In this document: in pieces, positions 1 to 64,000 of the stretch | Position numbering within the stretch: position 1 is the stretch's first letter | How the letters are laid out: each line of letters opens with the position of its first letter | DNA from: a virus | Length of the DNA stretch: 64,000 bases | Virus record (IMG/VR): IMGVR_UViG_3300042402_004628 | Coordinates: 6,831-70,830 of that record | Strand: one strand, 5' to 3' | Made by a program: the position numbers and the translations under genes | Notes under the pieces: model-generated | Told to the model about the DNA's origin: nothing | Databases searched by the model: none | What the model saw: the letters and a program-made list of their open reading frames with translations, nothing else

Positions 1-378
1 GCTATTCCAGATAAAACCGTTTCATCGTAAAATTCGATTTCAACCAATCCGTTATTTTGAATGGCCTGTTTTATCACATCCTCATCACCATCTGCGATAT
101 AAGTGGAAAATAAGAATTTTCTAGCATCATCGAAATAACGATCCAAATGAATTCTTTGACCAGGTTTAATAACCAAGCCCCTGTTTGAGATGTAATTACC
201 GTTTAATTTTATTTTCGCTAAAACCGAAATTGTTTTCGGATTAAATACCTCGATCTCAAATTGATCTTGGTTGTCAAGATAAACAACACCATCGTGCTGT
301 TTGATTCTGTTTTTGCCTTTTGTGATGTAGGCTTCTGGGTTCGGGTTTAAACCGAACGAATAGTTTGTTGTGTACATT
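1..378 (-). CDS. hypothetical protein, 3' part (start codon at 376-378; the gene runs off the window start)
   Basis: Reverse translation from ATG at 378 (MYTTNYSFGLNPNPEAYITKGKNRIK...) stays open to position 1. Confidence 0.5.
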
Positions 379-508
379 TTTTTTCTCGTTTTATTTTTAT
401 TATACTAACCTTTTTGTCGCTCATCACGACTCAAGGGCAACAAGTACCCAAGGTTAATAGCCACACGAGGCTTTCATATAAATATATGAAGCTTTAAAAT
501 GTAATCAA

Positions 509-1111
509 TTAATATTCAAAAATAATTTTATTTGGTTGTAATCTACCGCTGATGGCTTGAGTATAAAAAGCATCGCCACTTTCATAAGTTCTATTAGATT
601 CAAATACAACCTCAGTATCCATTGATGGAATTTCAATATTTTTTCCACCCAAATCCATAGTCCCACTTAAAGTGTTTGTTTTTAAACCACTTCTATCGAA
701 CTCTAATTCAAAGTCTTTCTCAAAAGAATCATCATCACCAGTTAATTCCAATGAGCCATAAATCAAAACACTAATAGGTGATAAATAAACATCTTTAATA
801 CCATATGACCTGTATTCTATTTCAATTGAATAGTTGGCAACGGCCCCACGAAATGTTATATATGTGTCATACTCAACACCATCCACAATCACAGTTGCCC
901 CCCTTGTCCCTGGTTTTGCTATGTTTTTAAATAAAGCTTCCATATCGATATCTAGATCAATATCGGAACCACTTTTCAATTCGTTTCTAAAAACATTATT
1001 AGATGCGTCAGCCTCATTCATATTAGCTGATTCGTTAGATTGTTTGTCTTTTTGTTTTTTACTGAGTATGGCAGCAAATTGAGTTTCAGATATTCTATAT
1101 GTTTTTTTCAT
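509..1111 (-). CDS. hypothetical protein
   Basis: ORF track 200 aa; no recognisable motif. Confidence 0.5.
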   Translation of the reverse strand: MKKTYRISETQFAAILSKKQKDKQSNESANMNEADASNNVFRNELKSGSDIDLDIDMEALFKNIAKPGTRGATVIVDGVEYDTYITFRGAVANYSIEIEYRSYGIKDVYLSPISVLIYGSLELTGDDDSFEKDFELEFDRSGLKTNTLSGTMDLGGKNIEIPSMDTEVVFESNRTYESGDAFYTQAISGRLQPNKIIFEY

Positions 1112-1137
1112 ACTTTTTTACATATAAATATCAACAA

Positions 1138-1710
1138 CTACGATATAAGTTCAATAAAGTCACCCAAATTCGAAGATATTGGTGTTAATCTTTCAAACCC
1201 GTAAAAACCAGATTTACCCCTCGCTTTATAATAATCCGAAACCAATAAGTCAGATCTGGAATACATATCAATTATATTTGGTGTACCCACACCACATATA
1301 TAAAAATCGGTCTTACTTAACATACAGATAAAAATCGATTTCCGATATGTCTTTTTATAGACCATAGGGAATAATCCATAATTGAATGTGACAACATCTA
1401 TATTTTTTTTGGGTGCAGCTTGATTTAAAAACGAAATTCGATTATCATCAAAAATTTTGTCGTAATCAACTATATTGTATAAACCAAGATGTTGTTCTAA
1501 AACCAAATCACCTGCGGTTTGCATGTAAGTTTTACGATAAATCGTAATTTCTTGCTCAAATAATTTTCTACCTTTGGATTTTTCTCGCTCCTTTATGCGG
1601 TTTCCAATAACAGTCGCTAACTTTGTGCGTCTATCGGTATCAAGGGTCACCTTAGCAAACTTATTGACATAAGGTGTAAAATAATTATCGTATGTAAAAA
1701 TTGAACTCAT
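1138..1710 (-). CDS. hypothetical protein
   Basis: ORF track 190 aa; tightly spaced with the 509-1111 gene. Confidence 0.5.
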   Translation of the reverse strand: MSSIFTYDNYFTPYVNKFAKVTLDTDRRTKLATVIGNRIKEREKSKGRKLFEQEITIYRKTYMQTAGDLVLEQHLGLYNIVDYDKIFDDNRISFLNQAAPKKNIDVVTFNYGLFPMVYKKTYRKSIFICMLSKTDFYICGVGTPNIIDMYSRSDLLVSDYYKARGKSGFYGFERLTPISSNLGDFIELIS

Positions 1711-1780
1711 GGGACAAAATTAATAAAAGGTTTGGTAATAACCAAATTTTTTCATACCTTTGTAGAAAATTAGGTAGAAT

Positions 1781-3166
1781 ATGAGCAAATACACCGAGGA
1801 ACAACTTAAATTTATTAACTATAACGGGAACGATTCTGTTATATTGTCCGCAACCGCTGGTTCAGGTAAAACACACTCAACTGTTGGTAGGTTGAATAAA
1901 ATGATTGAAGATGGAGTCGATCCCAGTCGAATTATCTTCTTTAGTTTCACGAACGATGCTGTTAATGAGCTAAGATCGAGGATAAAACATGACGTTAAAA
2001 TAACCACAATTCATAGCTTCACAAGCTCAATTTTGGGTAAAATGGGGCTTTTTAAGCCAATTGTGACCTTTTATGAGTTTACTAACTGGTATAAGGACAA
2101 ATACAAACCACACCCAAAGGATCCGATGAAAATTAAAATGGATTACGCCAGAAATGTAGATAGATTCTACGAAGAGGGTGCTCAGATATCCGCTGGGTTT
2201 TCAGCTTATAAATTGCAAAATGCGGATAACATCAAAGTCATGAAACCTAGTTTTTATGATGAATATTCGGCTTTCATTAAAGAAACTAAGAGTCGAGATT
2301 TTTCTGATATGTTAATTGATACCGAGAAGTATTCAAGAAATGCTAAATATAAAGGATATTTTGAGAATTTGTATGATTATATTTTCGTTGACGAATACCA
2401 AGACACGTCAACACTTCAAATGAAGATACTATTGGCGATTAAAGCCAAGCAATATCATTTGATTGGTGATAAGAACCAATCAATATATGGGTTTTCTGGT
2501 GCGAATTGTGAAGAAATTGAGAATTTATTAATGAAAAACTCAACAGTAACTCAAATGACACTAACCAAGAATTTCAGGTCAACAAAAAAAATAGTTGAAA
2601 ACTCAAATCGATATAGTAGTCTAGTAGCGGTTCCACATCACGAAGAAGATGGCTACATACATGATAATCTAATCAACGATGTTATGATGTATAACATGAT
2701 GAATGACGGCAAACCTTTAACGGTATTGGCTAGAACAAACAATGTGATAAAAGAAATTGAAAAAGAATGCCTTAAGAAAAAAATTAAAATGCGTTATTTT
2801 AATTTTATATCACCTCAAGACATTGAAAAGATTAATGAGGGTAAAGTTAACCCATCATTAAAGAAAAAAATTGATTCGGTTTCGCCTTACTACGGAAACA
2901 CCTTTAATTTGATTAATTTTATTAAGGAAAATCAAGAATCAGATGTTTTTGTAACTAGTATTCACAAAAGTAAAGGTCGTGAATTCCCAAGATGTATTAT
3001 CATCAATTCAATCGACCCTGATATGTTGGCTGAAACGGACTATGATTTCGAAGAATATAGTTTTTTAACAAATAGTGGTGAGATTAATCAGGAAGCTAAA
3101 AATGTCCACTATGTGGCTGTTACCAGACCAAAAGAAGAATTATACTTCCTAGTGTACGAAAATTAA
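1781..3166 (+). CDS. UvrD/Rep/PcrA-family SF1 DNA helicase
   Basis: Walker A 'SATAGSGKTHS', motif II 'VDEYQDTS', C-terminal 'TSIHKSKGREFP' and 'VHYVAVTRPKEEL' typical of UvrD-like helicases; hairpin terminator follows. Confidence 0.8.
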   Translation: MSKYTEEQLKFINYNGNDSVILSATAGSGKTHSTVGRLNKMIEDGVDPSRIIFFSFTNDAVNELRSRIKHDVKITTIHSFTSSILGKMGLFKPIVTFYEFTNWYKDKYKPHPKDPMKIKMDYARNVDRFYEEGAQISAGFSAYKLQNADNIKVMKPSFYDEYSAFIKETKSRDFSDMLIDTEKYSRNAKYKGYFENLYDYIFVDEYQDTSTLQMKILLAIKAKQYHLIGDKNQSIYGFSGANCEEIENLLMKNSTVTQMTLTKNFRSTKKIVENSNRYSSLVAVPHHEEDGYIHDNLINDVMMYNMMNDGKPLTVLARTNNVIKEIEKECLKKKIKMRYFNFISPQDIEKINEGKVNPSLKKKIDSVSPYYGNTFNLINFIKENQESDVFVTSIHKSKGREFPRCIIINSIDPDMLAETDYDFEEYSFLTNSGEINQEAKNVHYVAVTRPKEELYFLVYEN

Positions 3167-3195
3167 AATGGGGGTTAAAAACCCCCATTTATTAT
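3165..3195 (+). terminator. hairpin terminator after the helicase gene
   Basis: AATGGGGG-TTAAAAA-CCCCCATT. Confidence 0.5.
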
Positions 3196-3349
3196 CTTCT
3201 TCCCTGTCCAGCGTACCTTTTTTTATAATTTTTTGACGCCTTATGTTTGCTTGCTTTTGTTTTTGAGTGAACGCCAGGTCTTTTTCTTTTTGGGTTAGAC
3301 CTAAAAAGTTTTGCGTTTGAAGTTGATCCCCCTTTTTTAGCTGCCATAA

Positions 3350-4525
3350 TTAAATGTAATTAATAATCTTTTTAAATCTATTAATCGCCTCGTTAAGTTT
3401 CTCATCTTCTTCGTAAACTTTACCTTCAGCACCAGCTCTCATTTTCATAAAAGAACCCTCTTCTTTAACTTCTTCCTGACCACCCTCTTCCATTGGCTTA
3501 TCTTCACCTTCAGCAAAAGTACCGTCTTCTCTTACAGCGCCCGATTCAATATCATCCATACTTGGTACAGCGTATTTGTTAGTCTCTTGTTCTTCGTAAT
3601 CTTTTATCATAGCTTCAATCTCATCAACACCATCTTGAGCGTTTTTGGTGAAACCTGTTAGTCTGCTATAAGCATTACTCAACCACTGTTTAACTTTTCC
3701 GAACATTTCTTCAACACCCTCAAAAACTTTCGAACCATCAATCTTTAATTGGCCTTTAACCTTTGAGGCTACTTTAGAGTTTTCTAAAATTTGTTCAAGA
3801 ACTTTTCTAGTGTTCTCGTTAACTTTTGTTAACGCAGTCTCAAACGCATCTTTATATGATGTTGTTAATTTTTCAGATTCCTGGATTATTTCAACCAACA
3901 TCTCATCTATTGAAATTTTTAGTTTTTCGGCACCTTGGGTCTGACCTTTAAATGCATCCATAACCTCTGGAACCAAAGCGCTTTTTTGTGTTTCCAAATC
4001 AGCTATTGATTCTTTATAAGTTTTTAACGCCTCATCTAATTGAGTTTGAATTGTTTTTAATTCAGCTATTTTTTGGTTAATTGTATTTTCCATATTTTCA
4101 TTTATATTTTTTTTATCGTCATTGGTTTTAACACCAATCTTGGTGGTTTTACCCCAAACTGATGTTCTTATTTTACCCTGTTTGTTTTTTAATGTCACCT
4201 CAACTTTTCCACTCGGCGTTTTAGCCCCACTTGAAACTGAAACTATTTCTTCACCACTGGTAATTATATCACCCTTTTTTAAGTATTGGGCTTCTTTTCG
4301 ATCAACACCTTCCTGTAAACTTTTTTCATCTTTATCAATACCCATGGCAACTCTAAAATCATTATAATCGTAAGCCAAGTCGGTTGCATATCTGTAAACG
4401 GCTATATCAATTTTACCGTCTGGGTATTTACCCCAGCAATACACCCATTTCTCACCACCCATTTCAAATGGCGTTTCATCTCTGTATGGTTTGTAATATT
4501 CAACAACATCCATAGTACTTCTCAT
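3350..4525 (-). CDS. coiled-coil protein (possible scaffold or structural role)
   Basis: 391 aa; long heptad-like K/E-rich central region; no enzymatic motif. Confidence 0.5.
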   Translation of the reverse strand: MRSTMDVVEYYKPYRDETPFEMGGEKWVYCWGKYPDGKIDIAVYRYATDLAYDYNDFRVAMGIDKDEKSLQEGVDRKEAQYLKKGDIITSGEEIVSVSSGAKTPSGKVEVTLKNKQGKIRTSVWGKTTKIGVKTNDDKKNINENMENTINQKIAELKTIQTQLDEALKTYKESIADLETQKSALVPEVMDAFKGQTQGAEKLKISIDEMLVEIIQESEKLTTSYKDAFETALTKVNENTRKVLEQILENSKVASKVKGQLKIDGSKVFEGVEEMFGKVKQWLSNAYSRLTGFTKNAQDGVDEIEAMIKDYEEQETNKYAVPSMDDIESGAVREDGTFAEGEDKPMEEGGQEEVKEEGSFMKMRAGAEGKVYEEDEKLNEAINRFKKIINYI

Positions 4526-5002
4526 AATGTGATATTTTAATGATAAATAGTTTGCTTTTAATTAAAGTTTCGTATATTTACATATAAATAAACCTTACCA
4601 CTATGACGTATTTTTTTTATTCAAAAAATGACAAAAAAAGAGAACCGATTAAAACTTTAAATAATATTGGTTCAAGGCTAGCTGCGGCAAAATATTTTTC
4701 AGAGTTAAAAAAATTATCTCTTAAAGAGTTTTTGAAAGTTTTTTCTATTTCCAGGTAAAATGGGTTTTAATAAAAGGCATATAGATTTTGAAAGGATAAA
4801 AAGTCATTACAAGCAAGATGGTATTGAATCTTTAAAACTTTTATTCTCTCCTAAAGTTGATGCTTATATTTTTTCGGATATGATTTCTCACAAAATTTAT
4901 GAAATGTTTGAGAATAAAGAATATAGAAAAATATCGTGCCTTATCAGAATTGATTAAAAATCTTTTACTAAACGGTGATATATTTATTCCAAAAATAAAT
5001 AA

Positions 5003-5239
5003 ATGCACGGAAAAACCATAAAACAACTTTTAGCATTAAAAGAAGAACTCAATTCAATTTTAGAAACTCGTAGTGAGAAATTATTAGAATCAACCAAATC
5101 ATCTTATCTTCAAGAAGAATTACAAAGAAACATTGTCGATTACATCTCAGAAACAATTGACCAGATCGATATGATTATGGACAACATCGAAGGTGGTGAA
5201 TATGATGAGAACGATAATGAAGAGTTAGATGATTATTAA
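5003..5239 (+). CDS. small acidic protein
   Basis: 78 aa, D/E-rich C-terminus; terminator hairpin at 5285-5314. Confidence 0.45.
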   Translation: MHGKTIKQLLALKEELNSILETRSEKLLESTKSSYLQEELQRNIVDYISETIDQIDMIMDNIEGGEYDENDNEELDDY

Positions 5240-5284
5240 GATATTCCACCTTAGAGTGGTATTTTAGGATCGTTCATGGTTATG

Positions 5285-5314
5285 GACAAACTAAGGTCGG
5301 AATTCGCTACTCCG
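5285..5314 (+). terminator. intrinsic terminator
   Basis: GGTCGGAATTCGCTACTCCGACC + T6. Confidence 0.6.
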
Positions 5315-5359
5315 ACCTTTTTTATTTGCGCTGGATATTTATCTAAGTAACACATTTCA

Positions 5360-5977
5360 ATGAATCATCATATCGAAGACGAATTAAAACAAAAGTACCC
5401 AGACATCAGGTTTGAGTTATACCCAAATGAAAAGCACAAAAGGATATATCTCACTGGATTTATGGTTCCACCTAACATGCGTGGAACTGGTATTGGTACT
5501 TCTTTTATGAACGATTTAACAAGTCTTGCTGATCAACACGGTTATAAATTAACATTAACACCATCAAGCAGTTATGGTGGAAATGTGAACAGATTGAAAG
5601 ATTTCTACCAGAGATTTGGTTTTGTTTTTAATAAAGGTGATAATCGTGATTTCACACACAAGGAAGATATGTACAGGGATCCTAAGATTAATGAAGAGGA
5701 TTCGTCAAGCACATCGAGCACATCAAGTGGTTCAAGTGGTGGGACATCAGCCTCAAATAGTCCAGTACCAGATAGAGTTAAAAAAGGAAAAGCAAATCCA
5801 ATATCAAATACTGGTAAATACGAATTTGGTACAACCAGAGGAAAAGCAAATCCAATATCAAATACTGGTGCTTATGACTTTGGAACAAATCGTGGCCCAG
5901 CAAACCCAATATCAGAAAATAAAAATAATCGCCTGGATGAGGCGATTATTAATATGAAAAAATTGATTAATTTTTAA
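5360..5977 (+). CDS. GNAT-like N-acetyltransferase domain protein with three C-terminal tandem peptide repeats
   Basis: GNAT motif A-like 'MRGTGIGTSFM'; three ~18-aa repeats 'KANPISNTG.Y.FGT.RG' encoded by a 54-nt period at 5786-5920. Confidence 0.5.
   Translation: MNHHIEDELKQKYPDIRFELYPNEKHKRIYLTGFMVPPNMRGTGIGTSFMNDLTSLADQHGYKLTLTPSSSYGGNVNRLKDFYQRFGFVFNKGDNRDFTHKEDMYRDPKINEEDSSSTSSTSSGSSGGTSASNSPVPDRVKKGKANPISNTGKYEFGTTRGKANPISNTGAYDFGTNRGPANPISENKNNRLDEAIINMKKLINF
5786..5920 (+). repeat. three tandem 54-nt coding repeats inside the GNAT-like gene
   Basis: GGAAAAGCAAATCCAATATCAAATACTGGT repeated at 5786 and 5840; diverged third copy at 5894. Confidence 0.8.
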
Positions 5978-5978
5978 T

Positions 5979-7073
5979 TTAAGACCATTTGTTTAACATT
6001 TGGTAATTGTGAACTTCGTTCCATTTATTTGCGTCATAATTACCCCCTTTCCAATATTGGAATGAACCTATTCTTATATCACCCCCAGCTGTTAAGCCCA
6101 ATCTGAAAATATTATCAAATATCAGTTCAGTTGTTCCAACTTGTTGTACATAATTTTCATTACTATCATCAGCAATAAATAGTTGACCAGCATCGTTTCT
6201 ACCAAAAATAAGGGTTATCCAAGTATTAACTTGTGCACTCATTGATACGGTATCAGCACCCATAGTAAATTGGTATACGTTTGTAGCAATATCATATCTA
6301 AGTCTCGTAATCCCCCCATCAGCATAAATTATTGCTGGTGAATTACTGGCCTGCGGTGTGAATCTGAGCCTCAACGCAAACATAAAAGACTCACCAGATG
6401 AAGTATTAAGGGGTGCTATATATGAAGCCGCATTGGATGAATCTAAATCTATGTATAAATTTGCCGCATTAAATCTTCTATTATAAGTTGAATTATCGCC
6501 CGCGGTTTGTATTGATGTGGAGATATTTCCAGCGACATTTTTTGTAAACCATCTTTCTATTACACCATCAGTTGCTTGAACCAAATCGTAACATTTTGTT
6601 AAATTAGTCTCAAGAATGTCGCAATTAAGATTACCGAAATCAATATTTAACATTAAATTAGGGGTGTCAGCGTATTTGTATTTTGATAAATCAGCCAAAA
6701 AATGATTTAAATTTTCATTTTCAATAACGTATCTTTTGGCAACATCCACGTCACTATAATACGTGCCATCAATTTTTATTGAATGCAAACTATTAATTAT
6801 GTGTACAATTTCCGCATTGGTTTTACCAGTGACGTGATATGTTGGAATCGTGGGCTCACCGCCAACACCTTCTACATTTCCTCTTGATACGATATAATAT
6901 TTTTCGCCACCAAAATTACCCGCAGGATAACCTGGTCTCCAAGTAAGACCCGTTGAATTTCCGTCTTGAAAATTAAACCCTTCATTAATGTGGCCATAGC
7001 AATATTTACCAATTCTATGATATTGATCAATCGTTGGTGCGGTACCGTATTGTATAGTTACTGGAACTGACAT
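5979..7073 (-). CDS. hypothetical protein (possible virion or fibre protein)
   Basis: 364 aa, G/N/T/S-rich beta-type composition; divergent from the 7137 gene. Confidence 0.45.
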   Translation of the reverse strand: MSVPVTIQYGTAPTIDQYHRIGKYCYGHINEGFNFQDGNSTGLTWRPGYPAGNFGGEKYYIVSRGNVEGVGGEPTIPTYHVTGKTNAEIVHIINSLHSIKIDGTYYSDVDVAKRYVIENENLNHFLADLSKYKYADTPNLMLNIDFGNLNCDILETNLTKCYDLVQATDGVIERWFTKNVAGNISTSIQTAGDNSTYNRRFNAANLYIDLDSSNAASYIAPLNTSSGESFMFALRLRFTPQASNSPAIIYADGGITRLRYDIATNVYQFTMGADTVSMSAQVNTWITLIFGRNDAGQLFIADDSNENYVQQVGTTELIFDNIFRLGLTAGGDIRIGSFQYWKGGNYDANKWNEVHNYQMLNKWS

Positions 7074-7136
7074 AATTTAATATTTTACAATAAATAGTAT
7101 TAAAGTTTAAAATAACTCGAGATATTTATATTATAT

Positions 7137-7850
7137 ATGAATTTAAACGAGCAGATATTAAGAATGAAAACCATGATCGGTTTATCCGAGGTTACCATTC
7201 CACAATCAATTAAAAAATCGGTTGGTGATGTTTTGTTTGGTTCAAATCCAATAATTGCAAAAATTCAAAACAAACCAATTGAAAAGAATACCCCATACGA
7301 GGATAACCTGGTTGACAAAATAAAGGATTGGACATTTCAATCAACAGAAAAATCCGAGATGGGCGTTGTATCAACAATATCCGATTTAATTAAACTAAAA
7401 AAATATTTTCCAGAGGTTCTCAACCCACCGTATGGTGAAAAAGTTTACAGAGGAACATCGGTTAAATTACCAGAGCTATCCAAATTCATAAAAGAAAACC
7501 CAGAACATGATGTTTTGGATAACGGTGCGGTTAAATTTAAAACACCCTACCAGTATACCCCAAAAAGAGAAGTTAGTAGTTGGAGTGCATCCTTGTTCTA
7601 CGCATCATCATTTCAGGGCAAATCATTCGAGAGTGCTGTGAATGTCCCAGTTATTTTTGAAACAACTGTCGATGACACATTCATTATGAATCCAAAAGTT
7701 ATGAACATCATATTTAAATCAACGGGCGGTGTTCACCAGGATTTTATAAGGGACGAGGACGAGATTATGAAGTACAACCCGAGTGGTACTTACCATCTAA
7801 TTTTGTCAGAAGACGAATACGAAATATTCGCACCAAATGCCGAGGTCTAA
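7137..7850 (+). CDS. hypothetical protein; member of the shared N-terminal leader family
   Basis: N-terminus 'MNLNEQILRMKTMIGLSE' matches leaders of the 9075-9692, 10065-11639 and 12454-13137 genes. Confidence 0.6.
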   Translation: MNLNEQILRMKTMIGLSEVTIPQSIKKSVGDVLFGSNPIIAKIQNKPIEKNTPYEDNLVDKIKDWTFQSTEKSEMGVVSTISDLIKLKKYFPEVLNPPYGEKVYRGTSVKLPELSKFIKENPEHDVLDNGAVKFKTPYQYTPKREVSSWSASLFYASSFQGKSFESAVNVPVIFETTVDDTFIMNPKVMNIIFKSTGGVHQDFIRDEDEIMKYNPSGTYHLILSEDEYEIFAPNAEV

Positions 7851-7937
7851 AACCGCCGAAGGCGGTTGCGAAAAAATTTTTCTTTTAAATGAATTTTTCT
7901 TATTTTTGTGATATATATGTAAAATAATCAGAATATA

Positions 7938-8120
7938 ATGTCGATGACCAACGAAGAAATAGCAGAAGAAATCTACCACCAAGCGTTTGATCTCGGATTT
8001 ATCGATTTACTTCGTGAAAAGGTTGGTTATATTTACAAAACAACGCATGTGAAAGATCACAGTGATGTTGTGCAAAAAGCATATAATTTATTGGTTACAG
8101 AAGGTTTGATACAACTATGA
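7938..8120 (+). CDS. small hypothetical protein
   Basis: 60 aa ORF followed by hairpin+T-run at 8167-8197. Confidence 0.45.
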   Translation: MSMTNEEIAEEIYHQAFDLGFIDLLREKVGYIYKTTHVKDHSDVVQKAYNLLVTEGLIQL

Positions 8121-8166
8121 GATTCAGAAGAAAATACAATAACAATAATAATAAAATAGTAATTGG

Positions 8167-8197
8167 AAATCCTGTCATTTGACAGGATTTTTTTTTG
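8167..8197 (+). terminator. intrinsic terminator
   Basis: AATCCTGTCATTTGACAGGATT + T9. Confidence 0.65.
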
Positions 8198-9040
8198 CGC
8201 CAAAAATTAAACAAAAAAAAACAAATGAAAAACACAGAAACTTACAATGAACTCGTGCAGAAGATGCGCAAATTCTTTCTTGAAAGAGGATTCAAGGAAG
8301 TGCCAACACAATCAAGATTATCAATTCTCGCGGCTTGTGAGAACCCACACTCGGTTAAAACGTTCGAGTATGGTGGTTTGATCTGGCCGTTGCCACAGAC
8401 TGGACAGATGTGGCTTGAGTATGAGTTGTTAAAGAATCCAGAATGGAATGGCGTATTTTGCGTATCAACATCGTACAGAGAAGAAAAGAACCCAATCCCA
8501 GGAAGGCATGAGCTTATCTTCCCAATGTTTGAGTTTGAGTCAAAGGGAACCATGGAGGATTTAATCAAAATGGAAGGCGACCTTTTGGCTTATCTTGGAT
8601 TTGGTGATGAGATGGTTCAAGTTAAATACGATGATGTGTGTGAGGAATACGGTGGGGTACCAATTCTTGAGGATGAGCATGAATCCAGAATGTGGAATGA
8701 AAAGGGTAATGTTGTTTCATTACAACACTTCCCAATCAGAACAAATCCATTCTGGAACATGAAACACAATAACGATGGGATTTTCAACAAGGTTGATGTG
8801 ATTCTTTACGGACAGGAAACAATTGGATCCGCCGAGAGAAGCTGCGATGTTGAGAAGATGAGAGAAATGTTTTATGCTATTGAGAACGGTGCGTATTGCG
8901 CCAAGTTGTTCGAGTTATTCGGAAAAGAAAGGGTTGAGGCTGAGCTTGAGGAATTCTTGAAGCACAATTTCTTCCCAAGATATGGTGGTGGAATCGGGAT
9001 GACCAGAATGGCCAGAGCGTATGAGTTATTAAAGAAATAA
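8195..9040 (+). CDS. class II aminoacyl-tRNA synthetase catalytic-core-like / asparagine synthetase A (AsnA)-like protein
   Basis: motif-2-like 'STSYREEKNPIPGRHELIFPMFEFES' and motif-3-like 'GGGIGMTRMARAYELL' (compare AsnA 'GGGIGQSRL'); 281 aa with no anticodon-binding domain. Confidence 0.55.
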   Translation: MRQKLNKKKQMKNTETYNELVQKMRKFFLERGFKEVPTQSRLSILAACENPHSVKTFEYGGLIWPLPQTGQMWLEYELLKNPEWNGVFCVSTSYREEKNPIPGRHELIFPMFEFESKGTMEDLIKMEGDLLAYLGFGDEMVQVKYDDVCEEYGGVPILEDEHESRMWNEKGNVVSLQHFPIRTNPFWNMKHNNDGIFNKVDVILYGQETIGSAERSCDVEKMREMFYAIENGAYCAKLFELFGKERVEAELEEFLKHNFFPRYGGGIGMTRMARAYELLKK

Positions 9041-9070
9041 AAAAAGGGGCGAAAGCCCCTTTTTCTTTTT
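9041..9070. terminator. bidirectional terminator between convergent genes
   Basis: A-run GGGGCGAAAGCCCC T-run. Confidence 0.65.
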
Positions 9071-9074
9071 ATCT

Positions 9075-9692
9075 TTAATCTTCTCCGCCCCAATCTTTAT
9101 AATCACCAAATCTTTCGTTGTCTTCATAACCAGCGTTGTACGCTTCGATTTCTTCTGGTGTTAAATCGGTGATTCTCTCACCTTTGTAAGTTCCTTCTGG
9201 ATACTTATGTGGGCTCTTGGGTCTTCTGTAATATGAATCGGCGTGACCGCGATCATATGGTGATCCGTGCGAATCATCGTATTTCTCACTTCTACCCTCC
9301 TGAAATATTTCAGTTCTTGGTTCATCGTAATGATCCAACTTACCTATTGGGTAACGTTCGCCCGTCTCAGCGTTGTATTTAATGATTATCTTACCATCAT
9401 CACTATCACCTATAAAATAATGTACATTATCATCAGCTAAACTATAATATAATGGTCTGTCATAATCATCAAACTCTCTTTGAACAACTTTTTCACCACT
9501 TGCGGATTCGATCGCGGCTTTTTCGAAATCGAAATCACTTTCCATTTCCTCGCCACCTCTTTCGGAATTATAGTTAAAAATATCATCGGTGTATGCATTT
9601 GGATTATCCACCTTTGATAGATCAATTTCTTCATTAAGACCCATTATTTTGCGGAGTCTCGCAATTTCTTCATTTAATGTATTCTTTTTCAT
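9075..9692 (-). CDS. acidic hypothetical protein; shared N-terminal leader family (start moved to second ATG)
   Basis: 'MKKNTLNEEIARLRKIMGLNEE' leader; D/E/Y-rich body; ORF track start 9749 is an upstream extension. Confidence 0.55.
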   Translation of the reverse strand: MKKNTLNEEIARLRKIMGLNEEIDLSKVDNPNAYTDDIFNYNSERGGEEMESDFDFEKAAIESASGEKVVQREFDDYDRPLYYSLADDNVHYFIGDSDDGKIIIKYNAETGERYPIGKLDHYDEPRTEIFQEGRSEKYDDSHGSPYDRGHADSYYRRPKSPHKYPEGTYKGERITDLTPEEIEAYNAGYEDNERFGDYKDWGGED

Positions 9693-9741
9693 AGAAAAAA
9701 ACAATTTATTGATAAATAGTTTGTCAAATCCAAAAATATTT

Positions 9742-10056
9742 ATGAACATGGTAAAACTTTTTGAGAGAATACATATCCCATTGTGGATCGCAAAGGATAT
9801 GTTCTGGATGTTGGGTCAGGGCGAACTCTCATTGGCTTTCGCGATACCAACCATAATATTATCAACAATACTCATAACAGTAAAACAGGGGTCGGAAAGG
9901 TGGCTCGAGATGATGATGGCCTTTTGGTTATCAGCCAATACCTTATGGATGTCCCACGAGCTTTTTCATACGGACACAAAAGAAATTGCATTAACCTGTT
10001 TTTTATTTGGCATTTTAACAATTCCAATCTATTTATTAAAGATAAAAGAAGAATAA
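9742..10056 (+). CDS. small multi-pass membrane protein
   Basis: In-frame ATG at 9742 inside track ORF 9589-10056; three hydrophobic segments. Confidence 0.45.
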   Translation: MNMVKLFERIHIPLWIAKDMFWMLGQGELSLAFAIPTIILSTILITVKQGSERWLEMMMAFWLSANTLWMSHELFHTDTKEIALTCFLFGILTIPIYLLKIKEE

Positions 10057-10064
10057 AACTAGTT

Positions 10065-11639
10065 ATGAAACTAACTGAGGAAATAAAGAAAATGCAATCC
10101 ATGATGGGCATTATGTCCGAGGATGTGAAAATATACGCAAACGGTGTTGGATCTGAGGTGTTTAATGATAACGAACATTACGGAAAGGTTGATGATATTA
10201 ATTTAAATGACACCATAGCAAATGAACCGTTTAAGGATATGGAATACATGGATAAAAGTTCCAATGTCGATGATATGGTTCAAGCCTTGAAATCTGGTGA
10301 AGAGCTGCCACCAATACTTGTTATTCAACACCCCTTCGACCAATCAAAATATTTGGTTGTCGATGGAAACCATAGAAGATACGCATATGACCGCGCAGGT
10401 GCTGATAAGATTCCAGCCGTTGTGATTAAACCAGAGGATGTTTTGTTAATGCAATCCGATTGGGGTGATCCAGAGGAAAAGGCGATCAGATTATCTGATG
10501 TTATATCCGATCCAGAGTTGTTTGCTCGAGAAAACACAAGAATGTTAATTGACAAGTATTTTGTTAAACCAGACGGATCACATGAGTTCGAATTGAATGA
10601 AAATTTATATGAGGAAAAGAAAAAAGCCGATCGTTGTTTAAGAATAGCGAGAAGAAAATACAGCAAACCATCAGCATATAGATCTGGTGCAATCGTTCAA
10701 TGCAGAAGAGGAAAGATATGGAGAGGTTTGAAGGAAGAGGAGATCCAAATGATTGACAACGCACCAGAGGAAATGCAAGGTTTGATCGCCAAGGCTCACG
10801 ATGCTTTGACGTGGAAGAGGGGTCGAAAAGAATATGCTCCAGATTTTAATGAACTTCAAACATGGGTGGATGCTTATTTGGAGACTGACGGTGGAATGCA
10901 TGAAGCGAAGAAAACCGATTTCTCAAAGGAGAAAAAGAGCGGACTTCACGGATGGTTTTCAAGAAGAGGTGGTGGCGGAAGCAAAGGATGGGTTGATTGC
11001 AACACATGCAGAAAAGTTGACGGAAAGAAAAAATGCAAGGCTTGTGGAAGACAAAAGGGTGAGGTGAGAGCCAAGTACCCATCATGCAGACCAACACCAG
11101 CATCATGCGGAACACCAGGAAAGGGAAAATCTTGGGGCAAGACAAAGGAAGAGGGTTACAGCTTGAATGAAGCCAAGGAGATGAAGAGAGTTGCTTTGCT
11201 TTTCATTGTGATTGACAACGAAGCGTTGTTGTTCAAGAGAAGCGAAGACGAAACAACAAATCCAGGAAAATACGGAATGCTTGGTGGTGGAATTGAAAAG
11301 AATGAAACGCCAGAGGAAGCAATCGTGAGAGAGATCAGAGAAGAAGCTGGTGTTGAGTTGAAATCATTCAAACCACTGAAGAAATATATTTACAACAACG
11401 AGTGTGAATTAAACGTATTCTACACAAACGAATTTCCAATTGATGATGTTGTGCTTGACAAGAACGAACACACATCGTACAAATATTTCACGATGGAACA
11501 ATTGATAGATATGGATCCAAAGGATATGATTGGTTCCAACAAAGAAATCGCGAAGGATTACAACGAGATCGCAAACAAGAAAAAGAAATTGGAAGAAGAG
11601 ATAGAGAGAATAAAAGCTACGATGAAGATTCTTATTTAA
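10065..11639 (+). CDS. ParB/Srx-like nuclease domain + Cys-rich linker + Nudix hydrolase fusion; shared N-terminal leader family
   Basis: 'LVVDGNHRRYA' ParB-type motif; Nudix box 'GGGIEKNETPEEAIVREIREEAGV'; Cys cluster CNTC..CKAC..C..C; N-terminus 'MKLTEEIKKMQSMMGIMSE'; the track ORF start 9783 overlaps the membrane gene. Confidence 0.7.
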   Translation: MKLTEEIKKMQSMMGIMSEDVKIYANGVGSEVFNDNEHYGKVDDINLNDTIANEPFKDMEYMDKSSNVDDMVQALKSGEELPPILVIQHPFDQSKYLVVDGNHRRYAYDRAGADKIPAVVIKPEDVLLMQSDWGDPEEKAIRLSDVISDPELFARENTRMLIDKYFVKPDGSHEFELNENLYEEKKKADRCLRIARRKYSKPSAYRSGAIVQCRRGKIWRGLKEEEIQMIDNAPEEMQGLIAKAHDALTWKRGRKEYAPDFNELQTWVDAYLETDGGMHEAKKTDFSKEKKSGLHGWFSRRGGGGSKGWVDCNTCRKVDGKKKCKACGRQKGEVRAKYPSCRPTPASCGTPGKGKSWGKTKEEGYSLNEAKEMKRVALLFIVIDNEALLFKRSEDETTNPGKYGMLGGGIEKNETPEEAIVREIREEAGVELKSFKPLKKYIYNNECELNVFYTNEFPIDDVVLDKNEHTSYKYFTMEQLIDMDPKDMIGSNKEIAKDYNEIANKKKKLEEEIERIKATMKILI

Positions 11640-11734
11640 CCTTCGCAAAGACAAACGCTACCTTCACATTCTGGGCAGCAAGTTCCTGGTTCAACCACGG
11701 GTAAAAACATTAAAGACAATTTTTATTATAGAAA

Positions 11735-11765
11735 AAAAAGGATCGATTAGTTCGATCCATTTTCA
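11735..11765. terminator. bidirectional terminator
   Basis: A8-GGATCGATTAGTTCGATCC-T4. Confidence 0.55.
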
Positions 11766-12298
11766 TTTATATTCTTTTCAACATTCTGTTTCATCCCGCG
11801 AACCATTTTAAGAAGACTGGAGTTATCGGTCTTAACGATGGTTGTCACCTGTGGTTCAGGTTCACGTGGCATTATCATGGCTGATACCTCACCGTCCCCA
11901 GAACCAGAACCGCCAGTTTCCATGCGAAGAGTTCTTTCGAAACGAACTGGTGAGCTGGTTGAGGTTGAAACAACTTTATTATGTGTCTTTTGAGCTTCAC
12001 TCTCCATATTGGTCAACATCTCAAGAATTTCCTTCTCACGAGATATGAATCTGTCCGTGCAAACGGTTTGATTGCTGATAACAATATCATTAAGTTCATT
12101 CACCCTGTCACTAAGGCTCTTTATCATAACCTTTTGGTTTTCCACCTTGTGTAATAATTCCTCATTATCTTGGGTAAGACCTTCGATAAGCTTAGGGCCA
12201 ATTGAGATAATCACAATGGACAAAAGAACAATCCCAAGAGCAGCAAGACGCTGTTTCATGGAGATCTTTGAGATGATTTCTGAAATATATTTAAACAT
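11747..12298 (-). CDS. membrane-anchored coiled-coil protein
   Basis: N-terminal TM 'LAALGIVLLSIVIISIG' then coiled coil; palindrome 32-56 nt upstream. Confidence 0.5.
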   Translation of the reverse strand: MFKYISEIISKISMKQRLAALGIVLLSIVIISIGPKLIEGLTQDNEELLHKVENQKVMIKSLSDRVNELNDIVISNQTVCTDRFISREKEILEMLTNMESEAQKTHNKVVSTSTSSPVRFERTLRMETGGSGSGDGEVSAMIMPREPEPQVTTIVKTDNSSLLKMVRGMKQNVEKNINENGSN

Positions 12299-12329
12299 GT
12301 CTCTATTTGTTTAAATATAAATATTCGTG

Positions 12330-12354
12330 TTTACAGTAAATTGTTTACTGTAAA
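12330..12354. promoter_or_regulatory. perfect 11-bp inverted repeat with a 3-bp spacer (operator-like palindrome)
   Basis: TTTACAGTAAA-TTG-TTTACTGTAAA, 32-56 nt upstream of the 12298 start codon. Confidence 0.45.
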
Positions 12355-12453
12355 CTAAATTAAAAGCAACGGGGGTAAAAATTACCATAATGTGTCACCA
12401 TCCCCAGGAGGGTGTTCGGAATAAAGGGTTTGTAAAAATTGTGGGGTTATGAA

Positions 12454-13137
12454 TTATATTCCAACGGTTGGTGAGTCCATGTTCTCACTTAAACCATAAT
12501 GTTTCTCAACCAAAGTTTCAAAGTAATTTAAAAGTCCTTCTTTACCAATACCACTTTCTTTGGCTTTCGCAATGAAGTCATCAGCACTAGCACCAATTCC
12601 ACCTTGAATCCAGTCCACATCAGCAGCTGTGATTATTTTTTCATTGATTGGTTCCTCACTCATTCTATTTAAAAAACTATTTAATTTTCCATTACTATAA
12701 GTTAAACCAAGTTCTTTGGTTAACTTTTCAAGTACTCTAACCACTTGAGTTTTATATGGGTCTGAATAAGCTCTAACAAAAGATCCAGAGCCACGATTAA
12801 ACATGAAACCGTATATTCTTTGATCTATTTGACTAATCACATATTTTTTCTTCTCTTCTGGTTCTGTTGGTATTGACCCAGTATATTTTTGGTCTGACTC
12901 AACAAAATCGGTTACCAGTTTATTAAAAGCTTCCACAAATTCTTTTGCTTTTGTTGGATTTTCTTGCCAAGAATCATTACGAGCACTATTATTAATTGAT
13001 AAACCTTTAATTATTGGTTCCATACGTCCAAAGCCATCATCAATTATTTTAACGGAATCAACGAACTCGTTTAGATTCTCATTAAGGCCCATCATCTGGC
13101 GTATTCTTAAAACTTCTTCATTTAAGGTATTATTCAT
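12454..13137 (-). CDS. hypothetical protein; shared N-terminal leader family
   Basis: 'MNNTLNEEVLRIRQMMGLNE' leader. Confidence 0.6.
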   Translation of the reverse strand: MNNTLNEEVLRIRQMMGLNENLNEFVDSVKIIDDGFGRMEPIIKGLSINNSARNDSWQENPTKAKEFVEAFNKLVTDFVESDQKYTGSIPTEPEEKKKYVISQIDQRIYGFMFNRGSGSFVRAYSDPYKTQVVRVLEKLTKELGLTYSNGKLNSFLNRMSEEPINEKIITAADVDWIQGGIGASADDFIAKAKESGIGKEGLLNYFETLVEKHYGLSENMDSPTVGI

Positions 13138-13190
13138 GGTAAAATCAATTAATTTACTATAAATATCTGAAAAATGGATAAAAAAAACAC

Positions 13191-13243
13191 CCCCAGAAAT
13201 TTTTTGAGAAAACGATTTGAAAATAAAACAAGGGTCACTTTTT
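13191..13243. repeat. left copy of a ~50-bp direct repeat flanking gene 13217-13840
   Basis: CCCCAGAAATTTTTTGA.AAAA.GATT...ACAAGGGTC..TTTT shared with 13853-13903. Confidence 0.7.
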
Positions 13244-13840
13244 AGTTTATGGTTTTTTTATTACTTTTGTTTTATGATATTACAGAACACAAATACCGAG
13301 GATAAACTTTCATATTGCAAGGAAGCATCGGATGTACAAGAACCAGCGTTTGTTGAGTTCATAAACGGGTTGAATGGATTGGTTACATTGAAGATTAATC
13401 CAGATAAGGAATTTGATCCATACACACACGATTTGGTTGTGAATGGAGCCCCAGGAGATCTTAAGACACAAGACACACCATTCTTTAAATCTGAGACGCT
13501 TTACGATATCGATCCTCAGTGGGCCATCACATATAACCATAAGGATTACCTGAGGTACAAGAAGAAGTACACAAGCGTTGGAAAGAACGTTGTATTGTTC
13601 TTTGACGTGACAAGAAAGGATGAGGTTAAATACGATGTGAAGACATTCCCCATGAGGGCCATCTTTTACACAAAGGCATCAGACATTGAAAAGATGATTG
13701 AGAACAAAGAGGTTCCCCTTCATGAGTACCTTAACAGAAAGAATGACGACCAGGGAAACGCAAAGAGCAGTTATGTGATCGATGTCAGACGCTTTAACAT
13801 GATATACTATTCAGGAAAAGGATTCAGGTTGAAAATCTGA
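13217..13840 (+). CDS. hypothetical protein flanked by ~50-bp direct repeats (alternative start 13274)
   Basis: ORF track 207 aa; the first ATG lies inside the upstream direct-repeat copy. Confidence 0.5.
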   Translation: MKIKQGSLFSLWFFYYFCFMILQNTNTEDKLSYCKEASDVQEPAFVEFINGLNGLVTLKINPDKEFDPYTHDLVVNGAPGDLKTQDTPFFKSETLYDIDPQWAITYNHKDYLRYKKKYTSVGKNVVLFFDVTRKDEVKYDVKTFPMRAIFYTKASDIEKMIENKEVPLHEYLNRKNDDQGNAKSSYVIDVRRFNMIYYSGKGFRLKI

Positions 13841-13852
13841 GAAAAAAAAATT

Positions 13853-13940
13853 CCCCAGAAATTTTTTGAAAAAATGATTCCCCACAGAACAAGGGTCGAT
13901 TTTCCAGAAAAAAGTACCCCCAGAAATTTTTTTCAGAAAT
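13853..13940. repeat. right copy of the direct repeat plus a partial third copy (13916-13940)
   Basis: See the left copy. Confidence 0.7.
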
Positions 13941-13957
13941 ACTTCATTTAGATATTT

Positions 13958-14030
13958 GAGCCCCCCTTTGCCCCCCATAAACGGGGGGTAGGGAGGGGGA
14001 TACGGGAGGGGGGAGGGTGTACCACCCCCT
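13958..14030. other. GC-rich structured element at the convergent A/B junction: C6/G6 hairpin followed by a G-tract run (G-quadruplex candidate)
   Basis: GAGCCCCCCTTTGCCCCCCATAAACGGGGGGTAGGGAGGGGGATACGGGAGGGGGGAGGGTGTACCACCCCC in an otherwise AT-rich window. Confidence 0.6.
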
Positions 14031-14124
14031 ATACTGCTATTTTCTTTTAATGTGCAAGTTTATATAAAACAAAGTTATCCACACTTGTGATGTGGATAAC
14101 ATTATTTGTTTATGTGGTTAAAGG

Positions 14125-14646
14125 TTATCCGAAGATAACCTTTTCCCCACACTTGATATTCTCAATACCCTCAACCTTGATAGTACGGATAACAATATCA
14201 TTATCCAAACCTTGATTGATTGCCTTGCTTGGCTTTTGTTTGAACTGCTTGATAACCTCAACTTGTTCAGCGTTTGCCTCAACCCCGTCAACGAAGTATT
14301 TAAGCGTTTTAGAAGTGTTACAAGCGAACTTTAAGTACTCACACGATAGGTCGCTTTTCTTTGCTACGATAGAGCCGTTAAAGCCGTCATTTACGGGCGT
14401 AAACCAATTTTCTTTGGCTACGAAGTCAGCCTCTTTACCCTCACGAATACGGGCGTTATTCACCATATTTTGATAGTTAGCGTTTAACAACATATTGTAG
14501 TCAACTAACTTGGTGATAACGGCACTACGCAAAGGGTTGCCCGTCTTTAACATTTTTTGTTCAACCACTGCTAATACTTGGGCGAACTTTGCACTGCCTC
14601 CGTCATTGATAAGGCTTGCGATTACTTGTGATTTTTTGTTTTGCAT
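14125..14646 (-). CDS. hypothetical protein, paralog A of a duplicated family
   Basis: ~50% identical over full length to the 24502-25017 protein (shared NDGGSA, KTGNPLR, REGKEADF, YFVDG.EA.AE.VE.IK.FK blocks). Confidence 0.65.
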   Translation of the reverse strand: MQNKKSQVIASLINDGGSAKFAQVLAVVEQKMLKTGNPLRSAVITKLVDYNMLLNANYQNMVNNARIREGKEADFVAKENWFTPVNDGFNGSIVAKKSDLSCEYLKFACNTSKTLKYFVDGVEANAEQVEVIKQFKQKPSKAINQGLDNDIVIRTIKVEGIENIKCGEKVIFG

Positions 14647-14670
14647 ATCTGTTTGTTTTGATTTGATGAT

Positions 14671-14702
14671 ACAAATGTAGGTGTAATTTTTTTAACCCGC
14701 AA
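14671..14702 (-). promoter_or_regulatory. cassette promoter (TTTG-N20-TAnnTTTG) for paralog A
   Basis: TTTGCGGGTTAAAAAAATTACACCTACATTTG. Confidence 0.6.
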
Positions 14703-14835
14703 ATTTTAACGCAAATTTTTTTATCTTTTTTTTTGTTTAACTTTTCGGGCAAAACATTAAACACAAAAAGTATCGTGTAGGTTGGAGTATACTCTCCCGA
14801 CTTGTTCAGCCCGCCCGTTGTCTTTAACAACAATA

Positions 14836-14867
14836 CAAAGGTAAATGAAATAAATTTAACTTGCAAA
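14836..14867 (-). promoter_or_regulatory. cassette promoter with no ORF downstream (candidate sRNA unit)
   Basis: Consensus copy; ~135 nt non-coding before promoter 14671-14702. Confidence 0.5.
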
Positions 14868-14981
14868 CTTTAACACAAATTTCTTTGTTTTTTTTTTGAC
14901 TCATTTTAAGCCGTTTTAAGACACTCTAACAACTAAACCATACGAACATATACCTTTGTTCCTTTCGTTTAATCTGAGCAT

Positions 14982-15006
14982 AAAAAAAGGGGCGATTTGC
15001 CCCTTT
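14982..15006 (-). terminator. cassette terminator (one of about 35 similar GGGGA..TCCCC hairpins with a T-run in module B)
   Basis: GGGGCGATTTGCCCC flanked by A7 on + (a T-run on the transcribed strand). Confidence 0.6.
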
Positions 15007-15024
15007 CTTTGTTTCTTGTTTACC

Positions 15025-15258
15025 TTACCAAACCAAAACCGCTGGGTCTTCCGTTTGGGCGATTTGTTCCGCCTTTGTTTTTAACTCGGTCATTTGAGCG
15101 ATTAAAACCTCATAGGTCGGTCTTTGATTTGTTTTGTAACCCAAAATTCGTTTGGCACAATCCCTCGCTGAAATTCGGCTCATTTTCATTCCTGTTTTTT
15201 TCTCGAACTCTAAGCCGCGAAGGCATACTACGATTTGAAAAAGTGATGTTGTTGTCAT
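15025..15258 (-). CDS. hypothetical small protein
   Basis: First ATG after the cassette promoter; the track's extra 'MNYQNKQT' is a promoter/leader read-through artefact; terminator downstream. Confidence 0.55.
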   Translation of the reverse strand: MTTTSLFQIVVCLRGLEFEKKTGMKMSRISARDCAKRILGYKTNQRPTYEVLIAQMTELKTKAEQIAQTEDPAVLVW

Positions 15259-15279
15259 TGTTTGTTTGTTTTGATAGTT

Positions 15280-15311
15280 CAAAGATAAACGAAATAAATT
15301 TAACTTGCAAA
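15280..15311 (-). promoter_or_regulatory. cassette promoter for CDS start 15258
   Basis: TTTGCAAGTTAAATTTATTTCGTTTATCTTTG. Confidence 0.65.
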
Positions 15312-15320
15312 TTTTAACAT

Positions 15321-15347
15321 AAAAAAAAGGGGAATTTCTTCCCCTTT
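15321..15347 (-). terminator. cassette terminator
   Basis: GGGGAATTTCTTCCCC + T8 on the minus strand. Confidence 0.65.
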
Positions 15348-15365
15348 CTTTGTTTCTTGTTTACC

Positions 15366-15506
15366 TTAAAAATTTCTTCCCGAAATTTTATATTTGTCTT
15401 CTTTTGGATTACCCCAAAACCAATTGTTAAGTTTACGAACTATAACTATTGATAGCCAAATGGTAAGAAAAAATATGGGCAATCCGATAATAAAGAAATC
15501 TTTCAT
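15366..15506 (-). CDS. small membrane protein (46 aa)
   Basis: MKDFFIIGLPIFFLTIWLSIVIV... after an inverted-core cassette promoter. Confidence 0.45.
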   Translation of the reverse strand: MKDFFIIGLPIFFLTIWLSIVIVRKLNNWFWGNPKEDKYKISGRNF

Positions 15507-15528
15507 AGGTTTGTTTGTTTTGTTGATA

Positions 15529-15560
15529 TAAAGATAAGTTAAATTTATTTCATTTGCAAG
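15529..15560 (-). promoter_or_regulatory. cassette promoter, inverted-core variant, for CDS start 15506
   Basis: Flanks conserved; central 17-mer present as its reverse complement. Confidence 0.5.
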
Positions 15561-15615
15561 TTTTAACATAAAAAAAGGGGAATTTCTTCCCCTTTGTTTG
15601 CATTAGCACTTTTGT

Positions 15616-15681
15616 TTACATTAGCACAGCCATGATTAACAAAGCACCGCAAAAAAGCGTTAAGACGAATAGAATACTCAT
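15616..15681 (-). CDS. candidate 21-aa hydrophobic micro-peptide MSILFVLTLFCGALLIMAVLM
   Basis: Only ORF between cassette promoter 15704-15735 and the next terminator. Confidence 0.25.
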   Translation of the reverse strand: MSILFVLTLFCGALLIMAVLM

Positions 15682-15703
15682 TGTTTATTTTGATTTGTTG
15701 ATA

Positions 15704-15735
15704 CAAAGATAAGTTAAATTTATTTCATTTGCAAG
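15704..15735 (-). promoter_or_regulatory. cassette promoter, inverted-core variant (micro-ORF or sRNA unit)
   Basis: As above. Confidence 0.5.
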
Positions 15736-15798
15736 TTTTAACATAAAAAAAAGGGAACTTTTTTTGTTCCCTCTCTTTTGATCCACAACCCTATTCTT

Positions 15799-16350
15799 TT
15801 AATATGAACAACCTTTTGATTTAACAAAGGGAATAAAAACCCCGAAGTTTGCACTAACTTGTTTTTGTGTGTTTATATCAACCCTAACCCAACCAACATA
15901 ATAGTTAAGATACAAACCCCCAACCAAAGTGTTTATGTTTTTGCGACAACTTAAAACGCTGAACTCCCCGACACTTGTTTTTGTGTAGTTTGTGTATGTT
16001 TCTCTTTGATTAAAGTTTAACCCTGCGTGAACCCCAACCCGAACTGCGTTATCATTGTTCAACACTTTACCAACCAACAACTTTGTGTTTGTTTCTTTTG
16101 TTGATATGTTTCTAACCTCGTAATTGTTGTATTGTGGGTGTTGTTCGGGTGCAACATAATCATATTGAAACAAAGGTGCTTGTTCCCCTTGTTTAATACA
16201 ACCATAAGAAACTGAACCATAGTAACCCCAATTGTTTGCGTCAACCCCCAGGGTTATATCGTTTAACTTTGTGTTTGTTCCTACCAACATTTGTCCGTTT
16301 GCAACCATTGAAGAAACTCCGAGTGCGATTGAGAAAATTAACTTTTTCAT
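15799..16350 (-). CDS. secreted beta-rich protein (signal peptide; outer-membrane-like)
   Basis: MKKLIFSIALGVSSMVANGQ signal; alternating aromatic/polar pattern. Confidence 0.55.
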   Translation of the reverse strand: MKKLIFSIALGVSSMVANGQMLVGTNTKLNDITLGVDANNWGYYGSVSYGCIKQGEQAPLFQYDYVAPEQHPQYNNYEVRNISTKETNTKLLVGKVLNNDNAVRVGVHAGLNFNQRETYTNYTKTSVGEFSVLSCRKNINTLVGGLYLNYYVGWVRVDINTQKQVSANFGVFIPFVKSKGCSY

Positions 16351-16374
16351 TTGTTTTGTTTGATTTGATAACAC

Positions 16375-16405
16375 AAAGATATGTTAAATTTATTTCATTT
16401 GCAAA
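16375..16405 (-). promoter_or_regulatory. cassette promoter, inverted-core variant, for CDS start 16350
   Basis: As above. Confidence 0.5.
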
Positions 16406-16524
16406 TTTTAACATAAAAAAAGGGGACTTTTTTGTCCCCCTTTTTTGTTCGGTTAATCTAACTTGTTGCTGACAAACGAACCGATAGCAACAAGAATTAA
16501 AGCTATTAATAGTCCCATAGTTTT

Positions 16525-16737
16525 TTATATGTTATTTGTTTGACAAAACCTATCAAAATAGGCTTCTTCTTGGGCTTGAACATAACGAGATTCATCCGTT
16601 ATTGTTTCACTTGGGGAATAACTTGGGTGGTACGCTAATTTACGATTTACATCATAAACAATTGTGTCCCCCTTTTGTAGTCTTTTACCACTTGCGGCAC
16701 ATTTGCTACTGAATTTGGCTACGATTATTTTTAACAT
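16525..16737 (-). CDS. hypothetical small protein
   Basis: Cassette promoter + first ATG (MLKIIVAKF...). Confidence 0.5.
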   Translation of the reverse strand: MLKIIVAKFSSKCAASGKRLQKGDTIVYDVNRKLAYHPSYSPSETITDESRYVQAQEEAYFDRFCQTNNI

Positions 16738-16758
16738 TGTTTGTTTGTTTTGATAGTT

Positions 16759-16790
16759 CAAAGATAAACGAAATAAATTTAACTTGCAAA
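16759..16790 (-). promoter_or_regulatory. cassette promoter for start 16737
   Basis: Consensus copy. Confidence 0.65.
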
Positions 16791-16851
16791 TTTTAACATA
16801 AAAAAAGGGTAAATTTCTTTACCCCCTTTTCAAACATTATGAACAACAAAT

Positions 16852-17079
16852 TTATTTTATCTTTTCCGCGAAATAGTTTACAACATCGGGAATGTGTTTT
16901 TTGTAGTACGGCTGATTTTCCATGCACCACTTTTTAACCTCTTCTTTTGTTGTGAAACCTTTGTTACCCCAACTTGAAGCGTTTGATTGAATTTGATTGA
17001 ATGTTGGCTCCAAGTCGTTGATGAAGTCGCGAACTGTCCAACCCTCCCAAATGTGTTTGTCTAAATTTACTTTTGCCAT
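16852..17079 (-). CDS. hypothetical small protein
   Basis: Cassette promoter + first ATG (MAKVNLDKHIWEGW...). Confidence 0.5.
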   Translation of the reverse strand: MAKVNLDKHIWEGWTVRDFINDLEPTFNQIQSNASSWGNKGFTTKEEVKKWCMENQPYYKKHIPDVVNYFAEKIK

Positions 17080-17100
17080 TGTTTGTTTGATTTGTTGATG

Positions 17101-17132
17101 CAAAGATAAATGAAATAAATTTAACTTGCAAA
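17101..17132 (-). promoter_or_regulatory. cassette promoter for start 17079
   Basis: Consensus copy; abuts a terminator. Confidence 0.65.
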
Positions 17133-17133
17133 T

Positions 17134-17157
17134 AAAAAGGGGAATTTCTTCCCCTTT
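17134..17157 (-). terminator. cassette terminator
   Basis: GGGGAATTTCTTCCCC. Confidence 0.6.
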
Positions 17158-17163
17158 CTTTTT

Positions 17164-17352
17164 TTAGTTATAAGCATCGCAAGTGTGGTGCTTGTGTCTT
17201 TCAGGTTTAATCGGTGCATAGTGTGTTTTGTACGCATCGCACTGAACATACTTTGTGCGTTTTTTATGTTTCTTTAACTTGATACCATCGTTTGCAAAAC
17301 TTGTTCCCGTTGCCATAACTGAAACCAACAATAAAATAAATAACTTTTTCAT
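17164..17352 (-). CDS. small secreted His/Lys-rich protein
   Basis: Signal peptide MKKLFILLLVSVMATGTSFA; 62 aa. Confidence 0.5.
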   Translation of the reverse strand: MKKLFILLLVSVMATGTSFANDGIKLKKHKKRTKYVQCDAYKTHYAPIKPERHKHHTCDAYN

Positions 17353-17465
17353 AGGGTTTGTTTTTGATTATGATGTAAAAGTATATAGATTAAATTTAAT
17401 GTGCAAATTTTTTGCAAAAAAAAAGGAAGAAATTTCTTTCTTCCAATTTTCGTATCAAATCAAAC

Positions 17466-17843
17466 TTAATCTTTCGTTACTTGCATTGTCTTTTCAAGCA
17501 ACAATATTCGTGGTACAATGTACTCAACATATTCGGGTGTAAGTTGTTTGTTGTATATCTCCATAACAAAATCAACCGAAGGTGTTGCACCATAGAATGT
17601 TCCCAGCAAAACATTTGTTTCTTTGTGTCTTATCTCGGTGTAACTTTCCTTTGTGGTTTTCGCCACTTTAATATCAAAGACACAACAAAATTCGGGGTCG
17701 GACTGCAAAGCGTTTAGTTTGGCTATATCCGTTTCGTTTGTGTAGTGAACCTCCAAAACAAGTTTGGGCTCTTTCGGGTTTGTACTCGCTTTAACTCCAA
17801 CAAAGGTAGTTAAGCAAATGAGTGTTAAAAGTATTTGTTTCAT
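17466..17843 (-). CDS. secreted hypothetical protein
   Basis: Signal peptide MKQILLTLICLTTFVGVKAS; leaderless start 4 nt after the -7 element. Confidence 0.55.
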   Translation of the reverse strand: MKQILLTLICLTTFVGVKASTNPKEPKLVLEVHYTNETDIAKLNALQSDPEFCCVFDIKVAKTTKESYTEIRHKETNVLLGTFYGATPSVDFVMEIYNKQLTPEYVEYIVPRILLLEKTMQVTKD

Positions 17844-17847
17844 ACTA

Positions 17848-17879
17848 CAAATATAAACATTTTATTTTTAATATGCAAA
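17848..17879 (-). promoter_or_regulatory. cassette promoter (leaderless) for start 17843
   Basis: TTTGCATATTAAAAATAAAATGTTTATATTTG. Confidence 0.6.
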
Positions 17880-18056
17880 TTAAACTCTCCCCTCAATGAT
17901 TGCCGCGAACCAAAGTGATGCGTAAAGAAACGCAGACATAAAAATCATAAAGGCGACTGAACCATAAAACTCTTTCGGATCTTCCTTGCGAAAATCATTC
18001 AGCGTGATGAACATTTCTTTAATATCTTTCATTGTTTGTTTGTTTTTGTTGATACA

Positions 18057-18088
18057 AAGATAAGTGAAATAAATTTAACTTGCAAATT
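18057..18088 (-). promoter_or_regulatory. cassette promoter for the frameshifted small ORF 17880-18033
   Basis: Consensus copy. Confidence 0.6.
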
Positions 18089-18259
18089 TTAATTCAAAAA
18101 AAGGGGAAATTTCTTTCCCCAATTAAATGCATTTTGCCTTTTTCTGTTTATTGACGGATTACAAAAGACAAACGTCATCCGTTCTCACCCACCTTATAAA
18201 TCCTTCCCGTGCACGAAACAAGAAACTGGGGCGGGATTGTTTCTACTTGTTATTTAATA

Positions 18260-18291
18260 CAAAGATAAACGAAATAAATTTAATGTGCAAA
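18260..18291 (-). promoter_or_regulatory. cassette promoter with no ORF downstream (candidate sRNA unit 18115-18255)
   Basis: Consensus copy; terminator 18100-18122. Confidence 0.5.
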
Positions 18292-18295
18292 TTTT

Positions 18296-18493
18296 TTACC
18301 AAGTGAAATCATTTTTATTCGCATTCAAAGAAAGGAATAAAATGAATAGAAACAATAAACCTGTTCCGAAGAAGAATGCAAACTCTTCGTTCTTGATGTA
18401 ACCCTTTGATTGCAGGGCAAGTCCAACGCTTACTCCAATGGTTATCAAACCAAGGATTGAAAGCACGAATGGGATAACTTTAACTTTTTTCAT
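18296..18493 (-). CDS. two-TM membrane mini-protein
   Basis: MKKVKVIPFVLSILGLITIGVSVGLAL...; track 'MQVKFISFIF' prefix removed. Confidence 0.5.
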   Translation of the reverse strand: MKKVKVIPFVLSILGLITIGVSVGLALQSKGYIKNEEFAFFFGTGLLFLFILFLSLNANKNDFTW

Positions 18494-18513
18494 ATTTTTT
18501 TGTTTTGATAGTT

Positions 18514-18545
18514 CAAAGATAAACGAAATAAATTTAACTTGCAAA
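18514..18545 (-). promoter_or_regulatory. cassette promoter for start 18493
   Basis: Consensus copy. Confidence 0.65.
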
Positions 18546-18677
18546 CTTTTGTTTAAGTTTTTTTCGGTTATATGTTTTACCCGAAGGTTTGCTCCTTGTT
18601 ATCATATTCCTACGAATGATTTGAGCAATGTGTCTTTCTGACAAACCTTGTTTCCAATCTTGTGTTTCGTTTTTCAT
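18534..18677 (-). CDS. candidate small basic protein (47 aa)
   Basis: ATG right after promoter 18682-18713; its stop lies inside the next promoter (QKFAS*). Confidence 0.3.
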   Translation of the reverse strand: MKNETQDWKQGLSERHIAQIIRRNMITRSKPSGKTYNRKKLKQKFAS

Positions 18678-18681
18678 AACA

Positions 18682-18713
18682 CAAAGATAAATGAAATAAA
18701 TTTAATGTGCAAA
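18682..18713 (-). promoter_or_regulatory. cassette promoter for start 18677
   Basis: Consensus copy. Confidence 0.6.
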
Positions 18714-18715
18714 TT

Positions 18716-19057
18716 TTATTCTGCAAAATTATCTTTACCACATTCAGGACAAACTTTTTCCTCATACAAAGTATGGTCTTGTGGATTATGTTCGTTGTCA
18801 ACCATTACCGATTTCAACTCATCCTTACCACCAATCCAACCACAATTTTCGCAATAAAGGTCGTATTCAATTTCAATAACCTCATCAAAAATTTCCTTGT
18901 ATTCAGTAACCAATTCTTTATCGGTGAAATTCGCATACCCTTTCATCCCGTATTCAAATATACTGGCAACATAACTATTGTCACCTCGTTCGTGTTCCGA
19001 TATGATTGTGTTGATGTCGTTATCTACCAACTTGTCTATGATTTCCTGTCTTTTCAT
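18716..19057 (-). CDS. Zn-ribbon protein
   Basis: C-terminal CENCGW...CPECGK pair of CxxC. Confidence 0.55.
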   Translation of the reverse strand: MKRQEIIDKLVDNDINTIISEHERGDNSYVASIFEYGMKGYANFTDKELVTEYKEIFDEVIEIEYDLYCENCGWIGGKDELKSVMVDNEHNPQDHTLYEEKVCPECGKDNFAE

Positions 19058-19139
19058 AACTTAAAAGTTTTTCTTATATTGTACTCATCGCCAACCTTGT
19101 TTAACTATTACGTTCTTTCTACCTTGCTTTCGCCATATT

Positions 19140-19250
19140 TTAGTTATATCGTTGTTTACAAATCACCCAAATGCTATAAAGAATAAGTGGTGAAAAAAGA
19201 ATTAATTGCCCCAAACAAACCATTCTTTGTCTTGCTGTTAATCTTTTCAT
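19140..19250 (-). CDS. candidate small membrane protein (36 aa)
   Basis: Leaderless ATG abutting promoter 19254-19286; hydrophobic core. Confidence 0.3.
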   Translation of the reverse strand: MKRLTARQRMVCLGQLILFSPLILYSIWVICKQRYN

Positions 19251-19253
19251 AGT

Positions 19254-19286
19254 TTAAAGATAAGTTAAATAAATTTAACTTGCAAA
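19254..19286 (-). promoter_or_regulatory. cassette promoter for start 19250 and the Zn-ribbon gene
   Basis: Consensus copy. Confidence 0.6.
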
Positions 19287-19429
19287 CTTTGTTTCAATTT
19301 TTTTATCCCCAACAAAGTTATACCCAGAGTTAAACCACCATAGGGCCAAACGGATTGACCAGTAAATGCTTCGTTTTTGTTTCCTTCCATTCAGATAGCA
19401 TTCCCACGCTTTCCGAATTCTAAACTTGT

Positions 19430-19648
19430 TTATTCGCATAATTCAACCTCAATGATTTCACAATAGTTTTCCAACTCGTCTAACGGAATTCTACCATAGT
19501 TCGTTGATGAATAGTAACCTTGAAACTCGTAACGCTTCTTCCATTCAGTTAAGGCGTTCTTTGCTTCCTCAACACTATTGTAAGTGTCGCTGAAATGAAT
19601 GCTAAACCCATCGGGACTTAACACATCGTATTGCTTGTTTGATTTCAT
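19430..19648 (-). CDS. hypothetical small protein
   Basis: Cassette promoter 19654-19684 upstream. Confidence 0.5.
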   Translation of the reverse strand: MKSNKQYDVLSPDGFSIHFSDTYNSVEEAKNALTEWKKRYEFQGYYSSTNYGRIPLDELENYCEIIEVELCE

Positions 19649-19653
19649 AGTTC

Positions 19654-19684
19654 AAAGATAAGTGAAATAAATTTAACTTGCAAA
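19654..19684 (-). promoter_or_regulatory. cassette promoter for start 19648
   Basis: Consensus copy. Confidence 0.65.
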
Positions 19685-19693
19685 TTTTAATAC

Positions 19694-19722
19694 AAAAAAA
19701 AGGGGCAGATTTCTCCGCCCAC
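19694..19722 (-). terminator. cassette terminator
   Basis: GGGGCAGATTTCTCCGCCC. Confidence 0.6.
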
Positions 19723-19751
19723 CTTTTTCAAATATGAAAACAAATCAAGTT

Positions 19752-20126
19752 CTATGAAAAGTAAGGTTGTATAACCTCTTTGTCGCTCAAATTAGCTCTC
19801 ATCTTTGCATACGCTTCCGCTTCTTTATCATCTTTGTTATAGATGAAATCAACATTGCTTGAAGCGATTGCAAATTGTCCGTTCGCAATACCCCAAAAGT
19901 AATAACGAACATTGTCATTCACATCAACTGCATTCAATGCCCTCTCGCAAACCTCGTTCAGTTCGGGGAATAACTTAACGCTTCCCGTGATACTTGAAAC
20001 GATTGCAAGTTTCATACTGCCGTTGGCGAATTCATCAGCTACCTTGTTCTCACCAATGTTTCTTAAACCCTCAATAAGGATTTGTTTGTAGCTACCCGAA
20101 GGTGCTTTTGGAAATGGATTGTTCAT
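19752..20126 (-). CDS. hypothetical protein
   Basis: Cassette promoter upstream, terminator 19694-19722 downstream. Confidence 0.55.
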   Translation of the reverse strand: MNNPFPKAPSGSYKQILIEGLRNIGENKVADEFANGSMKLAIVSSITGSVKLFPELNEVCERALNAVDVNDNVRYYFWGIANGQFAIASSNVDFIYNKDDKEAEAYAKMRANLSDKEVIQPYFS

Positions 20127-20148
20127 ATCGTTTTGTTTTTTGATACAG

Positions 20149-20180
20149 CAAAGATAAGTGTAATAAATTTAACTCGCAAG
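20149..20180 (-). promoter_or_regulatory. cassette promoter for start 20126
   Basis: Consensus copy. Confidence 0.65.
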
Positions 20181-20339
20181 TATTTTTTTAATTTCTTTTA
20201 ATCGATCCAAAACTTTATCCATTTCTTTTGAAATCTTTGTGTGGGTTCTATGTTTGCTATTAGGTTCCCACAACTCGGACAAAGTTTTATATCGTTCTTT
20301 GAGCCGTATCTCCTCAACAATCAATACCGAATGTTCCAT
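20169..20339 (-). CDS. hypothetical small protein (start corrected to MEHSV)
   Basis: Starts 2 nt after the stop of the 20342-20545 gene; bicistronic cassette. Confidence 0.45.
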   Translation of the reverse strand: MEHSVLIVEEIRLKERYKTLSELWEPNSKHRTHTKISKEMDKVLDRLKEIKKILAS

Positions 20340-20341
20340 TG

Positions 20342-20545
20342 TTAATTCAGTATTGATTGGTAAGGGATTGGAAATTCCAAGAAAGGTGCGGACAACCATT
20401 TGTCAATTTTGATTGTCTTGTCGGTAATCTTTTCCTTTCGGTAAACCTTTACGCAAGTTTCCAAGTTTTCATCAGCGAATATGGTTTCGGTGCTTTCATC
20501 ATCATTTGTGCGAAATACCTCGTACCAAGTTTTTGTGTTTTCCAT
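20342..20545 (-). CDS. hypothetical small protein
   Basis: Cassette promoter 20573-20604. Confidence 0.5.
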   Translation of the reverse strand: MENTKTWYEVFRTNDDESTETIFADENLETCVKVYRKEKITDKTIKIDKWLSAPFLEFPIPYQSILN

Positions 20546-20572
20546 TTTTTCTTTTTCCTAATTTTGTGAGTG

Positions 20573-20604
20573 CAAAGGTATATATAATAAATTTAACTCA
20601 CAAG
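20573..20604 (-). promoter_or_regulatory. cassette promoter for start 20545
   Basis: -7 TACCTTTG. Confidence 0.55.
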
Positions 20605-20618
20605 TTTTCAACACATTT

Positions 20619-20939
20619 TTACCAAGTTTTTGGATATTTGTCCAATGTTTCTTGCGGATATAAAACTTCGTTTCCGTTGTTCAAAACATCTTCCCACCAA
20701 CGAATACCAATCTGCAATCGTGGTACTGCGAACTTCATAACATCTTCATCGTGGACACGAAAGAACAAATCGTTTCTTCCACCTGTTCCCTCTTCGCCAG
20801 GTGTTGGCAAAGTTAAAACTTCTTCGCAATAAACTCCGCGAACATTAAACTCTTCTTTGAGCCAATTTTCAAAATCTTTGGCACAACTCTTTCCAACAAT
20901 TGTTCCGTGCCAAACACATACTTGATTAAAATTTTCCAT
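20619..20939 (-). CDS. hypothetical protein
   Basis: First ATG after promoter 20960-20991 (MENFNQVCVWHG...). Confidence 0.55.
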   Translation of the reverse strand: MENFNQVCVWHGTIVGKSCAKDFENWLKEEFNVRGVYCEEVLTLPTPGEEGTGGRNDLFFRVHDEDVMKFAVPRLQIGIRWWEDVLNNGNEVLYPQETLDKYPKTW

Positions 20940-20959
20940 TTGTTTTGTTTTTGATATAA

Positions 20960-20991
20960 CAAAAATAAATGAAATAAATTTAATGTGCAAA
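20960..20991 (-). promoter_or_regulatory. cassette promoter for start 20939
   Basis: TTTGCACATTAAATTTATTTCATTTATTTTTG. Confidence 0.65.
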
Positions 20992-21027
20992 TAAAAAGGG
21001 GAATTTCTTCCCCTTTCTTATCCACAA

Positions 21028-21432
21028 TTAGCGGTCAAAATATGTTTCTTTGATACCTTGTTTCTTTTCCATTGACTGCGACATAAGGTACATTGTTTCC
21101 CCCATTGGTTTATCGTGGTGAGAAATAACAACTTCAATGATACCCTTGTTGTCGGTCGGGTGAAACAACATTGTAAACTCCCCAGTGTTCGGTGCAAGTT
21201 TACGGATTAAAGTTTCTGCACTATCCGTTTCAAATTCGGTGTACCCTGCAACATTTCTCCAAGTCAAAGAAAGTCCGTAACAAAAGAATTTCTTTGTACG
21301 CATTTTCTTCATCATTGTTTTTACTTCGTACACAAAATCTTCCCAATAGATTTGTGCTTCCATTTCATCTTCAACTTCGGGCATATCCCAACCCGCTAAA
21401 ATTCTTTTTGTTTCTTTGATTAAAGTTTCCAT
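21028..21432 (-). CDS. hypothetical protein
   Basis: First ATG after promoter (METLIKETKRILAGWDMPE...). Confidence 0.55.
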   Translation of the reverse strand: METLIKETKRILAGWDMPEVEDEMEAQIYWEDFVYEVKTMMKKMRTKKFFCYGLSLTWRNVAGYTEFETDSAETLIRKLAPNTGEFTMLFHPTDNKGIIEVVISHHDKPMGETMYLMSQSMEKKQGIKETYFDR

Positions 21433-21445
21433 TTGCTTGTTTGTT

Positions 21446-21477
21446 TTTGTTGATACAAATATAAATGAAATAAATTT
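21446..21477 (-). promoter_or_regulatory. cassette promoter for start 21432
   Basis: Consensus copy. Confidence 0.65.
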
Positions 21478-21543
21478 AACTTGCAAATTTTAACACAAAA
21501 AAAAAGGGCGGATTTCTCCACCCCTTTTTTCAATCGGAAAGAA

Positions 21544-21900
21544 TTAAAGTTTATAGAATGTTATGACACACTTATTTTTTTTGTTGTCAATATCGGGTGC
21601 TGAACTATTATATTTACTACCCTTTGGTTGCCACCTTTCATAATAATAGTTTATGTAGTTTTTAACCAACTCAATATCACTTTCTGCCAAATGCTTTGTG
21701 AATGTAGCAACTAATGTTCCGTTACTTGCGTTCCTTGAAATTGTCATTTCTTCGGAAATGTTTGTTGGCAAAGTAAGTTTGTTTTGTGCTAACTTTGAGC
21801 AAGTTTCAAGGGTGTCAACAACATCAACCTTGTTGGTTGTTTGTGCTTTTGCGGTTGTTACTCCGAACAACACAACTGCGATAAAGAATACTTTTTTCAT
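21544..21900 (-). CDS. secreted hypothetical protein
   Basis: Signal peptide MKKVFFIAVVLFGVTTAKAQ. Confidence 0.55.
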   Translation of the reverse strand: MKKVFFIAVVLFGVTTAKAQTTNKVDVVDTLETCSKLAQNKLTLPTNISEEMTISRNASNGTLVATFTKHLAESDIELVKNYINYYYERWQPKGSKYNSSAPDIDNKKNKCVITFYKL

Positions 21901-21923
21901 CTTGTTTATTTTTGATTATGATA

Positions 21924-21955
21924 CAAAGATAAATGAAATAAATTTAACTTGCAAA
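21924..21955 (-). promoter_or_regulatory. cassette promoter for start 21900
   Basis: Consensus copy. Confidence 0.65.
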
Positions 21956-21962
21956 TTTTACC

Positions 21963-22238
21963 TCAAAAATCTTCGGTTGAAAAATCAATGTTAAGTTCGC
22001 TAACCATTTGTATTGTTTCAAACTCCGTTTTAAGTTCATTAACTTCTTCGTTGATAAGACACATCTCAAAGTCCAGTGCGTGTACTTTCATAAGACAAAG
22101 AATAGGGTGTATGTGCCCGTTCTCCAACTTAAACATCAATGTTGTTTTCTCACCCAAAATTTCTGTTGCTCGGTCATTAAACTTAACCAACTTACTCTTT
22201 AGCTCCATTAAACGAATGTCCGTTTGCTTGATTGCCAT
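21963..22238 (-). CDS. hypothetical small protein
   Basis: MAIKQTDIRL... after a cassette promoter. Confidence 0.5.
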   Translation of the reverse strand: MAIKQTDIRLMELKSKLVKFNDRATEILGEKTTLMFKLENGHIHPILCLMKVHALDFEMCLINEEVNELKTEFETIQMVSELNIDFSTEDF

Positions 22239-22258
22239 TTTGTTTGTTTTTGTTGATA

Positions 22259-22290
22259 CAAAGATAAATGAAATAAATTTAACTTGCAAA
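22259..22290 (-). promoter_or_regulatory. cassette promoter for start 22238
   Basis: Consensus copy. Confidence 0.65.
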
Positions 22291-22325
22291 TTTCAGGGAT
22301 CTAAGTTATCCACATTGTTATAAAC

Positions 22326-22353
22326 AAAAAAGGGTGGGGATTTCCCCCACCCA
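22326..22353 (-). terminator. cassette terminator
   Basis: GGGTGGGGATTTCCCCCACCC. Confidence 0.65.
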
Positions 22354-22378
22354 ATCATCAAATAAACAAACAAGCAAT

Positions 22379-22618
22379 TTAACAAATCAATGATACTTCC
22401 ATACTTTGAAGTTTTTTGATAAACTTCTCTTCATCGGTATCAACCATAAGTTTAATTGTTGGATTGATACTTTGGGCATAACCCCATTTTTGTTTTACCG
22501 CCTCAAAGTAATTTCTTGCGGTTTTCAGTTGCAAAAAGTTGTTACAACTGCTCAACACTTTGAATGCCCTTTCTCGGTCATCGTGGTAATCTTTTGCGAA
22601 GTCGGTTACTTTTAACAT
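22379..22618 (-). CDS. hypothetical small protein
   Basis: MLKVTDFAKDYHD... after a cassette promoter. Confidence 0.5.
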   Translation of the reverse strand: MLKVTDFAKDYHDDRERAFKVLSSCNNFLQLKTARNYFEAVKQKWGYAQSINPTIKLMVDTDEEKFIKKLQSMEVSLIC

Positions 22619-22639
22619 ATTTGTTTGTTTTTGTTGATA

Positions 22640-22671
22640 CAAAGATATGTGTAATAAATTTAACTCGCAAG
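22640..22671 (-). promoter_or_regulatory. cassette promoter for start 22618
   Basis: Consensus copy. Confidence 0.65.
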
Positions 22672-22675
22672 TTTT

Positions 22676-23026
22676 TTAGTTAAATTGTGCAGCCCATCGG
22701 TCGCAAGTGGCTTTGTCCACCCAAATAACCATTGCTTCCAATTCTTCTTTTGTTGTGATTGGCTCGGTGCTTTCGCCATCATCATCAGTACCTTGTAAGA
22801 TAGCGTTTCCTACAATAGGGTATTGCCAGTCCGCCATCATAAACCCACCATCAAACGGATGATACAACCCCTCATCATCGGTGTAGATTGTGTCGTTGTT
22901 CTCGAATGTTACAGGACAAGCGAAGGTTTCGCAACCATTACCAATAGCAGGTGCAATGTCTTTCCAATCGTTGATTTCAATTTCTTCGATTTTGCGGTCA
23001 GCGGTGTTAATCTTAAATGCTTTCAT
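22676..23026 (-). CDS. hypothetical protein
   Basis: Cassette promoter 23047-23078. Confidence 0.5.
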   Translation of the reverse strand: MKAFKINTADRKIEEIEINDWKDIAPAIGNGCETFACPVTFENNDTIYTDDEGLYHPFDGGFMMADWQYPIVGNAILQGTDDDGESTEPITTKEELEAMVIWVDKATCDRWAAQFN

Positions 23027-23046
23027 ATCGTTTCGTTTTGTTGATA

Positions 23047-23078
23047 CAAAGATAAATGTAATTTATTTAACCTGCAAA
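23047..23078 (-). promoter_or_regulatory. cassette promoter for start 23026
   Basis: Consensus copy. Confidence 0.6.
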
Positions 23079-23293
23079 TTTTCATTCAATTTATTTGCAA
23101 AGTTTTCAGCACTTTGTTTATCGTGAAACCAATAGTTAGCCAAGTCCTTACCTCTATAAGGTTTTAAGGTTTTGTGGCTTACCACTTGCCCTCGTTCGTT
23201 GGTAACATAATAGTATGTCGCACACATAGGCATACCACTCGGTGTGCTTTTACCCTTACGGGGTATGTATTGATTTGATTGTACTTGAAACAT
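23063..23293 (-). CDS. hypothetical small basic protein
   Basis: Leaderless: the ATG abuts the -7 element. Confidence 0.5.
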   Translation of the reverse strand: MFQVQSNQYIPRKGKSTPSGMPMCATYYYVTNERGQVVSHKTLKPYRGKDLANYWFHDKQSAENFANKLNENLQVK

Positions 23294-23298
23294 AATGC

Positions 23299-23329
23299 AA
23301 ATATAAGTATAATAAATTTAACTCGCAAA
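23299..23329 (-). promoter_or_regulatory. cassette promoter (leaderless) for start 23293
   Basis: Consensus copy. Confidence 0.6.
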
Positions 23330-23533
23330 TGGTTTCCAACTTAATGGTTCATCGGTTGAAAGGTCGCAAGCAATTTCAATGTTGTTTAAGTGTGTCCAAC
23401 ACTCGTCAGCCATTCCCGTTGGTTGCTCAAATTGTTTTGCCAACCCGTTCTCATAGATAAACTTTCGGATAACATCCAAGTCATCTTTAACCATTGCAAG
23501 GCGGTGCTTTAATTGATCGATTTCGTTTTCCAT
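23318..23533 (-). CDS. hypothetical small protein
   Basis: Leaderless cassette. Confidence 0.5.
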   Translation of the reverse strand: MENEIDQLKHRLAMVKDDLDVIRKFIYENGLAKQFEQPTGMADECWTHLNNIEIACDLSTDEPLSWKPFAS

Positions 23534-23537
23534 ATCA

Positions 23538-23569
23538 CAAAGATAAACGAAATAAATTTAATGTGCAAA
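23538..23569 (-). promoter_or_regulatory. cassette promoter (leaderless) for start 23533
   Basis: Consensus copy. Confidence 0.6.
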
Positions 23570-23869
23570 TTAATCAACAACTCCGTTCCCGTAGTAAAGG
23601 TCAAACGATTTCTTTTTATAGTCATCGGACTTTAACCACGCTTGGTACTTTTGTTCCCACTCGTTGTCTTGAAACTTGTAATAACTCCCGTTGCAATATC
23701 TTAAACGATTATTCAGTTTATAGAATTGTTCAAACAAACCTATCTCGGTTATGTCCGCAATTTCCTTTGTACTGGTGATAACCGATGTCTTATCAAGGTA
23801 ACAAAAACCCGTTTCGGTTACAACCGTTTCGTTTCTTGGGTTCCAATAGTTCAATGTCGCTTTGTGCAT
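23570..23869 (-). CDS. hypothetical protein
   Basis: Cassette promoter 23889-23920. Confidence 0.5.
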   Translation of the reverse strand: MHKATLNYWNPRNETVVTETGFCYLDKTSVITSTKEIADITEIGLFEQFYKLNNRLRYCNGSYYKFQDNEWEQKYQAWLKSDDYKKKSFDLYYGNGVVD

Positions 23870-23888
23870 ATCGTTTGATTTCTTGATA

Positions 23889-23920
23889 CAAAGATAAGTG
23901 TAGTTTTTTTAACTTGCAAA
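23889..23920 (-). promoter_or_regulatory. cassette promoter for start 23869
   Basis: Consensus copy. Confidence 0.6.
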
Positions 23921-23922
23921 TT

Positions 23923-24240
23923 TTATTTCAAAATAATACCATCAACAATCAACACTCGGTCATACTTTAAAATCTTAATATCAGCCAATAGTTTAGTTGT
24001 TTTACGAAGATACTCCGCTTCAGTCATATTAGAATACTCCAATTCATTTTCAATCTTACTTAACTTATTTTGACTTCTTTCGGCTTTTTTAACCATTTCG
24101 TGGTAAAGTTCGGAAAGGGTTTCCTTTGTGTCGCTTGGACTACCTGCGATAATATCTGTTTGTTGGTGGCGAACGCTTGAATAGTCGGTGTCATAAACTC
24201 CAACGCAGGTGTAGTCTGTTTTTAATCCGATTAATAACAT
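23923..24240 (-). CDS. hypothetical protein
   Basis: MLLIGLKTDYT... first ATG after a cassette promoter. Confidence 0.5.
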   Translation of the reverse strand: MLLIGLKTDYTCVGVYDTDYSSVRHQQTDIIAGSPSDTKETLSELYHEMVKKAERSQNKLSKIENELEYSNMTEAEYLRKTTKLLADIKILKYDRVLIVDGIILK

Positions 24241-24263
24241 ATTGTTTGTTTGTTTTGTTGATA

Positions 24264-24295
24264 CAAAGATAAACAAAATAAATTTAACTTGCAAA
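24264..24295 (-). promoter_or_regulatory. cassette promoter for start 24240
   Basis: Consensus copy. Confidence 0.65.
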
Positions 24296-24335
24296 CTTTA
24301 TCACAAAAAAAAGATAAAAAAAACTTACATTAAAG

Positions 24336-24367
24336 TTTGCACATTAAAAAAAATACATTTACCTTTG
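24336..24367 (+). promoter_or_regulatory. plus-strand cassette promoter inside the minus arm; drives an ORF-less structured transcript (24368-24465)
   Basis: TTTGCACATTAAAAAAAATACATTTACCTTTG on the + strand; hairpin+T-run at 24466-24490. Confidence 0.5.
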
Positions 24368-24501
24368 TATTGTCCAATTAAGGAAGGGCGGGCACTCAAA
24401 AGGTGGCTGGGGTGTTCTAAGGGAACCTGCCCTTTACTCTCGTATTATGTTAAATAAAAAAAAAGGGGATTGCTCCCCTTTTCTTGTTTCGGCTTTCTCG
24501 C

Positions 24502-25017
24502 TTACTTGAAAGCGATTACATTCTTGTTGGCTCTCACTTCCTTAATGCCCTCAATCTTGATTGTGCGGAAGATTACTTCATCTGCAACACCTTGATTTGC
24601 GGCACTTGAAACTCGCTTAAAGTTCTTGATGATTTCCACTTCTTCTGCGGTGGCTTCTTTGCCATCAACAAAGTATTGCAACACTTCTGCACTTTCAACA
24701 ATGCCCGACAAATACATTTTGTCTTGTGCTTTCTTGCTTCTTACGATTGCACCATTCTTGCTATCGTAAACTTTCTCGTGCCAATTACTTTTGGCTTGAA
24801 AATCGGCTTCTTTGCCCTCACGAACACGCTGATTGTTTACTGCATTTTGGTACACAGCATTAAGCAAAAACTTGTAGTTTACAAGTTTGGTAACATTCGC
24901 CTTACGCAAAGGATTACCTGTTTTTACCATGTCTTGTTCAACATTGGCAATGATTGTTGCGAAGGTGGCACTTCCGCCATCGTTAATCGCATTGAAGATG
25001 ATTTGTTCTTTGTTCAT
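24502..25017 (-). CDS. hypothetical protein, paralog B (matches the 14125-14646 gene)
   Basis: Full-length similarity to paralog A; own promoter 25040-25071 and a bidirectional hairpin at 24466-24490. Confidence 0.65.
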   Translation of the reverse strand: MNKEQIIFNAINDGGSATFATIIANVEQDMVKTGNPLRKANVTKLVNYKFLLNAVYQNAVNNQRVREGKEADFQAKSNWHEKVYDSKNGAIVRSKKAQDKMYLSGIVESAEVLQYFVDGKEATAEEVEIIKNFKRVSSAANQGVADEVIFRTIKIEGIKEVRANKNVIAFK

Positions 25018-25039
25018 ATTGTATCGTTTTTTGATGATG

Positions 25040-25071
25040 CAAATATAAGTGCAATAAATTTAACTTGCAAA
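25040..25071 (-). promoter_or_regulatory. cassette promoter for paralog B
   Basis: Consensus copy. Confidence 0.65.
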
Positions 25072-25093
25072 TTTTACTGCAAAAAAATTAAAA

Positions 25094-25411
25094 TTATTCT
25101 TCAAGCAATTCCGTAACCTCAAATTCCTTTTCCTCAATCATCTTCAACAAACAAATAAGTTGGTCGGTTGAAAGGTCTTGCAAAGAAATGGTGTCCATAT
25201 CGTGTCCACTATCAATAAACACTCGTTCATCAAGTGTAACCCCACCAATAACCTCGTTCATTTGGTCATCAATGTAGTTAAAGATAATACCACCATGCAG
25301 GTTTATCTCTTGTGCGTTGTTGCATATCATTTCGGTCTTAATATCCTCAATGATTTCCTTTCGTTGCAATTCAATGCGAAGATTGTGTCGGTATGATTTA
25401 TCTTTGTTCAT
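25094..25411 (-). CDS. hypothetical acidic protein
   Basis: Cassette promoter 25431-25462. Confidence 0.5.
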   Translation of the reverse strand: MNKDKSYRHNLRIELQRKEIIEDIKTEMICNNAQEINLHGGIIFNYIDDQMNEVIGGVTLDERVFIDSGHDMDTISLQDLSTDQLICLLKMIEEKEFEVTELLEE

Positions 25412-25430
25412 AGGTTTGTTTTTGATGATG

Positions 25431-25462
25431 CAAATATAAGTGCAATAAATTTAACTCGCAAG
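25431..25462 (-). promoter_or_regulatory. cassette promoter for start 25411
   Basis: Consensus copy. Confidence 0.6.
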
Positions 25463-25702
25463 TTAAACTTCGATTTCACCACTTTTTATTTTCTCGTCAA
25501 TCAGTTGTTCATACTCGGTTTGTATTTCCTTTGAACACTGGCTAACTTGGATCGCGACAAACTCACCATGAGGTAAACCCTCAAGTGCGTCATCAACGCT
25601 TCCCGCAAAAAACAATTTGTTATCGGACTTCCAACGCAAGGGTTGGTCTGTTCCTCTTTCAAACACCAAATAGGTGTTTTCCTTTTTGTATATGTTGTTC
25701 AT
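25463..25702 (-). CDS. hypothetical small protein
   Basis: ORF track; overlaps the upstream gene by 44 nt. Confidence 0.4.
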   Translation of the reverse strand: MNNIYKKENTYLVFERGTDQPLRWKSDNKLFFAGSVDDALEGLPHGEFVAIQVSQCSKEIQTEYEQLIDEKIKSGEIEV

Positions 25703-25880
25703 ACGCTTGGCGTTCTTCTTTGATTTTTATGAGAGTATTCAACTTGTTCTTTGCACATTCAATCGCTTCTTTCTTCGCACCCTTGTATTCAATAACCCAC
25801 ATTAAGTTTGCTTCTTCTTGGTGAAAGTTATTTGAACTCAAATTTCGCAACCAATAGTCATAGTTTGAATACATACTCAT
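25659..25880 (-). CDS. hypothetical small protein
   Basis: ORF track 73 aa. Confidence 0.45.
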   Translation of the reverse strand: MSMYSNYDYWLRNLSSNNFHQEEANLMWVIEYKGAKKEAIECAKNKLNTLIKIKEERQAYEQHIQKGKHLFGV

Positions 25881-25884
25881 AGCG

Positions 25885-26001
25885 TTATAGTTTAGTTAAT
25901 ATACGAAAGATAAGGGCAATAAAATGTAGTGTTATTACCAACACTCCAAATATCACAACAAAGTAATAAAAGTAATCGTGTGCTGTCCTTTTCAATTTCA
26001 T
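25885..26001 (-). CDS. candidate 38-aa membrane mini-protein
   Basis: First ATG after promoter 25996-26027; hydrophobic FYYFVVIFGVLVITL. Confidence 0.3.
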   Translation of the reverse strand: MKLKRTAHDYFYYFVVIFGVLVITLHFIALIFRILTKL

Positions 26002-26027
26002 AATACAAAGATAAGTGAATTAAATTT
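25996..26027 (-). promoter_or_regulatory. cassette promoter for starts 26001 and 25880
   Basis: Consensus copy. Confidence 0.6.
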
Positions 26028-26038
26028 AATGTGCAAAT

Positions 26039-26287
26039 TTACAAGTGAGTAACATGCCCACAATTTAAGCATTCAATATAAGGTTTTCCACCTTGTGCAA
26101 CAATAACACTTTCTTTGGGAAACAACCACCATTCATTCTCGCCACATTGTTCACATTCTGCATTCTCACTCCCCATTCTCTCGGTCATTGTCATTTGTCC
26201 CTTTCCTTTCAAATGTGGGTACACCAGGTCAAGTACATTTCCATTCACTTCTTGAAGGACTGCTTGATAAAATTTCGGTTTGCTCAT
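26039..26287 (-). CDS. Zn-ribbon protein
   Basis: CEQCGE ... CLNCGH. Confidence 0.55.
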   Translation of the reverse strand: MSKPKFYQAVLQEVNGNVLDLVYPHLKGKGQMTMTERMGSENAECEQCGENEWWLFPKESVIVAQGGKPYIECLNCGHVTHL

Positions 26288-26309
26288 ACTCGTTTTGTTT
26301 TTGATAGTT

Positions 26310-26341
26310 CAAAGATAAGTGAATTAAATTTAATATGCAAA
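26310..26341 (-). promoter_or_regulatory. cassette promoter for start 26287
   Basis: Consensus copy. Confidence 0.65.
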
Positions 26342-26342
26342 T

Positions 26343-26366
26343 AAAAAGGGGACTTTCGCCCCCTTT
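26343..26366 (-). terminator. cassette terminator
   Basis: GGGGACTTTCGCCCCC. Confidence 0.6.
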
Positions 26367-26387
26367 TTTTACCCACAGTTTTATGGT

Positions 26388-27044
26388 TTAATCATCACTA
26401 TCACTATACTCGTAAACCTCACAATCAACATACAACTTCACATACAACTTGCCCTCTTGTTCAACAACCTCTAAACCATTCTCGCCCTCATCTTCTGCCG
26501 TATTGTAGTTTACGCTATCATCAGTAATTTCGCCCTTGTGTTCGGGTGTCCAATCGTTTGCACAATCTTGGAAACTTTCGTGCAACTGCTCAATCATTTG
26601 TTCGTTTTCTTCGGTAAGAATGAAATCCTTTTTGTAGTCAGTATTCTTTCCGTTCCAATTAGTGTGCGACATACCACCAATGTATTCAGTTAGAAAGTCG
26701 GCTTGTTCCTTTGTAACCTCACAAAGTACATTACCACTATACCTTTCGCACCACTCCGATTGAGCCGATTTTGAGTAAGTGAAATCATCTTCTTCATCAC
26801 TCAATTCAATACGGACAATACCACTTTCGCCCATATAGTGTCCGTCAGACGCTTCATAAAACTGAACTTGGTTGTAAACCTCATTGTCAAAGTAGTCAGT
26901 TAAACCACTTTCATCATTCACAATCTCGCCCTTTTTATCGTGGAACAAAAGGTTTGTGTCATTCATACTATCGCCACCACAACTGAAATGAAATTCAGCG
27001 AAAGCGATTTTTTGGGCTTTCCATTTTTCAATAATTTCTTGCAT
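26388..27044 (-). CDS. acidic hypothetical protein
   Basis: MQEIIEKWKAQKIAFAEFHFSCGGDS...; D/E-rich C-terminus. Confidence 0.55.
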   Translation of the reverse strand: MQEIIEKWKAQKIAFAEFHFSCGGDSMNDTNLLFHDKKGEIVNDESGLTDYFDNEVYNQVQFYEASDGHYMGESGIVRIELSDEEDDFTYSKSAQSEWCERYSGNVLCEVTKEQADFLTEYIGGMSHTNWNGKNTDYKKDFILTEENEQMIEQLHESFQDCANDWTPEHKGEITDDSVNYNTAEDEGENGLEVVEQEGKLYVKLYVDCEVYEYSDSDD

Positions 27045-27067
27045 ATCGTTTTTGTTTTTGATTGGTA

Positions 27068-27099
27068 CAAAGATAAATGAAATAAATTTAACTTGCAAG
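27068..27099 (-). promoter_or_regulatory. cassette promoter for start 27044
   Basis: Consensus copy. Confidence 0.65.
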
Positions 27100-27504
27100 T
27101 TCTTCGTTCTCTTTTCTTAATTTATCCAAGAAAACATTTGCAGTTTCAATACTTTCGGGGTTGTCCACCAACTTAACCCCATTGTGTATCCAATCGGGCA
27201 AATCAAAGTGTTTAAGATAGTCCTGTGCAGTCGGCACAAACTTCATACGGAAATCTTCCAAGATATGCAACATAGCAATATCAATCGTGTCTACACTTCT
27301 ACCACTTGAATTGGTTATATTGTAACCAAACACCTTTGGAATGATTGTGTAAGCAAACCAAGTATTGTGTGTTAATACCCTTGCTGAATTGTTGTTCATA
27401 GTCGCTTTCGGACTATCAATAAGTTCGTGGATAGCCAAGTAATCTTCCACTTTACCACCCCAACGCTTAACGCTGGACTTTGAATGAATTAACGGATTAG
27501 CCAT
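27088..27504 (-). CDS. hypothetical protein
   Basis: Cassette promoter 27527-27558; its stop overlaps the next promoter. Confidence 0.5.
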   Translation of the reverse strand: MANPLIHSKSSVKRWGGKVEDYLAIHELIDSPKATMNNNSARVLTHNTWFAYTIIPKVFGYNITNSSGRSVDTIDIAMLHILEDFRMKFVPTAQDYLKHFDLPDWIHNGVKLVDNPESIETANVFLDKLRKENEELAS

Positions 27505-27526
27505 ATTGTTTTGTTTTTTGATATTG

Positions 27527-27558
27527 CAAATGTAAGTGTAATAAATTTAACTCGCAAA
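27527..27558 (-). promoter_or_regulatory. cassette promoter for start 27504
   Basis: -7 TACATTTG. Confidence 0.6.
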
Positions 27559-27627
27559 TTTTAACACAAAAAAAGGGGGAAATTTCTTTCCACCCTCTTT
27601 TCTTTATCAAATAAACAAACAAAATCC

Positions 27628-27897
27628 TCAATCCCAAATTCGTGTAACTTGTTGGCTGAATGGGTTGTACTCAACTTGTTTACCCATTTTCCAATCCCCT
27701 TTGTCCACTAACAAGGTTTTGTGTTCGTTACTCCACGCACCATTCGGTTTTTCGTGTTTCAGTTCACTATCCTCTTTGACAAGGACTTCGGGGAAATCGG
27801 TTTTCTCTTGCAAGTCCATAGCGAAATTGCCATAGAGTGTGTGTTGGTTTGTTCCCTCGCCCACCAACAAAGTGTGCTTTGTTAAACTCTTTTTCAT
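27628..27897 (-). CDS. hypothetical small protein
   Basis: MKKSLTKHTLLVGEG... Confidence 0.5.
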   Translation of the reverse strand: MKKSLTKHTLLVGEGTNQHTLYGNFAMDLQEKTDFPEVLVKEDSELKHEKPNGAWSNEHKTLLVDKGDWKMGKQVEYNPFSQQVTRIWD

Positions 27898-27921
27898 ATC
27901 ATTTATGTTTTTGATTGGTAC

Positions 27922-27952
27922 AAAGATAAGTATAATTTTTTTAATGTGCAAG
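27922..27952 (-). promoter_or_regulatory. cassette promoter for start 27897
   Basis: Consensus copy. Confidence 0.6.
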
Positions 27953-27959
27953 TATTTTT

Positions 27960-28637
27960 TTAACTTTCTGCAACAAGTAATGTTTTGTACTCTTTCTCGG
28001 TCAAGTGTCTTGCACTACCCAAAGATTGGTATTTACCCTTTGGTTTAATCATAATACAATCCCCTTGTCGGATAATCTTCTCAATCTTACCCATTGGAAT
28101 ATCGGTTTGGATAGTCCACGCAATACATTGTATAGCGTTTACTTTCTTTTTGTCAAACTTCCACATATCCCCCAAATCGTTTGTGCGATATACGGACTGC
28201 AAATCAACCCAAATAAGATATTCTCTATCGGTGCTTGTATCTTTGCAACGGACATAATGACAACTTTCCATACCCCTACCATTCAACCCCTCGTTAAAAT
28301 AACTACCCTCAACCTCGTACAATTCATAAGTATCGTTAAACTTGTGTTCAACCAATTTACCATTGGTATCAACCCAAGTGGTTGATTTTTTGAGTGTTTT
28401 TTTGGATAACAATTTTGGGTTTACATCAGCGACAATTTTGTCCAAACCCAAATGTAAAACACCAATTCGCCTTTGTTCAAGGTTGTTTAATCGTGCAATC
28501 TCATTGAAAGACAAGGGAACAATATCGTTCCAAAAATCTTCAAGTTGTTCCATTGGACAATCCTCTTTGTGTTTCAGTTTTAGAACACGACACCCCAAGT
28601 CAAAGGGGAACTCTACATTGTTGATTACTAATTTCAT
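27960..28637 (-). CDS. hypothetical protein (225 aa)
   Basis: MKLVINNVEF... after promoter 28659-28690. Confidence 0.55.
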   Translation of the reverse strand: MKLVINNVEFPFDLGCRVLKLKHKEDCPMEQLEDFWNDIVPLSFNEIARLNNLEQRRIGVLHLGLDKIVADVNPKLLSKKTLKKSTTWVDTNGKLVEHKFNDTYELYEVEGSYFNEGLNGRGMESCHYVRCKDTSTDREYLIWVDLQSVYRTNDLGDMWKFDKKKVNAIQCIAWTIQTDIPMGKIEKIIRQGDCIMIKPKGKYQSLGSARHLTEKEYKTLLVAES

Positions 28638-28658
28638 ATTGTTTCGTTTTTGATAGTG

Positions 28659-28690
28659 CAAATGTAAGTGTAATAAATTTAACTTGCAAG
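28659..28690 (-). promoter_or_regulatory. cassette promoter for start 28637
   Basis: Consensus copy. Confidence 0.6.
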
Positions 28691-28785
28691 TATTCACAAA
28701 AAATAATTTGAAATACTTTTCTTTTCTCTGGCAATCAAGTTAAAAAGAAAAAGGGGACTTTCGCCCCCTTATCTTGTTCATACTT

Positions 28786-29613
28786 TTAGTTATTCCAACA
28801 AGCGTTGAAAAATTCAAGGTAATCTTCTTTGCGACCATAGGTTTTTCCGTTAAAGTCGCGTTTCTTCATACCCCTTTTAATACATTCAATAAACTTGTTT
28901 TGGCTCTTGTAGTATTTCTCAACTCCCAAGTTACCCATAAAGTTAATCAACCCCGTTGTCGCATATTGACTGCGAACAAACCCCGTTGCATTGTAGAAGA
29001 AATCAATCGCATTGATACGCTTAATTGCTTCTTGCATATCAACAACTTTGAAACTCCCGTTTATGATTTGCTTCTTTGCCAAAGCGGTGGTTGAATTTGT
29101 GAGCAAAGCGGCAATCGTTGTGTGGGTGAGAGAGAAATCCTCCGTTAATTGACTAATAACTTTTACATCTTTGTTGAAATCCGACCAACCACAAATAAAG
29201 TCGGATATACCCCAATTACGAGAACTGCTATTTAATTTCGTTACAACAATCAACGCTTCCTTTTCGTCTTTCACCTCAATAAGTTTGCAACGAATAGGTA
29301 ATTCAACACCCTTTAAGGCGGTGGTTAAATGTTGTCCATCAGCCACATTGTAAGACATACCGATTTTAACAACAACCACATCACGAAGAACTGCACCTAA
29401 TTGTGTAACGCTTGAAGCCATTTTTTGGACATGAGAAGGTGATACTTTTCGGTTAAACTTTAATAGTTTTAACAACTCATAATTAGTTGTTTCAACAATC
29501 GCAGGGTAACAAATTACATTACCATTCACATCATACTCAATCGTTTCTTTGAGTAAGGTTTTGAACGCAAAATTCCTTGAATTTTTACGCCCGATTTTCT
29601 CTGTTTTTTTCAT
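28786..29613 (-). CDS. DUF262 / ParB-like nuclease-domain protein
   Basis: 'VADGQHLTTAL' resembles the DUF262 DGQQR-T signature of GmrSD/ParB-like N-terminal domains. Confidence 0.5.
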   Translation of the reverse strand: MKKTEKIGRKNSRNFAFKTLLKETIEYDVNGNVICYPAIVETTNYELLKLLKFNRKVSPSHVQKMASSVTQLGAVLRDVVVVKIGMSYNVADGQHLTTALKGVELPIRCKLIEVKDEKEALIVVTKLNSSSRNWGISDFICGWSDFNKDVKVISQLTEDFSLTHTTIAALLTNSTTALAKKQIINGSFKVVDMQEAIKRINAIDFFYNATGFVRSQYATTGLINFMGNLGVEKYYKSQNKFIECIKRGMKKRDFNGKTYGRKEDYLEFFNACWNN

Positions 29614-29642
29614 AAAGAATTATTTTTTGTTTTTGATTGGTG

Positions 29643-29674
29643 CAAATATGAGTGTAATTTTTTTAACTCGCAAA
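29643..29674 (-). promoter_or_regulatory. cassette promoter for start 29613
   Basis: -7 CATATTTG variant. Confidence 0.55.
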
Positions 29675-29785
29675 TTTTATCACAAAAAAATTTAAAAAAC
29701 TTTTCAAACCTGGTGGATCCATAAAAAGAAAGGGGCAATGTTTCCACCGCCCCCTATTGTTGTAATCAAAAAACGCAACAATATA

Positions 29786-30391
29786 TTATTCTGTAAGGTC
29801 AAAAATGAACTCTGTATATCCTTTCGGTATTCTATTTCCAACCGAAATTGAATGACGAGCCCAAACTCCAACCTGCCCTCTTTCATCCCCTCTAAAATCT
29901 CCACCGCCTCGCCCGTTGCCCTCGCAAGTTAGCAAAGGTAAAGGGTGAATTGTGAACGGCCACTTTTTCCCGTTCTTATCTTCCCAATAATCGCTAACGG
30001 GTACTTTTGTTTTATCAACATACTGCTTTTTGGTATGGTTGATAATGTACTGATACCTTGAACGATTAACACGGGTAGGTGCGAGCTCGTTATCATCATC
30101 GCAAAGGTCGTAAAGATTAACCTCTCTAACTTTCCCCTCTTCGTCTTGGTGAGTTAAACCTTTTTCCCCGTCTGCATAATCACCAGCCCAAACTACACGG
30201 GCTTTGTTAAACTTTCCTCTCGGTGATAACAACTTTTCAAAAGTGTTCACAAAATCGTTACGCATCCACGAGTGCTCCATAAGTTTGAGCCCGTTGTTGT
30301 ACTTGTGTGAATACATCCACCCTAAGACCGTTTCTTTTTCATCATCGCCCGTCTTTTCAGCGAGAATACAAGGTTTGTAATACTGTCCCAT
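29786..30391 (-). CDS. hypothetical protein (201 aa)
   Basis: Promoter 30412-30443; terminator 29735-29760. Confidence 0.55.
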   Translation of the reverse strand: MGQYYKPCILAEKTGDDEKETVLGWMYSHKYNNGLKLMEHSWMRNDFVNTFEKLLSPRGKFNKARVVWAGDYADGEKGLTHQDEEGKVREVNLYDLCDDDNELAPTRVNRSRYQYIINHTKKQYVDKTKVPVSDYWEDKNGKKWPFTIHPLPLLTCEGNGRGGGDFRGDERGQVGVWARHSISVGNRIPKGYTEFIFDLTE

Positions 30392-30411
30392 ATCTGTTTT
30401 GATTTATGAAT

Positions 30412-30443
30412 ACAAAGGTAAGTGTAATTTTTTTAATGTGCAA
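30412..30443 (-). promoter_or_regulatory. cassette promoter for start 30391
   Basis: -7 TACCTTTG. Confidence 0.6.
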
Positions 30444-30447
30444 ATTT

Positions 30448-30609
30448 TAATTCAATAATTTTATCCAACCTTGTGAGTGTGCTTCATTTATAAGATACTC
30501 ATCACTAACACTATTATAGTTCTCATCACCTTGGGAACGCAAAAACTCTACCATTGCTTCATCACCTTTATAGGTAATCCCTGTGTTATTGTCTATCCAA
30601 ATGTTCATC
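30448..30609 (-). CDS. candidate 53-aa protein
   Basis: ATG immediately after the stop of the 30608-30841 gene. Confidence 0.3.
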
Positions 30610-30841
30610 ATTGCCACCCTTGTTTTATTATTACATTTTTTTTACCCTGTTTAATCCAGTGTTCAAACCATTCGCCCCATTCACCTCTCCTGTGTCGGTA
30701 AACGCAAATGTATTCATCAAAACTATCGTTCATAAATGCATTCATACGCTTCTTAACTTCTGCGTATGTATTCACCCTCAAAGAAACATCTTTTCCTTGT
30801 TGGTTTCTATAACTCACCGAAGGTTTAAATGCTTTTGCCAT
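30608..30841 (-). CDS. hypothetical small basic protein
   Basis: ORF track. Confidence 0.45.
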   Translation of the reverse strand: MAKAFKPSVSYRNQQGKDVSLRVNTYAEVKKRMNAFMNDSFDEYICVYRHRRGEWGEWFEHWIKQGKKNVIIKQGWQ

Positions 30842-30842
30842 A

Positions 30843-31193
30843 TTACTTCCACAAATTTTCGTAAGACATCAATGAAGCGGTAATCCTTTCAATAAACAAA
30901 TCACCCCACTCAACATCACTCATCGTTCCGATACCCTTTTGGTTTTTGTAATCTTTCAAATCATTGTTCATTTCAAACAAAATAGTTTTACAAGCAATTA
31001 ACCTTTCGGGTATTTCAAAATCGGTGCTTTCGTTACTCTCTCTGCGATAATACTCCGCAATGTTGATAACCTCATCAACCAATTGTTCATCGGACATCTT
31101 CGCATACTTAACCATATCTTGCGGTGTTTCGATTTCATCCCCCGCCATATCCACAATGGCGTCTATTAGTTTTTCTCTCATTGTTTGTTTCAT
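30843..31193 (-). CDS. hypothetical acidic protein
   Basis: Leaderless after promoter 31198-31229. Confidence 0.5.
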   Translation of the reverse strand: MKQTMREKLIDAIVDMAGDEIETPQDMVKYAKMSDEQLVDEVINIAEYYRRESNESTDFEIPERLIACKTILFEMNNDLKDYKNQKGIGTMSDVEWGDLFIERITASLMSYENLWK

Positions 31194-31197
31194 AGTA

Positions 31198-31229
31198 CAA
31201 AGATAAGTGTAATAAATTTAATGTGCAAA
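31198..31229 (-). promoter_or_regulatory. cassette promoter (leaderless) for start 31193
   Basis: Consensus copy. Confidence 0.6.
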
Positions 31230-31286
31230 TTTTTTTACAAAAAAAAGGGATAATTTCTTATCCCCTTTGTATTCAATCGTTACGGA

Positions 31287-31802
31287 TTAATAAGCGTATT
31301 CAACTTCCCAACCCGCATTTGTTTTCTTCTTCTGCAAGAAAGGTTTAAGGTCTTTAATGAACTTCTTTTCCGCCTCGCTATCAAAGAATGAACCCAAAGC
31401 ACTCTTAACCACTTCAAGTATCGGTGTGTTGGTTGTTGTATCAGCGAATGTGCAATACAAATCAGCACTCCAATCTTTTGGTATTGAGCCGTGTTCTTGG
31501 TGTGATACCTTTGCTTTCTTCAAACCTCTCTCAATACGAACAATCGGTGTTTCGTAAATGTCGGTCATATCATCGTACCAATCAATTTCGCTGAATGATA
31601 CTGACATTGACAACAACTTTTTGGTCTTGATTGACTTCCAAAAGTTTTCAACTTCCTCAGCAATTCGTTTCTCGTTCACATACAACTGCGACTTGCGTGA
31701 TGAACCCGAATAGTCCGAACTGATACATAAACGGATTTTGTTTTCATTCAATCGGTTCACGCTAACCGAAAGCGACTCCTTGGTGAAAAGATTTTTTATC
31801 AT
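31287..31802 (-). CDS. hypothetical protein
   Basis: MIKNLFTKESLSVSVNRL... Confidence 0.55.
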   Translation of the reverse strand: MIKNLFTKESLSVSVNRLNENKIRLCISSDYSGSSRKSQLYVNEKRIAEEVENFWKSIKTKKLLSMSVSFSEIDWYDDMTDIYETPIVRIERGLKKAKVSHQEHGSIPKDWSADLYCTFADTTTNTPILEVVKSALGSFFDSEAEKKFIKDLKPFLQKKKTNAGWEVEYAY

Positions 31803-31825
31803 ATCTTGTTTTGTTTTTGTTGATG

Positions 31826-31857
31826 CAAAGATAAGTACAATAAATTTAATGTGCAAA
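31826..31857 (-). promoter_or_regulatory. cassette promoter for start 31802
   Basis: Consensus copy. Confidence 0.65.
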
Positions 31858-31866
31858 TTTTAAGAT

Positions 31867-31893
31867 AAAAAAAAGGGGAATTTCTTCCCCTTT
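31867..31893 (-). terminator. cassette terminator
   Basis: GGGGAATTTCTTCCCC. Confidence 0.65.
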
Positions 31894-31908
31894 CTTTTCA
31901 ATGTTTTA

Positions 31909-32241
31909 TTACTCAACCACTTCTTCTTCTTTTGTTTCAATGTTGCTGAACAACTCTCCGATGTCGTGTGTGATTGCATTCACATAATGTGATGCATCAA
32001 AATCGGCATCATCAATCTCAATCTCGTTTCCGTTGGTAATTCGGAATGTAGTGCGGTATCCACTGATTTCAATATCACTTGGATCCGCTTCCTCAACGAT
32101 CGCGATAACTCTTTCGCGTAACTCGTTAAGGTCTACCGAACTTTCACCCTCAACCTTGTTAATAAGATTGATGACATCTTCCTTTGTGAACAATGAACCT
32201 GCGGACTCGTTCACTAACTTAATAACTTCATTTTTTTTCAT
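31909..32241 (-). CDS. hypothetical acidic protein
   Basis: MKKNEVIKLVNESAG... Confidence 0.5.
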   Translation of the reverse strand: MKKNEVIKLVNESAGSLFTKEDVINLINKVEGESSVDLNELRERVIAIVEEADPSDIEISGYRTTFRITNGNEIEIDDADFDASHYVNAITHDIGELFSNIETKEEEVVE

Positions 32242-32267
32242 AGGTATTATATGTTTTTGATTATGAT

Positions 32268-32300
32268 ACAAATATAAGTGCAATAAATTTAATGTGCAAA
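32268..32300 (-). promoter_or_regulatory. cassette promoter for start 32241
   Basis: Consensus copy. Confidence 0.65.
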
Positions 32301-32302
32301 TT

Positions 32303-32773
32303 TTAACCCAAAAACTTTGGGTTTAATTTGAACTCCAATTTGTATGTAGGGTTATAGCGACCACCCGAACAAAAACCGCAAGAAGATGTATTGCGTGTTG
32401 CTCTATGTTTCTTATGAGTATGACCACAACCCGAACAAACTGCAATATAGCGTGATTCGGGCGTTGTAACACTCTTACCACTATAACATCTATCGCCTGA
32501 GCAACCAATTTCTTGTGCTTTGGCTTTCCATACTCTATCGTGGTGATGACCTGGTGTGAGGGCGTGTGCAATCTCGTGTAGGATTGTATTTCTAACTTCT
32601 TTTTCATCGTTCAAATGTGTTAAATACTTTGATAATGTAATTACCTTTGCTCGGTACTTGCAACAACCAAATCTGCGTCTTGCGTTGTCAAAGGTGAAAC
32701 GCCAACCTTGTTGTTTGATACCATGCTTTTGCATGAGTTCGTTTGCGAGTGTTTGTGCTTTGTATAAGTCCAT
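32303..32773 (-). CDS. SprT-like zinc metallopeptidase-domain protein with C-terminal Cys-rich Zn-binding region
   Basis: 'RRRFGCCKY...ILHEIAHAL...GHHHDRVWK' (HExxH plus downstream His) characteristic of SprT-like domains; CSGCGH..CGFC cluster. Confidence 0.7.
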   Translation of the reverse strand: MDLYKAQTLANELMQKHGIKQQGWRFTFDNARRRFGCCKYRAKVITLSKYLTHLNDEKEVRNTILHEIAHALTPGHHHDRVWKAKAQEIGCSGDRCYSGKSVTTPESRYIAVCSGCGHTHKKHRATRNTSSCGFCSGGRYNPTYKLEFKLNPKFLG

Positions 32774-32794
32774 TGCTTTGTTTTTTGATGATGC

Positions 32795-32825
32795 AAATAT
32801 AAGTGTGATAAATTTAACTTGCAAA
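32795..32825 (-). promoter_or_regulatory. cassette promoter for the SprT-like gene (last of the minus arm)
   Basis: Consensus copy; about 35 bp from the first plus-arm promoter. Confidence 0.65.
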
Positions 32826-32849
32826 TTTTACTGTAAAAAAAATTTTTTT

Positions 32850-32888
32850 GTAAAAAAGTTTGCGGGTTAAAAATATTGTATGTACATT
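32850..32888 (+). repeat. 39-bp exact direct repeat, copy 1 (promoter region of the first plus-arm gene)
   Basis: GTAAAAAAGTTTGCGGGTTAAAAATATTGTATGTACATT; second copy at 33080-33118. Confidence 0.8.
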
Positions 32889-32890
32889 TG
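32859..32890 (+). promoter_or_regulatory. first plus-arm cassette promoter
   Basis: TTTGCGGGTTAAAAATATTGTATGTACATTTG. Confidence 0.6.
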
Positions 32891-32908
32891 TATTACAAAA
32901 CAATTAAA

Positions 32909-33100
32909 ATGGATTTAAATCAAAAATCATCAGCAGACCACATTATCGAACATCTATTAGCTATTGATGTGGATGGGGAAACAATGGAATATATCATCAA
33001 TGGGGTTTGTATGGATGAACAGGTATTCAGACAATTATTTCTTAAAGCATCGCTCTCGCAAATTAATCAGTTGATGGATGTAAAAAAGTTTGCGGGTTAA
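32909..33100 (+). CDS. hypothetical small protein (first gene of the plus arm)
   Basis: ATG after promoter 32859-32890. Confidence 0.45.
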   Translation: MDLNQKSSADHIIEHLLAIDVDGETMEYIINGVCMDEQVFRQLFLKASLSQINQLMDVKKFAG

Positions 33101-33118
33101 AAATATTGTATGTACATT
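33080..33118 (+). repeat. 39-bp exact direct repeat, copy 2
   Basis: Identical to 32850-32888. Confidence 0.8.
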
Positions 33119-33120
33119 CG
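33089..33120 (+). promoter_or_regulatory. duplicated copy of the first plus-arm promoter (degenerate -7 TACATTCG)
   Basis: 39-bp exact repeat of 32850-32888. Confidence 0.5.
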
Positions 33121-33124
33121 CAAC

Positions 33125-33424
33125 ATGAAAACAAAAGACATAAACACGAGTATCGGTCTGTCAATCTATAAAGGTGATTGGGACGGGGCTGAATGGACGA
33201 TAACGGGCTTTCCCAAAGCCGAGGTCATCGGACATAAATATGAAAGTGCATACGATTTCGAAGAAGCCGTTAAACGCAATGTGAATTGTAGCGGTATTAA
33301 GTTTGATAGTGAGATGTGCCAGTTCTTTGCATACGCCAAAACCAAAGCAAGGTTGGTTAGTTTCGCGAAGCAAATTGAGAAGCACTACGCTAAAGCGAAT
33401 GAGTTGAAAGAAAAAATGTTTTAA
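33125..33424 (+). CDS. hypothetical protein
   Basis: After the duplicated promoter copy 33089-33120. Confidence 0.5.
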   Translation: MKTKDINTSIGLSIYKGDWDGAEWTITGFPKAEVIGHKYESAYDFEEAVKRNVNCSGIKFDSEMCQFFAYAKTKARLVSFAKQIEKHYAKANELKEKMF

Positions 33425-33426
33425 TA

Positions 33427-33458
33427 CTTGCACATTAAATTTATTTCATTTACATTTG
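33427..33458 (+). promoter_or_regulatory. cassette promoter for start 33478
   Basis: CTTGCACATTAAATTTATTTCATTTACATTTG. Confidence 0.65.
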
Positions 33459-33477
33459 CCTCCAAATCAAAAACGCA

Positions 33478-33693
33478 ATGGAAGATATTATTAAAATCAA
33501 CAAGTTGGAACTCGCAAGTGAGTTAGCCAACGAAGCCACAAAGGATGAGATGTTCTCAAAGGGTCTTATCGTGGATGAGGATGAAATGTATCGTGAGGAC
33601 AATGGTTGCTCAATCTATACAGAGGAAGCACAAGACATCTTCAACGATTACTACGATTATTTCTTAACCAAGATTGAGGAGGTTGCGATATGA
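33478..33693 (+). CDS. small acidic protein
   Basis: Cassette promoter 33427-33458. Confidence 0.5.
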   Translation: MEDIIKINKLELASELANEATKDEMFSKGLIVDEDEMYREDNGCSIYTEEAQDIFNDYYDYFLTKIEEVAI

Positions 33694-33884
33694 GTAAGGT
33701 AGCAAAACTGGTTACAATATCCCTGATGACAAGAGTCATCGTGGATGAGAATGCAAGTGAGGAAGAGATTTTGAATTCTGCCAGACCTAAATTCATTCAG
33801 AAGGTTCAGGAAGAACTGAATGAAAACATCGAGGAAATTTGGTACGACAATGAATGTCCCTACGACCCTGAATTCGACAATTAA
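33690..33884 (+). CDS. small acidic protein
   Basis: ATGA overlap with the preceding gene. Confidence 0.5.
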   Translation: MSKVAKLVTISLMTRVIVDENASEEEILNSARPKFIQKVQEELNENIEEIWYDNECPYDPEFDN

Positions 33885-33902
33885 AATCTTTTTGTATTCA
33901 AA

Positions 33903-33934
33903 TTTGCACATTAAAAAAATTATACTTATCTTTG
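33903..33934 (+). promoter_or_regulatory. cassette promoter (leaderless) for start 33939
   Basis: Consensus. Confidence 0.6.
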
Positions 33935-33938
33935 CTGT

Positions 33939-34259
33939 ATGGAAAAATCAATGAGAACAGCGGCTGTATGTTCAAACTACGCCCTGAAAATAAAAGAAGC
34001 CCTTGTTCAAATGGCTGTTGAGGATAAACTCCCAATGGATATGACCACTTTGAATACGGATGAATTCGAAAACATTCTCGAACCGCTTGTTCGCAAGGTT
34101 GTCCGTGACGAGGACGAGAATGCAATCCCTGAGAGCATTCAGGTTGGTGTTTACTACTATGAGGATGATGAAACAGGGAAGCCTGTGTTTGATACTGATA
34201 GTATGATGGATGAATTCGAAAATGAGTTGAAAAAACTTGAAGACAAGTTTGCGAGTTAA
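33939..34259 (+). CDS. small acidic protein
   Basis: Leaderless after promoter 33903-33934. Confidence 0.5.
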   Translation: MEKSMRTAAVCSNYALKIKEALVQMAVEDKLPMDMTTLNTDEFENILEPLVRKVVRDEDENAIPESIQVGVYYYEDDETGKPVFDTDSMMDEFENELKKLEDKFAS

Positions 34260-34279
34260 ATTAAATTCACTTATATTTG
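34248..34279 (+). promoter_or_regulatory. cassette promoter for start 34289
   Basis: Consensus. Confidence 0.6.
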
Positions 34280-34288
34280 CATAACACA

Positions 34289-34591
34289 ATGACAAACTAT
34301 ACTGATTTCAATGAAGAGGTTGGCAAGATTCGGGTGAGGCTAGCCCAACAAACCGAAGCTTTACTTAAGCCCGCGATTCCGCCAGCCATTTACAACTGCA
34401 AGAACGAAGGCATTGCCATATCGACAGCAGAAGGTACGATGAAAGTTGAAACCATTGGTTACGACAACGGCGGAGTATTCGTTAAAACCGAAACAGGTGA
34501 GGTATGGGATTACATGGATTTGGACACTGATGATATGGTCGCGATTTACGAGCATGTTTGGTACCAAATTAATTCCGCACCTATGAGGTGA
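34289..34591 (+). CDS. hypothetical small protein
   Basis: Second ATG; the first lies inside the -7 element. Confidence 0.5.
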   Translation: MTNYTDFNEEVGKIRVRLAQQTEALLKPAIPPAIYNCKNEGIAISTAEGTMKVETIGYDNGGVFVKTETGEVWDYMDLDTDDMVAIYEHVWYQINSAPMR

Positions 34592-34688
34592 GTCTTTGTG
34601 TGATGTTTTGTTTTGATGATGAAGAGGAGACCTAGTGTCTCCTTTTCTGATTATACCAGGATCAACAGCAAAAAAAGTTGATTTCAGA

Positions 34689-34720
34689 TTTGCACATTAA
34701 ATTTAATTCATTTATATTTG
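34689..34720 (+). promoter_or_regulatory. cassette promoter for start 34739
   Basis: Consensus. Confidence 0.65.
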
Positions 34721-34738
34721 CATTCAAAACAAAACGAA

Positions 34739-34954
34739 ATGGCTAAACCAAAATTTTACGAGTGTGTGATTTCATTTACATACGAAGCGGAGAACCCAAC
34801 AGACGCCGCGAGGCAGTTTATCGCAAACATTCAGAACAATCCAAACTGGAATGTACTGGTGAAAGATTGTGAGAACTTTGAGAACACCTTTAATGTTGAT
34901 ACGGAAACAGGTGAGTGTGAAACCAATTCAATCGAGGATTATGACGACCTGTAA
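34739..34954 (+). CDS. hypothetical small acidic protein
   Basis: MAKPKFYECVISF... Confidence 0.5.
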   Translation: MAKPKFYECVISFTYEAENPTDAARQFIANIQNNPNWNVLVKDCENFENTFNVDTETGECETNSIEDYDDL

Positions 34955-35153
34955 AGCCCTGACAGCACATATTGTTGAAGAAGGAAACCTGATCGACAGG
35001 TGGCCCTGTGATGTTAACGAAGAGAATGAGATGCAATCAAACGGGTCTCAGGAATTTCTTTATGAATATAACGGGAACAAGTACTGTGTCTGGATGGACT
35101 GGAACGACAATCCAATCCTACCTGGTGAAATTTTATCACCAATTCCTGAATAA
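34941..35153 (+). CDS. hypothetical small protein
   Basis: MTTCKAL...; overlaps the upstream stop. Confidence 0.4.
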   Translation: MTTCKALTAHIVEEGNLIDRWPCDVNEENEMQSNGSQEFLYEYNGNKYCVWMDWNDNPILPGEILSPIPE

Positions 35154-35155
35154 AA

Positions 35156-35187
35156 TTTGCAGGTTAAAAAAATTATACTTATATTTG
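35156..35187 (+). promoter_or_regulatory. cassette promoter for start 35209
   Basis: Consensus. Confidence 0.6.
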
Positions 35188-35208
35188 CATCATTAAATCA
35201 AAACAAAT

Positions 35209-35493
35209 ATGTCAAAGCCCACAGCAAAAGAAACGGTAGAAACCGTAACCAATTACCTGAACAGTTTCTCGAGCAAAGAGAAGGAATTCATTGAGGAAAT
35301 GAACAGGGAACATCGCACACTTCAACAGTCATTCACAAAACTATGTCTGGCATGGCTTGAGAACTGCGCCAATGAAGAATATCGTTTTGATGGAAGGAAT
35401 GAAGCGAGTCACACTGTATCGAAGGAACTCGTTGAGAACTTCAAGTGGAACAAGGATGGTTTCAAACCATCTGAATTCTTACCCTGTATATAA
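35209..35493 (+). CDS. hypothetical small protein
   Basis: Promoter 35156-35187; bidirectional hairpin 35492-35530. Confidence 0.5.
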   Translation: MSKPTAKETVETVTNYLNSFSSKEKEFIEEMNREHRTLQQSFTKLCLAWLENCANEEYRFDGRNEASHTVSKELVENFKWNKDGFKPSEFLPCI

Positions 35494-35530
35494 AAAAAAG
35501 AGGGGACTTTTACATCCCCTCATTTTTTAT
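35492..35530. terminator. bidirectional terminator between the + gene and the antisense lipoprotein gene
   Basis: A8-GAGGGGACTTTTACATCCCCTC-T6. Confidence 0.6.
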
Positions 35531-35697
35531 TGTACCGAGTCTGTGGTTGTGGAAACATTCGTAGTGTCTACGCTTGTGGTATCGGTAACAACAGCGGTTG
35601 AGTCCGTAGCTGTTGTTGACTCGGTGGATTCCGATCCGCAAGATACAACTGTCAACATTGAAGCGACAATTGCAAGTGTCATGAGAATTCTTTTCAT
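35527..35697 (-). CDS. Ser/Thr-rich mini-lipoprotein (opposite strand inside the plus arm)
   Basis: MKRILMTLAIVASMLTVVSCGSES... lipobox VVSC then T/S-rich tail. Confidence 0.45.
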   Translation of the reverse strand: MKRILMTLAIVASMLTVVSCGSESTESTTATDSTAVVTDTTSVDTTNVSTTTDSVQ

Positions 35698-35753
35698 GTC
35701 CACAATATTAAACAAAAAATAGATAAATGTCAAGCAAATTAGACAAAAAAAAA

Positions 35754-35785
35754 TTTGCAGGTTAAAAAAATTACATTTACATTTG
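35754..35785 (+). promoter_or_regulatory. cassette promoter for start 35804
   Basis: Consensus. Confidence 0.6.
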
Positions 35786-35803
35786 TATTCAAAATCAAAA
35801 GCA

Positions 35804-36148
35804 ATGAAATATAAACAGCAAGCTCCAATTGATGATTGGTCAGACATCGACAAGTGCATCAAGAATTCTGAAATCAACCTGAAACATTTACAGGACATTG
35901 ACAAAGCTCAGGAAGCCAAAGGTGAACCCTTACTTTACCGTTACTTTTACAGGCCTGTCGCTGACGGTCGAGCTTGGTATCAGGTGACGAAGGTTACATC
36001 TAGAACAGCTACCGTCACATGGTGCGCAGGGATTTGTCTTGACGACTATGTTGATATGATGTTGGGTGAGGAAGCTACGATATCTCGCGGCATGATTGAG
36101 AACATGGTGAATGGAAGAATTGCACTTGAAAAATTATTTGCACATTAA
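35804..36148 (+). CDS. hypothetical protein
   Basis: MKYKQQAPIDDWSDIDK... Confidence 0.5.
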   Translation: MKYKQQAPIDDWSDIDKCIKNSEINLKHLQDIDKAQEAKGEPLLYRYFYRPVADGRAWYQVTKVTSRTATVTWCAGICLDDYVDMMLGEEATISRGMIENMVNGRIALEKLFAH

Positions 36149-36168
36149 ATTTTTTCCATTTATATTTG
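36137..36168 (+). promoter_or_regulatory. cassette promoter for start 36194
   Basis: Consensus. Confidence 0.65.
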
Positions 36169-36193
36169 TATTCATAAATCAAAAACAAAATAT

Positions 36194-36817
36194 ATGCACA
36201 AAGGAGTAATCTTATTAGTAAAAGCGGATGACCGCGATGACGCCATTGGCCAAGCCAACGAGTTTCTTGACCACTATGGGGATGGCGATGTATGGGATTG
36301 GTTCGTAATCGGTGGCCGTTGGAGCGGTAACCTGAACACCCTATCGAAAACTTTCTACGAGAAAGCAAAGGTTCTTTTCGAACAAGCATATCCAAATGAG
36401 GATAGCCCATTCTTGTCAACCAAAATGGTTGAGGAGCAAGCACAGGGTTTGCAAGAGATTTGGGAAAGCATTGGCGGGAAAGGTCAGAACCCATATTCTC
36501 GCAGCAGTTATATCAGTGACGGATTTGAGGATGATTGTCTCCCGTTGACTGATTGCATTCCCGTCATTCAGGATTGGAAGAAAGATATGGTGGCGGAGGC
36601 TGAAACCATTTGGAATAAAATGATTGAGGCCAAGAAAGATAGTGCGGACAAGTACGATATGTCAGGGTACTACGCAGGTATCTATCGTGACTTAAAGTAT
36701 GATAATTTCTCTTTCGAGAGTAATGTCTACGATGTCGTCAATCACACGAACGACCCCTCGCAGGCTTTGGAGAACCCCGAGCAGTGGTGGGCGGTTCAAA
36801 TTGATATGCACAATTAA
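36194..36817 (+). CDS. hypothetical protein (207 aa)
   Basis: Promoter 36137-36168; terminator 36840-36873. Confidence 0.55.
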   Translation: MHKGVILLVKADDRDDAIGQANEFLDHYGDGDVWDWFVIGGRWSGNLNTLSKTFYEKAKVLFEQAYPNEDSPFLSTKMVEEQAQGLQEIWESIGGKGQNPYSRSSYISDGFEDDCLPLTDCIPVIQDWKKDMVAEAETIWNKMIEAKKDSADKYDMSGYYAGIYRDLKYDNFSFESNVYDVVNHTNDPSQALENPEQWWAVQIDMHN

Positions 36818-36839
36818 TATTCCTCTTATCATTCCACAA

Positions 36840-36873
36840 AGGGGAGGTTTTTAAAATCTCCCTTTTTTTTTAT
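36840..36873 (+). terminator. intrinsic terminator
   Basis: GGGGAGGTTTTTAAAATCTCCC + T10. Confidence 0.65.
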
Positions 36874-36905
36874 CACATTTGTAAAATCAATTAATAACAG
36901 AGCAT

Positions 36906-37013
36906 ATGTCTAAGTCAGTAAAAGTAAAAATCACGAAGAGTACATTCAAGTATGTAAGCAAACCAACAACTAAACAGGGCCGTGTGCCAAAACCCTCATC
37001 CAAAAAAAGATAG
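36906..37013 (+). CDS. candidate 35-aa lysine-rich peptide
   Basis: MSKSVKVKITKSTFKYVSKPTTKQGRVPKPSSKKR between a terminator and the next promoter. Confidence 0.25.
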   Translation: MSKSVKVKITKSTFKYVSKPTTKQGRVPKPSSKKR

Positions 37014-37020
37014 ATTCACA

Positions 37021-37052
37021 TTTGCAAGTTAAAAAAATTATACTTATCTTTG
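37021..37052 (+). promoter_or_regulatory. cassette promoter for start 37074
   Basis: Consensus. Confidence 0.65.
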
Positions 37053-37073
37053 TCCCAATCAAAACAAAATAAT

Positions 37074-37328
37074 ATGGAACTTTTAGTTGGAACCAACCTT
37101 GAGGTTATGAGTAGGACAATTTACATCGCCGTTGATGTACAATTTGACAAGAACGGTGAAACCTACGAGGCTAATCTCACCTGTTGTTTATCGGAAGATA
37201 TAAACATTGGATTTGATTCCTGGGATATCACAATTGCAAACGAGGAAGAACTTCCTGAGTTAACGGCGGAAGAAACTGAGCAACTTAAAGAATTTGCAAA
37301 AAAATATGCCCAAGTACTTGCAAATTAA
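37074..37328 (+). CDS. hypothetical small acidic protein
   Basis: MELLVGTNLEV... Confidence 0.5.
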   Translation: MELLVGTNLEVMSRTIYIAVDVQFDKNGETYEANLTCCLSEDINIGFDSWDITIANEEELPELTAEETEQLKEFAKKYAQVLAN

Positions 37329-37348
37329 ATTTATTACACTTATATTTG
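37317..37348 (+). promoter_or_regulatory. cassette promoter for start 37368
   Basis: Consensus. Confidence 0.6.
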
Positions 37349-37367
37349 TAACCTAAATCAAAACAAT

Positions 37368-37982
37368 ATGTCAAAAGTATTCAAAGTAACTTCAGGTACA
37401 ATGGTGTGTTCCGACCCTTGTTACGAAATCCCGACTTGGTGTCAGGGTATCGTGAGTAATGTGAAAAACGGAAATTGGGAAGCGGGTATTGAAACTTCCG
37501 ATGAAGGCTCTTGGGGTGAGCGTATCGCTCGTCTTTGGGTTTACAACTTGGAAGCGGCTATCAAAGACCCAAGTATAGTTAAAGCCATTGAGAATGGTGG
37601 TGGACACGAAATGCCTTTCAGTGCGGGTGTTGATAGTGGTCAGTTCGGTTTCTTCGACCACGCCAACTATCGCAAAGATGATAGTGCGAAAGATTTACCA
37701 CAATACGACTTCGGTGGTGACTTTGGAATGGGTACTAACGAGGGTGATGCTTGGTATGGTGCTTGTTGTCATTTAACACTTGGTGAAGAAAATTGGGGTG
37801 TCCTACCAAATGGTGTTGTTTCTTCTTCAGGATATGGTGATGGCTCTTATGCAGTCACAGGTATCAAGAACGATGAGGGTGAGTATGTTGCGTTCTGCAT
37901 TGTCTTTATCGGTAACGATGATGAGGAGGATAACGATGATTTGGATTGGGGTGATTGGAACGAAACTACCGATGAGGATTAA
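37368..37982 (+). CDS. hypothetical protein with poly-acidic C-terminus
   Basis: 204 aa; ends NDDEEDNDDLDWGDWNETTDED. Confidence 0.55.
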   Translation: MSKVFKVTSGTMVCSDPCYEIPTWCQGIVSNVKNGNWEAGIETSDEGSWGERIARLWVYNLEAAIKDPSIVKAIENGGGHEMPFSAGVDSGQFGFFDHANYRKDDSAKDLPQYDFGGDFGMGTNEGDAWYGACCHLTLGEENWGVLPNGVVSSSGYGDGSYAVTGIKNDEGEYVAFCIVFIGNDDEEDNDDLDWGDWNETTDED

Positions 37983-38042
37983 ATTGGGTTTTTAGGTTGG
38001 AGCCTCCTGATCAATTCAGGGGGCTTTTTTTTTCTTAAAAAA

Positions 38043-38074
38043 TTTGCATATTAAATTTATTTCATTTATCTTTG
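38043..38074 (+). promoter_or_regulatory. cassette promoter for start 38097
   Basis: TTTGCATATTAAATTTATTTCATTTATCTTTG. Confidence 0.65.
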
Positions 38075-38096
38075 CATTCATAAAATCAAAAACAAA

Positions 38097-38675
38097 ATGA
38101 ATATTTTACCAAAATCAATTACTGACCGAGTGTCAATCAAGAATGTGAAAGAAAACTTCGGACACGACTTGGGTGGTTTCTTCTGCGACATCTACTTCGA
38201 CAACAAGAAAGTAGGTTACCTGAACAATGATGGTTGGGGTGGTTGCCCTGACATTCGTACCTATGGTTTCGATGCAAAGCACAAAGCGATGATGAAATCA
38301 TTTGAGGACTTCCTGACCGAGCAGAACTTCGCCCAGTTTGTTGCTGATGATTACAACAAACCGCACCCGCAAATGCCCAATGGTAAGAATGATTGGGTTG
38401 CTGATGATTTCAGGTTTGACAGCCAAGTTGAATTCCTTTGTGAACGCCTGAACTTTATGAAAAGTATTGAACGCCAAACAAAGAAAGCAATCCTTTATGG
38501 TAACCCTCGTTCAACCAATTACAAGATAGTATCTTGGAAAGGTGCAAAGACACTTGAAGATGTTGTGAAGAGTATCGGTAATGCTCGTTTCAAGGTTGTT
38601 GTTGATGGTATCAAAGCCAAACTTGTTGAGGGGGAAATGATTTACAACACAAACCTCGAAAAGTTTTTGCAATAA
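38097..38675 (+). CDS. hypothetical protein
   Basis: Cassette promoter 38043-38074. Confidence 0.55.
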   Translation: MNILPKSITDRVSIKNVKENFGHDLGGFFCDIYFDNKKVGYLNNDGWGGCPDIRTYGFDAKHKAMMKSFEDFLTEQNFAQFVADDYNKPHPQMPNGKNDWVADDFRFDSQVEFLCERLNFMKSIERQTKKAILYGNPRSTNYKIVSWKGAKTLEDVVKSIGNARFKVVVDGIKAKLVEGEMIYNTNLEKFLQ

Positions 38676-38677
38676 AA

Positions 38678-38709
38678 TTTGCACATTAAATTTATTTCAC
38701 TTATCTTTG
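38678..38709 (+). promoter_or_regulatory. cassette promoter for start 38732
   Basis: Consensus. Confidence 0.65.
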
Positions 38710-38731
38710 TACCAACAAAATCAAAAAACAT

Positions 38732-39349
38732 ATGGGATATTCAACCGATTTCTTTGGCTCATTGTCTTTGAGCCGACCAGCGACCATCGTAGAGAAGAAC
38801 TACTTGGATAAACTCGCTGACACTCGCAGAATGAAACGCGATGTTAACAAACTCATGGAACTCTACAAAGGGGAACATGGCAATCCATTTGCTAAAGACA
38901 AGAACAACCCTGACGATATCTATGGTTTCAAAGGGGAATACTTTGTTGGGGCAGATGGTTTCAAGGGTCAGAATGGCGATGATAGTGTTATCGACCACAA
39001 CAGCGCCAGTGGCGAGATTGGATGGGGAGAATACAAAGGCGATTGGGTTTTGCGTGATAAATTACAAACCGAACTCAACGCTGATAAAATCAAACAGCCA
39101 GGTCTTTGGTTGCAATGGGTGCTTAACGAGGATGGTACTGAACTATCATGGGATGGTAACGAAAAGTTTTACCACTACACCGAATGGTTGCAGTATCTTA
39201 TCGCCCATTTCTTTGAGCCATGGGGTATCAAACTCAATGGCGAGATTGAATGGGTTGGCGAGGACAGCAATGACCGAGGAAAGATTGTTGTGTCCGACAA
39301 CCATGTTGAAATTCTTGACGCTGTTATAGGATATCAGAAGAGGGGTTAA
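38732..39349 (+). CDS. hypothetical protein
   Basis: Cassette promoter 38678-38709; terminator 39340-39362. Confidence 0.55.
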   Translation: MGYSTDFFGSLSLSRPATIVEKNYLDKLADTRRMKRDVNKLMELYKGEHGNPFAKDKNNPDDIYGFKGEYFVGADGFKGQNGDDSVIDHNSASGEIGWGEYKGDWVLRDKLQTELNADKIKQPGLWLQWVLNEDGTELSWDGNEKFYHYTEWLQYLIAHFFEPWGIKLNGEIEWVGEDSNDRGKIVVSDNHVEILDAVIGYQKRG

Positions 39350-39399
39350 TCCCCTCTTTTCCTGAATTCTGGATCGGATCAAAAAAAAATGTAAAAAAG

Positions 39400-39431
39400 T
39401 TTGCGTATTAAATTTATTCCACTTATCTTTG
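39400..39431 (+). promoter_or_regulatory. cassette promoter for start 39457
   Basis: Consensus. Confidence 0.65.
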
Positions 39432-39456
39432 TATCATAATTAAAAACCAAAATAAA

Positions 39457-40269
39457 ATGTACGAACTCGAAAAAATCAAAGAACTTGCACCTGCGGCTTT
39501 CCGTATGCCTGAAGACGGTGCTCAGGACGGTGTGTCAAAGCACTACCAATTCATGACCACCGCTGAAATCATTGACGGTCTTGGTGGAATGGGTTGGGAT
39601 GTTCACTCGGCTATGCAACAAAAGTCGAAGAAGAACCCTGAAACCACAAAGCACATGTTGCGCTTCCGTAATGACAACTACGGTTCACTGGGTGTTAAGG
39701 GGAATGTTCCTGAAATCCTGTTAGTGAATTCTCACGACCGCACAACCTCATTGAACTTTCATGTGGGTATCTTCCGCATCATCTGTTCGAACGGCTTGGT
39801 GGTTGCTGATGAAACATTCAACAAGTTCCGTATTCGTCACATGGGTACAACATTCGATGAGGTTAAGGGATTAATCAACAACATCACTGAGAACCTACCA
39901 ACTGTGTTCAATACAATCAACCGCTTCGAGGGTGTGATTATGAGTGAGGAGGCACAAACCGAGTTCGCTATGCGAGCATTCGCTATCCGCTTCCCTGAGT
40001 ACATCAACCCAAAGACAAACGCTTTGGACACCAAGAAAGTAATGAAGAATGTATCAGTTGATGAAATCCTGAAAGCAGTTCGTCCTGAGGACAATGGCCC
40101 TGACTTGTGGAGAGTTTACAACCGAGTTCAGGAGAAACTCATCAAGGGTGGCTTCCAACATCAAGGCGAGGGGCAGAAGCCTCGTGCTTCACGCCCTATC
40201 AGCAACATTCGTATGAATGTCCTGATTAACAAAGGCCTGTGGAACTTGGCGGAGGAGTTCGCTAACTAA
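39457..40269 (+). CDS. DUF932-like (phage/plasmid-associated) protein
   Basis: 'ILLVNSHDRTTSLNFHVG' resembles the conserved NSHDGS block of the DUF932/TIGR03299 family. Confidence 0.4.
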   Translation: MYELEKIKELAPAAFRMPEDGAQDGVSKHYQFMTTAEIIDGLGGMGWDVHSAMQQKSKKNPETTKHMLRFRNDNYGSLGVKGNVPEILLVNSHDRTTSLNFHVGIFRIICSNGLVVADETFNKFRIRHMGTTFDEVKGLINNITENLPTVFNTINRFEGVIMSEEAQTEFAMRAFAIRFPEYINPKTNALDTKKVMKNVSVDEILKAVRPEDNGPDLWRVYNRVQEKLIKGGFQHQGEGQKPRASRPISNIRMNVLINKGLWNLAEEFAN

Positions 40270-40289
40270 CTCACAATACACTTGAAAGA

Positions 40290-40318
40290 AAGGGGGAAGA
40301 AATTCCCTCTTTTTTTTT
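40290..40318 (+). terminator. intrinsic terminator
   Basis: GGGGGAAGAAATTCCCTC + T9. Confidence 0.6.
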
Positions 40319-40347
40319 GCACATTAAATTTAATTTACTTATCTTTG
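40316..40347 (+). promoter_or_regulatory. cassette promoter for start 40371
   Basis: Consensus. Confidence 0.65.
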
Positions 40348-40370
40348 TTATCGAAATCAAAAACAATAAT

Positions 40371-40940
40371 ATGAAGTTACTTAATTTTGTGATGGTCGCC
40401 AAACACCTGACAGGTGACAGCGAAGTTTATTTCTTTCCTACAAAGGAGGAAGCAAGAACATTCTACAACAACAGAGTTAAACCGCTGTTGGATATTTGTA
40501 TGAAGAACGAATTGGAGGAAGATGAGGCGTACTCATTCGGACAAACCAAAGATTGTGTTCGTTTCGATTGTGGTTACGATGAGGAACTTGATGCGATGCT
40601 TAACGAGTGTAATCATTACTATCGTGTGGACAGCGTTGAAGTTCCTGAAAATGTTACACACTATGTGGCTGACTTTTCCGAGTGGGTTGATGAGAGTGTT
40701 ATCGAGTTCCACACCGAACAACAGGCAAAGGAAGTTTGGAACGATAAGATTGATGAGGAAATCAGGTTGGCTTCCGAGTATCATGGGATTGAGATTAGCA
40801 GACATCACCAAGAAACTTGGGAAGATAAATCAGGTATGACCTTGTTTCAGGAAACACATTACAGCGATATGTATTCCGATGCTTACTTTGGTCATTCAAT
40901 GGATATGACTTGGACATTCAGGATTGGACAAATAAATTAA
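40371..40940 (+). CDS. hypothetical acidic protein
   Basis: MKLLNFVMVAKHL...; track 'MHIKFNLLIF' prefix is a promoter artefact. Confidence 0.55.
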   Translation: MKLLNFVMVAKHLTGDSEVYFFPTKEEARTFYNNRVKPLLDICMKNELEEDEAYSFGQTKDCVRFDCGYDEELDAMLNECNHYYRVDSVEVPENVTHYVADFSEWVDESVIEFHTEQQAKEVWNDKIDEEIRLASEYHGIEISRHHQETWEDKSGMTLFQETHYSDMYSDAYFGHSMDMTWTFRIGQIN

Positions 40941-40944
40941 TCTT

Positions 40945-41172
40945 ATGGCGATAAAAATCATTTACTACTCGGAGGTTATAGATAACTGGGGTAGAACAGA
41001 AAGTTCAATGAAAGGTGATATCATCTTCGCGGCCCTGAACAATGTTGAGGACTGGACTGACGATATGATGTTCGAGGGTGATGACGGTCGCAAGTATTCA
41101 ATAGATGAGCTTGCAGGTAAAGAAGTTTGTGTACCAGACATCGGGATATTCACCGTACCAGAAGAAGAATAA
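40945..41172 (+). CDS. hypothetical small protein
   Basis: ORF track; terminator 41175-41205. Confidence 0.45.
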   Translation: MAIKIIYYSEVIDNWGRTESSMKGDIIFAALNNVEDWTDDMMFEGDDGRKYSIDELAGKEVCVPDIGIFTVPEEE

Positions 41173-41229
41173 TTAACGGGGCTTAAAAGCCCCTTTATTT
41201 TTTTATCTGGGACGTTATATTTATCATGG

Positions 41230-41712
41230 ATGGTGAAGTCCCAGATTTTAAATGAGAGATCTTTTGATATAACAGACGGTGAACGATATTTAATTGTCGT
41301 GATCACCCCAGATAGATCGTACTCAGTTTTCACCAGAAAGTACCAGAGCAAACCAGTTGTCTCTGTGGAATTCAAAGAAGCAAAACTTTATAAGGAGCTG
41401 AAGACAGCTCAGAATGTTGTGAAGGAAATCTTCCAGAACAATGAACACTACCAGGAATCTGTAATAAAGATATTCCAGGTGAAGGATCTATTCGAACCCA
41501 GATATTTTGTACAGTATATTAAAAAAGCTTACATGAATTCTCCTGAGCTTAAGTGTTACATCGACTGGTACGTGATCGGCGAGAACCAGGTTGATACTTA
41601 TCTGGATTACAGCGAAGCTCAAAAACATCTGGACAAATACAAACGCGATCTACTTGAATTCTATTACAGCCAGATCATGAACATCAGGAGCTTCGACTTA
41701 AAAAAAATATAA
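41230..41712 (+). CDS. hypothetical protein (in a compositionally distinct block)
   Basis: No cassette promoter; higher GC and different codon usage. Confidence 0.45.
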   Translation: MVKSQILNERSFDITDGERYLIVVITPDRSYSVFTRKYQSKPVVSVEFKEAKLYKELKTAQNVVKEIFQNNEHYQESVIKIFQVKDLFEPRYFVQYIKKAYMNSPELKCYIDWYVIGENQVDTYLDYSEAQKHLDKYKRDLLEFYYSQIMNIRSFDLKKI

Positions 41713-41768
41713 AAAAAAACGGCTCCATTTCTGGAACCGTCTCTTCACCACTAAATCAAAAACAAAAA

Positions 41769-42035
41769 TCAATACTGGTAGTATGTGTATTCAATTGTGT
41801 CCCCCACCCTGTAACGGGCATGTTGAGGATCAACTGTAACTGGAGCTGTGCTGTCCCAGAATTCATATCGGTAGCGCTTCTTGTAATTCAGTGTTGTTGG
41901 ATCGTACTGTTCGATCGTGTCAACTTTCTTAATCACATGTGGCACCACATGAATTGACTTCGGTGGTCTCTGGACACACCCTGTCACCAGGACAGTGAAT
42001 ACAAATATTAGTTTACGCACCTTTGGTAAATACAT
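41769..42035 (-). CDS. lipoprotein
   Basis: MYLPKVRKLIFVFTVLVTGC lipobox. Confidence 0.45.
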   Translation of the reverse strand: MYLPKVRKLIFVFTVLVTGCVQRPPKSIHVVPHVIKKVDTIEQYDPTTLNYKKRYRYEFWDSTAPVTVDPQHARYRVGDTIEYTYYQY

Positions 42036-42246
42036 CTGGGTTTTCAAAATCAGTTTCAGTATCCAGAAACATGAATGAATCCTCCAACTCCTCATCGGTG
42101 AGTTTAACATCTTCCGACAAAGAATTCAGAAAGTCCATTGCTTCCCGTTTGCTGTTGAAATACTTGTAGTCTGTGTTGTCCTCATTCATAAGGTACTCCA
42201 AACCATTTAACGATATGCCCTCAATGGGTCTTCCAATTATTATCAT
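42013..42246 (-). CDS. hypothetical small acidic protein
   Basis: Promoter 42249-42280 (minus). Confidence 0.45.
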   Translation of the reverse strand: MIIIGRPIEGISLNGLEYLMNEDNTDYKYFNSKREAMDFLNSLSEDVKLTDEELEDSFMFLDTETDFENPDVFTKGA

Positions 42247-42248
42247 AT

Positions 42249-42280
42249 GACAAAGGTAATTTAAATTTATTTAATATGCA
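42249..42280 (-). promoter_or_regulatory. minus-strand cassette promoter for start 42246
   Basis: -7 TACCTTTG. Confidence 0.5.
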
Positions 42281-42324
42281 AGAAACTGGGGAAGTTTTTT
42301 TCTCCCCCAGTTAATTTTATTACA

Positions 42325-43170
42325 TTATTCCCAAGGTGTATCAAAGTTATCGAATGGGTTTTCTGGGAAGCAAGAGTTCTCATCATTCCATTCTTCTTCC
42401 GAAATTACATTTCCGTCCTCACCAACATAAACTCTTTGTTCAACATTGTAGTTATATACAACGCCATCCAAAACATATTCTGGTTCACCCTCCGCTAACA
42501 TAAGTTCACCATCCTCGCTGTAAGCACAACCCGCGAACCAGTTTCCAGTTTCCATAAACACCAGTTTGAAGTTCAAGTTCGGAAACATTTTGATAACTTT
42601 TCCCAACCAGTTGATTGGTGGCGACCAGGCGGAGTTGAAGTTAATTGTAATATAGTTTTCGTTATCTGTATCGAAACCCATTTCCTCTGACGAGCAATCC
42701 CACTTTGTTCCCCAGTTCATAACATTCCAGTCGTACCAGTTGTCAGTCCCATACTCTTCAATAAGAGCCTCTCGCTTCTCTTCTGTACCATTGGCACATT
42801 CAATTAGTTCTGGAATTTCAATTGGTATCTTTGCTTCATTCAATTGGTTGTTGATGAAGTCCCTGTCGGTTTTGTCTGTGGTCTCCAGAAGTTTTTTCTC
42901 CAGATCAGCGATCAACTCTTGTTGTTTCTCGATACGATTTTTTGCGTGGTTCACATCCCACTCGTTCACCCATTCACAATCACGAGGTGGTGATATGGTT
43001 CTGGAAAGTGGTTCTGGTGTCGGTAAGTAGTTCGACATTCTCCAGACAAGTTCTGTTTCACCTGTTTTGCTGTAACGCACAGGTTCTTCGGTAATTCCCA
43101 TTGCAAGGAATTGTTTGAATTCTTTGGTATCACCCGATACCTCTAAACGATTTTCGCACCAGTTTGGCAT
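42325..43170 (-). CDS. hypothetical protein starting MPNWCENRL (possibly DUF1281-like)
   Basis: Start moved to the first ATG after promoter 43196-43227; N-terminal MPNWC motif recalled from DUF1281-type proteins (low certainty). Confidence 0.45.
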   Translation of the reverse strand: MPNWCENRLEVSGDTKEFKQFLAMGITEEPVRYSKTGETELVWRMSNYLPTPEPLSRTISPPRDCEWVNEWDVNHAKNRIEKQQELIADLEKKLLETTDKTDRDFINNQLNEAKIPIEIPELIECANGTEEKREALIEEYGTDNWYDWNVMNWGTKWDCSSEEMGFDTDNENYITINFNSAWSPPINWLGKVIKMFPNLNFKLVFMETGNWFAGCAYSEDGELMLAEGEPEYVLDGVVYNYNVEQRVYVGEDGNVISEEEWNDENSCFPENPFDNFDTPWE

Positions 43171-43195
43171 AGTATATTGTTTTTGATTTCGAGAG

Positions 43196-43227
43196 CAAAT
43201 ATACACCATATATTTTTAACTCGCAAA
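43196..43227 (-). promoter_or_regulatory. minus-strand cassette promoter for start 43170
   Basis: TTTGCGAGTTAAAAATATATGGTGTATATTTG. Confidence 0.55.
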
Positions 43228-43257
43228 CTTTATCACAAAAAACTTTTTTCATTTTTA

Positions 43258-43289
43258 TTTGCACATTAAATTTATTGCACTTATCTTTG
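43258..43289 (+). promoter_or_regulatory. cassette promoter for start 43313
   Basis: Consensus. Confidence 0.65.
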
Positions 43290-43312
43290 TGTCGAAATCA
43301 AAAATAAAAATC

Positions 43313-44056
43313 ATGTTTAATCTAGGGTACACGTACAAGAAGCCTACCACACTGTTTGGTACGCAGAATGCAAAGACAAAGAAAGGTGAAAAACTGGGGT
43401 ATACAACCTATATCCTGTATATGTCACCAGAAAAACAAAACACGCTTGGCAAGAACATTTGCCCGAAAGCCACAGCAGGCTGTTCGAAGTCATGTCTCTT
43501 CACAGCGGGTCGTGGCAAGTTTAGCAATGTCATGAAAGGTCGTCTGAATAAGACTGAATACTTTCTTCGTGACAAGGTGAACTTCATGGACGATGTTGTT
43601 AAGGAAATTAAAAAGGGTATTAAAAAACATGGTGCGGGTGCAATGTGCGTTCGTCTCAATGGTACCTCTGATATTCCTTACGAGAACATTCCAGTGGGTG
43701 GTTTTAAAAATGTCATGGAAATGTTTCCTGATGTGCAATTTTACGATTACACAAAGATCTATTCAAGGTTGACAAAGCAATTGCCTGCGAACTATCACCT
43801 TACCTTTTCCAGGGCGGAGACAGAGGACAACCAACGCGAAGCGGACAAAGCACTCGCACTTGGTTTCAATGTCGCTGTTGTTTTCGCTGTTAAGGACGAG
43901 ACAGAACTTCCCGCTGAATACAACAATGCAAAGGTTATCAATGGTGACGAGCACGATCTTACTTTCTTACATGGCAATGGTGTTGTCGTGGGGTTGAAAG
44001 CAAAGGGTGAAGCAAAGAAAGATGATACAGGTTTCGTAGTAAGGGGTTGTAACTAA
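43313..44056 (+). CDS. hypothetical protein (248 aa)
   Basis: MFNLGYTYKKPTT...; promoter 43258-43289; terminator 44041-44072. Confidence 0.55.
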   Translation: MFNLGYTYKKPTTLFGTQNAKTKKGEKLGYTTYILYMSPEKQNTLGKNICPKATAGCSKSCLFTAGRGKFSNVMKGRLNKTEYFLRDKVNFMDDVVKEIKKGIKKHGAGAMCVRLNGTSDIPYENIPVGGFKNVMEMFPDVQFYDYTKIYSRLTKQLPANYHLTFSRAETEDNQREADKALALGFNVAVVFAVKDETELPAEYNNAKVINGDEHDLTFLHGNGVVVGLKAKGEAKKDDTGFVVRGCN

Positions 44057-44072
44057 CCCCTTATTTTTTTTT
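44041..44072 (+). terminator. intrinsic terminator
   Basis: AAGGGGTTGTAACTAACCCCTT + T9. Confidence 0.65.
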
Positions 44073-44081
44073 GCATTCAGA

Positions 44082-44113
44082 CTTGCAAGTTAAATTAAAT
44101 TCATATACCTTTG
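44082..44113 (+). promoter_or_regulatory. cassette promoter for start 44118
   Basis: CTTGCAAGTTAAATTAAATTCATATACCTTTG. Confidence 0.55.
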
Positions 44114-44117
44114 TCAT

Positions 44118-44435
44118 ATGAAAGCAAAACAAAACAATTATCCAAAGTTTATCATCCGTTGGAACGGTCGATTCCATAAGGGTCTGATAACCGAAGACTT
44201 CGTCTTCTACTGTAACTACCAGGAAGGAGATGATAACGGCAATGTTGAGATGTATCGCAGGGTTGAATCTAACCCGCATGACAGGGACAACAGCGGGCTA
44301 GAATTGGTATCGAACAATTACTTTGCTAGCGTTGGTCTCTTCGAAGCGCTCGAGGCGGGCGTCTGGGAATACATCTCACCAACCATGAAACTGAATTATA
44401 AACTAGCAAAAGAAGCGGGACAATTCGATGAGTAA
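44118..44435 (+). CDS. hypothetical protein
   Basis: Promoter 44082-44113. Confidence 0.5.
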   Translation: MKAKQNNYPKFIIRWNGRFHKGLITEDFVFYCNYQEGDDNGNVEMYRRVESNPHDRDNSGLELVSNNYFASVGLFEALEAGVWEYISPTMKLNYKLAKEAGQFDE

Positions 44436-44739
44436 GAAAGAAAGAAAAATATACGAGACCTCTGTAATATACAGAGGGTACCAGACATTTAAACTGTGCT
44501 GGGCCACCTCATATGCTGAAGCTGCCAGGATCTTGGATGTGGCCCCTAGTTACCTTAAGAATTACGGCCTGTCTTATAAACGCGATCGGGATTTTGACTT
44601 CGAGGGTTGTTATGGGTATATCGATTCAGGTGAGATCATCTTTGGTGAACCAGGACGACCTGATCTGATGAGAAAACTTATGCCATGGGCGGAGTTGACG
44701 GAGATCGTTGATACTTATATTAAAGAGAAATACGAATGA
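44428..44739 (+). CDS. hypothetical protein
   Basis: Overlapping start/stop chain; elevated GC. Confidence 0.45.
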   Translation: MSKKERKIYETSVIYRGYQTFKLCWATSYAEAARILDVAPSYLKNYGLSYKRDRDFDFEGCYGYIDSGEIIFGEPGRPDLMRKLMPWAELTEIVDTYIKEKYE

Positions 44740-45101
44740 GACCAGAATTCAAGATATACAGGAATCTACACAGAGACTGTTTCAGTGTGATGAGATGGAA
44801 CCAGGAGAAGAGAGGGTACCGTCTGTATCAGCATGTCAAGGATCTAGAAGCTTACGGCGTAACGTTCAGGGTATCTCAGGCTGGACGGGCCAGGGTTCTG
44901 GAGACGAAGCAAAAGAATGTACATGCATTCGTATGCTGCCAAGAATTCAAGCTTGCTTCTGGGGCCGCGAACCTGGGTGAGGAGATCTACTACAATCCAT
45001 ACAAGATGGAAACGTTCAGGATCAAGAGCTCGGACGAATCGATTCTGAATGCAGATTCGGTTATCATGACGAATAATAAATGTTATTTAAATGTGATCTG
45101 A
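44736..45101 (+). CDS. hypothetical protein
   Basis: ATGA overlap. Confidence 0.45.
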   Translation: MRPEFKIYRNLHRDCFSVMRWNQEKRGYRLYQHVKDLEAYGVTFRVSQAGRARVLETKQKNVHAFVCCQEFKLASGAANLGEEIYYNPYKMETFRIKSSDESILNADSVIMTNNKCYLNVI

Positions 45102-45105
45102 ATTC

Positions 45106-45657
45106 ATGGGCGGAGATGAGAGAAGCGCGATAGAAGTGATCGCTGAATTCACGTCACCATTTGAGGATTCACTTAACGTGTTAATCCTAGGTGATCATAT
45201 AGATGATCTTGAGGCTGCTGAAGTAAAGGCGGCGTTCGATCGAACCAGGAATGAATTCCTGAGTCTGCCATCGGTGGACGAGGAGAAGATGGCCCCGATC
45301 AAATATATTAAAATTAATACATCCGAATTTTTCAGGGGGAAGATCAGTAATAAAATTAAGAAGGAACCCTGTGTTGTATATCTGGATCACGAGCTCAGCA
45401 AAAATGCTTTGAACATCCTCACCAATAATAACAGTGAGGTGGATGATCTGGAGGAAATGCTTCTGGAGAAATATCTTTTCGGGATCAACCAGGAAAAATT
45501 TATTCTGGATCTCACCAGCTGTCTGGATGAAAGGATCGAACTTCTCATGAGTGCCATGGACGCCAGAGCTGGGGAATTCAATTATGTTCTGGTGGAAAAG
45601 TATCTGGCGATCTGGATATATGCGCTTGACGAATTCGCCCCATTTCAGTTCGATTAA
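45106..45657 (+). CDS. hypothetical acidic protein
   Basis: 183 aa. Confidence 0.45.
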   Translation: MGGDERSAIEVIAEFTSPFEDSLNVLILGDHIDDLEAAEVKAAFDRTRNEFLSLPSVDEEKMAPIKYIKINTSEFFRGKISNKIKKEPCVVYLDHELSKNALNILTNNNSEVDDLEEMLLEKYLFGINQEKFILDLTSCLDERIELLMSAMDARAGEFNYVLVEKYLAIWIYALDEFAPFQFD

Positions 45658-45684
45658 AAAAAAGATAAAAAAAGTTTCAAAAAA

Positions 45685-45716
45685 ACTTGCATAATAAAAA
45701 AAGTTGTATTACATTT
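45685..45716 (+). promoter_or_regulatory. cassette promoter with no ORF downstream; leads into an inverted repeat and the GAATTCA repeat array
   Basis: CTTGCATAATAAAAAAAGTTGTATTACATTTG. Confidence 0.5.
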
Positions 45717-45735
45717 GTAGTCCTTAAGAGTTCAG

Positions 45736-45794
45736 GCCTGGGAGGCAACCCTTTCTCTCTGTTTTGTTTTTGATTTCAAAAAGTCCTCCCAGGT
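45736..45794 (+). other. long-range inverted repeat (CCTGGGAGG ... CCTCCCAGG) downstream of the ORF-less promoter
   Basis: 9-bp arms about 40 nt apart. Confidence 0.5.
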
Positions 45795-45803
45795 TCTGTT
45801 CTC

Positions 45804-45942
45804 GAATTCAAGTTTAAGTTTCTACTAGAATTCAACCCCGTATAATTTTTAGAATTCATATTGCTGGATCTTCCAGAATTCATATCCGTAACTTTTTTAG
45901 AATTCATATATAAATAAAAAAGGTGAACCCTTTTAGAATTCA
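45804..45942. repeat. array of six (T)AGAATTCA repeats (iteron-like), the first three on a 24-bp register
   Basis: GAATTCA at about 45804, 45828, 45852, 45886, 45900, 45936. Confidence 0.65.
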
Positions 45943-45957
45943 CCTTTCAGTTTTTTT
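45920..45957 (+). terminator. hairpin + T-run closing the ORF-less transcript from promoter 45685
   Basis: GGTGAACCCTTTTAGAATTCACC ... T7. Confidence 0.5.
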
Positions 45958-45967
45958 ATGTATTCAC

Positions 45968-46225
45968 TTATTCGTCATCCGCTTCTTTCTTGCGTCTGGT
46001 CTTTCTGGTTGGTAAACCTCTTTTCTCACGTATCCTGTCCCTGAGTTCCATCACCTTCAGGATGGCTGTGATCACCGCGATGAAAAGACCGAGGATCACA
46101 CCGATCAATTGTAGGAGATCTGTTGCACTCATGGTGATTGATAACATTGATGATAATATTCCGTATTCAGGTTTTTTAGTTAGTGTATCCGTTAATTGGG
46201 TGATGAGTGTGTCCTTCATTTTCAA
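45968..46225 (-). CDS. holin-like small membrane protein (one TM plus a highly charged C-terminus)
   Basis: 'LLQLIGVILGLFIAVITAILKV' then RDRIREKRGLPTRKTRRKKEADDE. Confidence 0.4.
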   Translation of the reverse strand: MKMKDTLITQLTDTLTKKPEYGILSSMLSITMSATDLLQLIGVILGLFIAVITAILKVMELRDRIREKRGLPTRKTRRKKEADDE

Positions 46226-46321
46226 TACTGTTTTTGTTTATTTTTTTGTATACAAATAAATAGTATGAATGAATAGAAAACGCCCGTTGTTAACTCGAAT
46301 ACATTATTTTTTTTTAAAAAA

Positions 46322-46353
46322 ATTTGCACATTAAATTTTAATGTGTTATCTTT
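46322..46353 (+). promoter_or_regulatory. cassette promoter for start 46371
   Basis: Consensus. Confidence 0.6.
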
Positions 46354-46370
46354 GATTAAATTAAAATAAT

Positions 46371-46664
46371 ATGAATGCAATAAATACAGCCTATACATTG
46401 GGTTTGGTCGCCATGTATTTTATCATGGGCGGAGAATTCACATTCTGGGTGTTCATGACCTCGGTCTTGATCGCACTGATTCCACTGACAACTTCGAACC
46501 TGTTATTCGCGACCCCGATCGTGGTTCTGATCTGGTGTTTCTTTTTCACCAGCAGTACAGTTTACGATTCCGACTTCGCGTGGTTATGCATCCTGTATGC
46601 ACCCTTCCATTACACCTCATTCATATCCCATGTCATAGACGCCATCGAGGGCATTTTCGATTAA
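46371..46664 (+). CDS. multi-pass membrane protein
   Basis: Three hydrophobic helices; promoter 46322-46353. Confidence 0.5.
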   Translation: MNAINTAYTLGLVAMYFIMGGEFTFWVFMTSVLIALIPLTTSNLLFATPIVVLIWCFFFTSSTVYDSDFAWLCILYAPFHYTSFISHVIDAIEGIFD

Positions 46665-46742
46665 ATTTACGCCGTTTTTTTAATAATTTAAAAAAAATAT
46701 ATCGAAAACTGTCGAGGGGCTCAAATTTTTTTCACTTGTTCC

Positions 46743-46792
46743 TGGGTGGGAAATGGGATTTTGTGGGGGTAAGTGGGGGATTGTGGGAAATA
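46743..46792. repeat. G-run repeats (GTGGGAAAT / GTGGGGG) in the 280-bp non-coding spacer at the convergent C/D junction
   Basis: GGGTGGGAAATGGGATTTTGTGGGGGTAAGTGGGGGATTGTGGGAAAT. Confidence 0.6.
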
Positions 46793-46941
46793 GTGTAAGT
46801 AACTGATTATCAGGTAATTCAGTGACTGTCAGTGAGTTATCTGAATGCACTCATTTTCAGTCAGTTGCGGGTATGTGTGTTTCTCGGCAGAATTCACATG
46901 GGATCCTGGGCAATATAATGTAAAATGAATGCATTTTAAGG

Positions 46942-47238
46942 CTATTTAAGCGCACTTCGTGCTGCTGTGGTAGCCTCTATCATTTTATTGTATTCAATCC
47001 ACTGAAGGTATGTTTTCTCCTCGAATACTCTGGTGTATTTATTACAGTTTTTCACTCCGTACTTCCATACAACCTTCATGATATTTTCATCCTCAGCCAG
47101 AGAGCTGTACCATGTGAGTATTCTTTTTTTACCCTTCATGTATACAAACTCATCTCCTTCTTTCAGACTGTGAATTCCATTCTCAAGCTCCTGAAGAATG
47201 AATACACCTTTCATATGATTCACTCTTATTGTATTCAC
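46942..47238 (-). CDS. hypothetical protein
   Basis: ORF track 98 aa. Confidence 0.45.
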   Translation of the reverse strand: MNTIRVNHMKGVFILQELENGIHSLKEGDEFVYMKGKKRILTWYSSLAEDENIMKVVWKYGVKNCNKYTRVFEEKTYLQWIEYNKMIEATTAARSALK

Positions 47239-47465
47239 TTCTTCTGTACGATATCAATATATTCTTTTAATCTATTCGCAGCCCTCTGACTCGGTTTTCC
47301 ATTCTCAACCGTGAACAAATACTTCTCAAAGAAATACCTCAGCGCTTCCACGTCCGATAGTTTTGCATCTGGCAATGTTTCCTTGTTCGATTCCTTACAT
47401 TCTCCTGTGCAAGATTCCCCACAACTGTAAAGACATCCTTGCGTTCCTGAATAACCTATACCCAT
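47235..47465 (-). CDS. small Cys-rich protein
   Basis: GTQGCLYSCGESCTGEC. Confidence 0.45.
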   Translation of the reverse strand: MGIGYSGTQGCLYSCGESCTGECKESNKETLPDAKLSDVEALRYFFEKYLFTVENGKPSQRAANRLKEYIDIVQKK

Positions 47466-47605
47466 ATCTTATTATTTTACATTGGATGTATTTCATTTAT
47501 TATAGCTTTAACAAGTAATCCATAAGTTATAATTAATGATATAACTATAATTATCTCAAATAGATTTTGCCACTTTTTTGGTGTTTTTCTTACCCACATA
47601 ATTTT

Positions 47606-47884
47606 TTAATATTCGGTTATTGTATAATTGTTGCAGACGATGCGTTTAATTCCAAATCCATCCTTAAAGGTAATGCACCCGCTCTTTTCATCCCTGGTAT
47701 ATTCTCTGGTGAAATATGTCTCCATGGTTTGAAAATTGTTCACGCTTACCTGATACAAGGTTTCGTTTGACTTGACCCCCTTGTAAATAAAATATGCTCT
47801 GGAGCCCACCAAAGCAATCACGGCGATGATCGTGAATACCATAATCATCTTAATCAACGAATGTGTTCTGTCGTATGTTCTCAT
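47606..47884 (-). CDS. membrane-anchored small protein
   Basis: N-terminal TM. Confidence 0.45.
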   Translation of the reverse strand: MRTYDRTHSLIKMIMVFTIIAVIALVGSRAYFIYKGVKSNETLYQVSVNNFQTMETYFTREYTRDEKSGCITFKDGFGIKRIVCNNYTITEY

Positions 47885-47901
47885 TGTTTTTATTTATTTT
47901 T

Positions 47902-48198
47902 TTAATCCATTGGAATCTCAAGAACTCTCCCCCCAGAAATATCAACCCAGGTTTTGCATACAATCAGATCCAATCCAATCATATAACCCCTGACATGATT
48001 ATCTTTGCTGAACACCTTCTTCGCCACCCATGGGCCAGTTGGTTTTCCAACCGCAAGATATGGTTTTACCCAGATACCCAGTTCATATTCCTTTCTGAGT
48101 TTCCATACGGTGTAATTATCCATACCCTTGTTCTTCTCCCACCTGTGTCTCAACACAAAGGTCATTCTAAACCACTTTGTTCTTATTCTTCCAATCAT
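47902..48198 (-). CDS. hypothetical protein
   Basis: ORF track. Confidence 0.4.
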   Translation of the reverse strand: MIGRIRTKWFRMTFVLRHRWEKNKGMDNYTVWKLRKEYELGIWVKPYLAVGKPTGPWVAKKVFSKDNHVRGYMIGLDLIVCKTWVDISGGRVLEIPMD

Positions 48199-48201
48199 CC
48201 T

Positions 48202-48450
48202 TTATTGTTTCATTCCATACACACCCATCACCAACAACATCAAGATCAACCCAGCCGTCACCAACATTGATAATACGGATATCTTCTCGCTATCCTCAAC
48301 TTGTTGTGGTGTTCTTCCTTGGTACTCCACGGTGTTATCCTTTGGTTTATTATTGTCAACCAGACTGCGAACCTTTTCACCCAATTCGGAATCATTTGGT
48401 GTCTCCCACACCATCTCCGTTAATTTCTTCATTAATTCTTGATTATCCAT
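48202..48450 (-). CDS. small protein with C-terminal TM
   Basis: ...LSMLVTAGLILMLLVMGVYG. Confidence 0.45.
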   Translation of the reverse strand: MDNQELMKKLTEMVWETPNDSELGEKVRSLVDNNKPKDNTVEYQGRTPQQVEDSEKISVLSMLVTAGLILMLLVMGVYGMKQ

Positions 48451-48456
48451 GTGTTT

Positions 48457-48687
48457 TTATTTTTTATCTATTTTAATATTTTGACTGAAATAATATTTTC
48501 CGCAAGTATCAATAAACTCATCTCTGTATGGCAAACCAACCTTAACCCATTGAACCACCATGTATTCGCATTGGTTGTCACCAATATCTTTGATTCCAAC
48601 AACCTCCCACGGTTTATTCGGGTCTGGTTGCGAACAGGAAACCAAGAACAAAATTAATAACGATGCAAATTTTTTTGTCATAACCAA
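48457..48687 (-). CDS. lipoprotein
   Basis: MVMTKKFASLLILFLVSCSQPD. Confidence 0.5.
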   Translation of the reverse strand: MVMTKKFASLLILFLVSCSQPDPNKPWEVVGIKDIGDNQCEYMVVQWVKVGLPYRDEFIDTCGKYYFSQNIKIDKK

Positions 48688-48691
48688 ATTT

Positions 48692-48961
48692 TTATTGTTT
48701 TACTTTTACCATATGATCGTTGAAACTATCCACATCCACAAACTCCCGCTCAAGATATTCAATCACCTCACGCATTGCCTTGGCATCATTGTCAGAACTC
48801 TTTATTGTCAGAGCGACTGCACCAGCCAGAATCATTCTTATCTCATGAAGAGTTAATTCATCCTGTTCTTTGGGTTGTACAATATTAAAATAAGACATCC
48901 CATCCCTTCGTGTCATCTGAACAACAACCGTCCGTGTCGTTTCATCGAATTTACTGTCCAT
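48692..48961 (-). CDS. hypothetical protein
   Basis: ORF track. Confidence 0.45.
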   Translation of the reverse strand: MDSKFDETTRTVVVQMTRRDGMSYFNIVQPKEQDELTLHEIRMILAGAVALTIKSSDNDAKAMREVIEYLEREFVDVDSFNDHMVKVKQ

Positions 48962-48964
48962 GTT

Positions 48965-49135
48965 TTATTTATTGTTCAAACGTTTTTGCTTCTCGTAATA
49001 AATCGAATCGTGCTTTCCTTTCCAAGCCACCCATTGCACATCACCCCTCTTTATATCCCTGTGCGTTTTCCTCGCACCAAGATAACTCAACCCCACGATG
49101 AAACCAATTCCAATTTTAAACCATAGCGCTGCCAT
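48965..49135 (-). CDS. small membrane protein
   Basis: MAALWFKIGIGFIVGLSYLG...; start corrected to avoid the upstream lipoprotein gene. Confidence 0.4.
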   Translation of the reverse strand: MAALWFKIGIGFIVGLSYLGARKTHRDIKRGDVQWVAWKGKHDSIYYEKQKRLNNK

Positions 49136-49137
49136 AA

Positions 49138-49365
49138 TTATTTCCTTAAATGTTCTGGGTGAATGGGATTCTTGCAATTACCCTTATGTTCAAAGATCGC
49201 CCCCCTATCATAATCAGCAAAGAAATATTCACAACCCTCAATCTCAACAATGTTTAATTTGGAATGTCCGTTGTTGATCACAATGTTTGTTTGTCTCTTC
49301 TCAACCGTTGATTGTGTGCAAGAAACCAATCCGATTAAAATCACCGCAATTAATATCTTTCTCAT
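49138..49365 (-). CDS. lipoprotein
   Basis: MRKILIAVILIGLVSCTQS. Confidence 0.5.
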   Translation of the reverse strand: MRKILIAVILIGLVSCTQSTVEKRQTNIVINNGHSKLNIVEIEGCEYFFADYDRGAIFEHKGNCKNPIHPEHLRK

Positions 49366-50222
49366 GCTGTTTCCCTTTCCGCATTAAGAGACTTCAATTT
49401 CAATCCTGGTGTGGACAACCATTTGATGATTTCCTCAGCGGTGTACCAACCAAAGTTATCATCATCGTCAGAGTAGTTCACCCAAAACATAATATCATAC
49501 TCCGTGTTCGCTTTTCTCTTCTTCTCTTCCCTCGCAACAGCATCCTTATAATCAATCCACCTCGGTGAACAAGCCATAAAATACTTATTACCTTTGTAAC
49601 CACTGTTACGTCTTGTCTCCTCCTTCAACTTGGTGACGCCAATCTCTTTCTCATACTCAATGAGATCATATGCTTCCTTATCCACGTTGTACATCTCATC
49701 CAATACGTCTTGTGGCAACTTATCCAGAATGAGAACGGACAATGATGAATTTGAGAACGCTGGCACCTCAGACTTTAGAAATGTGATGGCGATGTTCTTA
49801 TTCTTGAACGCCTCATACAACTCCCTCATCTTAGGGAAATCTTCCTTGTTCTTGCTAGCGATACAAAAGTCACCCTCGTCCCAAGCGCACTCAAGGTCGT
49901 TGTAAACATTCTTAATGTCATAGCCCAAAAGATCCTTGGCCTTATACTTCTCCTTCAACCCATATGGTCTTTCAGATGTCAACACACAAAGGTCTTTATC
50001 TTCTTTGAACAGAACCTCACCGATTGTCATTCTTCGGTTATCAATCCCAAGCAATGGTTTCTTAATCCCCAAGATGTTTGTCTTGTCGGACTTCAATCCA
50101 AACTTGTTTTTGATTCCCCTGATTCCCCATTCGTGTTCCGATGTGAAATCCCAACCGAGTGATACCCCATAAAAGTTATCACCCTCAACGATGAACGATA
50201 CGTTTTGATATGCTCTTCTCAT
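49362..50222 (-). CDS. hypothetical protein (286 aa)
   Basis: ORF track; first large gene of module D behind promoter 50407-50438. Confidence 0.55.
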   Translation of the reverse strand: MRRAYQNVSFIVEGDNFYGVSLGWDFTSEHEWGIRGIKNKFGLKSDKTNILGIKKPLLGIDNRRMTIGEVLFKEDKDLCVLTSERPYGLKEKYKAKDLLGYDIKNVYNDLECAWDEGDFCIASKNKEDFPKMRELYEAFKNKNIAITFLKSEVPAFSNSSLSVLILDKLPQDVLDEMYNVDKEAYDLIEYEKEIGVTKLKEETRRNSGYKGNKYFMACSPRWIDYKDAVAREEKKRKANTEYDIMFWVNYSDDDDNFGWYTAEEIIKWLSTPGLKLKSLNAERETA

Positions 50223-50228
50223 GATATA

Positions 50229-50402
50229 TTATTTTTTTGTGTATTTTTTTAAATCCTTTGCTGAAATATTCAACTCACAATTTCCGTGTGCTTTCAATGA
50301 AACGAAAATTTCGCCACGCTCGGTTATCCAGACATTGGTTGCCTTGGTTTTCACACCATCGATGTAAAAATCCTTATCCTTTATGTTTGTTGCGTCTCGC
50401 AT
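50229..50402 (-). CDS. candidate 57-aa protein
   Basis: ATG right after cassette-type promoter 50407-50438; MRDATNIKDKDFYIDGVK... Confidence 0.35.
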   Translation of the reverse strand: MRDATNIKDKDFYIDGVKTKATNVWITERGEIFVSLKAHGNCELNISAKDLKKYTKK

Positions 50403-50406
50403 GTCG

Positions 50407-50438
50407 CAAATATATAACAGGAATTTTTAATACGCAAA
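50407..50438 (-). promoter_or_regulatory. cassette-type promoter heading the 46.9-50.4 kb part of module D
   Basis: TTTGCGTATTAAAAATTCCTGTTATATATTTG. Confidence 0.5.
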
Positions 50439-50439
50439 T

Positions 50440-50676
50440 TTATTTCGTTAATTTTATAAAGATTCCAGCTGGCCCATGTGATACATGATAACCACAACAT
50501 CTATTGTCCAAAGTCATACCATACGATTTAAGACGAAATATTATCGCGGACTCAGCCTCACCATAAAAAATAGCGTGAACCGTGCTATCAGCGTAATCAA
50601 TTGAAACGCCAATTATTTTATTTATTGCCCAAGATGGGTTTATGTCCAACTCTTCAACTGGTATGTGTACTAACAT
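50440..50676 (-). CDS. hypothetical small protein
   Basis: ORF track. Confidence 0.4.
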   Translation of the reverse strand: MLVHIPVEELDINPSWAINKIIGVSIDYADSTVHAIFYGEAESAIIFRLKSYGMTLDNRCCGYHVSHGPAGIFIKLTK

Positions 50677-51500
50677 TGTATTCTTTTTAATACGTCTAAT
50701 ATTCTTGAGTATGCTTCAACACCAACTGGTATCGACATTAATGAGACCAAAAAGTTACTGATGTATGAGTACATTGCGATGATATCCCCTTGAGATAACT
50801 TGTCAGATGTCTTGATGAAGACAATCAAAGCTGTCACAAGAAATGTATATTTAACCGCATTCACCCAGAACCAATTCTTTCCTTGTAATGTTGAACCGTA
50901 TATCCATAACTTTCTTCTTCTGTTAAAGAAACTTGTTATCTCATCCTTATTGGAACGATTGATAACATCAACTTTTTTCTCATATTGATTGTTCCCAACA
51001 ACAGTTGCTTGTTTTATCTTCTTGTAAAACTTAAACACAATAAACATAATTGGGAACACACAACCCAACACAATGAAACCTGTTATCAAACTTCCCCTCA
51101 TCACAAAAACCAAACTACCCAGAACCGTGACAATAACGGAAATGTAATAATGAACGTAACTCTCGAGAACATCCACAATCTGGTGAGCCATATCTGTCCT
51201 GGCTACCTTAGATGAGTTATCAACATCGGTCTTATGTATAAACTCCATCACGATGTTGTTATATATCTTTGTGTATACCTTTGTGTCATAAACCATTCTC
51301 TTGTATATGAACATGGTTGATCCAGCGTAAACCAGAACCAAACCAATCAACCAATTCCAGTTACCAACCAACAAACCATCAATCGTCTTTCCAAGAAAAT
51401 AGGGTTGCAATAAAAGCAAACCCTCGGCAATTAACATGTAAGTGTATATTAATAATAACTCATACTTATATTGCTTAAATATATTAATCAGATGTTTCAT
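50670..51500 (-). CDS. ABC-exporter-type transmembrane domain protein with no ATPase domain
   Basis: Six-helix layout with 'LLLLQPYFLGKTIDGLL' resembling the ABC_membrane N-terminal helix; no Walker motifs. Confidence 0.45.
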   Translation of the reverse strand: MKHLINIFKQYKYELLLIYTYMLIAEGLLLLQPYFLGKTIDGLLVGNWNWLIGLVLVYAGSTMFIYKRMVYDTKVYTKIYNNIVMEFIHKTDVDNSSKVARTDMAHQIVDVLESYVHYYISVIVTVLGSLVFVMRGSLITGFIVLGCVFPIMFIVFKFYKKIKQATVVGNNQYEKKVDVINRSNKDEITSFFNRRRKLWIYGSTLQGKNWFWVNAVKYTFLVTALIVFIKTSDKLSQGDIIAMYSYISNFLVSLMSIPVGVEAYSRILDVLKRIQC

Positions 51501-52050
51501 CGTTTTCAGTTTCCCCTTTCAGTTTTTCATAATAATCTTTTAGTTCACATAAGCTATACCAGTCCTTATCGAATGTCGGTTCCATTTCCTTTATGTTCTC
51601 AACCAGCTCGGCTTTGTAGCCTCTGTGATATACATAATGTTCTATCGCATCAGCCAAATCCTGAAGATGCTTCGGTGCCCCTATGCTTATTCTCAAATCG
51701 TAATCAGACCATTTAGTTTTATAATCCCACATTCGAATCCCCTTGGTTATTTTTCTCTCAATATTATGTAAGAACCTGTTCCTTACTCTAACGATTGAGT
51801 TATCCGATCCAAATAAATGCAAGAACCTTAGGAACCACCTTGGGCACCACCAGGGTTTGGCTTCAGCATCCATTGCCATTACCAATGCGTGAATCATTCC
51901 ACGCTTCTCGTAAGCATCCTCGAAAGGAACATAGCCTAGGTAGCCATACTTTTCATGGAAATTCTTTGGAAAGAAAACCGCTCGCAGGTCATCCAACCTT
52001 ATATCCATTGTGTGGATCATCCCTTTATTTTTACCCTTGAATATTTTCAT
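51484..52050 (-). CDS. hypothetical protein
   Basis: ORF track 188 aa. Confidence 0.5.
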   Translation of the reverse strand: MKIFKGKNKGMIHTMDIRLDDLRAVFFPKNFHEKYGYLGYVPFEDAYEKRGMIHALVMAMDAEAKPWWCPRWFLRFLHLFGSDNSIVRVRNRFLHNIERKITKGIRMWDYKTKWSDYDLRISIGAPKHLQDLADAIEHYVYHRGYKAELVENIKEMEPTFDKDWYSLCELKDYYEKLKGETENDETSD

Positions 52051-52387
52051 TTCGAATGTTGTTAAATTCTTCTCTTATTCTTCTGATTATTTCAGCATCG
52101 ATATTTCTCATTAGTTCTTCTGTCAATGCTCTGGTCAATTCTTTCTCAACATCTTCATCACATCTAACACGAGTTATTAATTTATCTTTCTCATAAAACC
52201 AAATAACCTTGAATCTTTCATATGAAAAGTTCGATTTGATTTTTGGATATCTAAACTCTTCGGTTTTGGGAAATGGTTCTTCAAGTTCATTGTTGAATAA
52301 AATAACATAATGGTCACCAACATCAATGATATCATCACACAATAGGTAGGTTCCATACTCATCATTTAATAACCATTCTTTAGACAT
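52031..52387 (-). CDS. hypothetical protein
   Basis: ORF track. Confidence 0.45.
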   Translation of the reverse strand: MSKEWLLNDEYGTYLLCDDIIDVGDHYVILFNNELEEPFPKTEEFRYPKIKSNFSYERFKVIWFYEKDKLITRVRCDEDVEKELTRALTEELMRNIDAEIIRRIREEFNNIRNENIQG

Positions 52388-52390
52388 AAA

Positions 52391-52756
52391 TTACTTCTTA
52401 GTGTCATCCTTTATGACAATACTGTAATCCAATTTATTTAGTTCATCAGATAATCTTTTCAAGAAAGTTTCTTCACCATCATCACCAGACAATAACCAAT
52501 CAACACGCTGTGCGTATATCTCAGCAATTCTCAAAATCTTTACAGCATCCCTGAATTTTTTGATGACCTCATCGGGATATTTGTGGTGGGTTCTCTCATC
52601 TGGGTATCTTTCAAAATACTCAACGCCATACCATCTAACCTTTTCTCTGAACTCCTCATCGGTTAAAGGTCTGCCACTTCGTTCTATTTCACTTTCAATG
52701 CTATCAGCAATGTTGCGAATCTTATATTGGTCGTAATCAAATGCTCCTCCACTCAT
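52391..52756 (-). CDS. hypothetical protein
   Basis: ORF track. Confidence 0.45.
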   Translation of the reverse strand: MSGGAFDYDQYKIRNIADSIESEIERSGRPLTDEEFREKVRWYGVEYFERYPDERTHHKYPDEVIKKFRDAVKILRIAEIYAQRVDWLLSGDDGEETFLKRLSDELNKLDYSIVIKDDTKK

Positions 52757-53307
52757 ATTTTATTTGTATAAATTTCTTTTATTGTACCATCTTTATAAAA
52801 AATTCTGCAATCAGGTTTTGTCCACCCATAGAGGTTAGCCATAACTTGCGCATACTGCTCAATGCTATCCAATTTAAGTCTACCAACAACTCTTGTTGAA
52901 CTATATTTATTTTCAACAATTGGTTCAACCAACCAAGTGGCGCCAGGATATTGGCTCTTCAAGTTTTTAATAGCGACATCTTTCTGAATGGTTCCTTTTT
53001 TACCATCGGTCAGCCATTGAGAAACCTCGTAACCATTCCATTTTGTGTTCATCTCCTCGATGTTGGTGGCATAAGATGCTGGGTACCAACGATCGCCACA
53101 GCAAGGGCAATCCATACCCTCATCACAACCATTCCAATAACAACCCAAGTCCTCGGCAATTCTTAGAGCCTCATCCTCCGAAACGGCCTCAATGTACAAT
53201 CTGTGGCATAGTTTATCATCGGTGATGAATGAACCACCACTGTTGTTCTGTGTAATTTCGTAAAATTCGGTTGATTTTGCCTTAATCGCTGATTTTTCGC
53301 TGACCAT
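52753..53307 (-). CDS. hypothetical Cys-cluster protein
   Basis: CYWNGCDEGMDCPCCGD. Confidence 0.45.
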   Translation of the reverse strand: MVSEKSAIKAKSTEFYEITQNNSGGSFITDDKLCHRLYIEAVSEDEALRIAEDLGCYWNGCDEGMDCPCCGDRWYPASYATNIEEMNTKWNGYEVSQWLTDGKKGTIQKDVAIKNLKSQYPGATWLVEPIVENKYSSTRVVGRLKLDSIEQYAQVMANLYGWTKPDCRIFYKDGTIKEIYTNKI

Positions 53308-53372
53308 AATTTTTATTTTAGGTCACAAATATAAAGAAATATTTTTAAATATCCAAATCTTATTGAAACATT

Positions 53373-53633
53373 TTAATCAAAATTATATTTGACTGTAACC
53401 AGATAATTTTTTTTGATATCTTCTGGTATAAAACACCAGACAATATTAATCATCTTGTGGCGCGAAAAAAATGTTGATGGTTTCTCATCTATTTGTTTCA
53501 ACGCATCGGAATTTTCTATAATATGTTTCTCATCGTTTGATATCCAAACGTATTGATCACCGATTCTATTTGGTTTTTTATCATCAACCAAAAGAACCAT
53601 CTTGTCAAGCATTATAAATCTCTCATTCAGCAT
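53373..53633 (-). CDS. hypothetical protein
   Basis: ORF track. Confidence 0.4.
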   Translation of the reverse strand: MLNERFIMLDKMVLLVDDKKPNRIGDQYVWISNDEKHIIENSDALKQIDEKPSTFFSRHKMINIVWCFIPEDIKKNYLVTVKYNFD

Positions 53634-53662
53634 AATCGTATTGAAAATCTAAGTAAAACAAT

Positions 53663-53911
53663 TCACCCCCTTGGGCTGTCCATTGGTTGGACAGCCACTA
53701 AATCTTGTGAAATAAATGTATGCGTAACACCAGTCGCATAAGGCATAAAGATCATGTCATAGTAAACGGAAACGTGTGTACCGAATGTTTCGTAATACCA
53801 AACTACTTTGTGGTTTACACCATCGATTGTGATGTACTCATCACCATCTTTTAATTGATCATCCGTAACAATATAATGATTGCCCTGGTACTTTATGAAC
53901 TCACCAATCAT
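53663..53911 (-). CDS. hypothetical protein
   Basis: ORF track. Confidence 0.4.
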   Translation of the reverse strand: MIGEFIKYQGNHYIVTDDQLKDGDEYITIDGVNHKVVWYYETFGTHVSVYYDMIFMPYATGVTHTFISQDLVAVQPMDSPRG

Positions 53912-54162
53912 ATTGAAATGTCATCATTCTTTGGGGATGCGAAAGTATAATTAGCTGCCATAGCAACTTCAAACTTAGTTAAAAGTTCTTTTATATCAGT
54001 CGCACCCCAACCCGTACCAACCGTTCTGTTTTTTGCGGTGTGTTCGATTGTGTATCGCACAACTCTATCGTGTGTTACACTAACGGACACTCGGAAGTCA
54101 GACCTATCAGTGTATTTCCTTTCAATCTCAGCAACTTTATCCGCTAGTTCAAGTAATGTCAT
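53908..54162 (-). CDS. hypothetical protein
   Basis: ATGA overlap chain. Confidence 0.4.
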   Translation of the reverse strand: MTLLELADKVAEIERKYTDRSDFRVSVSVTHDRVVRYTIEHTAKNRTVGTGWGATDIKELLTKFEVAMAANYTFASPKNDDISI

Positions 54163-54163
54163 A

Positions 54164-54427
54164 TCAGTCCCACTCTGTTATGTCCATATCTCTGTCGTTG
54201 ATCACACAATCTAATGCTCTTTCAATGTCCCAAAAATATGTAACGAAATTACCATCAATCATTGTAATTGTGTTCACACCAAGTGCAGTGTAAAACTTGT
54301 CTGGGTCAATATCGTTATCGACTAACATTGTGACGATCTCATCACTAGTGAAACCGACCTCATATTTTCTTTTGCTATTTTTAATTATTTCTTCTGCCGT
54401 CATATTATTTCTTATTTTTACGAGCAT
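54164..54427 (-). CDS. hypothetical protein
   Basis: ORF track. Confidence 0.4.
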   Translation of the reverse strand: MLVKIRNNMTAEEIIKNSKRKYEVGFTSDEIVTMLVDNDIDPDKFYTALGVNTITMIDGNFVTYFWDIERALDCVINDRDMDITEWD

Positions 54428-54481
54428 TCGGTAGCACCAGGAAAAAATACCATAGTATTACCAGTATCGTTAATGTATGCA

Positions 54482-55087
54482 TTAATTAATTTTTTCTATG
54501 TAACTTAAAACCTCTTCTTTAGTATTAACCCAATCCAATAGTTCGTAGTGTTCGCCTTTGGCGTTTATAAACTCGGCGTTGATTATTTGCAAACTATCTT
54601 CAACATTGTGAATGTTTCCGATGTATCGCTCACGTGCTTCATCGTCATATTCAAAAAGACAACCATCGGAATCTTCCTCAACTCTGATCGTGCTTCCCCA
54701 TTTAACAATGTTCCAGAAAGCGCCACCCTCGGATATTGATGTTGCAAAATCATCCACATCGAATGATTCAGCATCTTCTTTGATTGGCATGTCCCAAGTT
54801 TCTTTCAACATTGGTAGCAACTCGTTCCACCATTTAACATCACCATCAAAATTATCCTCAACGGTAACAACAACCTCGGCAATACCATGCTCTTCTTCAT
54901 CATCCCAGTATAATTCATCACCCTCGGTGGATATCCATTTCTTGGTGAAATCCTCTGAGAATCTGATTGAATCGAGTAGTTCTGTTAAAAATCTAACCCA
55001 CGCTGACTCATCCGATTCTAACTCCTCAAACAAATCGTAATCAGTAATTTTGTAAGTTAATGTGTAGGATACTTTAAACTTTTTCAT
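54482..55087 (-). CDS. acidic hypothetical protein
   Basis: 201 aa, D/E/W-rich. Confidence 0.5.
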   Translation of the reverse strand: MKKFKVSYTLTYKITDYDLFEELESDESAWVRFLTELLDSIRFSEDFTKKWISTEGDELYWDDEEEHGIAEVVVTVEDNFDGDVKWWNELLPMLKETWDMPIKEDAESFDVDDFATSISEGGAFWNIVKWGSTIRVEEDSDGCLFEYDDEARERYIGNIHNVEDSLQIINAEFINAKGEHYELLDWVNTKEEVLSYIEKIN

Positions 55088-55091
55088 TGTA

Positions 55092-56543
55092 TTAAATTTT
55101 AATCTTTATGTTTTCGATAATTAAATCACCAGTGTGAATACCGTTATGTTTATAAATTTCAACATGGTATCTGTTAGATGAGTTGACCTCAAATTCAAAT
55201 TGCATTGTTGGTCTACCGTCAGCGTTGAGTGTTCTACAACAACCCTTTTCACAAGACTCACCAGGCATTTTATGATCGGCTCCGAAGAAAGACATATAAC
55301 CCGCGAAGCTCTCAACCATATTCGGGTGTGCTGTTGTTAATTTATTTCGATTAACGTAAACCTCATAGACACCTTTAGGTATCTTCGTGAATGAAACGGT
55401 TAATACTAATTTAACTCTATTTGGCGCACCTAGCTGGCCACTTGTTGGCGTAACCTGTGTGACAGCATCTGTGATTTGACCATTAATTGGTATGCTGAAA
55501 TTATTGCTATGTAAAACATTGTTGTATGCTCTAGCCATCATCGGTTGATCAGCTTTTTCATATACCTCAACATCATCATAATCATAATCAAGTTTGTATA
55601 TTATCTTTATCACATCTTCCATTGTATAGGTAACTTTCTTACCATTCTCATCGAAGAAAACATAAGACCAGTCAGCTGATTTTAACATCTCCAATGTAAC
55701 TTTCTCCCCATTCGGAGAATTAGTCCATTGCTGCCATAGTCTATCAATGTTTGAGTGATGTGTCCAGAAAACTGGATCAAACCCAGCTGTCGGAACCCAA
55801 CCCATCAACCCTGTCTCACTAATTTTACCAGTGATTGGGTTGTTGAACAACTTACCAGTTTGTACATTACCAGCGCCGATGTAATCGTGCATCGCACCAT
55901 GTGGGGCATTGTTAATCTGCGAGTTAAACATTTCGTATGAGGTGTAACTCATTAATTTATCTGTCTCCAAAGCTCTTTGGATTTCACCTGCAATAGGATA
56001 ACCATAGTTCAAGCTATCAAATCTACAACGTTCATATAGGGATGATTTCGGATCTCTGAATTTTTCTTGTAAAAATTTGTCGTAGTCAAAATTATTTGTG
56101 TAGCCCCAATAAGGTAATGCGAAATCTTTATATCCAGACAATTTTCTAACTATCTTTTCTAAATGGTGAATGTATAATCTATGCCAAACCAAGAAATGAA
56201 TTTTTTCTTTACCACTTGGTGTATGTGTACAATTATCCCAAGCTTCTTTTAAATCGGCTGGGGTCTTATAGCTTGGGCACAGTGGGTTATATAAGATTGT
56301 GTCGGGAACCCAATGAATTGCACCTTGATAATACCAACTCAATGGGTTATCACAAGGCATATTACGCATAATTTTAAAGGCTTTGTCCATGGCTTCAACG
56401 TCCATTTGTGCCTCTGGTGTGTGAATTTCTTTTCGGAGATATCGTTTTCCAACAACATCTCCAACGCTTTCGGTTCTGTCTTTACATGATATTAGCCATA
56501 ATAGGCCAAACATCAAAATGAATAGTATTAATATTTTTTTCAT
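55092..56543 (-). CDS. tyrosinase / polyphenol oxidase (type-3 copper), predicted lipoprotein
   Basis: CuA 'HFLVWHRLYIHHLE', CuB 'HGAMHDYIG...DPVFWTHHSNIDRLWQQW'; N-terminal MKKILILFILMFGLLWLISC lipobox. Confidence 0.8.
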   Translation of the reverse strand: MKKILILFILMFGLLWLISCKDRTESVGDVVGKRYLRKEIHTPEAQMDVEAMDKAFKIMRNMPCDNPLSWYYQGAIHWVPDTILYNPLCPSYKTPADLKEAWDNCTHTPSGKEKIHFLVWHRLYIHHLEKIVRKLSGYKDFALPYWGYTNNFDYDKFLQEKFRDPKSSLYERCRFDSLNYGYPIAGEIQRALETDKLMSYTSYEMFNSQINNAPHGAMHDYIGAGNVQTGKLFNNPITGKISETGLMGWVPTAGFDPVFWTHHSNIDRLWQQWTNSPNGEKVTLEMLKSADWSYVFFDENGKKVTYTMEDVIKIIYKLDYDYDDVEVYEKADQPMMARAYNNVLHSNNFSIPINGQITDAVTQVTPTSGQLGAPNRVKLVLTVSFTKIPKGVYEVYVNRNKLTTAHPNMVESFAGYMSFFGADHKMPGESCEKGCCRTLNADGRPTMQFEFEVNSSNRYHVEIYKHNGIHTGDLIIENIKIKI

Positions 56544-56553
56544 AATTTTTAAT

Positions 56554-56754
56554 TTATTTTACAACATTAAGTAAAAAAAGTGTGATGTAAACCATAGATA
56601 CAACTGTCATAAATTTAATTGTCATGGCGATGATGGGTTTAGTACCGTTAACTTTAGCAACAAGCATGAAGGATCCTGTTGCATAGAACCAAATGATGGT
56701 TATGATCTTAGCAATGTCTAATATGTTCATAGTTTTAATTTTTAAATAAATCAC
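56554..56754 (-). CDS. small two-TM membrane protein
   Basis: ORF track 66 aa, hydrophobic. Confidence 0.4.
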   Translation of the reverse strand: MIYLKIKTMNILDIAKIITIIWFYATGSFMLVAKVNGTKPIIAMTIKFMTVVSMVYITLFLLNVVK

Positions 56755-57298
56755 TCAGGTATTGAAACATTTCAAAGTAAGGTTCGGTGGCATACCAAGT
56801 AAACCCCAACTTAGTCATGAATTCCTCATTTTCTTTTTTATACATCTCAAACATACGACTACCAGTCATCTTAGAGTATTGTACATTAGCGATACGATCA
56901 CATAATTTAACAAATACAGCGCCTTTGGTATTACGAATACCCTCATAGTATTTGTCATTGGCACGTTCCTTACGGTTCTTACCCTTTTCATTGGTTACAG
57001 CATAAATAATCTCAGCCGCTTCCTGACCCAAAATATCTTTAACATCGTTATATGACACACGACAATCTTCGATCAAATCGTGGCCCCAACAAGCAAGCAT
57101 ACATGCGTGTTTAGTCGAAACCTGTGTGGTTGGATTAACAACCACATCACCAGTAAAGTATTCTTTATCGTCTAAAAGATGGTTGTACTTCTCACCGACA
57201 TGGGCCACCATTCTCAAGTGGAACTCATACGGTAAGTATGTGTCGTACATGTGGTTTGTTTCATTGTGCTTCTCAATGCACCATTTTTTCTTATCCAT
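56735..57298 (-). CDS. HD-domain hydrolase, RelA/SpoT-type small alarmone hydrolase (SAH/Mesh1)-like
   Basis: 'AHVGEKYNH ... WGHDLIEDC' (H..H..HD-x-x-ED signature); ~187 aa; own promoter 57316-57347. Confidence 0.6.
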   Translation of the reverse strand: MDKKKWCIEKHNETNHMYDTYLPYEFHLRMVAHVGEKYNHLLDDKEYFTGDVVVNPTTQVSTKHACMLACWGHDLIEDCRVSYNDVKDILGQEAAEIIYAVTNEKGKNRKERANDKYYEGIRNTKGAVFVKLCDRIANVQYSKMTGSRMFEMYKKENEEFMTKLGFTWYATEPYFEMFQYLSDLFKN

Positions 57299-57315
57299 AA
57301 TTTCTCTTGTTGTTA

Positions 57316-57347
57316 CAAAGGTAAGAAAGAAAAATTTAATAACCAAA
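57316..57347 (-). promoter_or_regulatory. cassette-type promoter for the SAH-like gene
   Basis: TTTGGTTATTAAATTTTTCTTTCTTACCTTTG. Confidence 0.5.
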
Positions 57348-57397
57348 AAAAGGGGATAATTATTTCTAATTACCCCCCAGCACTTGACATGGCATGC

Positions 57398-57754
57398 TTA
57401 AGATTTTTTGTAATAGATCGTATCAGGTAAAGACCCAAACACGAACTTGGTTACGTCACATAACCACATTTTAATATCAAATGGTATACCCATGTAAGAC
57501 TCAACCTTATATGTGGCACCAGAACCATTCCCCTCATCATACAACCAACCATCCGAAATTTTTTTGAGCTCCTCAGCACCCTCAAATGGTTTATCGGACA
57601 ATGCTATCCAAATATACCACTCACCTTCACATAGCAAATCAAGCCAGGTGTCAGCACCAAGAACCATTTGTAGATCGGCTTTAGATCCTTCCCATTCTGG
57701 AAGATCAACAAACCAACCATTAAATTCTTTATCAAATCTTAATCTTTGTTTCAT
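57398..57754 (-). CDS. hypothetical protein
   Basis: ORF track. Confidence 0.45.
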   Translation of the reverse strand: MKQRLRFDKEFNGWFVDLPEWEGSKADLQMVLGADTWLDLLCEGEWYIWIALSDKPFEGAEELKKISDGWLYDEGNGSGATYKVESYMGIPFDIKMWLCDVTKFVFGSLPDTIYYKKS

Positions 57755-58137
57755 AAACTACATTTAAACATATAGTTAAATATCTCACAATTTGAATTTA
57801 GTTTAGATAAATCTGGAAAGGTCACATCACCTATATAGTTATTATCTATATGTGATATGTGTAACTCGGTGAACATGTGTGCATATTTTTCATATGTTTT
57901 TTTGCCACCAATGCACCAATCAATAACTTCGATATCTGGATTCCAAAGTCCCCTGGTATCGATTACAACTTCACGACCCTTCAATGGTGGTAACTCTAGT
58001 GATGTGTTGTAGCCAACGAGTAATCTACCACCCATGGTTTTTTCTTTGAAATGTTTGAAATCTTCGGAACTACGCCATAGCATTTTATTACCGATTCCTA
58101 TGAACCCGAGATTATTTACAGCAATTATAGCTTTCAT
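57751..58137 (-). CDS. folA: dihydrofolate reductase
   Basis: 'IIAVNNLGFIGIGNKMLW...DFKHFKEKTMGGRLLVGYNTSLELPPLKGREVVI...IGGKKTYE' matches the DHFR fold motifs. Confidence 0.8.
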   Translation of the reverse strand: MKAIIAVNNLGFIGIGNKMLWRSSEDFKHFKEKTMGGRLLVGYNTSLELPPLKGREVVIDTRGLWNPDIEVIDWCIGGKKTYEKYAHMFTELHISHIDNNYIGDVTFPDLSKLNSNCEIFNYMFKCSL

Positions 58138-58448
58138 TTTGATAATAAATCAATTAGTATGTAAGACAATTTATAACCAGCGAATGCACCTAAAGCTGAT
58201 GGTATTGGAAACACAATTAACTTACCAAGTGATGTAACATACTTCGGTCGGTTAACAATTCTACCCATATAAAAGTAGTAGGTTATATAACCAAGAAGAA
58301 CCGCTAGATCTGTTTTGGTTGCGATAAACACAACCAACATAGCACCGATAAAACCAAACGTAAAATTGTCTCTGGACTCGGTAAAAACCTCACCAGGAGT
58401 TGCATCTTTATATTCTTTAACTATTTGTTTTATCGTTGTCTTGCCCAT
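58134..58448 (-). CDS. membrane protein
   Basis: Three hydrophobic segments. Confidence 0.45.
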   Translation of the reverse strand: MGKTTIKQIVKEYKDATPGEVFTESRDNFTFGFIGAMLVVFIATKTDLAVLLGYITYYFYMGRIVNRPKYVTSLGKLIVFPIPSALGAFAGYKLSYILIDLLSK

Positions 58449-58704
58449 TTTGTTTTATTTTCTCAAGATATTCAATCATAGTTTCGGCGTCTTTTGGGTT
58501 AATGATTATTTCATCAAATGCGCCGTAATTTGACTGTCTACCGAATATATAATCAATAGCATATAAAATCCTATCACGCAATGATTTACGTTTCAAGTGT
58601 GGCTCGATGTATAGCGTATTATCTTCATCATCATACCAAATGGCAAATTGATGTTCGAGCGATTCACATTCACACACCAAGATTTCTCTATTAATCTTTT
58701 CCAT
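58417..58704 (-). CDS. hypothetical protein
   Basis: ORF track. Confidence 0.4.
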   Translation of the reverse strand: MEKINREILVCECESLEHQFAIWYDDEDNTLYIEPHLKRKSLRDRILYAIDYIFGRQSNYGAFDEIIINPKDAETMIEYLEKIKQNGQDNDKTNS

Positions 58705-58921
58705 CTTCTTTTTTAATATCCTCTCGAGTTAATTCTTTTTCAGCTTGGTGCATGAAGATAATCTCTTTTGTTTGTTCATCAACTGTGCAAGCGGCAATTG
58801 GTTTATCAACTCGGTAATGATATTCTTCTCCTAGCATACCAACTTCTCCGTTGACAACTTCAAAGGCATCAAACTCCTCTGGTAGGGTGTTGAGCCACGT
58901 TTTTAATTCTCCTAAATTCAT
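58691..58921 (-). CDS. hypothetical protein
   Basis: ORF track. Confidence 0.4.
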   Translation of the reverse strand: MNLGELKTWLNTLPEEFDAFEVVNGEVGMLGEEYHYRVDKPIAACTVDEQTKEIIFMHQAEKELTREDIKKEDGKD

Positions 58922-59943
58922 ATATCGTAAGGTGTTGTACTGAATGTTATCTTCTCGATACTCAAACAGTTTGTGTTTATTATTTTTTCGATAAACATAA
59001 TAAAATCAGAAACAATATCAAATGATTTTATTTGTTTGTTCAGGTATAGGTTGTAAACCCCAATTTCTTGAAGAACATCTGATTTATTGATTATTAAATC
59101 AGTCACACCGTTGATGTTAATTGCTTTGATCATATCGTCCAAGTCCAACCAATCAACTTGCCTCGGTCTACCAGTTGTTGCACCAAACTCATTACCAACT
59201 TCTCTTATCTTCACAAACAATGGGTCTGCACCTTCAAAGTTTTTGGCACCAACATATGTGCGATAAGCTTTTGCAACGCCGTACACTCTGTCAATTTTTT
59301 GTGCTGGTATTCCATTAAGGATGGCCCCACCAATTGTGCAATGTGATGATGTAACATATGGGTAATCACCCCAATCAATATCCAACTCAAAACCCTGAGC
59401 CCCTTCGCAAAGTATACTACAACCGTCTTGCCCATTAAATAATCCGTATGTATCAACAACCATGTCGGCTAACATAGGAACATCAACAGCTCTAAGACCT
59501 TTTCGATAATACTTATCTCGGTAAGCTGGGCCATTCCCAGTTTTAGTCGTACCGATTTTACTATCCAAACTATCTTCGTGTAGATGTTGCTCGGTGATGA
59601 TGTGAACACGTTTATCAATCAATAAGTTCTCACGAACTTTAAATCCAGCTAATTCGAGTTCATCAATTTCTTGAATAAGTTTGTCTGGGTTGACCACACA
59701 ACCAAGTCCAATAATTGATTTGATTCCATACAATACACCAACTGGTATGAAATGTGTTACATATTTTTCACCATTGTGATATATCGTGTGACCAGCATTA
59801 CCACCACCATTGTAGCGCATAACATAATCATACTCATCTGGCTTCTTAGCCAGAGCGTGGGCAACCTTGCCCTTTCCAGTGTCACCCGCTTGCAGGTCAA
59901 CAATTACATCAGCTTTGCGTATCATAGTGCGTGGTTTTCCCAA
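58918..59943 (-). CDS. purA: adenylosuccinate synthetase (short form)
   Basis: 'GDTGKGK', 'RYNGGGNAGHT', 'GTTKTGNGPAYRDK', 'EGAQGFELDIDWGDYPYVTSS', 'GNEFGATTGRPRQVDWLD' align to PurA motifs; the real start may be the internal MIRKADV. Confidence 0.85.
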   Translation of the reverse strand: MGKPRTMIRKADVIVDLQAGDTGKGKVAHALAKKPDEYDYVMRYNGGGNAGHTIYHNGEKYVTHFIPVGVLYGIKSIIGLGCVVNPDKLIQEIDELELAGFKVRENLLIDKRVHIITEQHLHEDSLDSKIGTTKTGNGPAYRDKYYRKGLRAVDVPMLADMVVDTYGLFNGQDGCSILCEGAQGFELDIDWGDYPYVTSSHCTIGGAILNGIPAQKIDRVYGVAKAYRTYVGAKNFEGADPLFVKIREVGNEFGATTGRPRQVDWLDLDDMIKAININGVTDLIINKSDVLQEIGVYNLYLNKQIKSFDIVSDFIMFIEKIINTNCLSIEKITFSTTPYDI

Positions 59944-60380
59944 TAACCGTTAGGGTAATCAATATTAACATAAAGCATATAAGTTGTGTAACCTTTGCGC
60001 TCATCTTTTTTATAGTGATTCCAGGTAGCATCTTCATCCATAAATGGTCGCAAACCAATAGCTTTGAATTTCTCAACAAACCACTTACAAAGTTCATGGT
60101 GAATGACCATATCTTTTGTCTCGAGTTCAAAACGAACACAAACCCATGGTGTTGTCATATAACCATCGGATCCCCCACCATAACTCAAAAGTTCTGGATA
60201 TAAAACGATACCGATTTTTGGTTTCCATTCGTCATTTTTAGAGTCTGGGTTAATCAAAAAAGGTGTTTTAACTTCCAAGTAATGTTCATCAACCTGTTTA
60301 AAATTTGGGTCGTGTAATTGTAATCGATCAATAATTTGGTCGATTTCTTTGTCGATTTGTTCTCTTATATTTACTAACAT
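59922..60380 (-). CDS. hypothetical protein
   Basis: Start placed at MLVNIREQ, after the flotillin-gene terminator hairpin. Confidence 0.4.
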   Translation of the reverse strand: MLVNIREQIDKEIDQIIDRLQLHDPNFKQVDEHYLEVKTPFLINPDSKNDEWKPKIGIVLYPELLSYGGGSDGYMTTPWVCVRFELETKDMVIHHELCKWFVEKFKAIGLRPFMDEDATWNHYKKDERKGYTTYMLYVNIDYPNGYWENHAL

Positions 60381-60432
60381 AATTTTATTTAAAATAGGAT
60401 TGGGTTGTTTCCAACCCAATCCATTGTTTTAA

Positions 60433-62295
60433 TTATTTTACCTCGGTTACAGTACCCTGTTCAGATTCTTTTTTCTCTTGGATTTGCTTTAACAATTCCA
60501 TTCCAAGTAAGCCATTGATTGGGCTACTATCACCACTACCTGTGATAAGAATCTCAGGGATGATTTTGATACCATTTGTACCAATCATTTCGGTAACTTT
60601 AAGTTTACCAAAGTTTTCAACACCCATAGCTTTAACTTGCTTTTCGTAAGCCTCAGCAGTTGATTTACCAATCGCGGAAATCTTAGATGCTTCAGCATCA
60701 CCAGTCAATTTAATCTGCGTAGCATCAGCTTCAGCGTTCAATTTCTTAGCTTCAGCTTGAGCGGCAGCTTTTAATTTCAAGGCTTGTGCTTCACCCTCAG
60801 ATTTCTTAACAGCGGCCTCAGCTTCACGTTGAGAAATCTCAACCGATTGTTGTGCTGACACCATTTGTCCTTGCATATCGGCAAGTGCTTTAGCCGATTC
60901 AAGCGTCTTACGTTTATCTTGAGCTTTGCGTTGAGTGTCAAATGTTACCTCTTCTTCTTGTGCAATCTTACGGTCAGTAAGAGTTTTCATCAGAGAGTCT
61001 GGTGGTGTGATGTCACCAATAAGCGTATCAACCGCATGCACGTTGTATTCTTCAAGAACCGTGCTGATCTTATCTTTAGCAGCATTCTGTCTTTGTTGAC
61101 GAGTTGATAAGAACGCAATCACATCAGAATCTTGTGCCGAGTTACGGAAATAGTTACCGATGGTTGGTTCAAGAACTTGTGACACAAGGTTCTGCATTGA
61201 GCCGAAACGAGCAATTACTTTAGGCGCTTCGGTTGATGGGATGTGGATAATCTGTGAAACATCCAAATTGAATGGGAAACCGTCTTGTGAACGTACTGTG
61301 ATGGTACTCAAGTTCTTATCAAGATTGTGTGATTCATTACGAGCATTTGCCCAGTTAAGAACCAAGTTTGTTGTTGGTACTATCTCAATCTTCTGTGTAT
61401 AAGGATTGATTGCGTATTTACCTGGATCCAATGGGGTTGCCCACACACCTTTCTGACCTTTTTTAACGATGTTACCGTGTTTAAAATCACTTCCAGTGGT
61501 GTCTTCACCATCTTCACCAACATAAGAGATAACAACACCAACATGACCGATAGGAATGGATGTCATTTCTTTCTTCTCAACTTCGATTGCCCATGGGTTC
61601 AATGAATAAGAACCAGCTTGAATAACTTGGATTTGTAAACCCCTTTGTCCACCATTAGCCAAAAACTTATCAAAGTCTTGGAAATTATTGTGACCGCTAA
61701 CCACAGAACCAGCGATTGAACCAATCTCAAGTGGTGTACCATCAAGTGCTGTAACAACGCCAACCATACCATCTTCAATGTATGTGATGTCAGCGAGGAA
61801 TATCTCGAATAAATGGGTATTAACACGATACACACCGTTGTTTAAATAACCAACTTGTTTACCACGTTGTCCACCTGTTGATAAAAACGCTCTAGCATCT
61901 TGGTAATCATCACAATCAACGTGTCGAGCCAAGATAGCACCCTTTGGTAACTGTGCGCCATCTTTAGCTGATAACAAGCCGATCTTACCTTTAGGTATTG
62001 TTGTTAAAGGGGCTTGTTCGATTTCGAATTGCCATATCCAGTAAGCCCAATATAAACCTGGGGCTAATGTGTCGGCCTGAAAGCCTGGTTCATTGTTTAA
62101 GGCGATAATCTTACCATCGGGTAATTGTTTATTGGGGCCAAAAAGTACAAATTTTTTGGTCACCAAACCAATTTTGTCTTCAGGTATGATAACCATACCA
62201 AAGAACACTCGTAGTACGAACTTGTAGAATACTACCATGAGGATCGGGATTAAAACCCATGCGTAACCCAATACGCTAGTTAATTGTTCTGTCAT
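60433..62295 (-). CDS. flotillin-like SPFH/band-7 protein (YqiK-type) with EA-rich C-terminal coiled coil
   Basis: N-terminal TM, SPFH-like core, 'AEAAVKKSEGEAQALKLKAAAQAEAKKLNAEADA' flotillin-type repeats. Confidence 0.7.
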   Translation of the reverse strand: MTEQLTSVLGYAWVLIPILMVVFYKFVLRVFFGMVIIPEDKIGLVTKKFVLFGPNKQLPDGKIIALNNEPGFQADTLAPGLYWAYWIWQFEIEQAPLTTIPKGKIGLLSAKDGAQLPKGAILARHVDCDDYQDARAFLSTGGQRGKQVGYLNNGVYRVNTHLFEIFLADITYIEDGMVGVVTALDGTPLEIGSIAGSVVSGHNNFQDFDKFLANGGQRGLQIQVIQAGSYSLNPWAIEVEKKEMTSIPIGHVGVVISYVGEDGEDTTGSDFKHGNIVKKGQKGVWATPLDPGKYAINPYTQKIEIVPTTNLVLNWANARNESHNLDKNLSTITVRSQDGFPFNLDVSQIIHIPSTEAPKVIARFGSMQNLVSQVLEPTIGNYFRNSAQDSDVIAFLSTRQQRQNAAKDKISTVLEEYNVHAVDTLIGDITPPDSLMKTLTDRKIAQEEEVTFDTQRKAQDKRKTLESAKALADMQGQMVSAQQSVEISQREAEAAVKKSEGEAQALKLKAAAQAEAKKLNAEADATQIKLTGDAEASKISAIGKSTAEAYEKQVKAMGVENFGKLKVTEMIGTNGIKIIPEILITGSGDSSPINGLLGMELLKQIQEKKESEQGTVTEVK

Positions 62296-62364
62296 TTTTT
62301 TATTTTTTTAAATGTTGTACAAAGGTAAGTTAAAATTTTTAAATCACCAAATTTTTTTATAAAA

Positions 62365-62619
62365 TTATTTAATGGTTTTGTTGAGTGAATCAATCATATG
62401 CATCGCATCATTCCAAGTAACTTCTTTTGAAAGCTGGATTGTGTAATCAGCGGCATTTTCAACATTTACGTTGATGGCTGGTACTCCGTGTGAGTACCTA
62501 CCATCAAGTTCGTATGCTACAACTTTTTTTGGTGATAGAATAAAATAAATCCCAACCGATAGGACTGATGCTACAACTAGCATCAAAAAGTATAACCAAG
62601 ATTTTTCCATTGTGCTCAT
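62365..62619 (-). CDS. small single-TM protein (possible NfeD/YqiJ-like flotillin partner)
   Basis: N-terminal TM; immediately upstream of the flotillin gene. Confidence 0.4.
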   Translation of the reverse strand: MSTMEKSWLYFLMLVVASVLSVGIYFILSPKKVVAYELDGRYSHGVPAINVNVENAADYTIQLSKEVTWNDAMHMIDSLNKTIK

Positions 62620-62620
62620 C

Positions 62621-64000
62621 TTATAATTTATTTAAACGTTCACGAATTTCAGTTAATGTTGTTTGGTTGTGGAACTTACCATCTTCATAAATGGTTTGTA
62701 AGATTCCAGTTCCCTCTTGCTCCCAAGTACATTGAGTTAATACCTCATGGTCTTCAGTTACACAGATCAAACCTTTCAAAGATTTCTTGGTACCATCATC
62801 AGTTACTGGATCTTTGTAGATGTTGTAACCAACCTTTCCTTTTGGAATTAAAGCACTTCCCAAAAGTCCATCGGCTGAAGGTATAGTATCAAACTCCTCA
62901 ACTTCAAACCAAGCACCTTTGGCTGCGAAACCTAAAGTGTCACGGGTATTCATTTGGTAAGTAAATGAACCAACACCCAATACAATGTTTGTTGCCGCAA
63001 ATCCTTTTGCTTCCAATCTCTTGTAGATTTCAATTTGACGGTCTAATGTGATTGAATCTCCGTAGATTGCTCCGATGTGTGGGTCAAGAACCTTGTAACC
63101 TTGTTCATTGATTGTTCCACCAAAGATGTCCCAAAGTAATTCTATTACCCCGACTTCAGCAGGTGTTTTATACTCACCAGGCGCATCGGATAATTGTTCT
63201 TCTCTACCACAAATAATATCAACTGGATCACCAGAGTCAGGACGAATTACTAACTTACCGTCACGAGCCATGATAGCTTCTTTGTTTGCTGGTAAGTATT
63301 CAGTAATCAACTTCCACAAATCAAATGTGTCAGATACAATTGATAGGATTCCATTCGGAAAATCTACCAACCAATCGGCAATCATTTGTTGTTCACCAAC
63401 AGTAAAGATTTTTGTTGTTGATACAGAGTGTTCAGATGCGTTAACCGAGTTAATGCACACTTCGTCTTTTGGTTCATTATAGAAATAACGAGCCCCTGGA
63501 ATACAGATGATTGTATCTGAACCACGGAACGATGTTGCATGTCCCATTCCACTAGTCAACATATCCCATGGTGATAAACCACGTGCTGAAAAGTCATGAC
63601 ACATAAAAGGAATTAACCAAGCTGTTGATGGGTCGGTTTTCATAACCCACTCAACAACATTACGTTTGTATTGCAATGCTATTGTTGCTGATGTGGATGG
63701 TTTCCAAGCCAACGAACTGATAATTGTTTCCAAATACAATGTCAACCACGCAAACCCATCGACAGTATTGATGAAAGTCATGTGTGGAACATTTGGGTTT
63801 GTTTCAATACCTTCAGGTAGTGCTTTAACACGAATAGGTAAGTAACCTAATCTGTGTAGTGCAACGAAGTGTGATGCATCGTAATCCATTCCAAGATACA
63901 ATGACATATCTTTTCCAAAGTTAACCGCAACTTCCTCGGGTAAACTGAAAAAGTTCTCTTGAAATTCATCATGTAACCATTTAACAACCAATTGTTGTCC
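62621..64000 (-). CDS. nadV: nicotinamide phosphoribosyltransferase (NAMPT/NadV), 5' end beyond the window
   Basis: 'IRPDSGDPVD', 'GSDTI', C-terminal 'IYKDPVTDDGTKKSLKGLICV' match NAMPT; the frame stays open to position 64000 (the track start 63991 is a TTG artefact). Confidence 0.8.
   Translation of the reverse strand, partial: GQQLVVKWLHDEFQENFFSLPEEVAVNFGKDMSLYLGMDYDASHFVALHRLGYLPIRVKALPEGIETNPNVPHMTFINTVDGFAWLTLYLETIISSLAWKPSTSATIALQYKRNVVEWVMKTDPSTAWLIPFMCHDFSARGLSPWDMLTSGMGHATSFRGSDTIICIPGARYFYNEPKDEVCINSVNASEHSVSTTKIFTVGEQQMIADWLVDFPNGILSIVSDTFDLWKLITEYLPANKEAIMARDGKLVIRPDSGDPVDIICGREEQLSDAPGEYKTPAEVGVIELLWDIFGGTINEQGYKVLDPHIGAIYGDSITLDRQIEIYKRLEAKGFAATNIVLGVGSFTYQMNTRDTLGFAAKGAWFEVEEFDTIPSADGLLGSALIPKGKVGYNIYKDPVTDDGTKKSLKGLICVTEDHEVLTQCTWEQEGTGILQTIYEDGKFHNQTTLTEIRERLNKL

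Follow-up and report, generated by a model that had tools for sequence, protein, structure and literature searches.

The capsid-targeting sequence (CTS) of bacteriophage T4, MKTYQEFIAE, is a short N-terminal peptide common to unrelated proteins, and its sequence is similar to the start of the T4 scaffold protein gp22 (MLKEQLIAE). The CTS of the internal proteins IPI-III and the propeptides of Alt were reportedly described by Mullaney and Black in 1996. Scaffold proteins of P22, phi29 and herpesviruses carry C-terminal coat-binding tails, together with a maturational M-site in herpesviruses, and no natural family of cargo enzymes is known to borrow the scaffold tail in these systems. Encapsulin cargo-loading peptides are short terminal peptides that address diverse enzymes into an HK97-fold shell. 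The T4 CTS consists of 10 residues, is found on diverse internal defence proteins and has separable targeting and processing residues, and T4 Alt undergoes processing at its N- and C-terminus (PMC3012670, PMC9026906). Polyvalent proteins and MuF-anchored phage effectors are predicted to be delivered together with DNA (Iyer et al. 2017, PMC5512222), and packaging and injection are predicted for effector domain types such as Acb1, ART-PolyVal, NUDIX and ParB-like (PMC5512222).

Four proteins encoded in a 64-kb window (the whole stretch of DNA analysed here, from an uncultured phage of 299 kb (298,717 bp)) start with a leader of approximately 20 residues, with the consensus M-x(1-4)-LNEEIxR(I/M)(K/R)x(I/M)MG(L/I)-x-E. 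Like the T4 CTS, the leader is a short N-terminal peptide on unrelated proteins that terminates in (L/I)-x-E (cleaved by gp21 in T4), accompanies what appears to be diverse anti-defence and host-takeover cargo and appears to resemble a terminus of a scaffold protein. Given that its consensus shows no similarity to MKTYQEFIAE and that it is twice as long, we regard it as an analogue of the T4 CTS rather than a homologue.

The leader opens protein 1 (7137-7850, + strand, 237 aa; MNLNEQILRMKTMIGLSE, residues 1-18, nt 7137-7190, ending G-L-S-E), protein 2 (9075-9692, - strand, 205 aa; MKKNTLNEEIARLRKIMGLNEE, residues 1-22, nt 9692-9627, ending G-L-N-E), protein 3 (10065-11639, + strand, 524 aa; MKLTEEIKKMQSMMGIMSE, residues 1-19, nt 10065-10121, ending I-M-S-E) and protein 4 (12454-13137, - strand, 227 aa; MNNTLNEEVLRIRQMMGLNE, residues 1-20, nt 13137-13078, ending G-L-N-E). 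The original prediction had placed four shared N-termini at exactly these positions and strands, and a single degenerate DNA pattern for the leader matched the window four times, precisely at these leaders, compared with 0.00 matches (maximum 0) in 100 dinucleotide-preserving shuffles. The proteins are, as predicted, otherwise unrelated, because no mutual BLASTP similarity was found past residue 24 (all E > 1). The predicted L-x-E ending is present in three of the four; protein 3 ends in M-S-E.

At the DNA level, synonymous positions of the aligned leaders differ, and among the 83 leaders five codons are used for the conserved R and four for the conserved G, so conservation acts on the protein. 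This bears on a reading in which the conserved start is a nucleic-acid element (that is, a translation-initiation or repressor-binding site in the mRNA, or a recombination boundary for cassette shuffling). The position of the motif at gene starts, the organization of the genes as cassettes that each have a promoter and a terminator and the gene insertions that distinguish variant contigs here would fit such an element, but DNA copies that vary synonymously while the amino acids are kept, and the presence of the motif at C-termini, at internal positions and in scaffold ends (see below), make it very improbable.

The leader genes form separate cassettes, and bidirectional terminator-like hairpins lie between leader gene 2 and a convergent aaRS-like gene (9039-9066) and 3' of leader gene 3 (11740-11758). 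Variant contigs differ at the leader region by inserted genes. Protein 3 comprises, after its leader, ParB-like, DUF5872-like and NUDIX parts. It had been described as a ParB-like/Nudix fusion, and the NUDIX part is well supported (Pfam 61.8 bits against a gathering cut-off of 21.1, residues 374-487); the ParB_N match lies below the Pfam cut-off (23.7 bits against 26.3; E = 5.2e-5), with ParB-like matches in PHROG (4.3e-7) in its support. Protein 3 thus combines at least two conflict-related effector domains in one polypeptide, as polyvalent proteins do, and proteins 1, 2 and 4 are single-domain. Searches of Pfam, PHROG and PDB sequences with protein 1 gave no match, and its predicted model (pLDDT 50) falls short of the quality needed to search by fold; its body, in which Y104-R105-G106, S148-W149 and D206-E207-D208-E209 are invariant among 12 homologues, is possibly an Alt-like ADP-ribosyltransferase of the R-S-ExE type. 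The body of protein 2 belongs to a GSPYDRG-motif family that recurs in many leader loci, and no known family was assigned to the body of protein 4.

The leader is a widespread, virus-only module. The strict DNA pattern identified 19 viral loci, in all of which the motif begins 2-5 residues past the Met, and a wider pattern identified 92; the search of related phages with a leader HMM that the original prediction had called for yielded 103 unique matches, 97 of them N-terminal. Viral contigs provided 83 unique leaders of the window type, nearly all N-terminal, and the 90 complete leader proteins fall into 45 unrelated clusters; the whole sample comprises 220 tagged proteins in 117 clusters, most of which have no known domain. 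In 596 Gb of cellular genomes only four matches to the leader pattern were found, none convincing, and a literature search for the motif strings found no paper containing them. The phages that carry the leader are uncultured, some are jumbo phages, the largest of about 320 kb, and their hosts are probably Bacteroidota. Some genomes have at least six leader genes per 10-20 kb, a heavy load for a single head that counts against packaging.

Copies of the helix are also found at C-termini and between domains, and we therefore regard it as a portable docking element rather than only an N-terminal propeptide. Within the window, a second copy forms the extreme C-terminus of protein 3 (LEEEIERIKATMKILI, followed by the stop; nt 11589-11636), so that the helix stands at either end of this ParB-like/Nudix protein, comparable to the propeptides at both ends of T4 Alt. 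A weak copy (HMM iE 0.15) occupies the last 16 residues (KLNEAINRFKKIINYI, followed by the stop; nt 3353-3400) of a protein that is acidic, rich in coiled coils and preceded by a late box (3350-4525, - strand, 391 aa).

The leader columns (L-N-E-E-I-x-R-I-K-x-M-M-G-L) are charged throughout. The hydrophobic residues of the helix fall at i, i+4, i+7 and i+11 in a heptad-like spacing, its amphipathicity is not significant by hydrophobic moment and AlphaFold predicts the helix at low confidence only. A short N-terminal peptide common to unrelated proteins could also be a signal for secretion or membrane targeting (Sec, Tat, lipoprotein or type IX), but the charged peptide (E, E, R, K) lacks a hydrophobic core, a twin arginine and a lipobox, it is also copied within proteins and at their C-termini, and the 596 Gb of cellular genomes contain no convincing match; we give this reading almost no weight. 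Sec, Tat and lipoprotein signal peptides were rejected for want of a hydrophobic core of about 10-15 residues after a basic N-region.

Directly past the helix, 64 of the 83 window-type leaders (77%) have E at +3 or +4 from the G, as (L/I)-x-E. Where an E lies within six residues past G (n = 68), L or I stands two before it in 64, and a one-residue shift of the E is accompanied by the same shift of the L/I; the other 15 of the 83 have no E within six residues past the helix. In a sister class of leaders, with the consensus MKKQILSEEFxRMQKLAGIITE, (I/L/V)-x-E is present in 108 of 116 (93%). Both classes thus consist of a helix followed by (L/I/V)-x-E, the site of the T4 protease, and we propose that the tag is cut off there after assembly.

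The sister class is a near copy of a peptide that T4-like Bacteroidota phages with a gp21-type S77 protease conserve at the C-terminus of their head scaffold protein. In these phages the scaffold ends in (I/L)xE-x6-R(M/W/F)(Q/K)KLA(G/N)(I/L)xx, with the motif 1-5 residues from the stop in 113 unique scaffold ends (about 160 loci), and (I/L/V/M)-x-E is found exactly 7 residues upstream of the motif R in 93% of the 113. In Flavobacterium phage immuto, an ORF between the genes for the S77 protease (Pfam 8.9e-35) and a gp23-type capsid protein ends in SEQVSRWQKLAGIIK followed by the stop, and two proteins, gp083 and gp230, start MKKQILSEQF(R/K)RMQ(K/F)LAGIITES; the complete 160-kb genome holds the motif only three times, in the scaffold end and the two leaders. 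A relative (L466) encodes Portal_T4, S77 and Gp23. A scan for N-terminal leaders of the sister class returned at least 120 loci, and the leader was N-terminal in 94 of 106 instances among the matches listed. Microcystis phage Mel-JY01 and the huge phage LR756508 have the scaffold motif and no leaders in the parts read, which suggests that the motif has a role of its own and that leaders are optional.

Profile-profile comparison linked sister leaders to scaffold ends (97.8%, P = 6.9e-13; HMM iE 1.9e-6) and window-type leaders to sister leaders (95.6%, P = 1.2e-8, with reciprocal HMM matches and intermediate sequences). At the level of sequence, the window-type leaders are homologous to the sister class, and through it they appear linked to the scaffold ends; their direct similarity to these is weak (63.9%, P = 6.6e-5) and the scaffold-end HMM gave no direct match to them. 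A search for scaffolds with an end of the IMGL type seen in the window found none, the 92 window-type leader loci contain no capsid, portal or protease gene, and the list of capsid-protein homologues consisted of immuto-like proteins only.

Given this weak direct match, the helix might instead dock proteins to a partner other than the prohead, as a short coiled-coil tag that joins the late enzymes in a single complex or as a tether to a phage or host hub (for example, a chaperone, polymerase, membrane or replication compartment), with the resemblance to scaffold ends reflecting a shared helix type only. Its occurrence at N-termini, at C-termini and between domains, like a general interaction module, its heptad-like spacing and the distance of leader genes from head genes are in keeping with this reading. 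We nevertheless consider it unlikely, as it leaves unexplained the conserved, in-register (L/I/V)-x-E directly past the helix, the restriction of the immuto motif to the scaffold end and two leaders, the structural-type late promoters and a cargo typical of injected effectors.

As to these promoters, a late-type box, TATTTAT, lies 14-35 nt upstream of all four window leader genes, at 7123-7129 (+; 14 nt from the start of gene 1), 9712-9718 (-; 26 nt, gene 2), 10030-10036 (+; 35 nt, gene 3) and 13159-13165 (-; 28 nt, gene 4). In immuto and L466 the same box precedes the terminase, portal, gp13, sheath, tube, hub and tape-measure genes. It is found upstream of 47% of leader genes compared with 26% of other genes, and a host-type TAnnTTTG box shows the opposite distribution (2% compared with 15%); within the window, this early box precedes about 55 other genes and no leader gene. 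By promoter inference, leader genes would be expressed late, when heads are assembled.

The cargo resembles, in its domains, effectors known or predicted to be injected. It includes Acb1 anti-CBASS (33.4 bits, cut-off 27), ART-PolyVal ADP-ribosyltransferase (39.1 bits, cut-off 31.2), NUDIX and ParB-like domains, as well as P-loop kinase matches that all lie below the Pfam cut-offs. Several effector domains occur in one protein in some relatives (P0149, P0163 and L467), for example Nudix with two further domains in P0149 and an ART-PolyVal protein of 568 aa in L467. The domain vocabulary shared with polyvalent and MuF-anchored effectors comprises ART-PolyVal, ParB-like, NUDIX, 2H/Acb1 and GNAT-like domains; unlike these, leader effectors are mostly separate small proteins with one tag each, the tag recurs at domain junctions and there is no fusion to MuF or portal.

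The same cargo bears on the proposal that tagged proteins enter the prohead core but work only there (as core or assembly factors, or in condensing DNA), without injection and perhaps with the tag uncut. The evidence for targeting is identical in this case, and small leader proteins do lie within the head modules of two relatives (L144 and L163), in a position like that of T4 gp67 and gp68. Acb1, ART-PolyVal, Nudix and P-loop kinase-like proteins, however, have substrates in the host cell, and the extreme turnover of cargo families, with 117 clusters among 220 proteins, typifies effectors in an arms race rather than assembly factors; we consider such a role improbable.

We favour, with a probability of roughly 0.6, the reading that the leader is a scaffold-mimicking, prohead-targeting propeptide, by analogy with the T4 CTS, on effectors that are made late and injected. 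The analogy with T4 capsid targeting, put forward in the original prediction, gains from the link between the sister class and scaffold ends, the (L/I)-x-E site, the late box and the effector-like cargo, and is weakened by the low direct similarity to scaffolds and by copies that are not only N-terminal. We infer that leader proteins are docked, cleaved, packaged and injected, as follows. The short helix LNEEIxRIKxIMG would mimic the peptide at the C-terminus of the phage's own head scaffold and dock the attached protein to the partner of the scaffold end in the assembling prohead. This partner is probably either the scaffold core or the inward-facing surface of the major capsid protein. The gp21-type (Peptidase_S77) prohead protease would then cut at the (L/I)-x-E after the helix, and the freed enzyme would stay in the head and be injected along with the DNA. 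Tagged genes would be made late alongside head and tail genes, and their products would be varied host-takeover and anti-defence enzymes. Helix copies at C-termini and between domains may act in the same way, and those at junctions could double as cut points that split multi-domain proteins in the head.

So envisioned, the leader would be modelled on the C-terminal peptide of the scaffold, whereas the T4 CTS is modelled on the N-terminal one. It also differs from the T4 CTS in a far larger repertoire (45 cargo families among 90 proteins, and the dense gene clusters noted above), in its use between domains and in its setting, that is, probable Bacteroidota hosts and uncultured phages. The scaffold motif, like the tails of P22, phi29 and herpesvirus scaffolds, is a conserved peptide at the extreme C-terminus, and the protease-type site just upstream recalls the release of the herpesvirus scaffold by tail cutting; unlike in those coat-binding tails, binding to the capsid protein is putative here. 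Encapsulin peptides likewise function at either terminus, but encapsulins are cellular nanocompartments without DNA, involve no proteolytic release and share no sequence relation with the leader. A bolder generalization, which we hold at slightly less than even odds, is that a clade of uncultured T4-like phages (probably of Bacteroidota, including jumbo phages) turned the scaffold end into a general label, such that any gene acquiring the helix of about 20 residues with its (L/I)-x-E would have its product loaded into the prohead, freed by the head protease and injected. A single genome could in this way carry dozens of first-strike effectors that evolve separately (Acb1, ADP-ribosyltransferases, Nudix and ParB-like enzymes among them), labels between domains would produce self-dismantling polyproteins, and the label would predict the injected proteome in metagenomes from sequence only.

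Injected phage proteins act ahead of any phage gene expression, which places them in the first line against the defences of the host. Beyond T4, P1 and a few giant phages, their identification requires virion proteomics of cultured phages. If the favoured reading is true, the leader marks the injected proteome directly in the sequence of uncultured phages, and the present sample would amount to 220 tagged proteins in 117 families, including ADP-ribosyltransferases of the polyvalent type and an Acb1-type anti-CBASS enzyme. The origin of such tags, by copying of the scaffold's own docking peptide, would become apparent as well, and the leader would provide a second natural tag, unlike the T4 CTS in sequence, for the loading of foreign proteins into phage heads.

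Four genes of the window had been predicted to share an N-terminal leader, and the ORF list has all of them exactly where they were placed (7137–7850 (+), 9075–9692 (−), 10065–11639 (+) and 12454–13137 (−)); beyond the leader, about 20 residues comprising a putative helix that is typically followed by (L/I)-x-E, the proteins are indeed unrelated by BLASTP (E > 1 for every pair). The protein at 10065–11639, described as a ParB-like/Nudix fusion, has its NUDIX domain confirmed by Pfam; ParB_N falls just under the Pfam cut-off, and PHROGs agree with both assignments. A degenerate DNA pattern encoding L-(N/T)-E-(E/Q)-Φ-x-(K/R)-Φ-(K/R/Q)-x-(I/M)-(I/M)-G-Φ matches the window at the four leader genes and nowhere else, with no match in 100 dinucleotide-preserving shuffles of the window, and the DNA of the four copies varies at synonymous positions. 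Four alternative readings of the motif, as a chance match, a repeated DNA element, an RNA element or a signal peptide, were rejected, and the description of the helix as amphipathic was dropped after a hydrophobic-moment test that was not significant. In a six-frame scan, a second helix copy closes the ParB-like/Nudix protein (LEEEIERIKATMKILI, 11589–11636) and a weaker copy forms the C-terminus of a 391-aa acidic protein (KLNEAINRFKKIINYI, 3350–4525 (−)).

The leader is a widespread, modular element restricted to viruses. A strict back-translated pattern retrieved 19 loci from IMG/VR (motif 2–5 residues past Met in 19/19) and a wider pattern 92 loci, and the same leader pattern gave four matches, none convincing, across 596 Gb of genomes from bacteria and archaea. 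A local HMM then returned 103 unique instances, 97 of them N-terminal; the other six comprise two truncated by locus ends, two with probable non-ATG starts and two internal copies. Once stripped of their leaders, the 90 complete proteins make up 45 clusters. Among 83 unique leaders of the window's type (that is, the window class), one E is invariant and M-G almost invariant, and given that the conserved residues are encoded by five codons for R and four for G, selection has acted on the peptide. A word-indexed protein search with the leader alignment found near-identical fragments only and is thus unsuited to a 20-residue motif; among GenBank phages, tblastn matched neither the 23-residue leader consensus nor a 227-aa leader protein. 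An exhaustive search of a representative library gave only 36 significant matches, which is no measure of family size; one of these, a 2279-aa surface protein, is a false positive. At one viral locus (L014, 4137–11401), several large proteins start with ...EEIERIKSLF(T/G)E(E/S)RLYG in place of ...IMGL-x-E.

Past the helix lies a candidate protease site. The T4 prohead protease gp21 cuts after (L/I)-x-E, and in the T4 capsid targeting sequence (CTS) the residues for targeting (4, 7) and for processing (8, 10) are separable (PMC9026906). The leader had been proposed to end in L-x-E; most window-class leaders have an (L/I)-x-E unit, and the ParB-like/Nudix protein has M-S-E instead. The first E past the G of the helix stands at +3 in 49 and at +4 in 15 of the 83 unique leaders, and L or I precedes that E by two residues in 64 of the 68 leaders with an E no more than six residues past G, so that (L/I)-x-E shifts as one unit; the remaining leaders (15/83) have no E within this distance.

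A sister class of leaders, scanned for with a DNA pattern for E-x-F-x-R-M-Q-K-L-A-G-Φ-x-x-E, is N-terminal in 94 of 106 unique instances among the matches listed, and the HMM finds at least 135 N-terminal leader proteins in the listed sister-class loci. Here (I/L/V)-x-E follows the helix in 108/116 leaders and another precedes it in 93/116; one protein (L406:1656–2312) carries two tandem leaders. The HMM of each class retrieves leaders of the other, without exception N-terminal (85 and 88 matches, E < 1), intermediate sequences (for example, MNLLNEEITRIKSMMGIITES) bridge them, and profile–profile comparison aligns them with 95.6% probability (P = 1.2e-8, 18 columns). These profiles indicate that the two classes are one family.

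Among GenBank phages, a domain of the window's Nudix protein recurs only in vB_FspM_immuto (immuto), cultured T4-like phages of Flavobacterium. The immuto prohead protease belongs to Peptidase_S77 (Pfam, 8.9e-35), and between its gene and the gp23-type capsid gene lies an acidic 413-aa ORF whose product, unnamed in PHROGs and Pfam, is the scaffold by position. This putative scaffold ends in ...SEQVSRWQKLAGIIK, and gp083, the neighbour of the Nudix-related gene, starts with MKKQILSEQFRRMQKLAGIITES; the complete genome (160,410 bp, 1,990 ORFs) has just three copies of the motif, at the scaffold end and N-terminally in gp083 and gp230. In about 160 loci from two capsid-gene-centred rounds, the ORF directly upstream of the capsid gene carries the same C-terminal peptide (...VISEVSDAVRRMQKLAGIIK, ...ILSEGNQLAARWKKLANLK and ...VANRFKKLAGLL). 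In 113 unique scaffold ends the motif stands 1–5 residues from the stop, and (I/L/V/M)-x-E lies exactly seven residues N-terminal of the helix R in 105 of them. Scaffold ends of this kind are also found in the 484-kb huge phage LR756508 (L468, 20085–21833; ...ILNEDVEMKSRMQKLADIS) and in Microcystis phage Mel-JY01 (L469, 23870–24970; ...ILNESNNVVERMKKLAGIVK), the latter combining 34% GC with a head module of this type, an odd fit with a cyanobacterial host. Profile–profile comparison joins the scaffold ends to the sister class with 97.8% probability (P = 6.9e-13, 15 columns) and to the window class with 63.9% (P = 6.6e-5, 13 columns). As the scaffold-end HMM by itself does not reach the window's leaders, their link to the scaffold is, by these comparisons, probably real but indirect.

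An exact-protein match places the window at about 180.6–244.6 kb of the 298,717-bp JGI metagenome contig 3300042475 Ga0453895_0000002, and therefore in a jumbo phage; megablast found no close GenBank relative, and the window has no tRNA genes. Its UvrD-type helicase, class II aaRS-like protein, tyrosinase, SPFH protein, NAMPT and short adenylosuccinate synthetase make up a gene set usual for large phages that carry auxiliary metabolism. The tyrosinase (55092–56543 (−)), the 620-aa SPFH/Band 7 protein (60433–62295 (−)) and NAMPT (62621–63907 (−)) make an unusual auxiliary set, and directly outside the window (L175, 1–9700) lie ferritin, SmpB, PfkB, MGS and HAD_SAK_2 genes. The 341-aa adenylosuccinate synthetase (58918–59943 (−); Pfam 4e-82, phrog_1211), which adjoins DHFR and DUF6717 genes, is PurZ-like, so that the phage might produce 2-aminoadenine DNA. 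The 815-aa ortholog of the helicase (window 1781–3166) in a 310-kb relative (L467, 5352–7799) has a faint LAGLIDADG match, probably an intein. The 281-aa aaRS-like protein (8195–9040 (+)) sits amid the leader genes. Among annotated proteins, it is most closely related to those encoded by 'tRNA ligase' genes in Prochlorococcus phages P-SSM2, P-SSM5 and P-SSM7 and in the huge phages LR756501 and LR756508. Between its gene and the 205-aa leader gene (window 9040–9075), a variant contig of the same phage (L258, 600–2000) has added Metallophos and glycosyltransferase 2 genes, which marks the leader region as a hotspot of gene gain and loss.

A TATTTAT(A) box at −15 to −30 precedes 47% of leader genes versus 26% of other genes, and the Bacteroidota-type −7 box TAnnTTTG 2% versus 15%. 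Within the window, about 55 small genes (13200–44500), each with its own TAnnTTTG at about −30, form an early block, and genes at 500–13200, including all four leader genes (TATTTAT at −14, −26, −35 and −28 for those starting at 7137, 9692, 10065 and 13137), carry TATTTAT(A) and never the early box. Because TATTTAT also stands ahead of terminase, portal, gp13, sheath, tube, hub and tape-measure genes in immuto and a 267-kb relative (L466), we read it as a late promoter. Convergent gene pairs are kept apart by bidirectional terminator-like hairpins. Judged by these boxes, the two promoter regimes suggest that the host belongs to Bacteroidota and that the late promoter is specific to the phage. 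The region of the leader genes also encodes two leaderless proteins with the late box, one of 364 aa and of no family (5979–7073 (−)) and one of 183 aa with an N-terminal membrane segment (11747–12298 (−)), which may be structural or lysis-related.

The most economical reading, to which we assign a probability of roughly 0.6, is that the leader is a scaffold-mimicking prohead-targeting propeptide: resembling the scaffold end, it would address late-made effectors to the prohead. This gives the original prediction, in which the four proteins are packaged into the head and injected, a concrete anatomy. The main rival, that the helix docks proteins onto some other common partner, has to be weighed against it, and we hold our confidence at this level because no scaffold turned up with the motif in the window's flavour and because in some phages the scaffold motif stands alone, with no leaders (Mel-JY01 and LR756508, in the parts of their genomes examined). 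In the search for head genes of the window's phage or lineage, the capsid-protein homologues listed were all close immuto relatives, and a second sampling hop with a divergent capsid protein gave more sister-type scaffold ends, none of the window type. In 79 loci surrounding the T4-like sheath of a leader-bearing lineage there was no capsid, portal or protease gene, and PHROG annotation of this neighbourhood was uninformative; the supposed identity of a gene beside a leader gene (L041) as a terminase was not borne out.

As for what a propeptide of this kind would deliver, Pfam matched only 10 families among 117 representative cargo proteins, including Acb1 anti-CBASS and ART-PolyVal (two representatives) above the cut-off, as well as NUDIX, L5 gp82 and DUF3990, and P-loop kinase families under their cut-offs. 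The Acb1-like protein is encoded at L040:2750–3313. The protein at 7137–7850, with YRG.S, S-W and DEDE residues invariant across 12 homologues, looks like an R-S-ExE ADP-ribosyltransferase in sequence; its predicted structure is poor (pLDDT 50), and a PDB sequence search returned nothing. Fused relatives keep a leader copy at every module junction: a GNAT-like domain, leader and 7137-type domain (P0137); Nudix, leader, further domain, leader and third domain (P0149); or leader, domain, leader and ART-like domain (P0163), with fused-module proteins of 629 and 568 aa in the 310-kb relative. This domain vocabulary is that of polyvalent proteins, which are predicted to be packaged and injected (Iyer et al., PMC5512222).

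The CTS of T4 is an established concept (PMC3012670, PMC9026906); searching full texts for the motif strings gave no paper, and topical literature searches gave no account of a comparable tag beyond those of T4, P1 and giant phages. The logic of the leader is that of the CTS, but its sequence differs, as would its origin, the C-terminal peptide of the scaffold. It is used N- and C-terminally as well as between domains, and its repertoire of cargo is much larger, in uncultured phages that are probably of Bacteroidota and some of them jumbo.

Follow-up and report, generated by a model that had tools for sequence, protein, structure and literature searches.

A phage-encoded ParB/sulfiredoxin-Nudix fusion protein formed by in-frame cassette insertion in a hypervariable island

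Polyvalent proteins, described in phages and conjugative elements, combine two to 15 conflict-related domains in one phage- or plasmid-encoded polypeptide (Iyer, Burroughs, Anand, de Souza and Aravind, 2017; PMC5512222). Domains of the ParB/Srx superfamily recur among them. For the DdrB-like ParB domains of P1-type polyvalent proteins, a role early in infection as NTP-regulated DNases or as sensors of NTP was proposed, and DdrB-type proteins are characterized by an extra helix with a conserved Tyr and by a late-gene context adjoining virion genes; in P1, ParB-domain polyvalent proteins are packaged in the head (PMC5512222). Nudix domains appear only peripherally in this survey. Another described system is the CTS of phage T4, a conserved post-start peptide of ~10 aa found in several non-essential proteins (IPII/IPIII and the gp21-trimmed IPI and Alt); gp21 removes short peptides from the N-termini of IPI-III and Alt, of which IPI is injected (PMC9958956).

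Here, we analysed a 64,000-nt stretch of viral DNA (the window), which encodes a 524-aa protein of the order motif-ParB/Srx-A-H-B-Nudix-motif from a single plus-strand ORF (nt 10065..11639). Like polyvalent proteins, it is multi-domain (ParB/Srx, Nudix and three uncharacterised modules), carries a ParB/Srx-superfamily domain and belongs to a family with extensive domain shuffling. The polyvalent signature domains ART-PolyVal, ArdC-N and ParB all occur in this family, but ParB is the only one in the window protein, which is also much smaller, having 524 aa and two enzymes. The target lacks hallmarks by which PMC5512222 defines the class: no zincin-like processing peptidase domain was found in it, and the neighbours examined did not include a MuF, portal or other virion gene. 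Pfam searches of the A...B bracket and the 14-aa boundary motif gave nothing beyond a weak match to DUF5872, and no mention of a linker or of a cysteine-rich region was found in the polyvalent survey (PMC5512222).

The target is a genuine single gene, and the large phage that encodes it is uncultured (source contig JBFDKG010002685.1, ~299 kb); no close DNA relative was found among the deposited phages searched. An identical 524-aa protein is present on six NCBI contigs, and an independent IMG/VR contig encodes a copy that is 99% identical. The latter differs by 43 nt and 5 aa, that is, 38 silent-site changes against five amino-acid changes, with both halves affected; purifying selection thus acts on the whole ORF. 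The ParB/Nudix junction is in frame and lacks an internal start codon, and all catalytic motifs are intact. The first-pass annotation had proposed an unusual fusion of ParB-like and Nudix domains around a Cys-rich module, to be abandoned should the region prove to be two genes. The fusion was confirmed, both domains being real with the Cys-rich module between them, and the uninterrupted ORF in these contigs rules against two genes. The combination and order of domains are indeed unique among the proteins retrieved, among which the P0001 cluster alone spans the whole query with both domains; they represent one of ~48 architectures in the best 120 proteins, a list skewed to Nudix-containing proteins because the query contained Nudix.

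The ParB/sulfiredoxin-fold domain spans aa 20-181 (core aa 40-130; nt 10122..10607, plus strand). Its core contains the motifs LPPILVIQHP and VVDGNHRRYA, while a family-specific C-terminal extension ends in YFVKPDG. Residues D100-G101-N102-H103-R104-R105 are invariant in 15 homologues and align with the GERR of Noc and ParB; they include the conserved H-R-R of the pocket and the active-site Arg expected of the superfamily (G-x-x-R/DG-x-HR). AF2 models, built separately for the N- and C-terminal halves, recovered the ParB/Srx alpha+beta fold. A hybrid full-length alignment for AF2 was discarded, as MAFFT had aligned the stand-alone ParB proteins wrongly, lowering their identity from ~48% to ~19%. 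On the Pfam scan the domain remained below the gathering threshold of PF02195 ParB_N (23.7 versus 26.3 bits), as did stand-alone ParB homologues in a direct scan (17.3 and 15.0 bits). The alignments to ParB, Noc and KorB stop near aa 130, and because the matches end there, neither box III (ENLQR) nor the HTH or dimerisation region was detected. Likewise, no ParA was found among the subset of window ORFs that were scanned. With respect to the canonical partition ParB, a CTPase clamp, the target keeps the fold, and the remainder of the protein consists of unrelated modules.

Structurally, the domain is closest to KorB, sulfiredoxin, SerK, SbnI and PadC, together with one nuclease-annotated ParB-N structure. 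The former are NTP-binding switches and phosphotransferases. The proposed label of a ParB-type nuclease is thus too specific. In sulfiredoxin, the catalytic Cys lies in a GCHR motif. The equivalent position in the target is Asn102, which is invariant in the subfamily and, along with the extensions GxGS, NEPxKD and YFVKPDG, sets the target apart from the sulfiredoxin/SerK/SbnI/KorB-N/PadC branch. By description, the domain resembles the DdrB-like domains, which are likewise phage-encoded ParB/Srx domains with no ParA partner identified. The pairing of ParB with Nudix recurs in two other module orders that involve diverged ParB lineages (P0066, E 3e-17; P0055, E 5e-4). P0015-type proteins were considered as hidden ParB-A-H-B-Nudix relatives on account of 99% coverage and a DGRHR string, and were rejected for showing no BLASTP or Pfam likeness to ParB.

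The Nudix hydrolase domain (aa 372-490; nt 11178..11534, plus strand) was recovered by Pfam, PHROG (phrog_1198, 1.2e-17), AF2 and Foldseek. It scored 61.8 bits against the PF00293 threshold of 21.1, so that of the two domains in the proposed fusion Nudix passed the Pfam cut-off and ParB_N did not. Its complete Nudix box (nt 11283-11354, plus strand; G407-V430, GGGIEKNETPEEAIVREIREEAGV) satisfies every fixed position of GX5EX7REUXEEXGU. The model shows an alpha/beta/alpha sandwich at pLDDT ~90, for which Foldseek returned MutT, NudC, DR0079, RppH and NudI at E 3e-10 to 5e-9, with a probability of 1.00 for MutT, NudC and RppH. MutT, NudI, RppH and DR0079 share with the target the minimal ~130-aa fold and the canonical box, and the target is 17-25% identical to all of them. 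T4 NudE is a phage Nudix among such single-domain MutT-like enzymes. Unlike these, the target Nudix is one part of a multi-module protein and leads into a long alpha-helix at the C-terminus (aa 491-523; nt 11535..11636, plus strand; residues 309-341 of the AF2 model, pLDDT 66-87) that bears the second motif copy.

The domain reached none of the NCBIfam equivalog cut-offs (MutT 35.6/97.9, NudC 25.8/158 and ADPRase 19/248 bits); by sequence and NCBIfam score it is most like MutT and NudI, both far under cut-off. Nudix subfamilies are recognized by motifs after the box, i.e. Pro at +15/16 in ADPRases, SQPWPFPxS in NADH and Tyr at +16-18 in ApnA enzymes. By reading, the region that follows the box here (ELKSFKPLKKYIYNNECELN) contains none of these, and the domain lacks the zinc-binding and N-terminal domains of NudC. 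From its sequence, we predict an intact, catalytically competent MutT-like pyrophosphohydrolase; relatives are publicly annotated as 8-oxo-dGTP diphosphatase. The PADLOC match to the target is a generic Nudix match. Two pathway links were considered and dropped. A connection to 2-aminoadenine (PurZ) synthesis was suggested by a 340-aa gene that matches a PurZ-annotated PHROG, yet the best phage-database matches of this PurA-like gene look like ordinary PurA, and no MazG or HD partner was found near it. As for NAD reconstitution by NARP, the Nampt gene lies ~51 kb off and nothing connects the Nudix to it.

Between the two domains lie modules A, H and B, all on the plus strand. Module A (ADRCLRIARRKYSKPSAYRSGAIVQCRRGKIW; nt 10626..10721), with Cys191 and Cys213, is nearly invariant over the family and was modelled at pLDDT < 50. 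Its weak similarity to DUF5872 (PF19197; 17.7 bits, under the cut-off of 27.5) is confined to aa 186-213; A+B in stand-alone proteins also match this Pfam family, which has no assigned function, weakly, and 27 of the 117 representatives of the A/B family do so at an E of 1e-3 or better. Module H (LIAKAHDALTWKRGRKEYAPDFNELQTWVDAYL; nt 10782..10880), defined by alignment, is predicted to be helical (pLDDT 45-61) and elsewhere directly precedes Nudix without A or B, e.g. as m-H-Nudix-m in P0072. Module B (nt 10941..11147) was delineated by invariant columns in the 117 representatives and reads GLHGWFSRRGG...GWVDCNTCR...CKACGR...KYPSCRPTPASC...WGKTK. It contains four family-invariant Cys (312, 327, 341 and 348) and two that are subclade-specific (315 and 324), and is very basic, with 21 K+R versus 6 D+E across aa 286-368. 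Structure prediction, successful for both enzymatic folds, gave pLDDT 30-40 for B and 30-60 for the A-H-B region as a whole, and neither phmmer nor a 117-sequence profile found a PDB relative. Because the region is not modelled confidently and has no known relative, a scaffold or targeting role for A-H-B is conjecture.

The A...B bracket defines a family of 776 representatives (sequence clusters). A precedes B in 64/64 cases, with a median insert of 150 aa. Among 117 A/B representatives the cargo comprises ART-PolyVal (11), GNAT (7), AAA_33 (4), DUF3990 (4), ParB_N (2), ArdC-N (1) and NleE (1), a repertoire typical of polyvalent or conflict proteins (PMC5512222). The conflict-type cargo of the family includes a P-loop kinase and a nucleotidyltransferase-like module. 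Relatives carry up to ~8 modules and join the target-type Nudix to ART, GNAT and other modifier domains; the GNAT module of the window is 65-71% identical to the GNAT fused with Nudix in relatives. In another genome, an A/B gene and a Nudix gene are near neighbours. The cultured Flavobacterium phage immuto encodes a stand-alone A+B protein (gp186) among replication and nucleotide-metabolism genes, beside a 5'-nucleotidase, NMNAT and primase. The target thus represents one of the permutations that make up a large family of phage enzymes, undescribed so far, with mix-and-match modules.

Comparison with close relatives showed that the ParB half entered a pre-existing A-H-B-Nudix gene recently, as an in-frame cassette. 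Where the target has a strain-variable cassette of leader plus ParB/Srx (aa 1-181; nt 10058..10608, plus strand), two relatives (L006 and L007) carry a 78-nt leader-only segment. By blastn, L006 positions 1-6001 correspond to window positions 4077-10057, and 6080-7096 to 10609-11634, both at ~87.6% identity. The left breakpoint falls directly past the stop of the upstream ORF and the right one within an E-K-K-K linker; stand-alone 'motif+ParB' genes stop exactly where the fusion goes on. The upstream ORF (nt 9742..10056, plus strand, co-directional with the target) encodes a small membrane protein of 104 aa with about three hydrophobic segments by inspection. Its stop lies 8 nt ahead of the target ATG, and it is kept at 102/104 aa in the syntenic L006; there, the TAA of this ORF is directly followed by the ATG of the unfused Nudix gene (TAAATG). 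A public 618-aa gene call overlaps this ORF, in a frame that is stop-interrupted in L006. As the ParB domain is missing from this gene in the syntenic relative, the Nudix half stands as a complete and conserved gene in its own right, and the earlier notion of a coupling between the two domains overstated what is an additive insertion. In L010, DNA alignment indicated an extra two-gene cassette, and the retrieved locus stops short of the Nudix position.

Both ends of the protein carry a 14-aa motif. The N-terminal copy (LTEEIKKMQSMMGI; nt 10071..10112, plus strand), followed by MSE, scored 19.2-19.5 bits with a motif HMM and is predicted to be helical at aa 2-13 with low pLDDT; the C-terminal copy (LEEEIERIKATMKI; nt 11589-11630, plus strand), two residues ahead of the stop, scored 13.5-13.8 bits. 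In ten shuffles the HMM gave no matches of ≥ 10 bits. At least five clustered window genes have the motif in common, four of the window copies being N-terminal. Across the family, copies are N-terminal, between modules or C-terminal (46/95); of the 22 distinct C-terminal copies, 18 stop precisely at motif position 14, and [LIVMF]-x-E follows 35 of the 41 that are N-terminal or internal. The 'shared leader' of the first-pass annotation is therefore not simply a leader, as it also lies between modules and in the last 14 residues of proteins, the target included, and with its presence there it does not, taken alone, indicate injection. It resembles the T4 CTS in being an N-terminal peptide of several window proteins that precedes hydrophobic-x-Glu, and in the ART cargo of its family, like Alt; it differs in its internal and C-terminal positions and has no sequence similarity to the CTS (PMC9958956). 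A role as DNA recombination joint was rejected: window copies differ at synonymous sites and the cassette breakpoints are outside the motif, so that it is not the crossover site here and peptide-level selection is favoured. A neighbouring motif-tagged protein had no homologues in phage databases.

All motif-tagged window genes, located by a motif scan with shuffled control, cluster in an accessory island (nt 3350..13137). Apart from the target, these are 3350-4525 (minus), a GNAT gene with a weak copy at 5360-5977 (plus), 7137-7850 (plus), 9075-9692 (minus) and 12454-13137 (minus). Three clean cassette indels between close relatives, at 9041/9075, 10058-10608 and 11639, showed that the target lies in a hypervariable island. 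Its neighbours are hypothetical, GNAT, aaRS-like and UvrD genes. Downstream, a bidirectional intrinsic-terminator-like hairpin (nt 11740..11758; 7-bp stem, T runs on both strands) is situated between the target and the convergent gene at 11747-12298 (minus); eight such sites were found versus 2.3 expected. A promoter scan gave no enrichment over shuffles, and no tRNAs were found in the window.

Collectively, we lean, at slightly better than even confidence, towards the target being a modular polyvalent-type accessory enzyme built from mobile cassettes that likely serves host takeover or counter-defence early in infection. Its independently mobile cassettes would be the sulfiredoxin/ParB-fold nucleotide-binding domain, the basic Cys-rich A-H-B bracket and the MutT-like Nudix, with the family-specific helical motif capping both ends. 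The two enzymatic domains would provide semi-independent activities on one polypeptide. The Nudix is expected to cleave nucleoside-diphosphate-X compounds, most likely (d)NTP-like or an RNA 5' end/cap; the ParB/Srx domain may bind or hydrolyse NTP, possibly gating DNA nicking or phosphotransfer; and the bracket, probably metal-stabilised, could be a scaffold or targeting element shared by the family, perhaps with affinity for nucleic acid. The conflict role is inferred from guilt by association and from the plasticity of the island. An accessory or effector role, as anticipated in the first-pass annotation, is plausible by such association; the target is not a purpose-built DNA-targeted machine.

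It is unlikely that the target is instead a housekeeping nucleotide-pool enzyme with no conflict role, in which a MutT/NudI-like activity would sanitise or shape (d)NTP pools in support of replication while ParB/Srx and the basic bracket tether it to phage DNA or the replisome. The likeness to MutT and NudI, the public annotation of relatives and the context of the immuto gene all suggest such a function, as does a phage rich in nucleotide metabolism (DHFR, a PurA-like enzyme and Nampt, with a dNMP kinase to the left). However, even the MutT score did not approach its equivalog threshold, relatives fuse this type of Nudix to ART, GNAT and other modifiers, and strain-level cassette gain and loss in a hypervariable island is unusual for core replication functions.

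Rather unlikely, too, is a virion-packaged, injected effector, whose motif would be a capsid-targeting and/or processing tag by analogy with the T4 CTS. A prohead protease would cut N-terminal and internal copies after the [LI]-x-E that follows them; ejected along with the DNA, the enzymes would act ahead of phage gene expression. The T4 gp21 cleavage site is L/I-x-E, which the tripeptide following most N-terminal or internal copies resembles. The motif is short, conserved and common to the clustered window genes, ART cargo occurs in the family, T4 Alt likewise being an ART, and cuts after internal copies would yield the products of stand-alone genes (X-motif and untagged Y). In addition, the Nudix matches an internal segment of the portal-annotated phrog_15528 (3.4e-12), another family module matches the C-terminus of annotated portal proteins, and P1 offers a precedent for head-packaged ParB-domain polyvalent proteins (PMC5512222). 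Against this, almost half of the motif copies are at extreme C-termini, unlike the T4 CTS, and neither in the window nor in the 10 kb on its left side was a structural, portal, scaffold or protease gene seen. Together with the replication and nucleotide-metabolism setting of the Cys-rich module in the cultured relative, this speaks against virion packaging of the injected effector raised in the first-pass annotation.

We regard as doubtful a broader version, in which motif and A...B bracket constitute an unrecognised cassette-effector system of marine large phages whose boundary helix tags interchangeable injected enzymes. Standard boundary peptides would make Nudix, ART, GNAT, ParB/Srx, P-loop kinase and nucleotidyltransferase modules interchangeable, with the helix serving as a portable tag for capsid loading and/or protease processing (or for docking). 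Fused and unfused versions would then give the same mature enzymes, delivered to the host with the DNA, and ParB/Srx-Nudix would be a freshly assembled two-warhead injected effector.

The earlier suggestion that the Nudix destroys NAD- or ADPR-derived immune signals or products (e.g. ADPR, cADPR isomers, NAD-capped or ADP-ribosylated molecules) appears highly improbable. NudC/NUDT12 structures are among the top fold matches, relatives fuse the target-type Nudix with ADP-ribosyltransferase domains, NAD-centred conflicts are established, and the presence of Nampt implies that NAD metabolism matters to the phage. However, NudC matches no better than MutT, RppH or NudI, the NudC and ADPR diphosphatase scores are far from their cut-offs, and both the ADPRase, NADH and ApnA motifs and the additional NudC domains are missing. 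Finally, an artefact, i.e. two genes joined through an error of sequencing or assembly, or a chimeric pseudogene in decay, would accord with the unfused form in a close relative but is effectively refuted by the continuous ORF in the six NCBI contigs and the independent IMG/VR contig, the excess of silent changes in both halves, the intact catalytic motifs and the in-frame junction without internal start.

If the preferred reading of a modular accessory enzyme is true, the locus catches the domain shuffling of phage accessory enzymes under way, as what distinguishes two near-identical genomes is an in-frame cassette through which a Nudix enzyme gains a ParB/Srx domain. The 776-cluster family would then display a repeated design rule, by which a conserved bipartite bracket surrounds enzyme cargo that can be swapped and to which one clade would add a standard boundary peptide. 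As a tractable natural system, the locus would allow study of how multi-activity effectors are put together by phages. It would also supply candidate counter-defence enzymes (Nudix, ART, GNAT and kinase, as predicted from sequence), and the short peptide could turn out to be of use in engineering, as a tag for packaging or docking. For Nudix biology, it would add a phage clade whose substrate existing subfamily rules do not predict.

The gene at 10065-11639 (+) is a single unbroken ORF of 524 codons, and every string quoted by the first-pass annotation is present in it: the ParB-type motif VVDGNHRRYA (aa 98-107), a complete Nudix box, GGGIEKNETPEEAIVREIREEAGV (aa 407-430), and between them a Cys cluster, C312-x2-C315-x8-C324-x2-C327-x13-C341-x6-C348. 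Two further cysteines, Cys191 and Cys213, lie in a sub-module upstream of this cluster. Comparison with relatives indicates that translation starts at ATG 10065, whereas the public call (618 aa) starts at GTG 9783. Homologs begin at the Met equivalent to ATG 10065, and the public call is over-extended, because the syntenic contig L006 has a stop codon within the frame of the extension (window 9783-10064) and an overlapping 104-aa membrane-protein ORF (9742-10056) is kept there at 102/104 residues. From its N-terminus, the protein comprises a first copy of a 14-aa motif (aa 3-16), the ParB/Srx domain (aa 20-181), the uncharacterised modules A (aa 188-219), H (helical, aa 240-272) and B (aa 293-361), the Nudix domain (aa 372-490), and a long C-terminal helix (aa 491-523) with the second motif copy at its end (aa 509-522). 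A bidirectional terminator-like hairpin (11740-11758) closes the unit.

Both halves of the protein exist separately. Stand-alone homologs of the N-terminal 181 residues (172-257 aa, 45-51% identity) open with the same 14-aa motif, have LPPIxVIxHP, DGNHRR and YFVKPDG invariant, and end exactly at the point where the window protein enters module A. The C-terminal two-thirds share 87% identity with an A-H-B-Nudix protein of 366 aa (P0002), which is encoded on L006 and on another relative's contig, L007, in gene-for-gene synteny with the window. The DNA of L006 and the window aligns at ∼87.6% identity as far as 10057 and, beyond a break, from 10609 onwards; the stretch between is 551 nt long in the window (leader and ParB) and 78 nt in L006 (leader only). 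On the left, the break follows directly upon the stop codon that ends the upstream membrane ORF; on the right, it is inside an A-rich E-K-K-K linker ahead of module A. Judged by this alignment, the fusion arose recently, by insertion of a cassette. In L006, an additional gene of 75 aa has been inserted right behind the stop codon of the target, and a 98.8%-identical relative (L010; JGI 3300059688, 622-1993) carries a 1.45-kb Metallophos and family-2 glycosyltransferase cassette at window 9041/9075, a bidirectional terminator between an aminoacyl-tRNA-synthetase-like gene and a 205-aa motif-tagged gene. These three clean indels among close relatives place the target in a plastic accessory island. 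Since the Nudix half by itself, lacking ParB, makes up a complete and conserved gene, the fusion adds a domain and is no mechanistic necessity; the earlier proposal that Nudix was coupled to ParB as a DNA-targeted design goes too far in view of the unfused gene in the syntenic L006 and L007.

The synthetase-like gene (8195-9040 (+)), kept in all syntenic relatives, encodes a truncated class-II protein (tRNA-synt_2, 271-281 aa, AsnA- or EpmA-like in size). Further along, an ∼86-nt intergenic element, in which an A/T-rich box precedes a GC-rich hairpin, is reiterated between small minus-strand genes (15254-15339, 15503-15588, 15678-15763 and 16351-16400). The copies are probably repeated promoter/terminator cassettes, and possibly substrates for cassette indels of the phage group.

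A whole-protein search returned 1124 relatives, and the best 120 of these, mapped crudely by module, fall into ∼48 architectures built from Nudix, two ART-like, GNAT, ParB-like, degenerate ParB-like, P-loop kinase and nucleotidyltransferase-like modules, Zn-ribbons and several unnamed ones, few of which are known to Pfam. The 'unusual fusion' of the first-pass annotation stands as regards module order, which occurs once among these 120, and PF00293 and PF02195 are found together only in the window protein's own cluster. The pairing itself recurs in two differently ordered proteins whose ParB lineages have diverged, namely P0066 (motif-A-ParB-Nudix; ParB E 3e-17 to the window domain) and P0055 (motif-A-ParB-B-Nudix; E 5e-4). 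A ParB domain hidden in the same position of P0015-type proteins was tested for and ruled out.

Modules A and B hardly vary among relatives and surpass the Nudix domain in conservation. With the A-H-B segment as query, an exhaustive search found 776 cluster representatives at E ≤ 1e-3 (160 at ≤ 1e-30). A precedes B in 64/64 representatives with both detected, A close to the N-terminus and B close to the C-terminus, with a median insert of 150 aa (range 17-557); A and B thus make up a bipartite bracket that encloses variable cargo. Pfam matches on 117 representatives were ART-PolyVal (11), GNAT (7), AAA_33 (4), DUF3990 (4) and ParB_N (2), with one match each to ArdC-N, NleE, PG_binding and cytidylyltransferase, and much of this vocabulary is that of polyvalent proteins (Iyer et al., PMC5512222). 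Module B is very basic (21 K+R versus 6 D+E), AF2 gave pLDDT 30-50 for both modules, no solved-structure relative of either was found, and only module A had a weak, below-threshold DUF5872 match. The bracket probably serves as a scaffold or targeting element that is basic and stabilised by metal. Alone, it constitutes a 156-aa protein of the cultured Flavobacterium phage immuto, amid primase, exonuclease, NMNAT and 5′-nucleotidase genes. A pattern-limited scan of ∼186,000 species genomes gave one relative, in a WOR-3 MAG (L009, 7384-9684; CP070664.1), where an A-B-Y gene, a stand-alone Nudix and other modules, including homologs of the N-terminal modules of the cluster proteins P0087 and P0081, are adjacent small genes. 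This locus lies inside a 2.8-Mb MAG 'chromosome'; masked N runs occur in the region, which could be a prophage or viral DNA that was mis-binned.

The 14-aa motif (LNEEIxRhKxhMGh) had been described as a shared leader. It is indeed common to several clustered genes, i.e. 3350-4525 (-), 5360-5977 (+), 7137-7850 (+), 9075-9692 (-), 10065-11639 (+) and 12454-13137 (-), but it also occurs internally and C-terminally. The window has six copies at ≥ 10 bits, all at gene termini within 3.3-13.1 kb, whereas 10 codon shuffles gave no copy with such a score, and no motif-tagged gene was found in the remaining 50 kb. A motif HMM detected it in 68 of the best 120 proteins (of 1124), with 27 copies N-terminal, 22 between modules and 46 C-terminal. 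L1, E3, [RK]7 and [MI]12 are invariant in 63 distinct instances, [LIVMF]-x-E follows 35/41 N-terminal or internal copies, and 18/22 distinct C-terminal copies end exactly at position 14. The motif is predicted to be helical. Synonymous differences separate the window copies, and the breakpoints of the cassette are not in the motif, which argues for selection on the peptide. Its placement, and its rarity in the wider bracket family (2/137), mark it as a clade-specific module-boundary element rather than a leader of the classical kind. A seventh, weak copy stands at the end of the GNAT gene 5360-5977 (+), whose GNAT module is 65-71% identical to that fused to Nudix in relatives. The C-terminal tail of this gene consists of short repeats (RG-x-ANPI / GNPI-x-x-GSKWESG); a similar tail follows 233-aa stand-alone ParB-like proteins (P0122, P0126, P0127 and P0131) and is another small shuffled module.

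Elsewhere, the window encodes a tyrosinase central domain with a polyphenol-oxidase middle domain (55092-56543 (-); Pfam 1.5e-26), an unusual phage auxiliary gene, and a nicotinamide phosphoribosyltransferase (Nampt/NadV; 62621-63991 (-); phrog_448, E 9e-141), a component of the NARP2 NAD-reconstitution pathway. A short 340-aa adenylosuccinate-synthetase homolog (58918-59943 (-)) matches a PHROG annotated with PurZ-type chemistry (2-aminoadenine DNA), whereas its best phage-database matches resemble ordinary PurA; no MazG or HD partner was found nearby. Adjoining it are a 619-aa SPFH/Band-7 protein (60433-62295 (-)) and a short DHFR homolog (57751-58137 (-)).

The N-terminal domain had been called a ParB/Srx-like nuclease. 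Its predicted fold, with an invariant His-Arg-Arg pocket motif, makes it a ParB/Srx superfamily member, but it is closest to NTP-binding switches and phosphotransferases, and Asn occupies the sulfiredoxin Cys position. ParB matches stop at about aa 130, so that no HTH or dimerisation region is detected. The protein is neither a canonical partition ParB nor a sulfiredoxin. By analogy with phage ParB-like domains, for which NTP-gated nicking has been proposed (PMC5512222), our best guess is that the domain would bind or hydrolyse NTP, possibly gating nicking.

The C-terminal Nudix domain, also noted at first pass, is unambiguous: Pfam (61.8 bits versus a cut-off of 21.1), AF2 (pLDDT ∼90) and Foldseek (MutT and NudC, ∼1e-10) agree. 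It belongs to the Nudix superfamily but to no characterised subfamily, being equally near MutT, NudC, RppH and NudI (17-25% identity) and reaching no equivalog threshold; on direct reading, it lacks what we take to be the ADPRase, NADH and ApnA subfamily motifs. The domain would hydrolyse a nucleoside-diphosphate-linked substrate, and on these three observations NAD or ADPR is no likelier than a (d)NTP-like molecule or an RNA 5′ end.

On balance, we lean towards a polyvalent-type accessory enzyme. The Nudix box is intact on a confident fold, the origin is modular, and both halves of the gene are under strong purifying selection, as a full-length copy on an IMG/VR contig from a different metagenome has 43 nt versus only 5 aa differences. 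The protein would work like a small polyvalent protein, but departs from these in two points of context, since neither a processing peptidase nor linkage to virion genes was found. A housekeeping role in the nucleotide pool is rather unlikely; the gene has a hypervariable location and its family carries conflict-type cargo.

Unlikely, too, and a minority hypothesis drawn by analogy, is a virion-packaged injected effector with the motif as a T4-like targeting or processing tag. T4 uses a capsid-targeting sequence, and gp21 trims internal proteins and Alt (PMC9958956); such trimming would give the same mature products from fused and unfused versions. Two weak hints also link family modules to portal proteins: a ∼45-aa module (…GKWYVVSKKGKTLGKHETE..ALAQLRAIE…; aa 871-916 of the cluster protein P0008) that closes some family members shares 56% identity with the C-terminus of annotated portal proteins in Vibrio phages CP-T1 and vB_VchM-138, and phrog_15528 ('portal protein') holds a Nudix segment. 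However, the motif also occurs at C-termini, and the neighbourhood is non-structural. The specific role against NAD/ADPR signals suggested at first pass is very improbable. An artefact is practically out of the question, and the gene is real: the proviso that it might prove to be two separate genes falls away with the ORF continuous on six NCBI contigs encoding the identical protein (the longest ∼299 kb) and on the independent IMG/VR contig.

The window protein has a new domain order, and its bracket and boundary motif appear to be undescribed. The single gene is less special than at first sight; worth following are the rules by which its family is designed and the fusion event captured here.

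Follow-up and report, generated by a model that had tools for sequence, protein, structure and literature searches.

A conserved composite non-coding element of phased repeat units and a one-stranded G-tract array at the border of two promoter classes in phages of about 300 kb: a candidate polar barrier to transcription

The viral DNA analysed here, a stretch of 64 kb referred to as the window, encodes NAMPT, a ParB_N-NUDIX fusion, a class II tRNA-synthetase-like protein (tRNA-synt_2 ORF at 8195-9040), a helicase, and many unknown proteins. No tRNA was found in the 64-kb window, and a search among GenBank phages found no close relative of it. A 173-aa protein encoded at 14125-14646 was present in exact form on contigs of 282,888 and 298,814 nt, with relatives on contigs of 305,387 and 306,401 nt. 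Uncultured aquatic jumbo phages of 200-307 kb with predicted Bacteroidota hosts have recently been described as 'moraphages'; they carry T4-like virion genes and a lysyl-tRNA-ligase-like VOG, and have no RNA polymerase of their own (PMC12619734). The relatives of about 300 kb and the host-type Bacteroidota promoters described below fit these moraphages. The predicted NAMPT and ParB_N-NUDIX fusion point to an NAD salvage set. An adenylosuccinate-synthetase-like ORF matched a PHROG with PurZ-type enzymes, and this match raises the possibility of 2-aminoadenine DNA; the observations on these genes concern 58918-59943, 62621-63991, and 9783-11639. Between genes at 45790-45950, downstream of gene 45106-45657, (T)AGAATTCA is repeated about seven times at irregular intervals of 20-30 nt, and every copy contains the EcoRI site GAATTC.

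The locus under study is the intergenic region at 13841-14124. It is flanked by a 188-aa ORF (13274-13840, plus strand) and by the gene of the 173-aa protein (14125-14646, minus strand), the last gene of the early block with host-type promoters. Neither gene had a match in PHROGs or Pfam, and GenBank phages gave no hit in megablast and tblastn searches with the region and the two flanking proteins. The 173-aa protein has an Sm/Hfq/WYL-like barrel. In groups C, D, and E the position of its gene is occupied by a 216-aa family; an hhalign probability of 0.8% gave no support for homology between this family and the 173-aa one. The stop codon of the 173-aa gene is overlapped by a perfect 10-bp inverted repeat, AAAGGTTATC-CGAA-GATAACCTTT (14120-14143). 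Farther to the left, a near-palindrome, GTTTACAGTAAA-TTG-TTTACTGTAAAC (12325-12357), is located upstream of gene 11747-12298, and it looks like an operator because the TTTACAGTAAAC motif recurs upstream of the homologues of this gene in L060, L065, and L045.

Within the intergenic region, positions 13958-14030 form an island with a GC content of 0.70 against 0.37 window-wide, the top value for any 73 nt in the 64 kb. The island contains, on the plus strand, C-runs with a C6/G6 hairpin (C6-TTTG-C6-ATAAAC-G6, 13961-13988; I5, I25), in which an extra C6 (13961-13966) precedes GCCCCCCATAAACGGGGGG (G-C6-ATAAAC-G6, 13970-13988). The G-tract array G6-T-A-G3-A-G5-ATAC-G3-A-G6-A-G3 (13983-14017, plus strand) overlaps this hairpin, and includes GGG-A-GGGGG-ATAC-GGG-A-GGGGGG-A-GGG at 13991-14017 with the core GGGGATACGGG at 13996-14006. 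Folding placed a small hairpin, GGGTG-TAC-CACCC (to 14027), together with a terminal C-run at 14015-14029, where CACCCCC occupies 14023-14029. The array is a canonical G-quadruplex motif, since it has at least four tracts of G3+, 1-7 nt in each loop, and a high score in G4Hunter: its 25-nt score of 2.56 is the maximum of the window, and the only other canonical G3+N1-7 motif in the window is at 46744-46790. When the window was simulated 200 times with a first-order Markov model, the maximum G4Hunter score was 2.32, and no more than three G/C runs of at least 5 nt occurred together, against six in 75 nt at the island. The first-pass annotation had described the island as a compositionally alien segment of an AT-rich genome and as a G-quadruplex candidate; its G/C runs and its G4Hunter peak lay beyond all 200 simulations, and the G4Hunter check agreed with the second description. 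In G4-aware RNA folding, hairpins with the flanking C-runs were preferred (-50.3 kcal/mol), and the G-tracts without the C-runs folded as a G-quadruplex in the RNA model (-17.5 kcal/mol).

The island sequence recurred with one to three differences in six independent assemblies from JGI, NCBI, and ENA, and it is therefore no assembly artefact, an outcome that the first-pass annotation had allowed for. Diverged homologues were found in many further contigs. The stem of the small hairpin was kept despite loop indels in L028, L045, and L005. Near-identical contigs differed in homopolymer length (C11 vs C6, C8 vs C7 vs C9, and G7 vs G6, in comparisons of L020 with L033/L036 and of the window with L017/L028/L005), which may be true hypervariability or poly-G sequencing error. 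Three exact matches to the 19-mer hairpin in IMG/VR (L001-L003) were rejected as homologues; they belong to one unrelated phage, in which the 19-mer is a lone hairpin without G-tracts and with unrelated flanks.

The island makes up one half, that with the G-tracts, of a composite non-coding element of 200-400 bp that is conserved. Its partner half, repeat units at 13178-13245 and 13843-13957, had been overlooked in the first-pass annotation. The composite element consists of two to four units of ~65 bp followed by 4-8 G-runs on the same strand, and each unit contains an A-tract, CCAGAAATTTTTT, GAAAA, and a GGGTCRA box. The 64 kb contains three exact copies of CCAGAAATTTTTT, all within 13193-13932. 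Unit U0 (13178-13245, plus strand; A8-CACCCCCAGAAATTTTTT-GAGAAAAC...AAGGGTCAC) carries the third of these copies and is homologous to unit V1 of L016. U0 is parted by the 188-aa gene from unit U1 (13843-13907, plus strand; A8-TTCCCCAGAAATTTTTT-GAAAAAATG...AAGGGTCGA), which belongs to repeat family D1 with a 65-nt spacing and is identical in six assemblies. Unit U2 (13908-13960, plus strand), defined by repeat analysis and conservation, ends in the junction box GATATTTGAG just before the C6, and this box is an inverted copy of the GGGTCRA box; GATRTTTGA(G/C)CCCC was conserved in groups A, B, and C and in L060 and L065. Within the 64 kb the units are confined to this locus, and they were found in every relative locus of 5-13 kb.

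Several other identities of the units were considered. A general promoter was rejected, as the units are present at this locus only. The units are also unlikely to serve the next gene's ATATTTATA promoter as an upstream activating sequence, because in L016 and in the window, where a gene lies between units and promoter, the units remain with the island. A 55-aa ORF (13978-13811, minus strand) was rejected as coding because the DNA repeats fall in different frames and because stop-free frames over the element differ in strand and extent between lineages; no consistent ORF covers the element.

Relatives were gathered with three kinds of query: the flanking proteins, a DNA pattern of the unit pair, and the aligned 173-aa family. 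Of the metagenome matches to the unit pattern, about half were discarded as unrelated tandem repeats, and in GTDB genomes the unit pair matched unrelated repeats only. The element was present at the same syntenic place in about 15 diverged lineages of ~300-kb phages, represented by the window, L018/L053, L010/L082, L016, L020, L027, L037, L056, L058, L059, L060, L065, L070, L071/L080, and L014. Their common layout is two to four units and then, on the same strand, G-runs of G3-G10. Thirteen of the 15 representatives had 4-8 G-runs, with short linkers (TA, TAC, TAAC, or TATA); G4Hunter scores were 2.2-2.9 in 13 of 15, no other region of their loci scoring 2.0 or above, and the canonical motif was kept in nine. 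The core GGGG-WTAC-GGG recurs; more generally, WWAC precedes each G-run, and on one strand the word WWACGGGG comes before the majority of G-runs in every lineage. C-tracts were wholly absent from the arrays of L056, L058, and L070. U2 and the island were 58-67% identical in relatives whose four-fold sites were saturated (identity, 0.24-0.41), and the element is therefore under purifying selection. Conservation in relatives, a check proposed in the first-pass annotation, was thus borne out: the G-tract arrays persist in diverged relatives though the linkers differ, and the island is therefore a functional candidate, not noise.

The polarity of units and G-tracts was kept in all of the ~15 lineages, including the rearranged L014. 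In L014 and L064 the element has the reverse orientation with respect to the 173-aa gene, and the upstream gene would read G-rich RNA. The L014 copy (contig IMGVR_UViG_3300042924_008490, 4470-5980) lies in a 1.5-kb non-coding region with TTTCCTTTGAA repeats, two units, and the G-tract array; more than 20 copies of CGTATAT occur there, among them three 43-nt tandem repeats. By its sequence, this version is the most origin-like form of the element.

We compared the hairpins of the island with the adjacent inverted repeat at 14074-14100. The adjacent hairpin has an RNA z of -5.6 and was called by the terminator scan as the intrinsic terminator of the 173-aa gene (14064-14107, minus strand), with the stem GTTATCCACA/TGTGGATAAC and a T-run after it; it also scores as a terminator on the plus strand. 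Its stem is conserved in relatives, where an A-to-G change leaves a G-U pair in the minus-strand RNA only. The stem consists of two perfect DnaA-box 9-mers, TTATCCACA, in inverted orientation (14075-14099). The pair was considered as an origin signal and rejected, since the T-run, the z of -5.6, and the G-U-compatible change in relatives make a terminator stem the simplest explanation. A GC-rich stem-loop directly followed by a T/U-run is thus found at 14074-14100, but not in the island: beside the C6/G6 hairpin there is no T-run on either strand, and the terminator scan made no call there. As DNA, the island hairpins had z of -1.3 and -1.4, no better than shuffles, and as RNA the plus strand of the island had a z of -3.0 and its minus strand one of -0.75. 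The C6/G6 hairpin is unconserved, with loops of 4 to 16 nt among relatives and no C-run in L027. The hairpin string quoted in the first-pass annotation does occur at its place, but as a DNA fold it does not exceed shuffles, and the suggestion that it is a strong bidirectional terminator is not supported; the intrinsic terminator is its neighbour at 14074-14100.

The same annotation had placed the island at a convergent junction of two gene modules. The genes do converge in the window, but in group B the flanking genes are co-directional: there, a 175-aa gene, the terminator, the island, the units, and a homologue of window gene 11747-12298 follow one another on one strand. The window has two extra genes between the units and gene 11747-12298, one of which is the 188-aa gene on the plus strand inside the unit array, the sole plus-strand gene at the junction. 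The order is U0-gene-U1-U2 in the window and gene-V1-V2-V3 in L016, and the gene is absent in group B. The differing position in L016 and the absence in group B suggest that the 188-aa gene is mobile or recently inserted. From the synteny with group B and L016, the apparent convergence results from the insertion of one gene, and the convergent junction is lineage-specific. Gene content on the left side of the element differs even between close relatives.

The position of the element also coincides with a change in promoter type. Host-type promoters were recognized by TTGCACAT, the extended -33 box of TTTGCACATTAAA...TAnnTTTG (-33 TTTG, -7 TAnnTTTG), a type for which a Bacteroides promoter consensus has been reported (PMC4747536). 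The window contains 25 copies of TTGCACAT against 3.8 expected, all between 14.05 and 49.0 kb, and the copies with the extended consensus match the gene strand. The ATATTTATA/GATATTTAT motifs, found 15-35 nt upstream of start codons, occur only at 0.4-13.2 kb (477-13167). The two territories have sharp limits, with TTGCACAT assigned to 14050-46331. The element is located exactly between them and marks the end of the early-gene block with host-type promoters. An extended -33 box of the host-type class, TTGCACATTAAA (box at 14050-14057 within 14047-14062, minus strand), was found by the motif scan to point into the island; its -7 position reads TATAGGGG instead of TAnnTTTG, and it is therefore a partial promoter. 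Complete host-type promoters directed into the island on the C strand were found at the equivalent place in L020, L058, and L080, and promoters into the element were missing in most lineages.

A second, weaker G-tract cluster, GGGTGGGAAATGGGATTTTGTGGGGGTAAGTGGGGGATTGTGGG (46680-46800; G4Hunter, 2.08), follows a GAGGGGCTCAAATTTTTTT box and is G-rich on the plus strand, as is the island. Its motif at 46744-46790 marks the other border of the host-promoter block, since it lies just past the last plus-strand gene with such a promoter. In L077, a relative with 78% identity, the cluster was partly kept, without a canonical G-quadruplex motif.

We tentatively propose, with low confidence, that the element is a polar barrier to transcription that combines a C-rich, Rho-loading RNA with a G-rich template, by a mechanism that we infer as follows. 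Early transcription on the minus strand would meet a polar stop at the element. Polymerases passing the terminator at 14074-14100 would copy a G-rich template, and the read-through RNA, 40% C here and mostly C with almost no G where the arrays have no C-runs, would be an ideal loading site for Rho. The unwound G-rich template might fold back, as a G-quadruplex or as hairpins, and act as a roadblock, and the A/T-tract units downstream could be a release zone or be bound by a phage factor that adjusts the strength of the stop. The outcome would be that neighbouring genes with a different promoter motif are insulated.

The location exactly at the border of two promoter classes is consistent with such a polar barrier, and so is the orientation, because the C-rich strand is the sense strand of the adjacent gene wherever a gene ends at the element. 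Rho has an established preference for C-rich, G-poor RNA (reviewed in PMC12360218). In 78-nt windows the minus-strand RNA has 0.40 C and 0.17-0.19 G (C/G, 2.1-2.4), so that C is well above G over the 70-80 nt of a rut site. The arrays of L056, L058, and L070 without C-tracts, the full C-strand promoters into the island in L020, L058, and L080 with their partial counterpart at 14050-14057, and the constraint on U2 and the island also argue for the barrier. Like the rut sites of Rho-dependent terminators and attenuators (lambda tR1, leader attenuators), the element yields a C-rich, G-poor sense RNA after a gene block, it follows a weak point of read-through, and in some lineages it lies in a promoter-proximal leader. 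Unlike rut sites, it is built of C5-C10 homopolymers with a conserved core and is coupled to phased A/T-tract repeats; in this lineage, moreover, G-runs are present in the same RNA, and a role of Rho here is a candidate one.

Other observations are difficult to reconcile with a polar barrier. A Rho site requires neither homopolymer runs nor the GGGGWTACGGG core nor two to four conserved phased units, and these features suggest sequence-specific recognition of the DNA. In this lineage the minus-strand RNA allows its G-runs and C-runs to pair with each other, and such pairing would impede the loading of Rho. The inverted element of L014 and L064 would give G-rich RNA from the upstream gene, and the cluster at 46744-46790, being G-rich in the sense of early transcription, has the opposite polarity. 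The conserved polarity does not amount to independent observations, as the lineages share descent, and the similarity to YaeO, at 5% identity, is no more than a generic small barrel would show.

The main rival to the polar barrier is a replication origin or another site of nucleoprotein assembly at the DNA level, which we consider somewhat unlikely. The phased units, on AnTn DNA that is intrinsically bent, would then be bound in the manner of iterons; unwinding would take place in the AT-rich units, and the G-tract array and the transcription that enters it would assist in opening or marking the site. U0, U1, and U2 are at least three direct repeats beside an AT-rich region, as in iteron origins. 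Each unit has two conserved boxes, the phasing is ~65 bp, and the junction carries an inverted box; the polarity of units and G-tracts is constant in all lineages, L014 too. The confinement of the units to this locus and their presence in every relative locus, the 1.5-kb non-coding region around the L014 element with its CGTATAT repeats, and the inserted gene that leaves the units with the island rather than with the downstream promoter are also in keeping with an origin. In three lineages promoters are directed into the element without an intervening ORF. Origins activated by transcription or R-loops are known from T4 oriF/oriG, ColE1, and mitochondrial CSBII, and these likewise have a promoter into a non-coding repeat-rich region and an AT-rich segment beside a cluster of G-runs. 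The RNA entering our element, however, is C-rich instead of G-rich. C-rich RNA gives the least stable type of RNA-DNA hybrid, and the transcripts from the mapped promoters are of this type. Iteron origins such as lambda ori and P1 oriR share direct repeats at a fixed phasing, but their iterons are of ~20 bp against the ~65-bp units here, and no initiator or replication gene is adjacent to the element: the helicase gene is 11 kb away, and the neighbouring genes have no family match. Also against an origin, the two DnaA-box 9-mers are part of a terminator stem in which a change to G-U is tolerated, and the element is located at the downstream end of a transcription block, not at a point of divergence.

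An element acting at the level of RNA is quite unlikely. It could be a C-rich non-coding RNA or the 5' leader of the gene downstream, to which a phage protein would bind (the Sm-like 173-aa protein encoded next to it, for example), or alternatively a G-rich 3' UTR or small RNA of the plus strand that would end at the bidirectional hairpin. The C-strand promoters immediately upstream in L020, L058, and L080 and the Sm/Hfq/WYL-like barrel of the neighbouring gene product suit an RNA-level element, but the promoters are missing in most lineages, and the minus-strand RNA (z, -0.75) folds no better than shuffles. Also in its favour, the plus-strand RNA does exceed shuffles (z, -3.0) and 14074-14100 scores as a plus-strand terminator too. 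Against it, Rfam 15 gave no match in the window at the gathering threshold, and 13100-14200 had nothing beyond sub-threshold chance matches; the positions of the hairpins differ between lineages, their homopolymer stems being unable to show covariation, and the loopless AnTn junctions are a feature of DNA and not of RNA.

We regard as improbable a packaging signal like herpesvirus pac1, which terminase would recognize on concatemers. The repeat units beside a GC-rich site recall the layout of cosB and cosN, where repeat units are likewise next to a GC-rich site, the element is single-copy, and contigs L005, L010, and L057 end inside their own islands. Against such a signal, T4-type packaging requires no pac site. 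The three contig ends were rejected as physical termini: they fall at three different island positions, each at a G/C homopolymer, and three assemblies of nearly genome length (298,814, 305,387, and 306,401 nt) continue across the island, at 112, 14, and 37 kb from the nearest contig end. Because the three homopolymer positions differ and three assemblies of ~300 kb are continuous, the breaks are ascribed to failure of assembly at poly-G/poly-C. No terminase gene was found within the 64-kb window, and the lineage has been reported with T4-like virion genes (PMC12619734). Herpesvirus pac1 is an A/T-rich element flanked by G/C runs, with conserved G-quadruplex potential, in a virus family with a terminase motor (PMC13595911), and C6-ATAAAC-G6 followed by G-runs likewise places an A/T element between G/C runs. 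The difference is that our element is internal in the three assemblies, at differing distances from their ends and outside terminal repeats, and that no pac2 partner is known for it.

Decidedly improbable is a recombination hotspot or landing pad, in the form of a polar Chi-like cluster of ACGGGG words, a G-quadruplex-stimulated site, or the target of a mobile gene. The WWACGGGG word before most G-runs on one strand in all lineages, the 188-aa ORF whose position in the array differs between groups A and C and which group B lacks, the differing gene content to the left of the element among close relatives, and the variable homopolymer lengths among near-identical contigs would suit such a site; however, the 188-aa ORF showed neither a nuclease nor a recombinase domain, and the strong purifying selection on the units would be left unexplained. 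The G-quadruplex of Neisseria pilE, with the promoter of a cis-acting sRNA, is likewise a motif coupled to an adjacent promoter in strict polarity, but the promoter orientation of our element makes the G-rich strand the template, and no recombination system is linked to it. The leading idea of the first-pass annotation, a plain Rho-independent bidirectional terminator formed by the C6/G6 hairpin, is very improbable, for although a GC-rich hairpin between two gene ends is what intrinsic terminators have, its stem lacks a T-run on both strands and thus a U-tract, the scan called the adjacent hairpin instead, the DNA fold has a z of only -1.3, the hairpin is absent in L027 and has a loop of 4 to 16 nt elsewhere, and the identical 19-mer in the unrelated L001-L003 is a lone hairpin without G-tracts. 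That the element is something other than all of these is unlikely.

G-quadruplex motifs, rut sites, and iteron arrays are kinds of elements already known; what is new is that phased AnTn units and G-runs arrayed on one strand are coupled, in a conserved manner, at a promoter-class border. No prior description of the element was found in the literature, and it is absent from the moraphage paper (PMC12619734). It is conceivable, but doubtful, that an array forming a G-quadruplex or i-motif, together with phased repeats of bent DNA, is an essential cis-acting site across the lineage of 300-kb phages. By analogy with herpesvirus pac1 or CSBII, such a non-B-DNA site could be an origin of replication or else a signal for packaging or for a boundary, which we hold to be no less doubtful. 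If true, this would be the first phage non-B-DNA element conserved beyond the saturation of synonymous sites.

Phage G-quadruplex motifs are usually reported as statistical counts. A polar G-tract array kept with a defined partner at one syntenic spot is a concrete candidate for an element of non-B-DNA or C-rich RNA. The poly-G/poly-C runs break short-read assemblies, which matters for the recovery of such genomes. Because the element marks the border of two promoter classes, it may provide a handle on how phages without an RNA polymerase of their own separate their gene classes in time.
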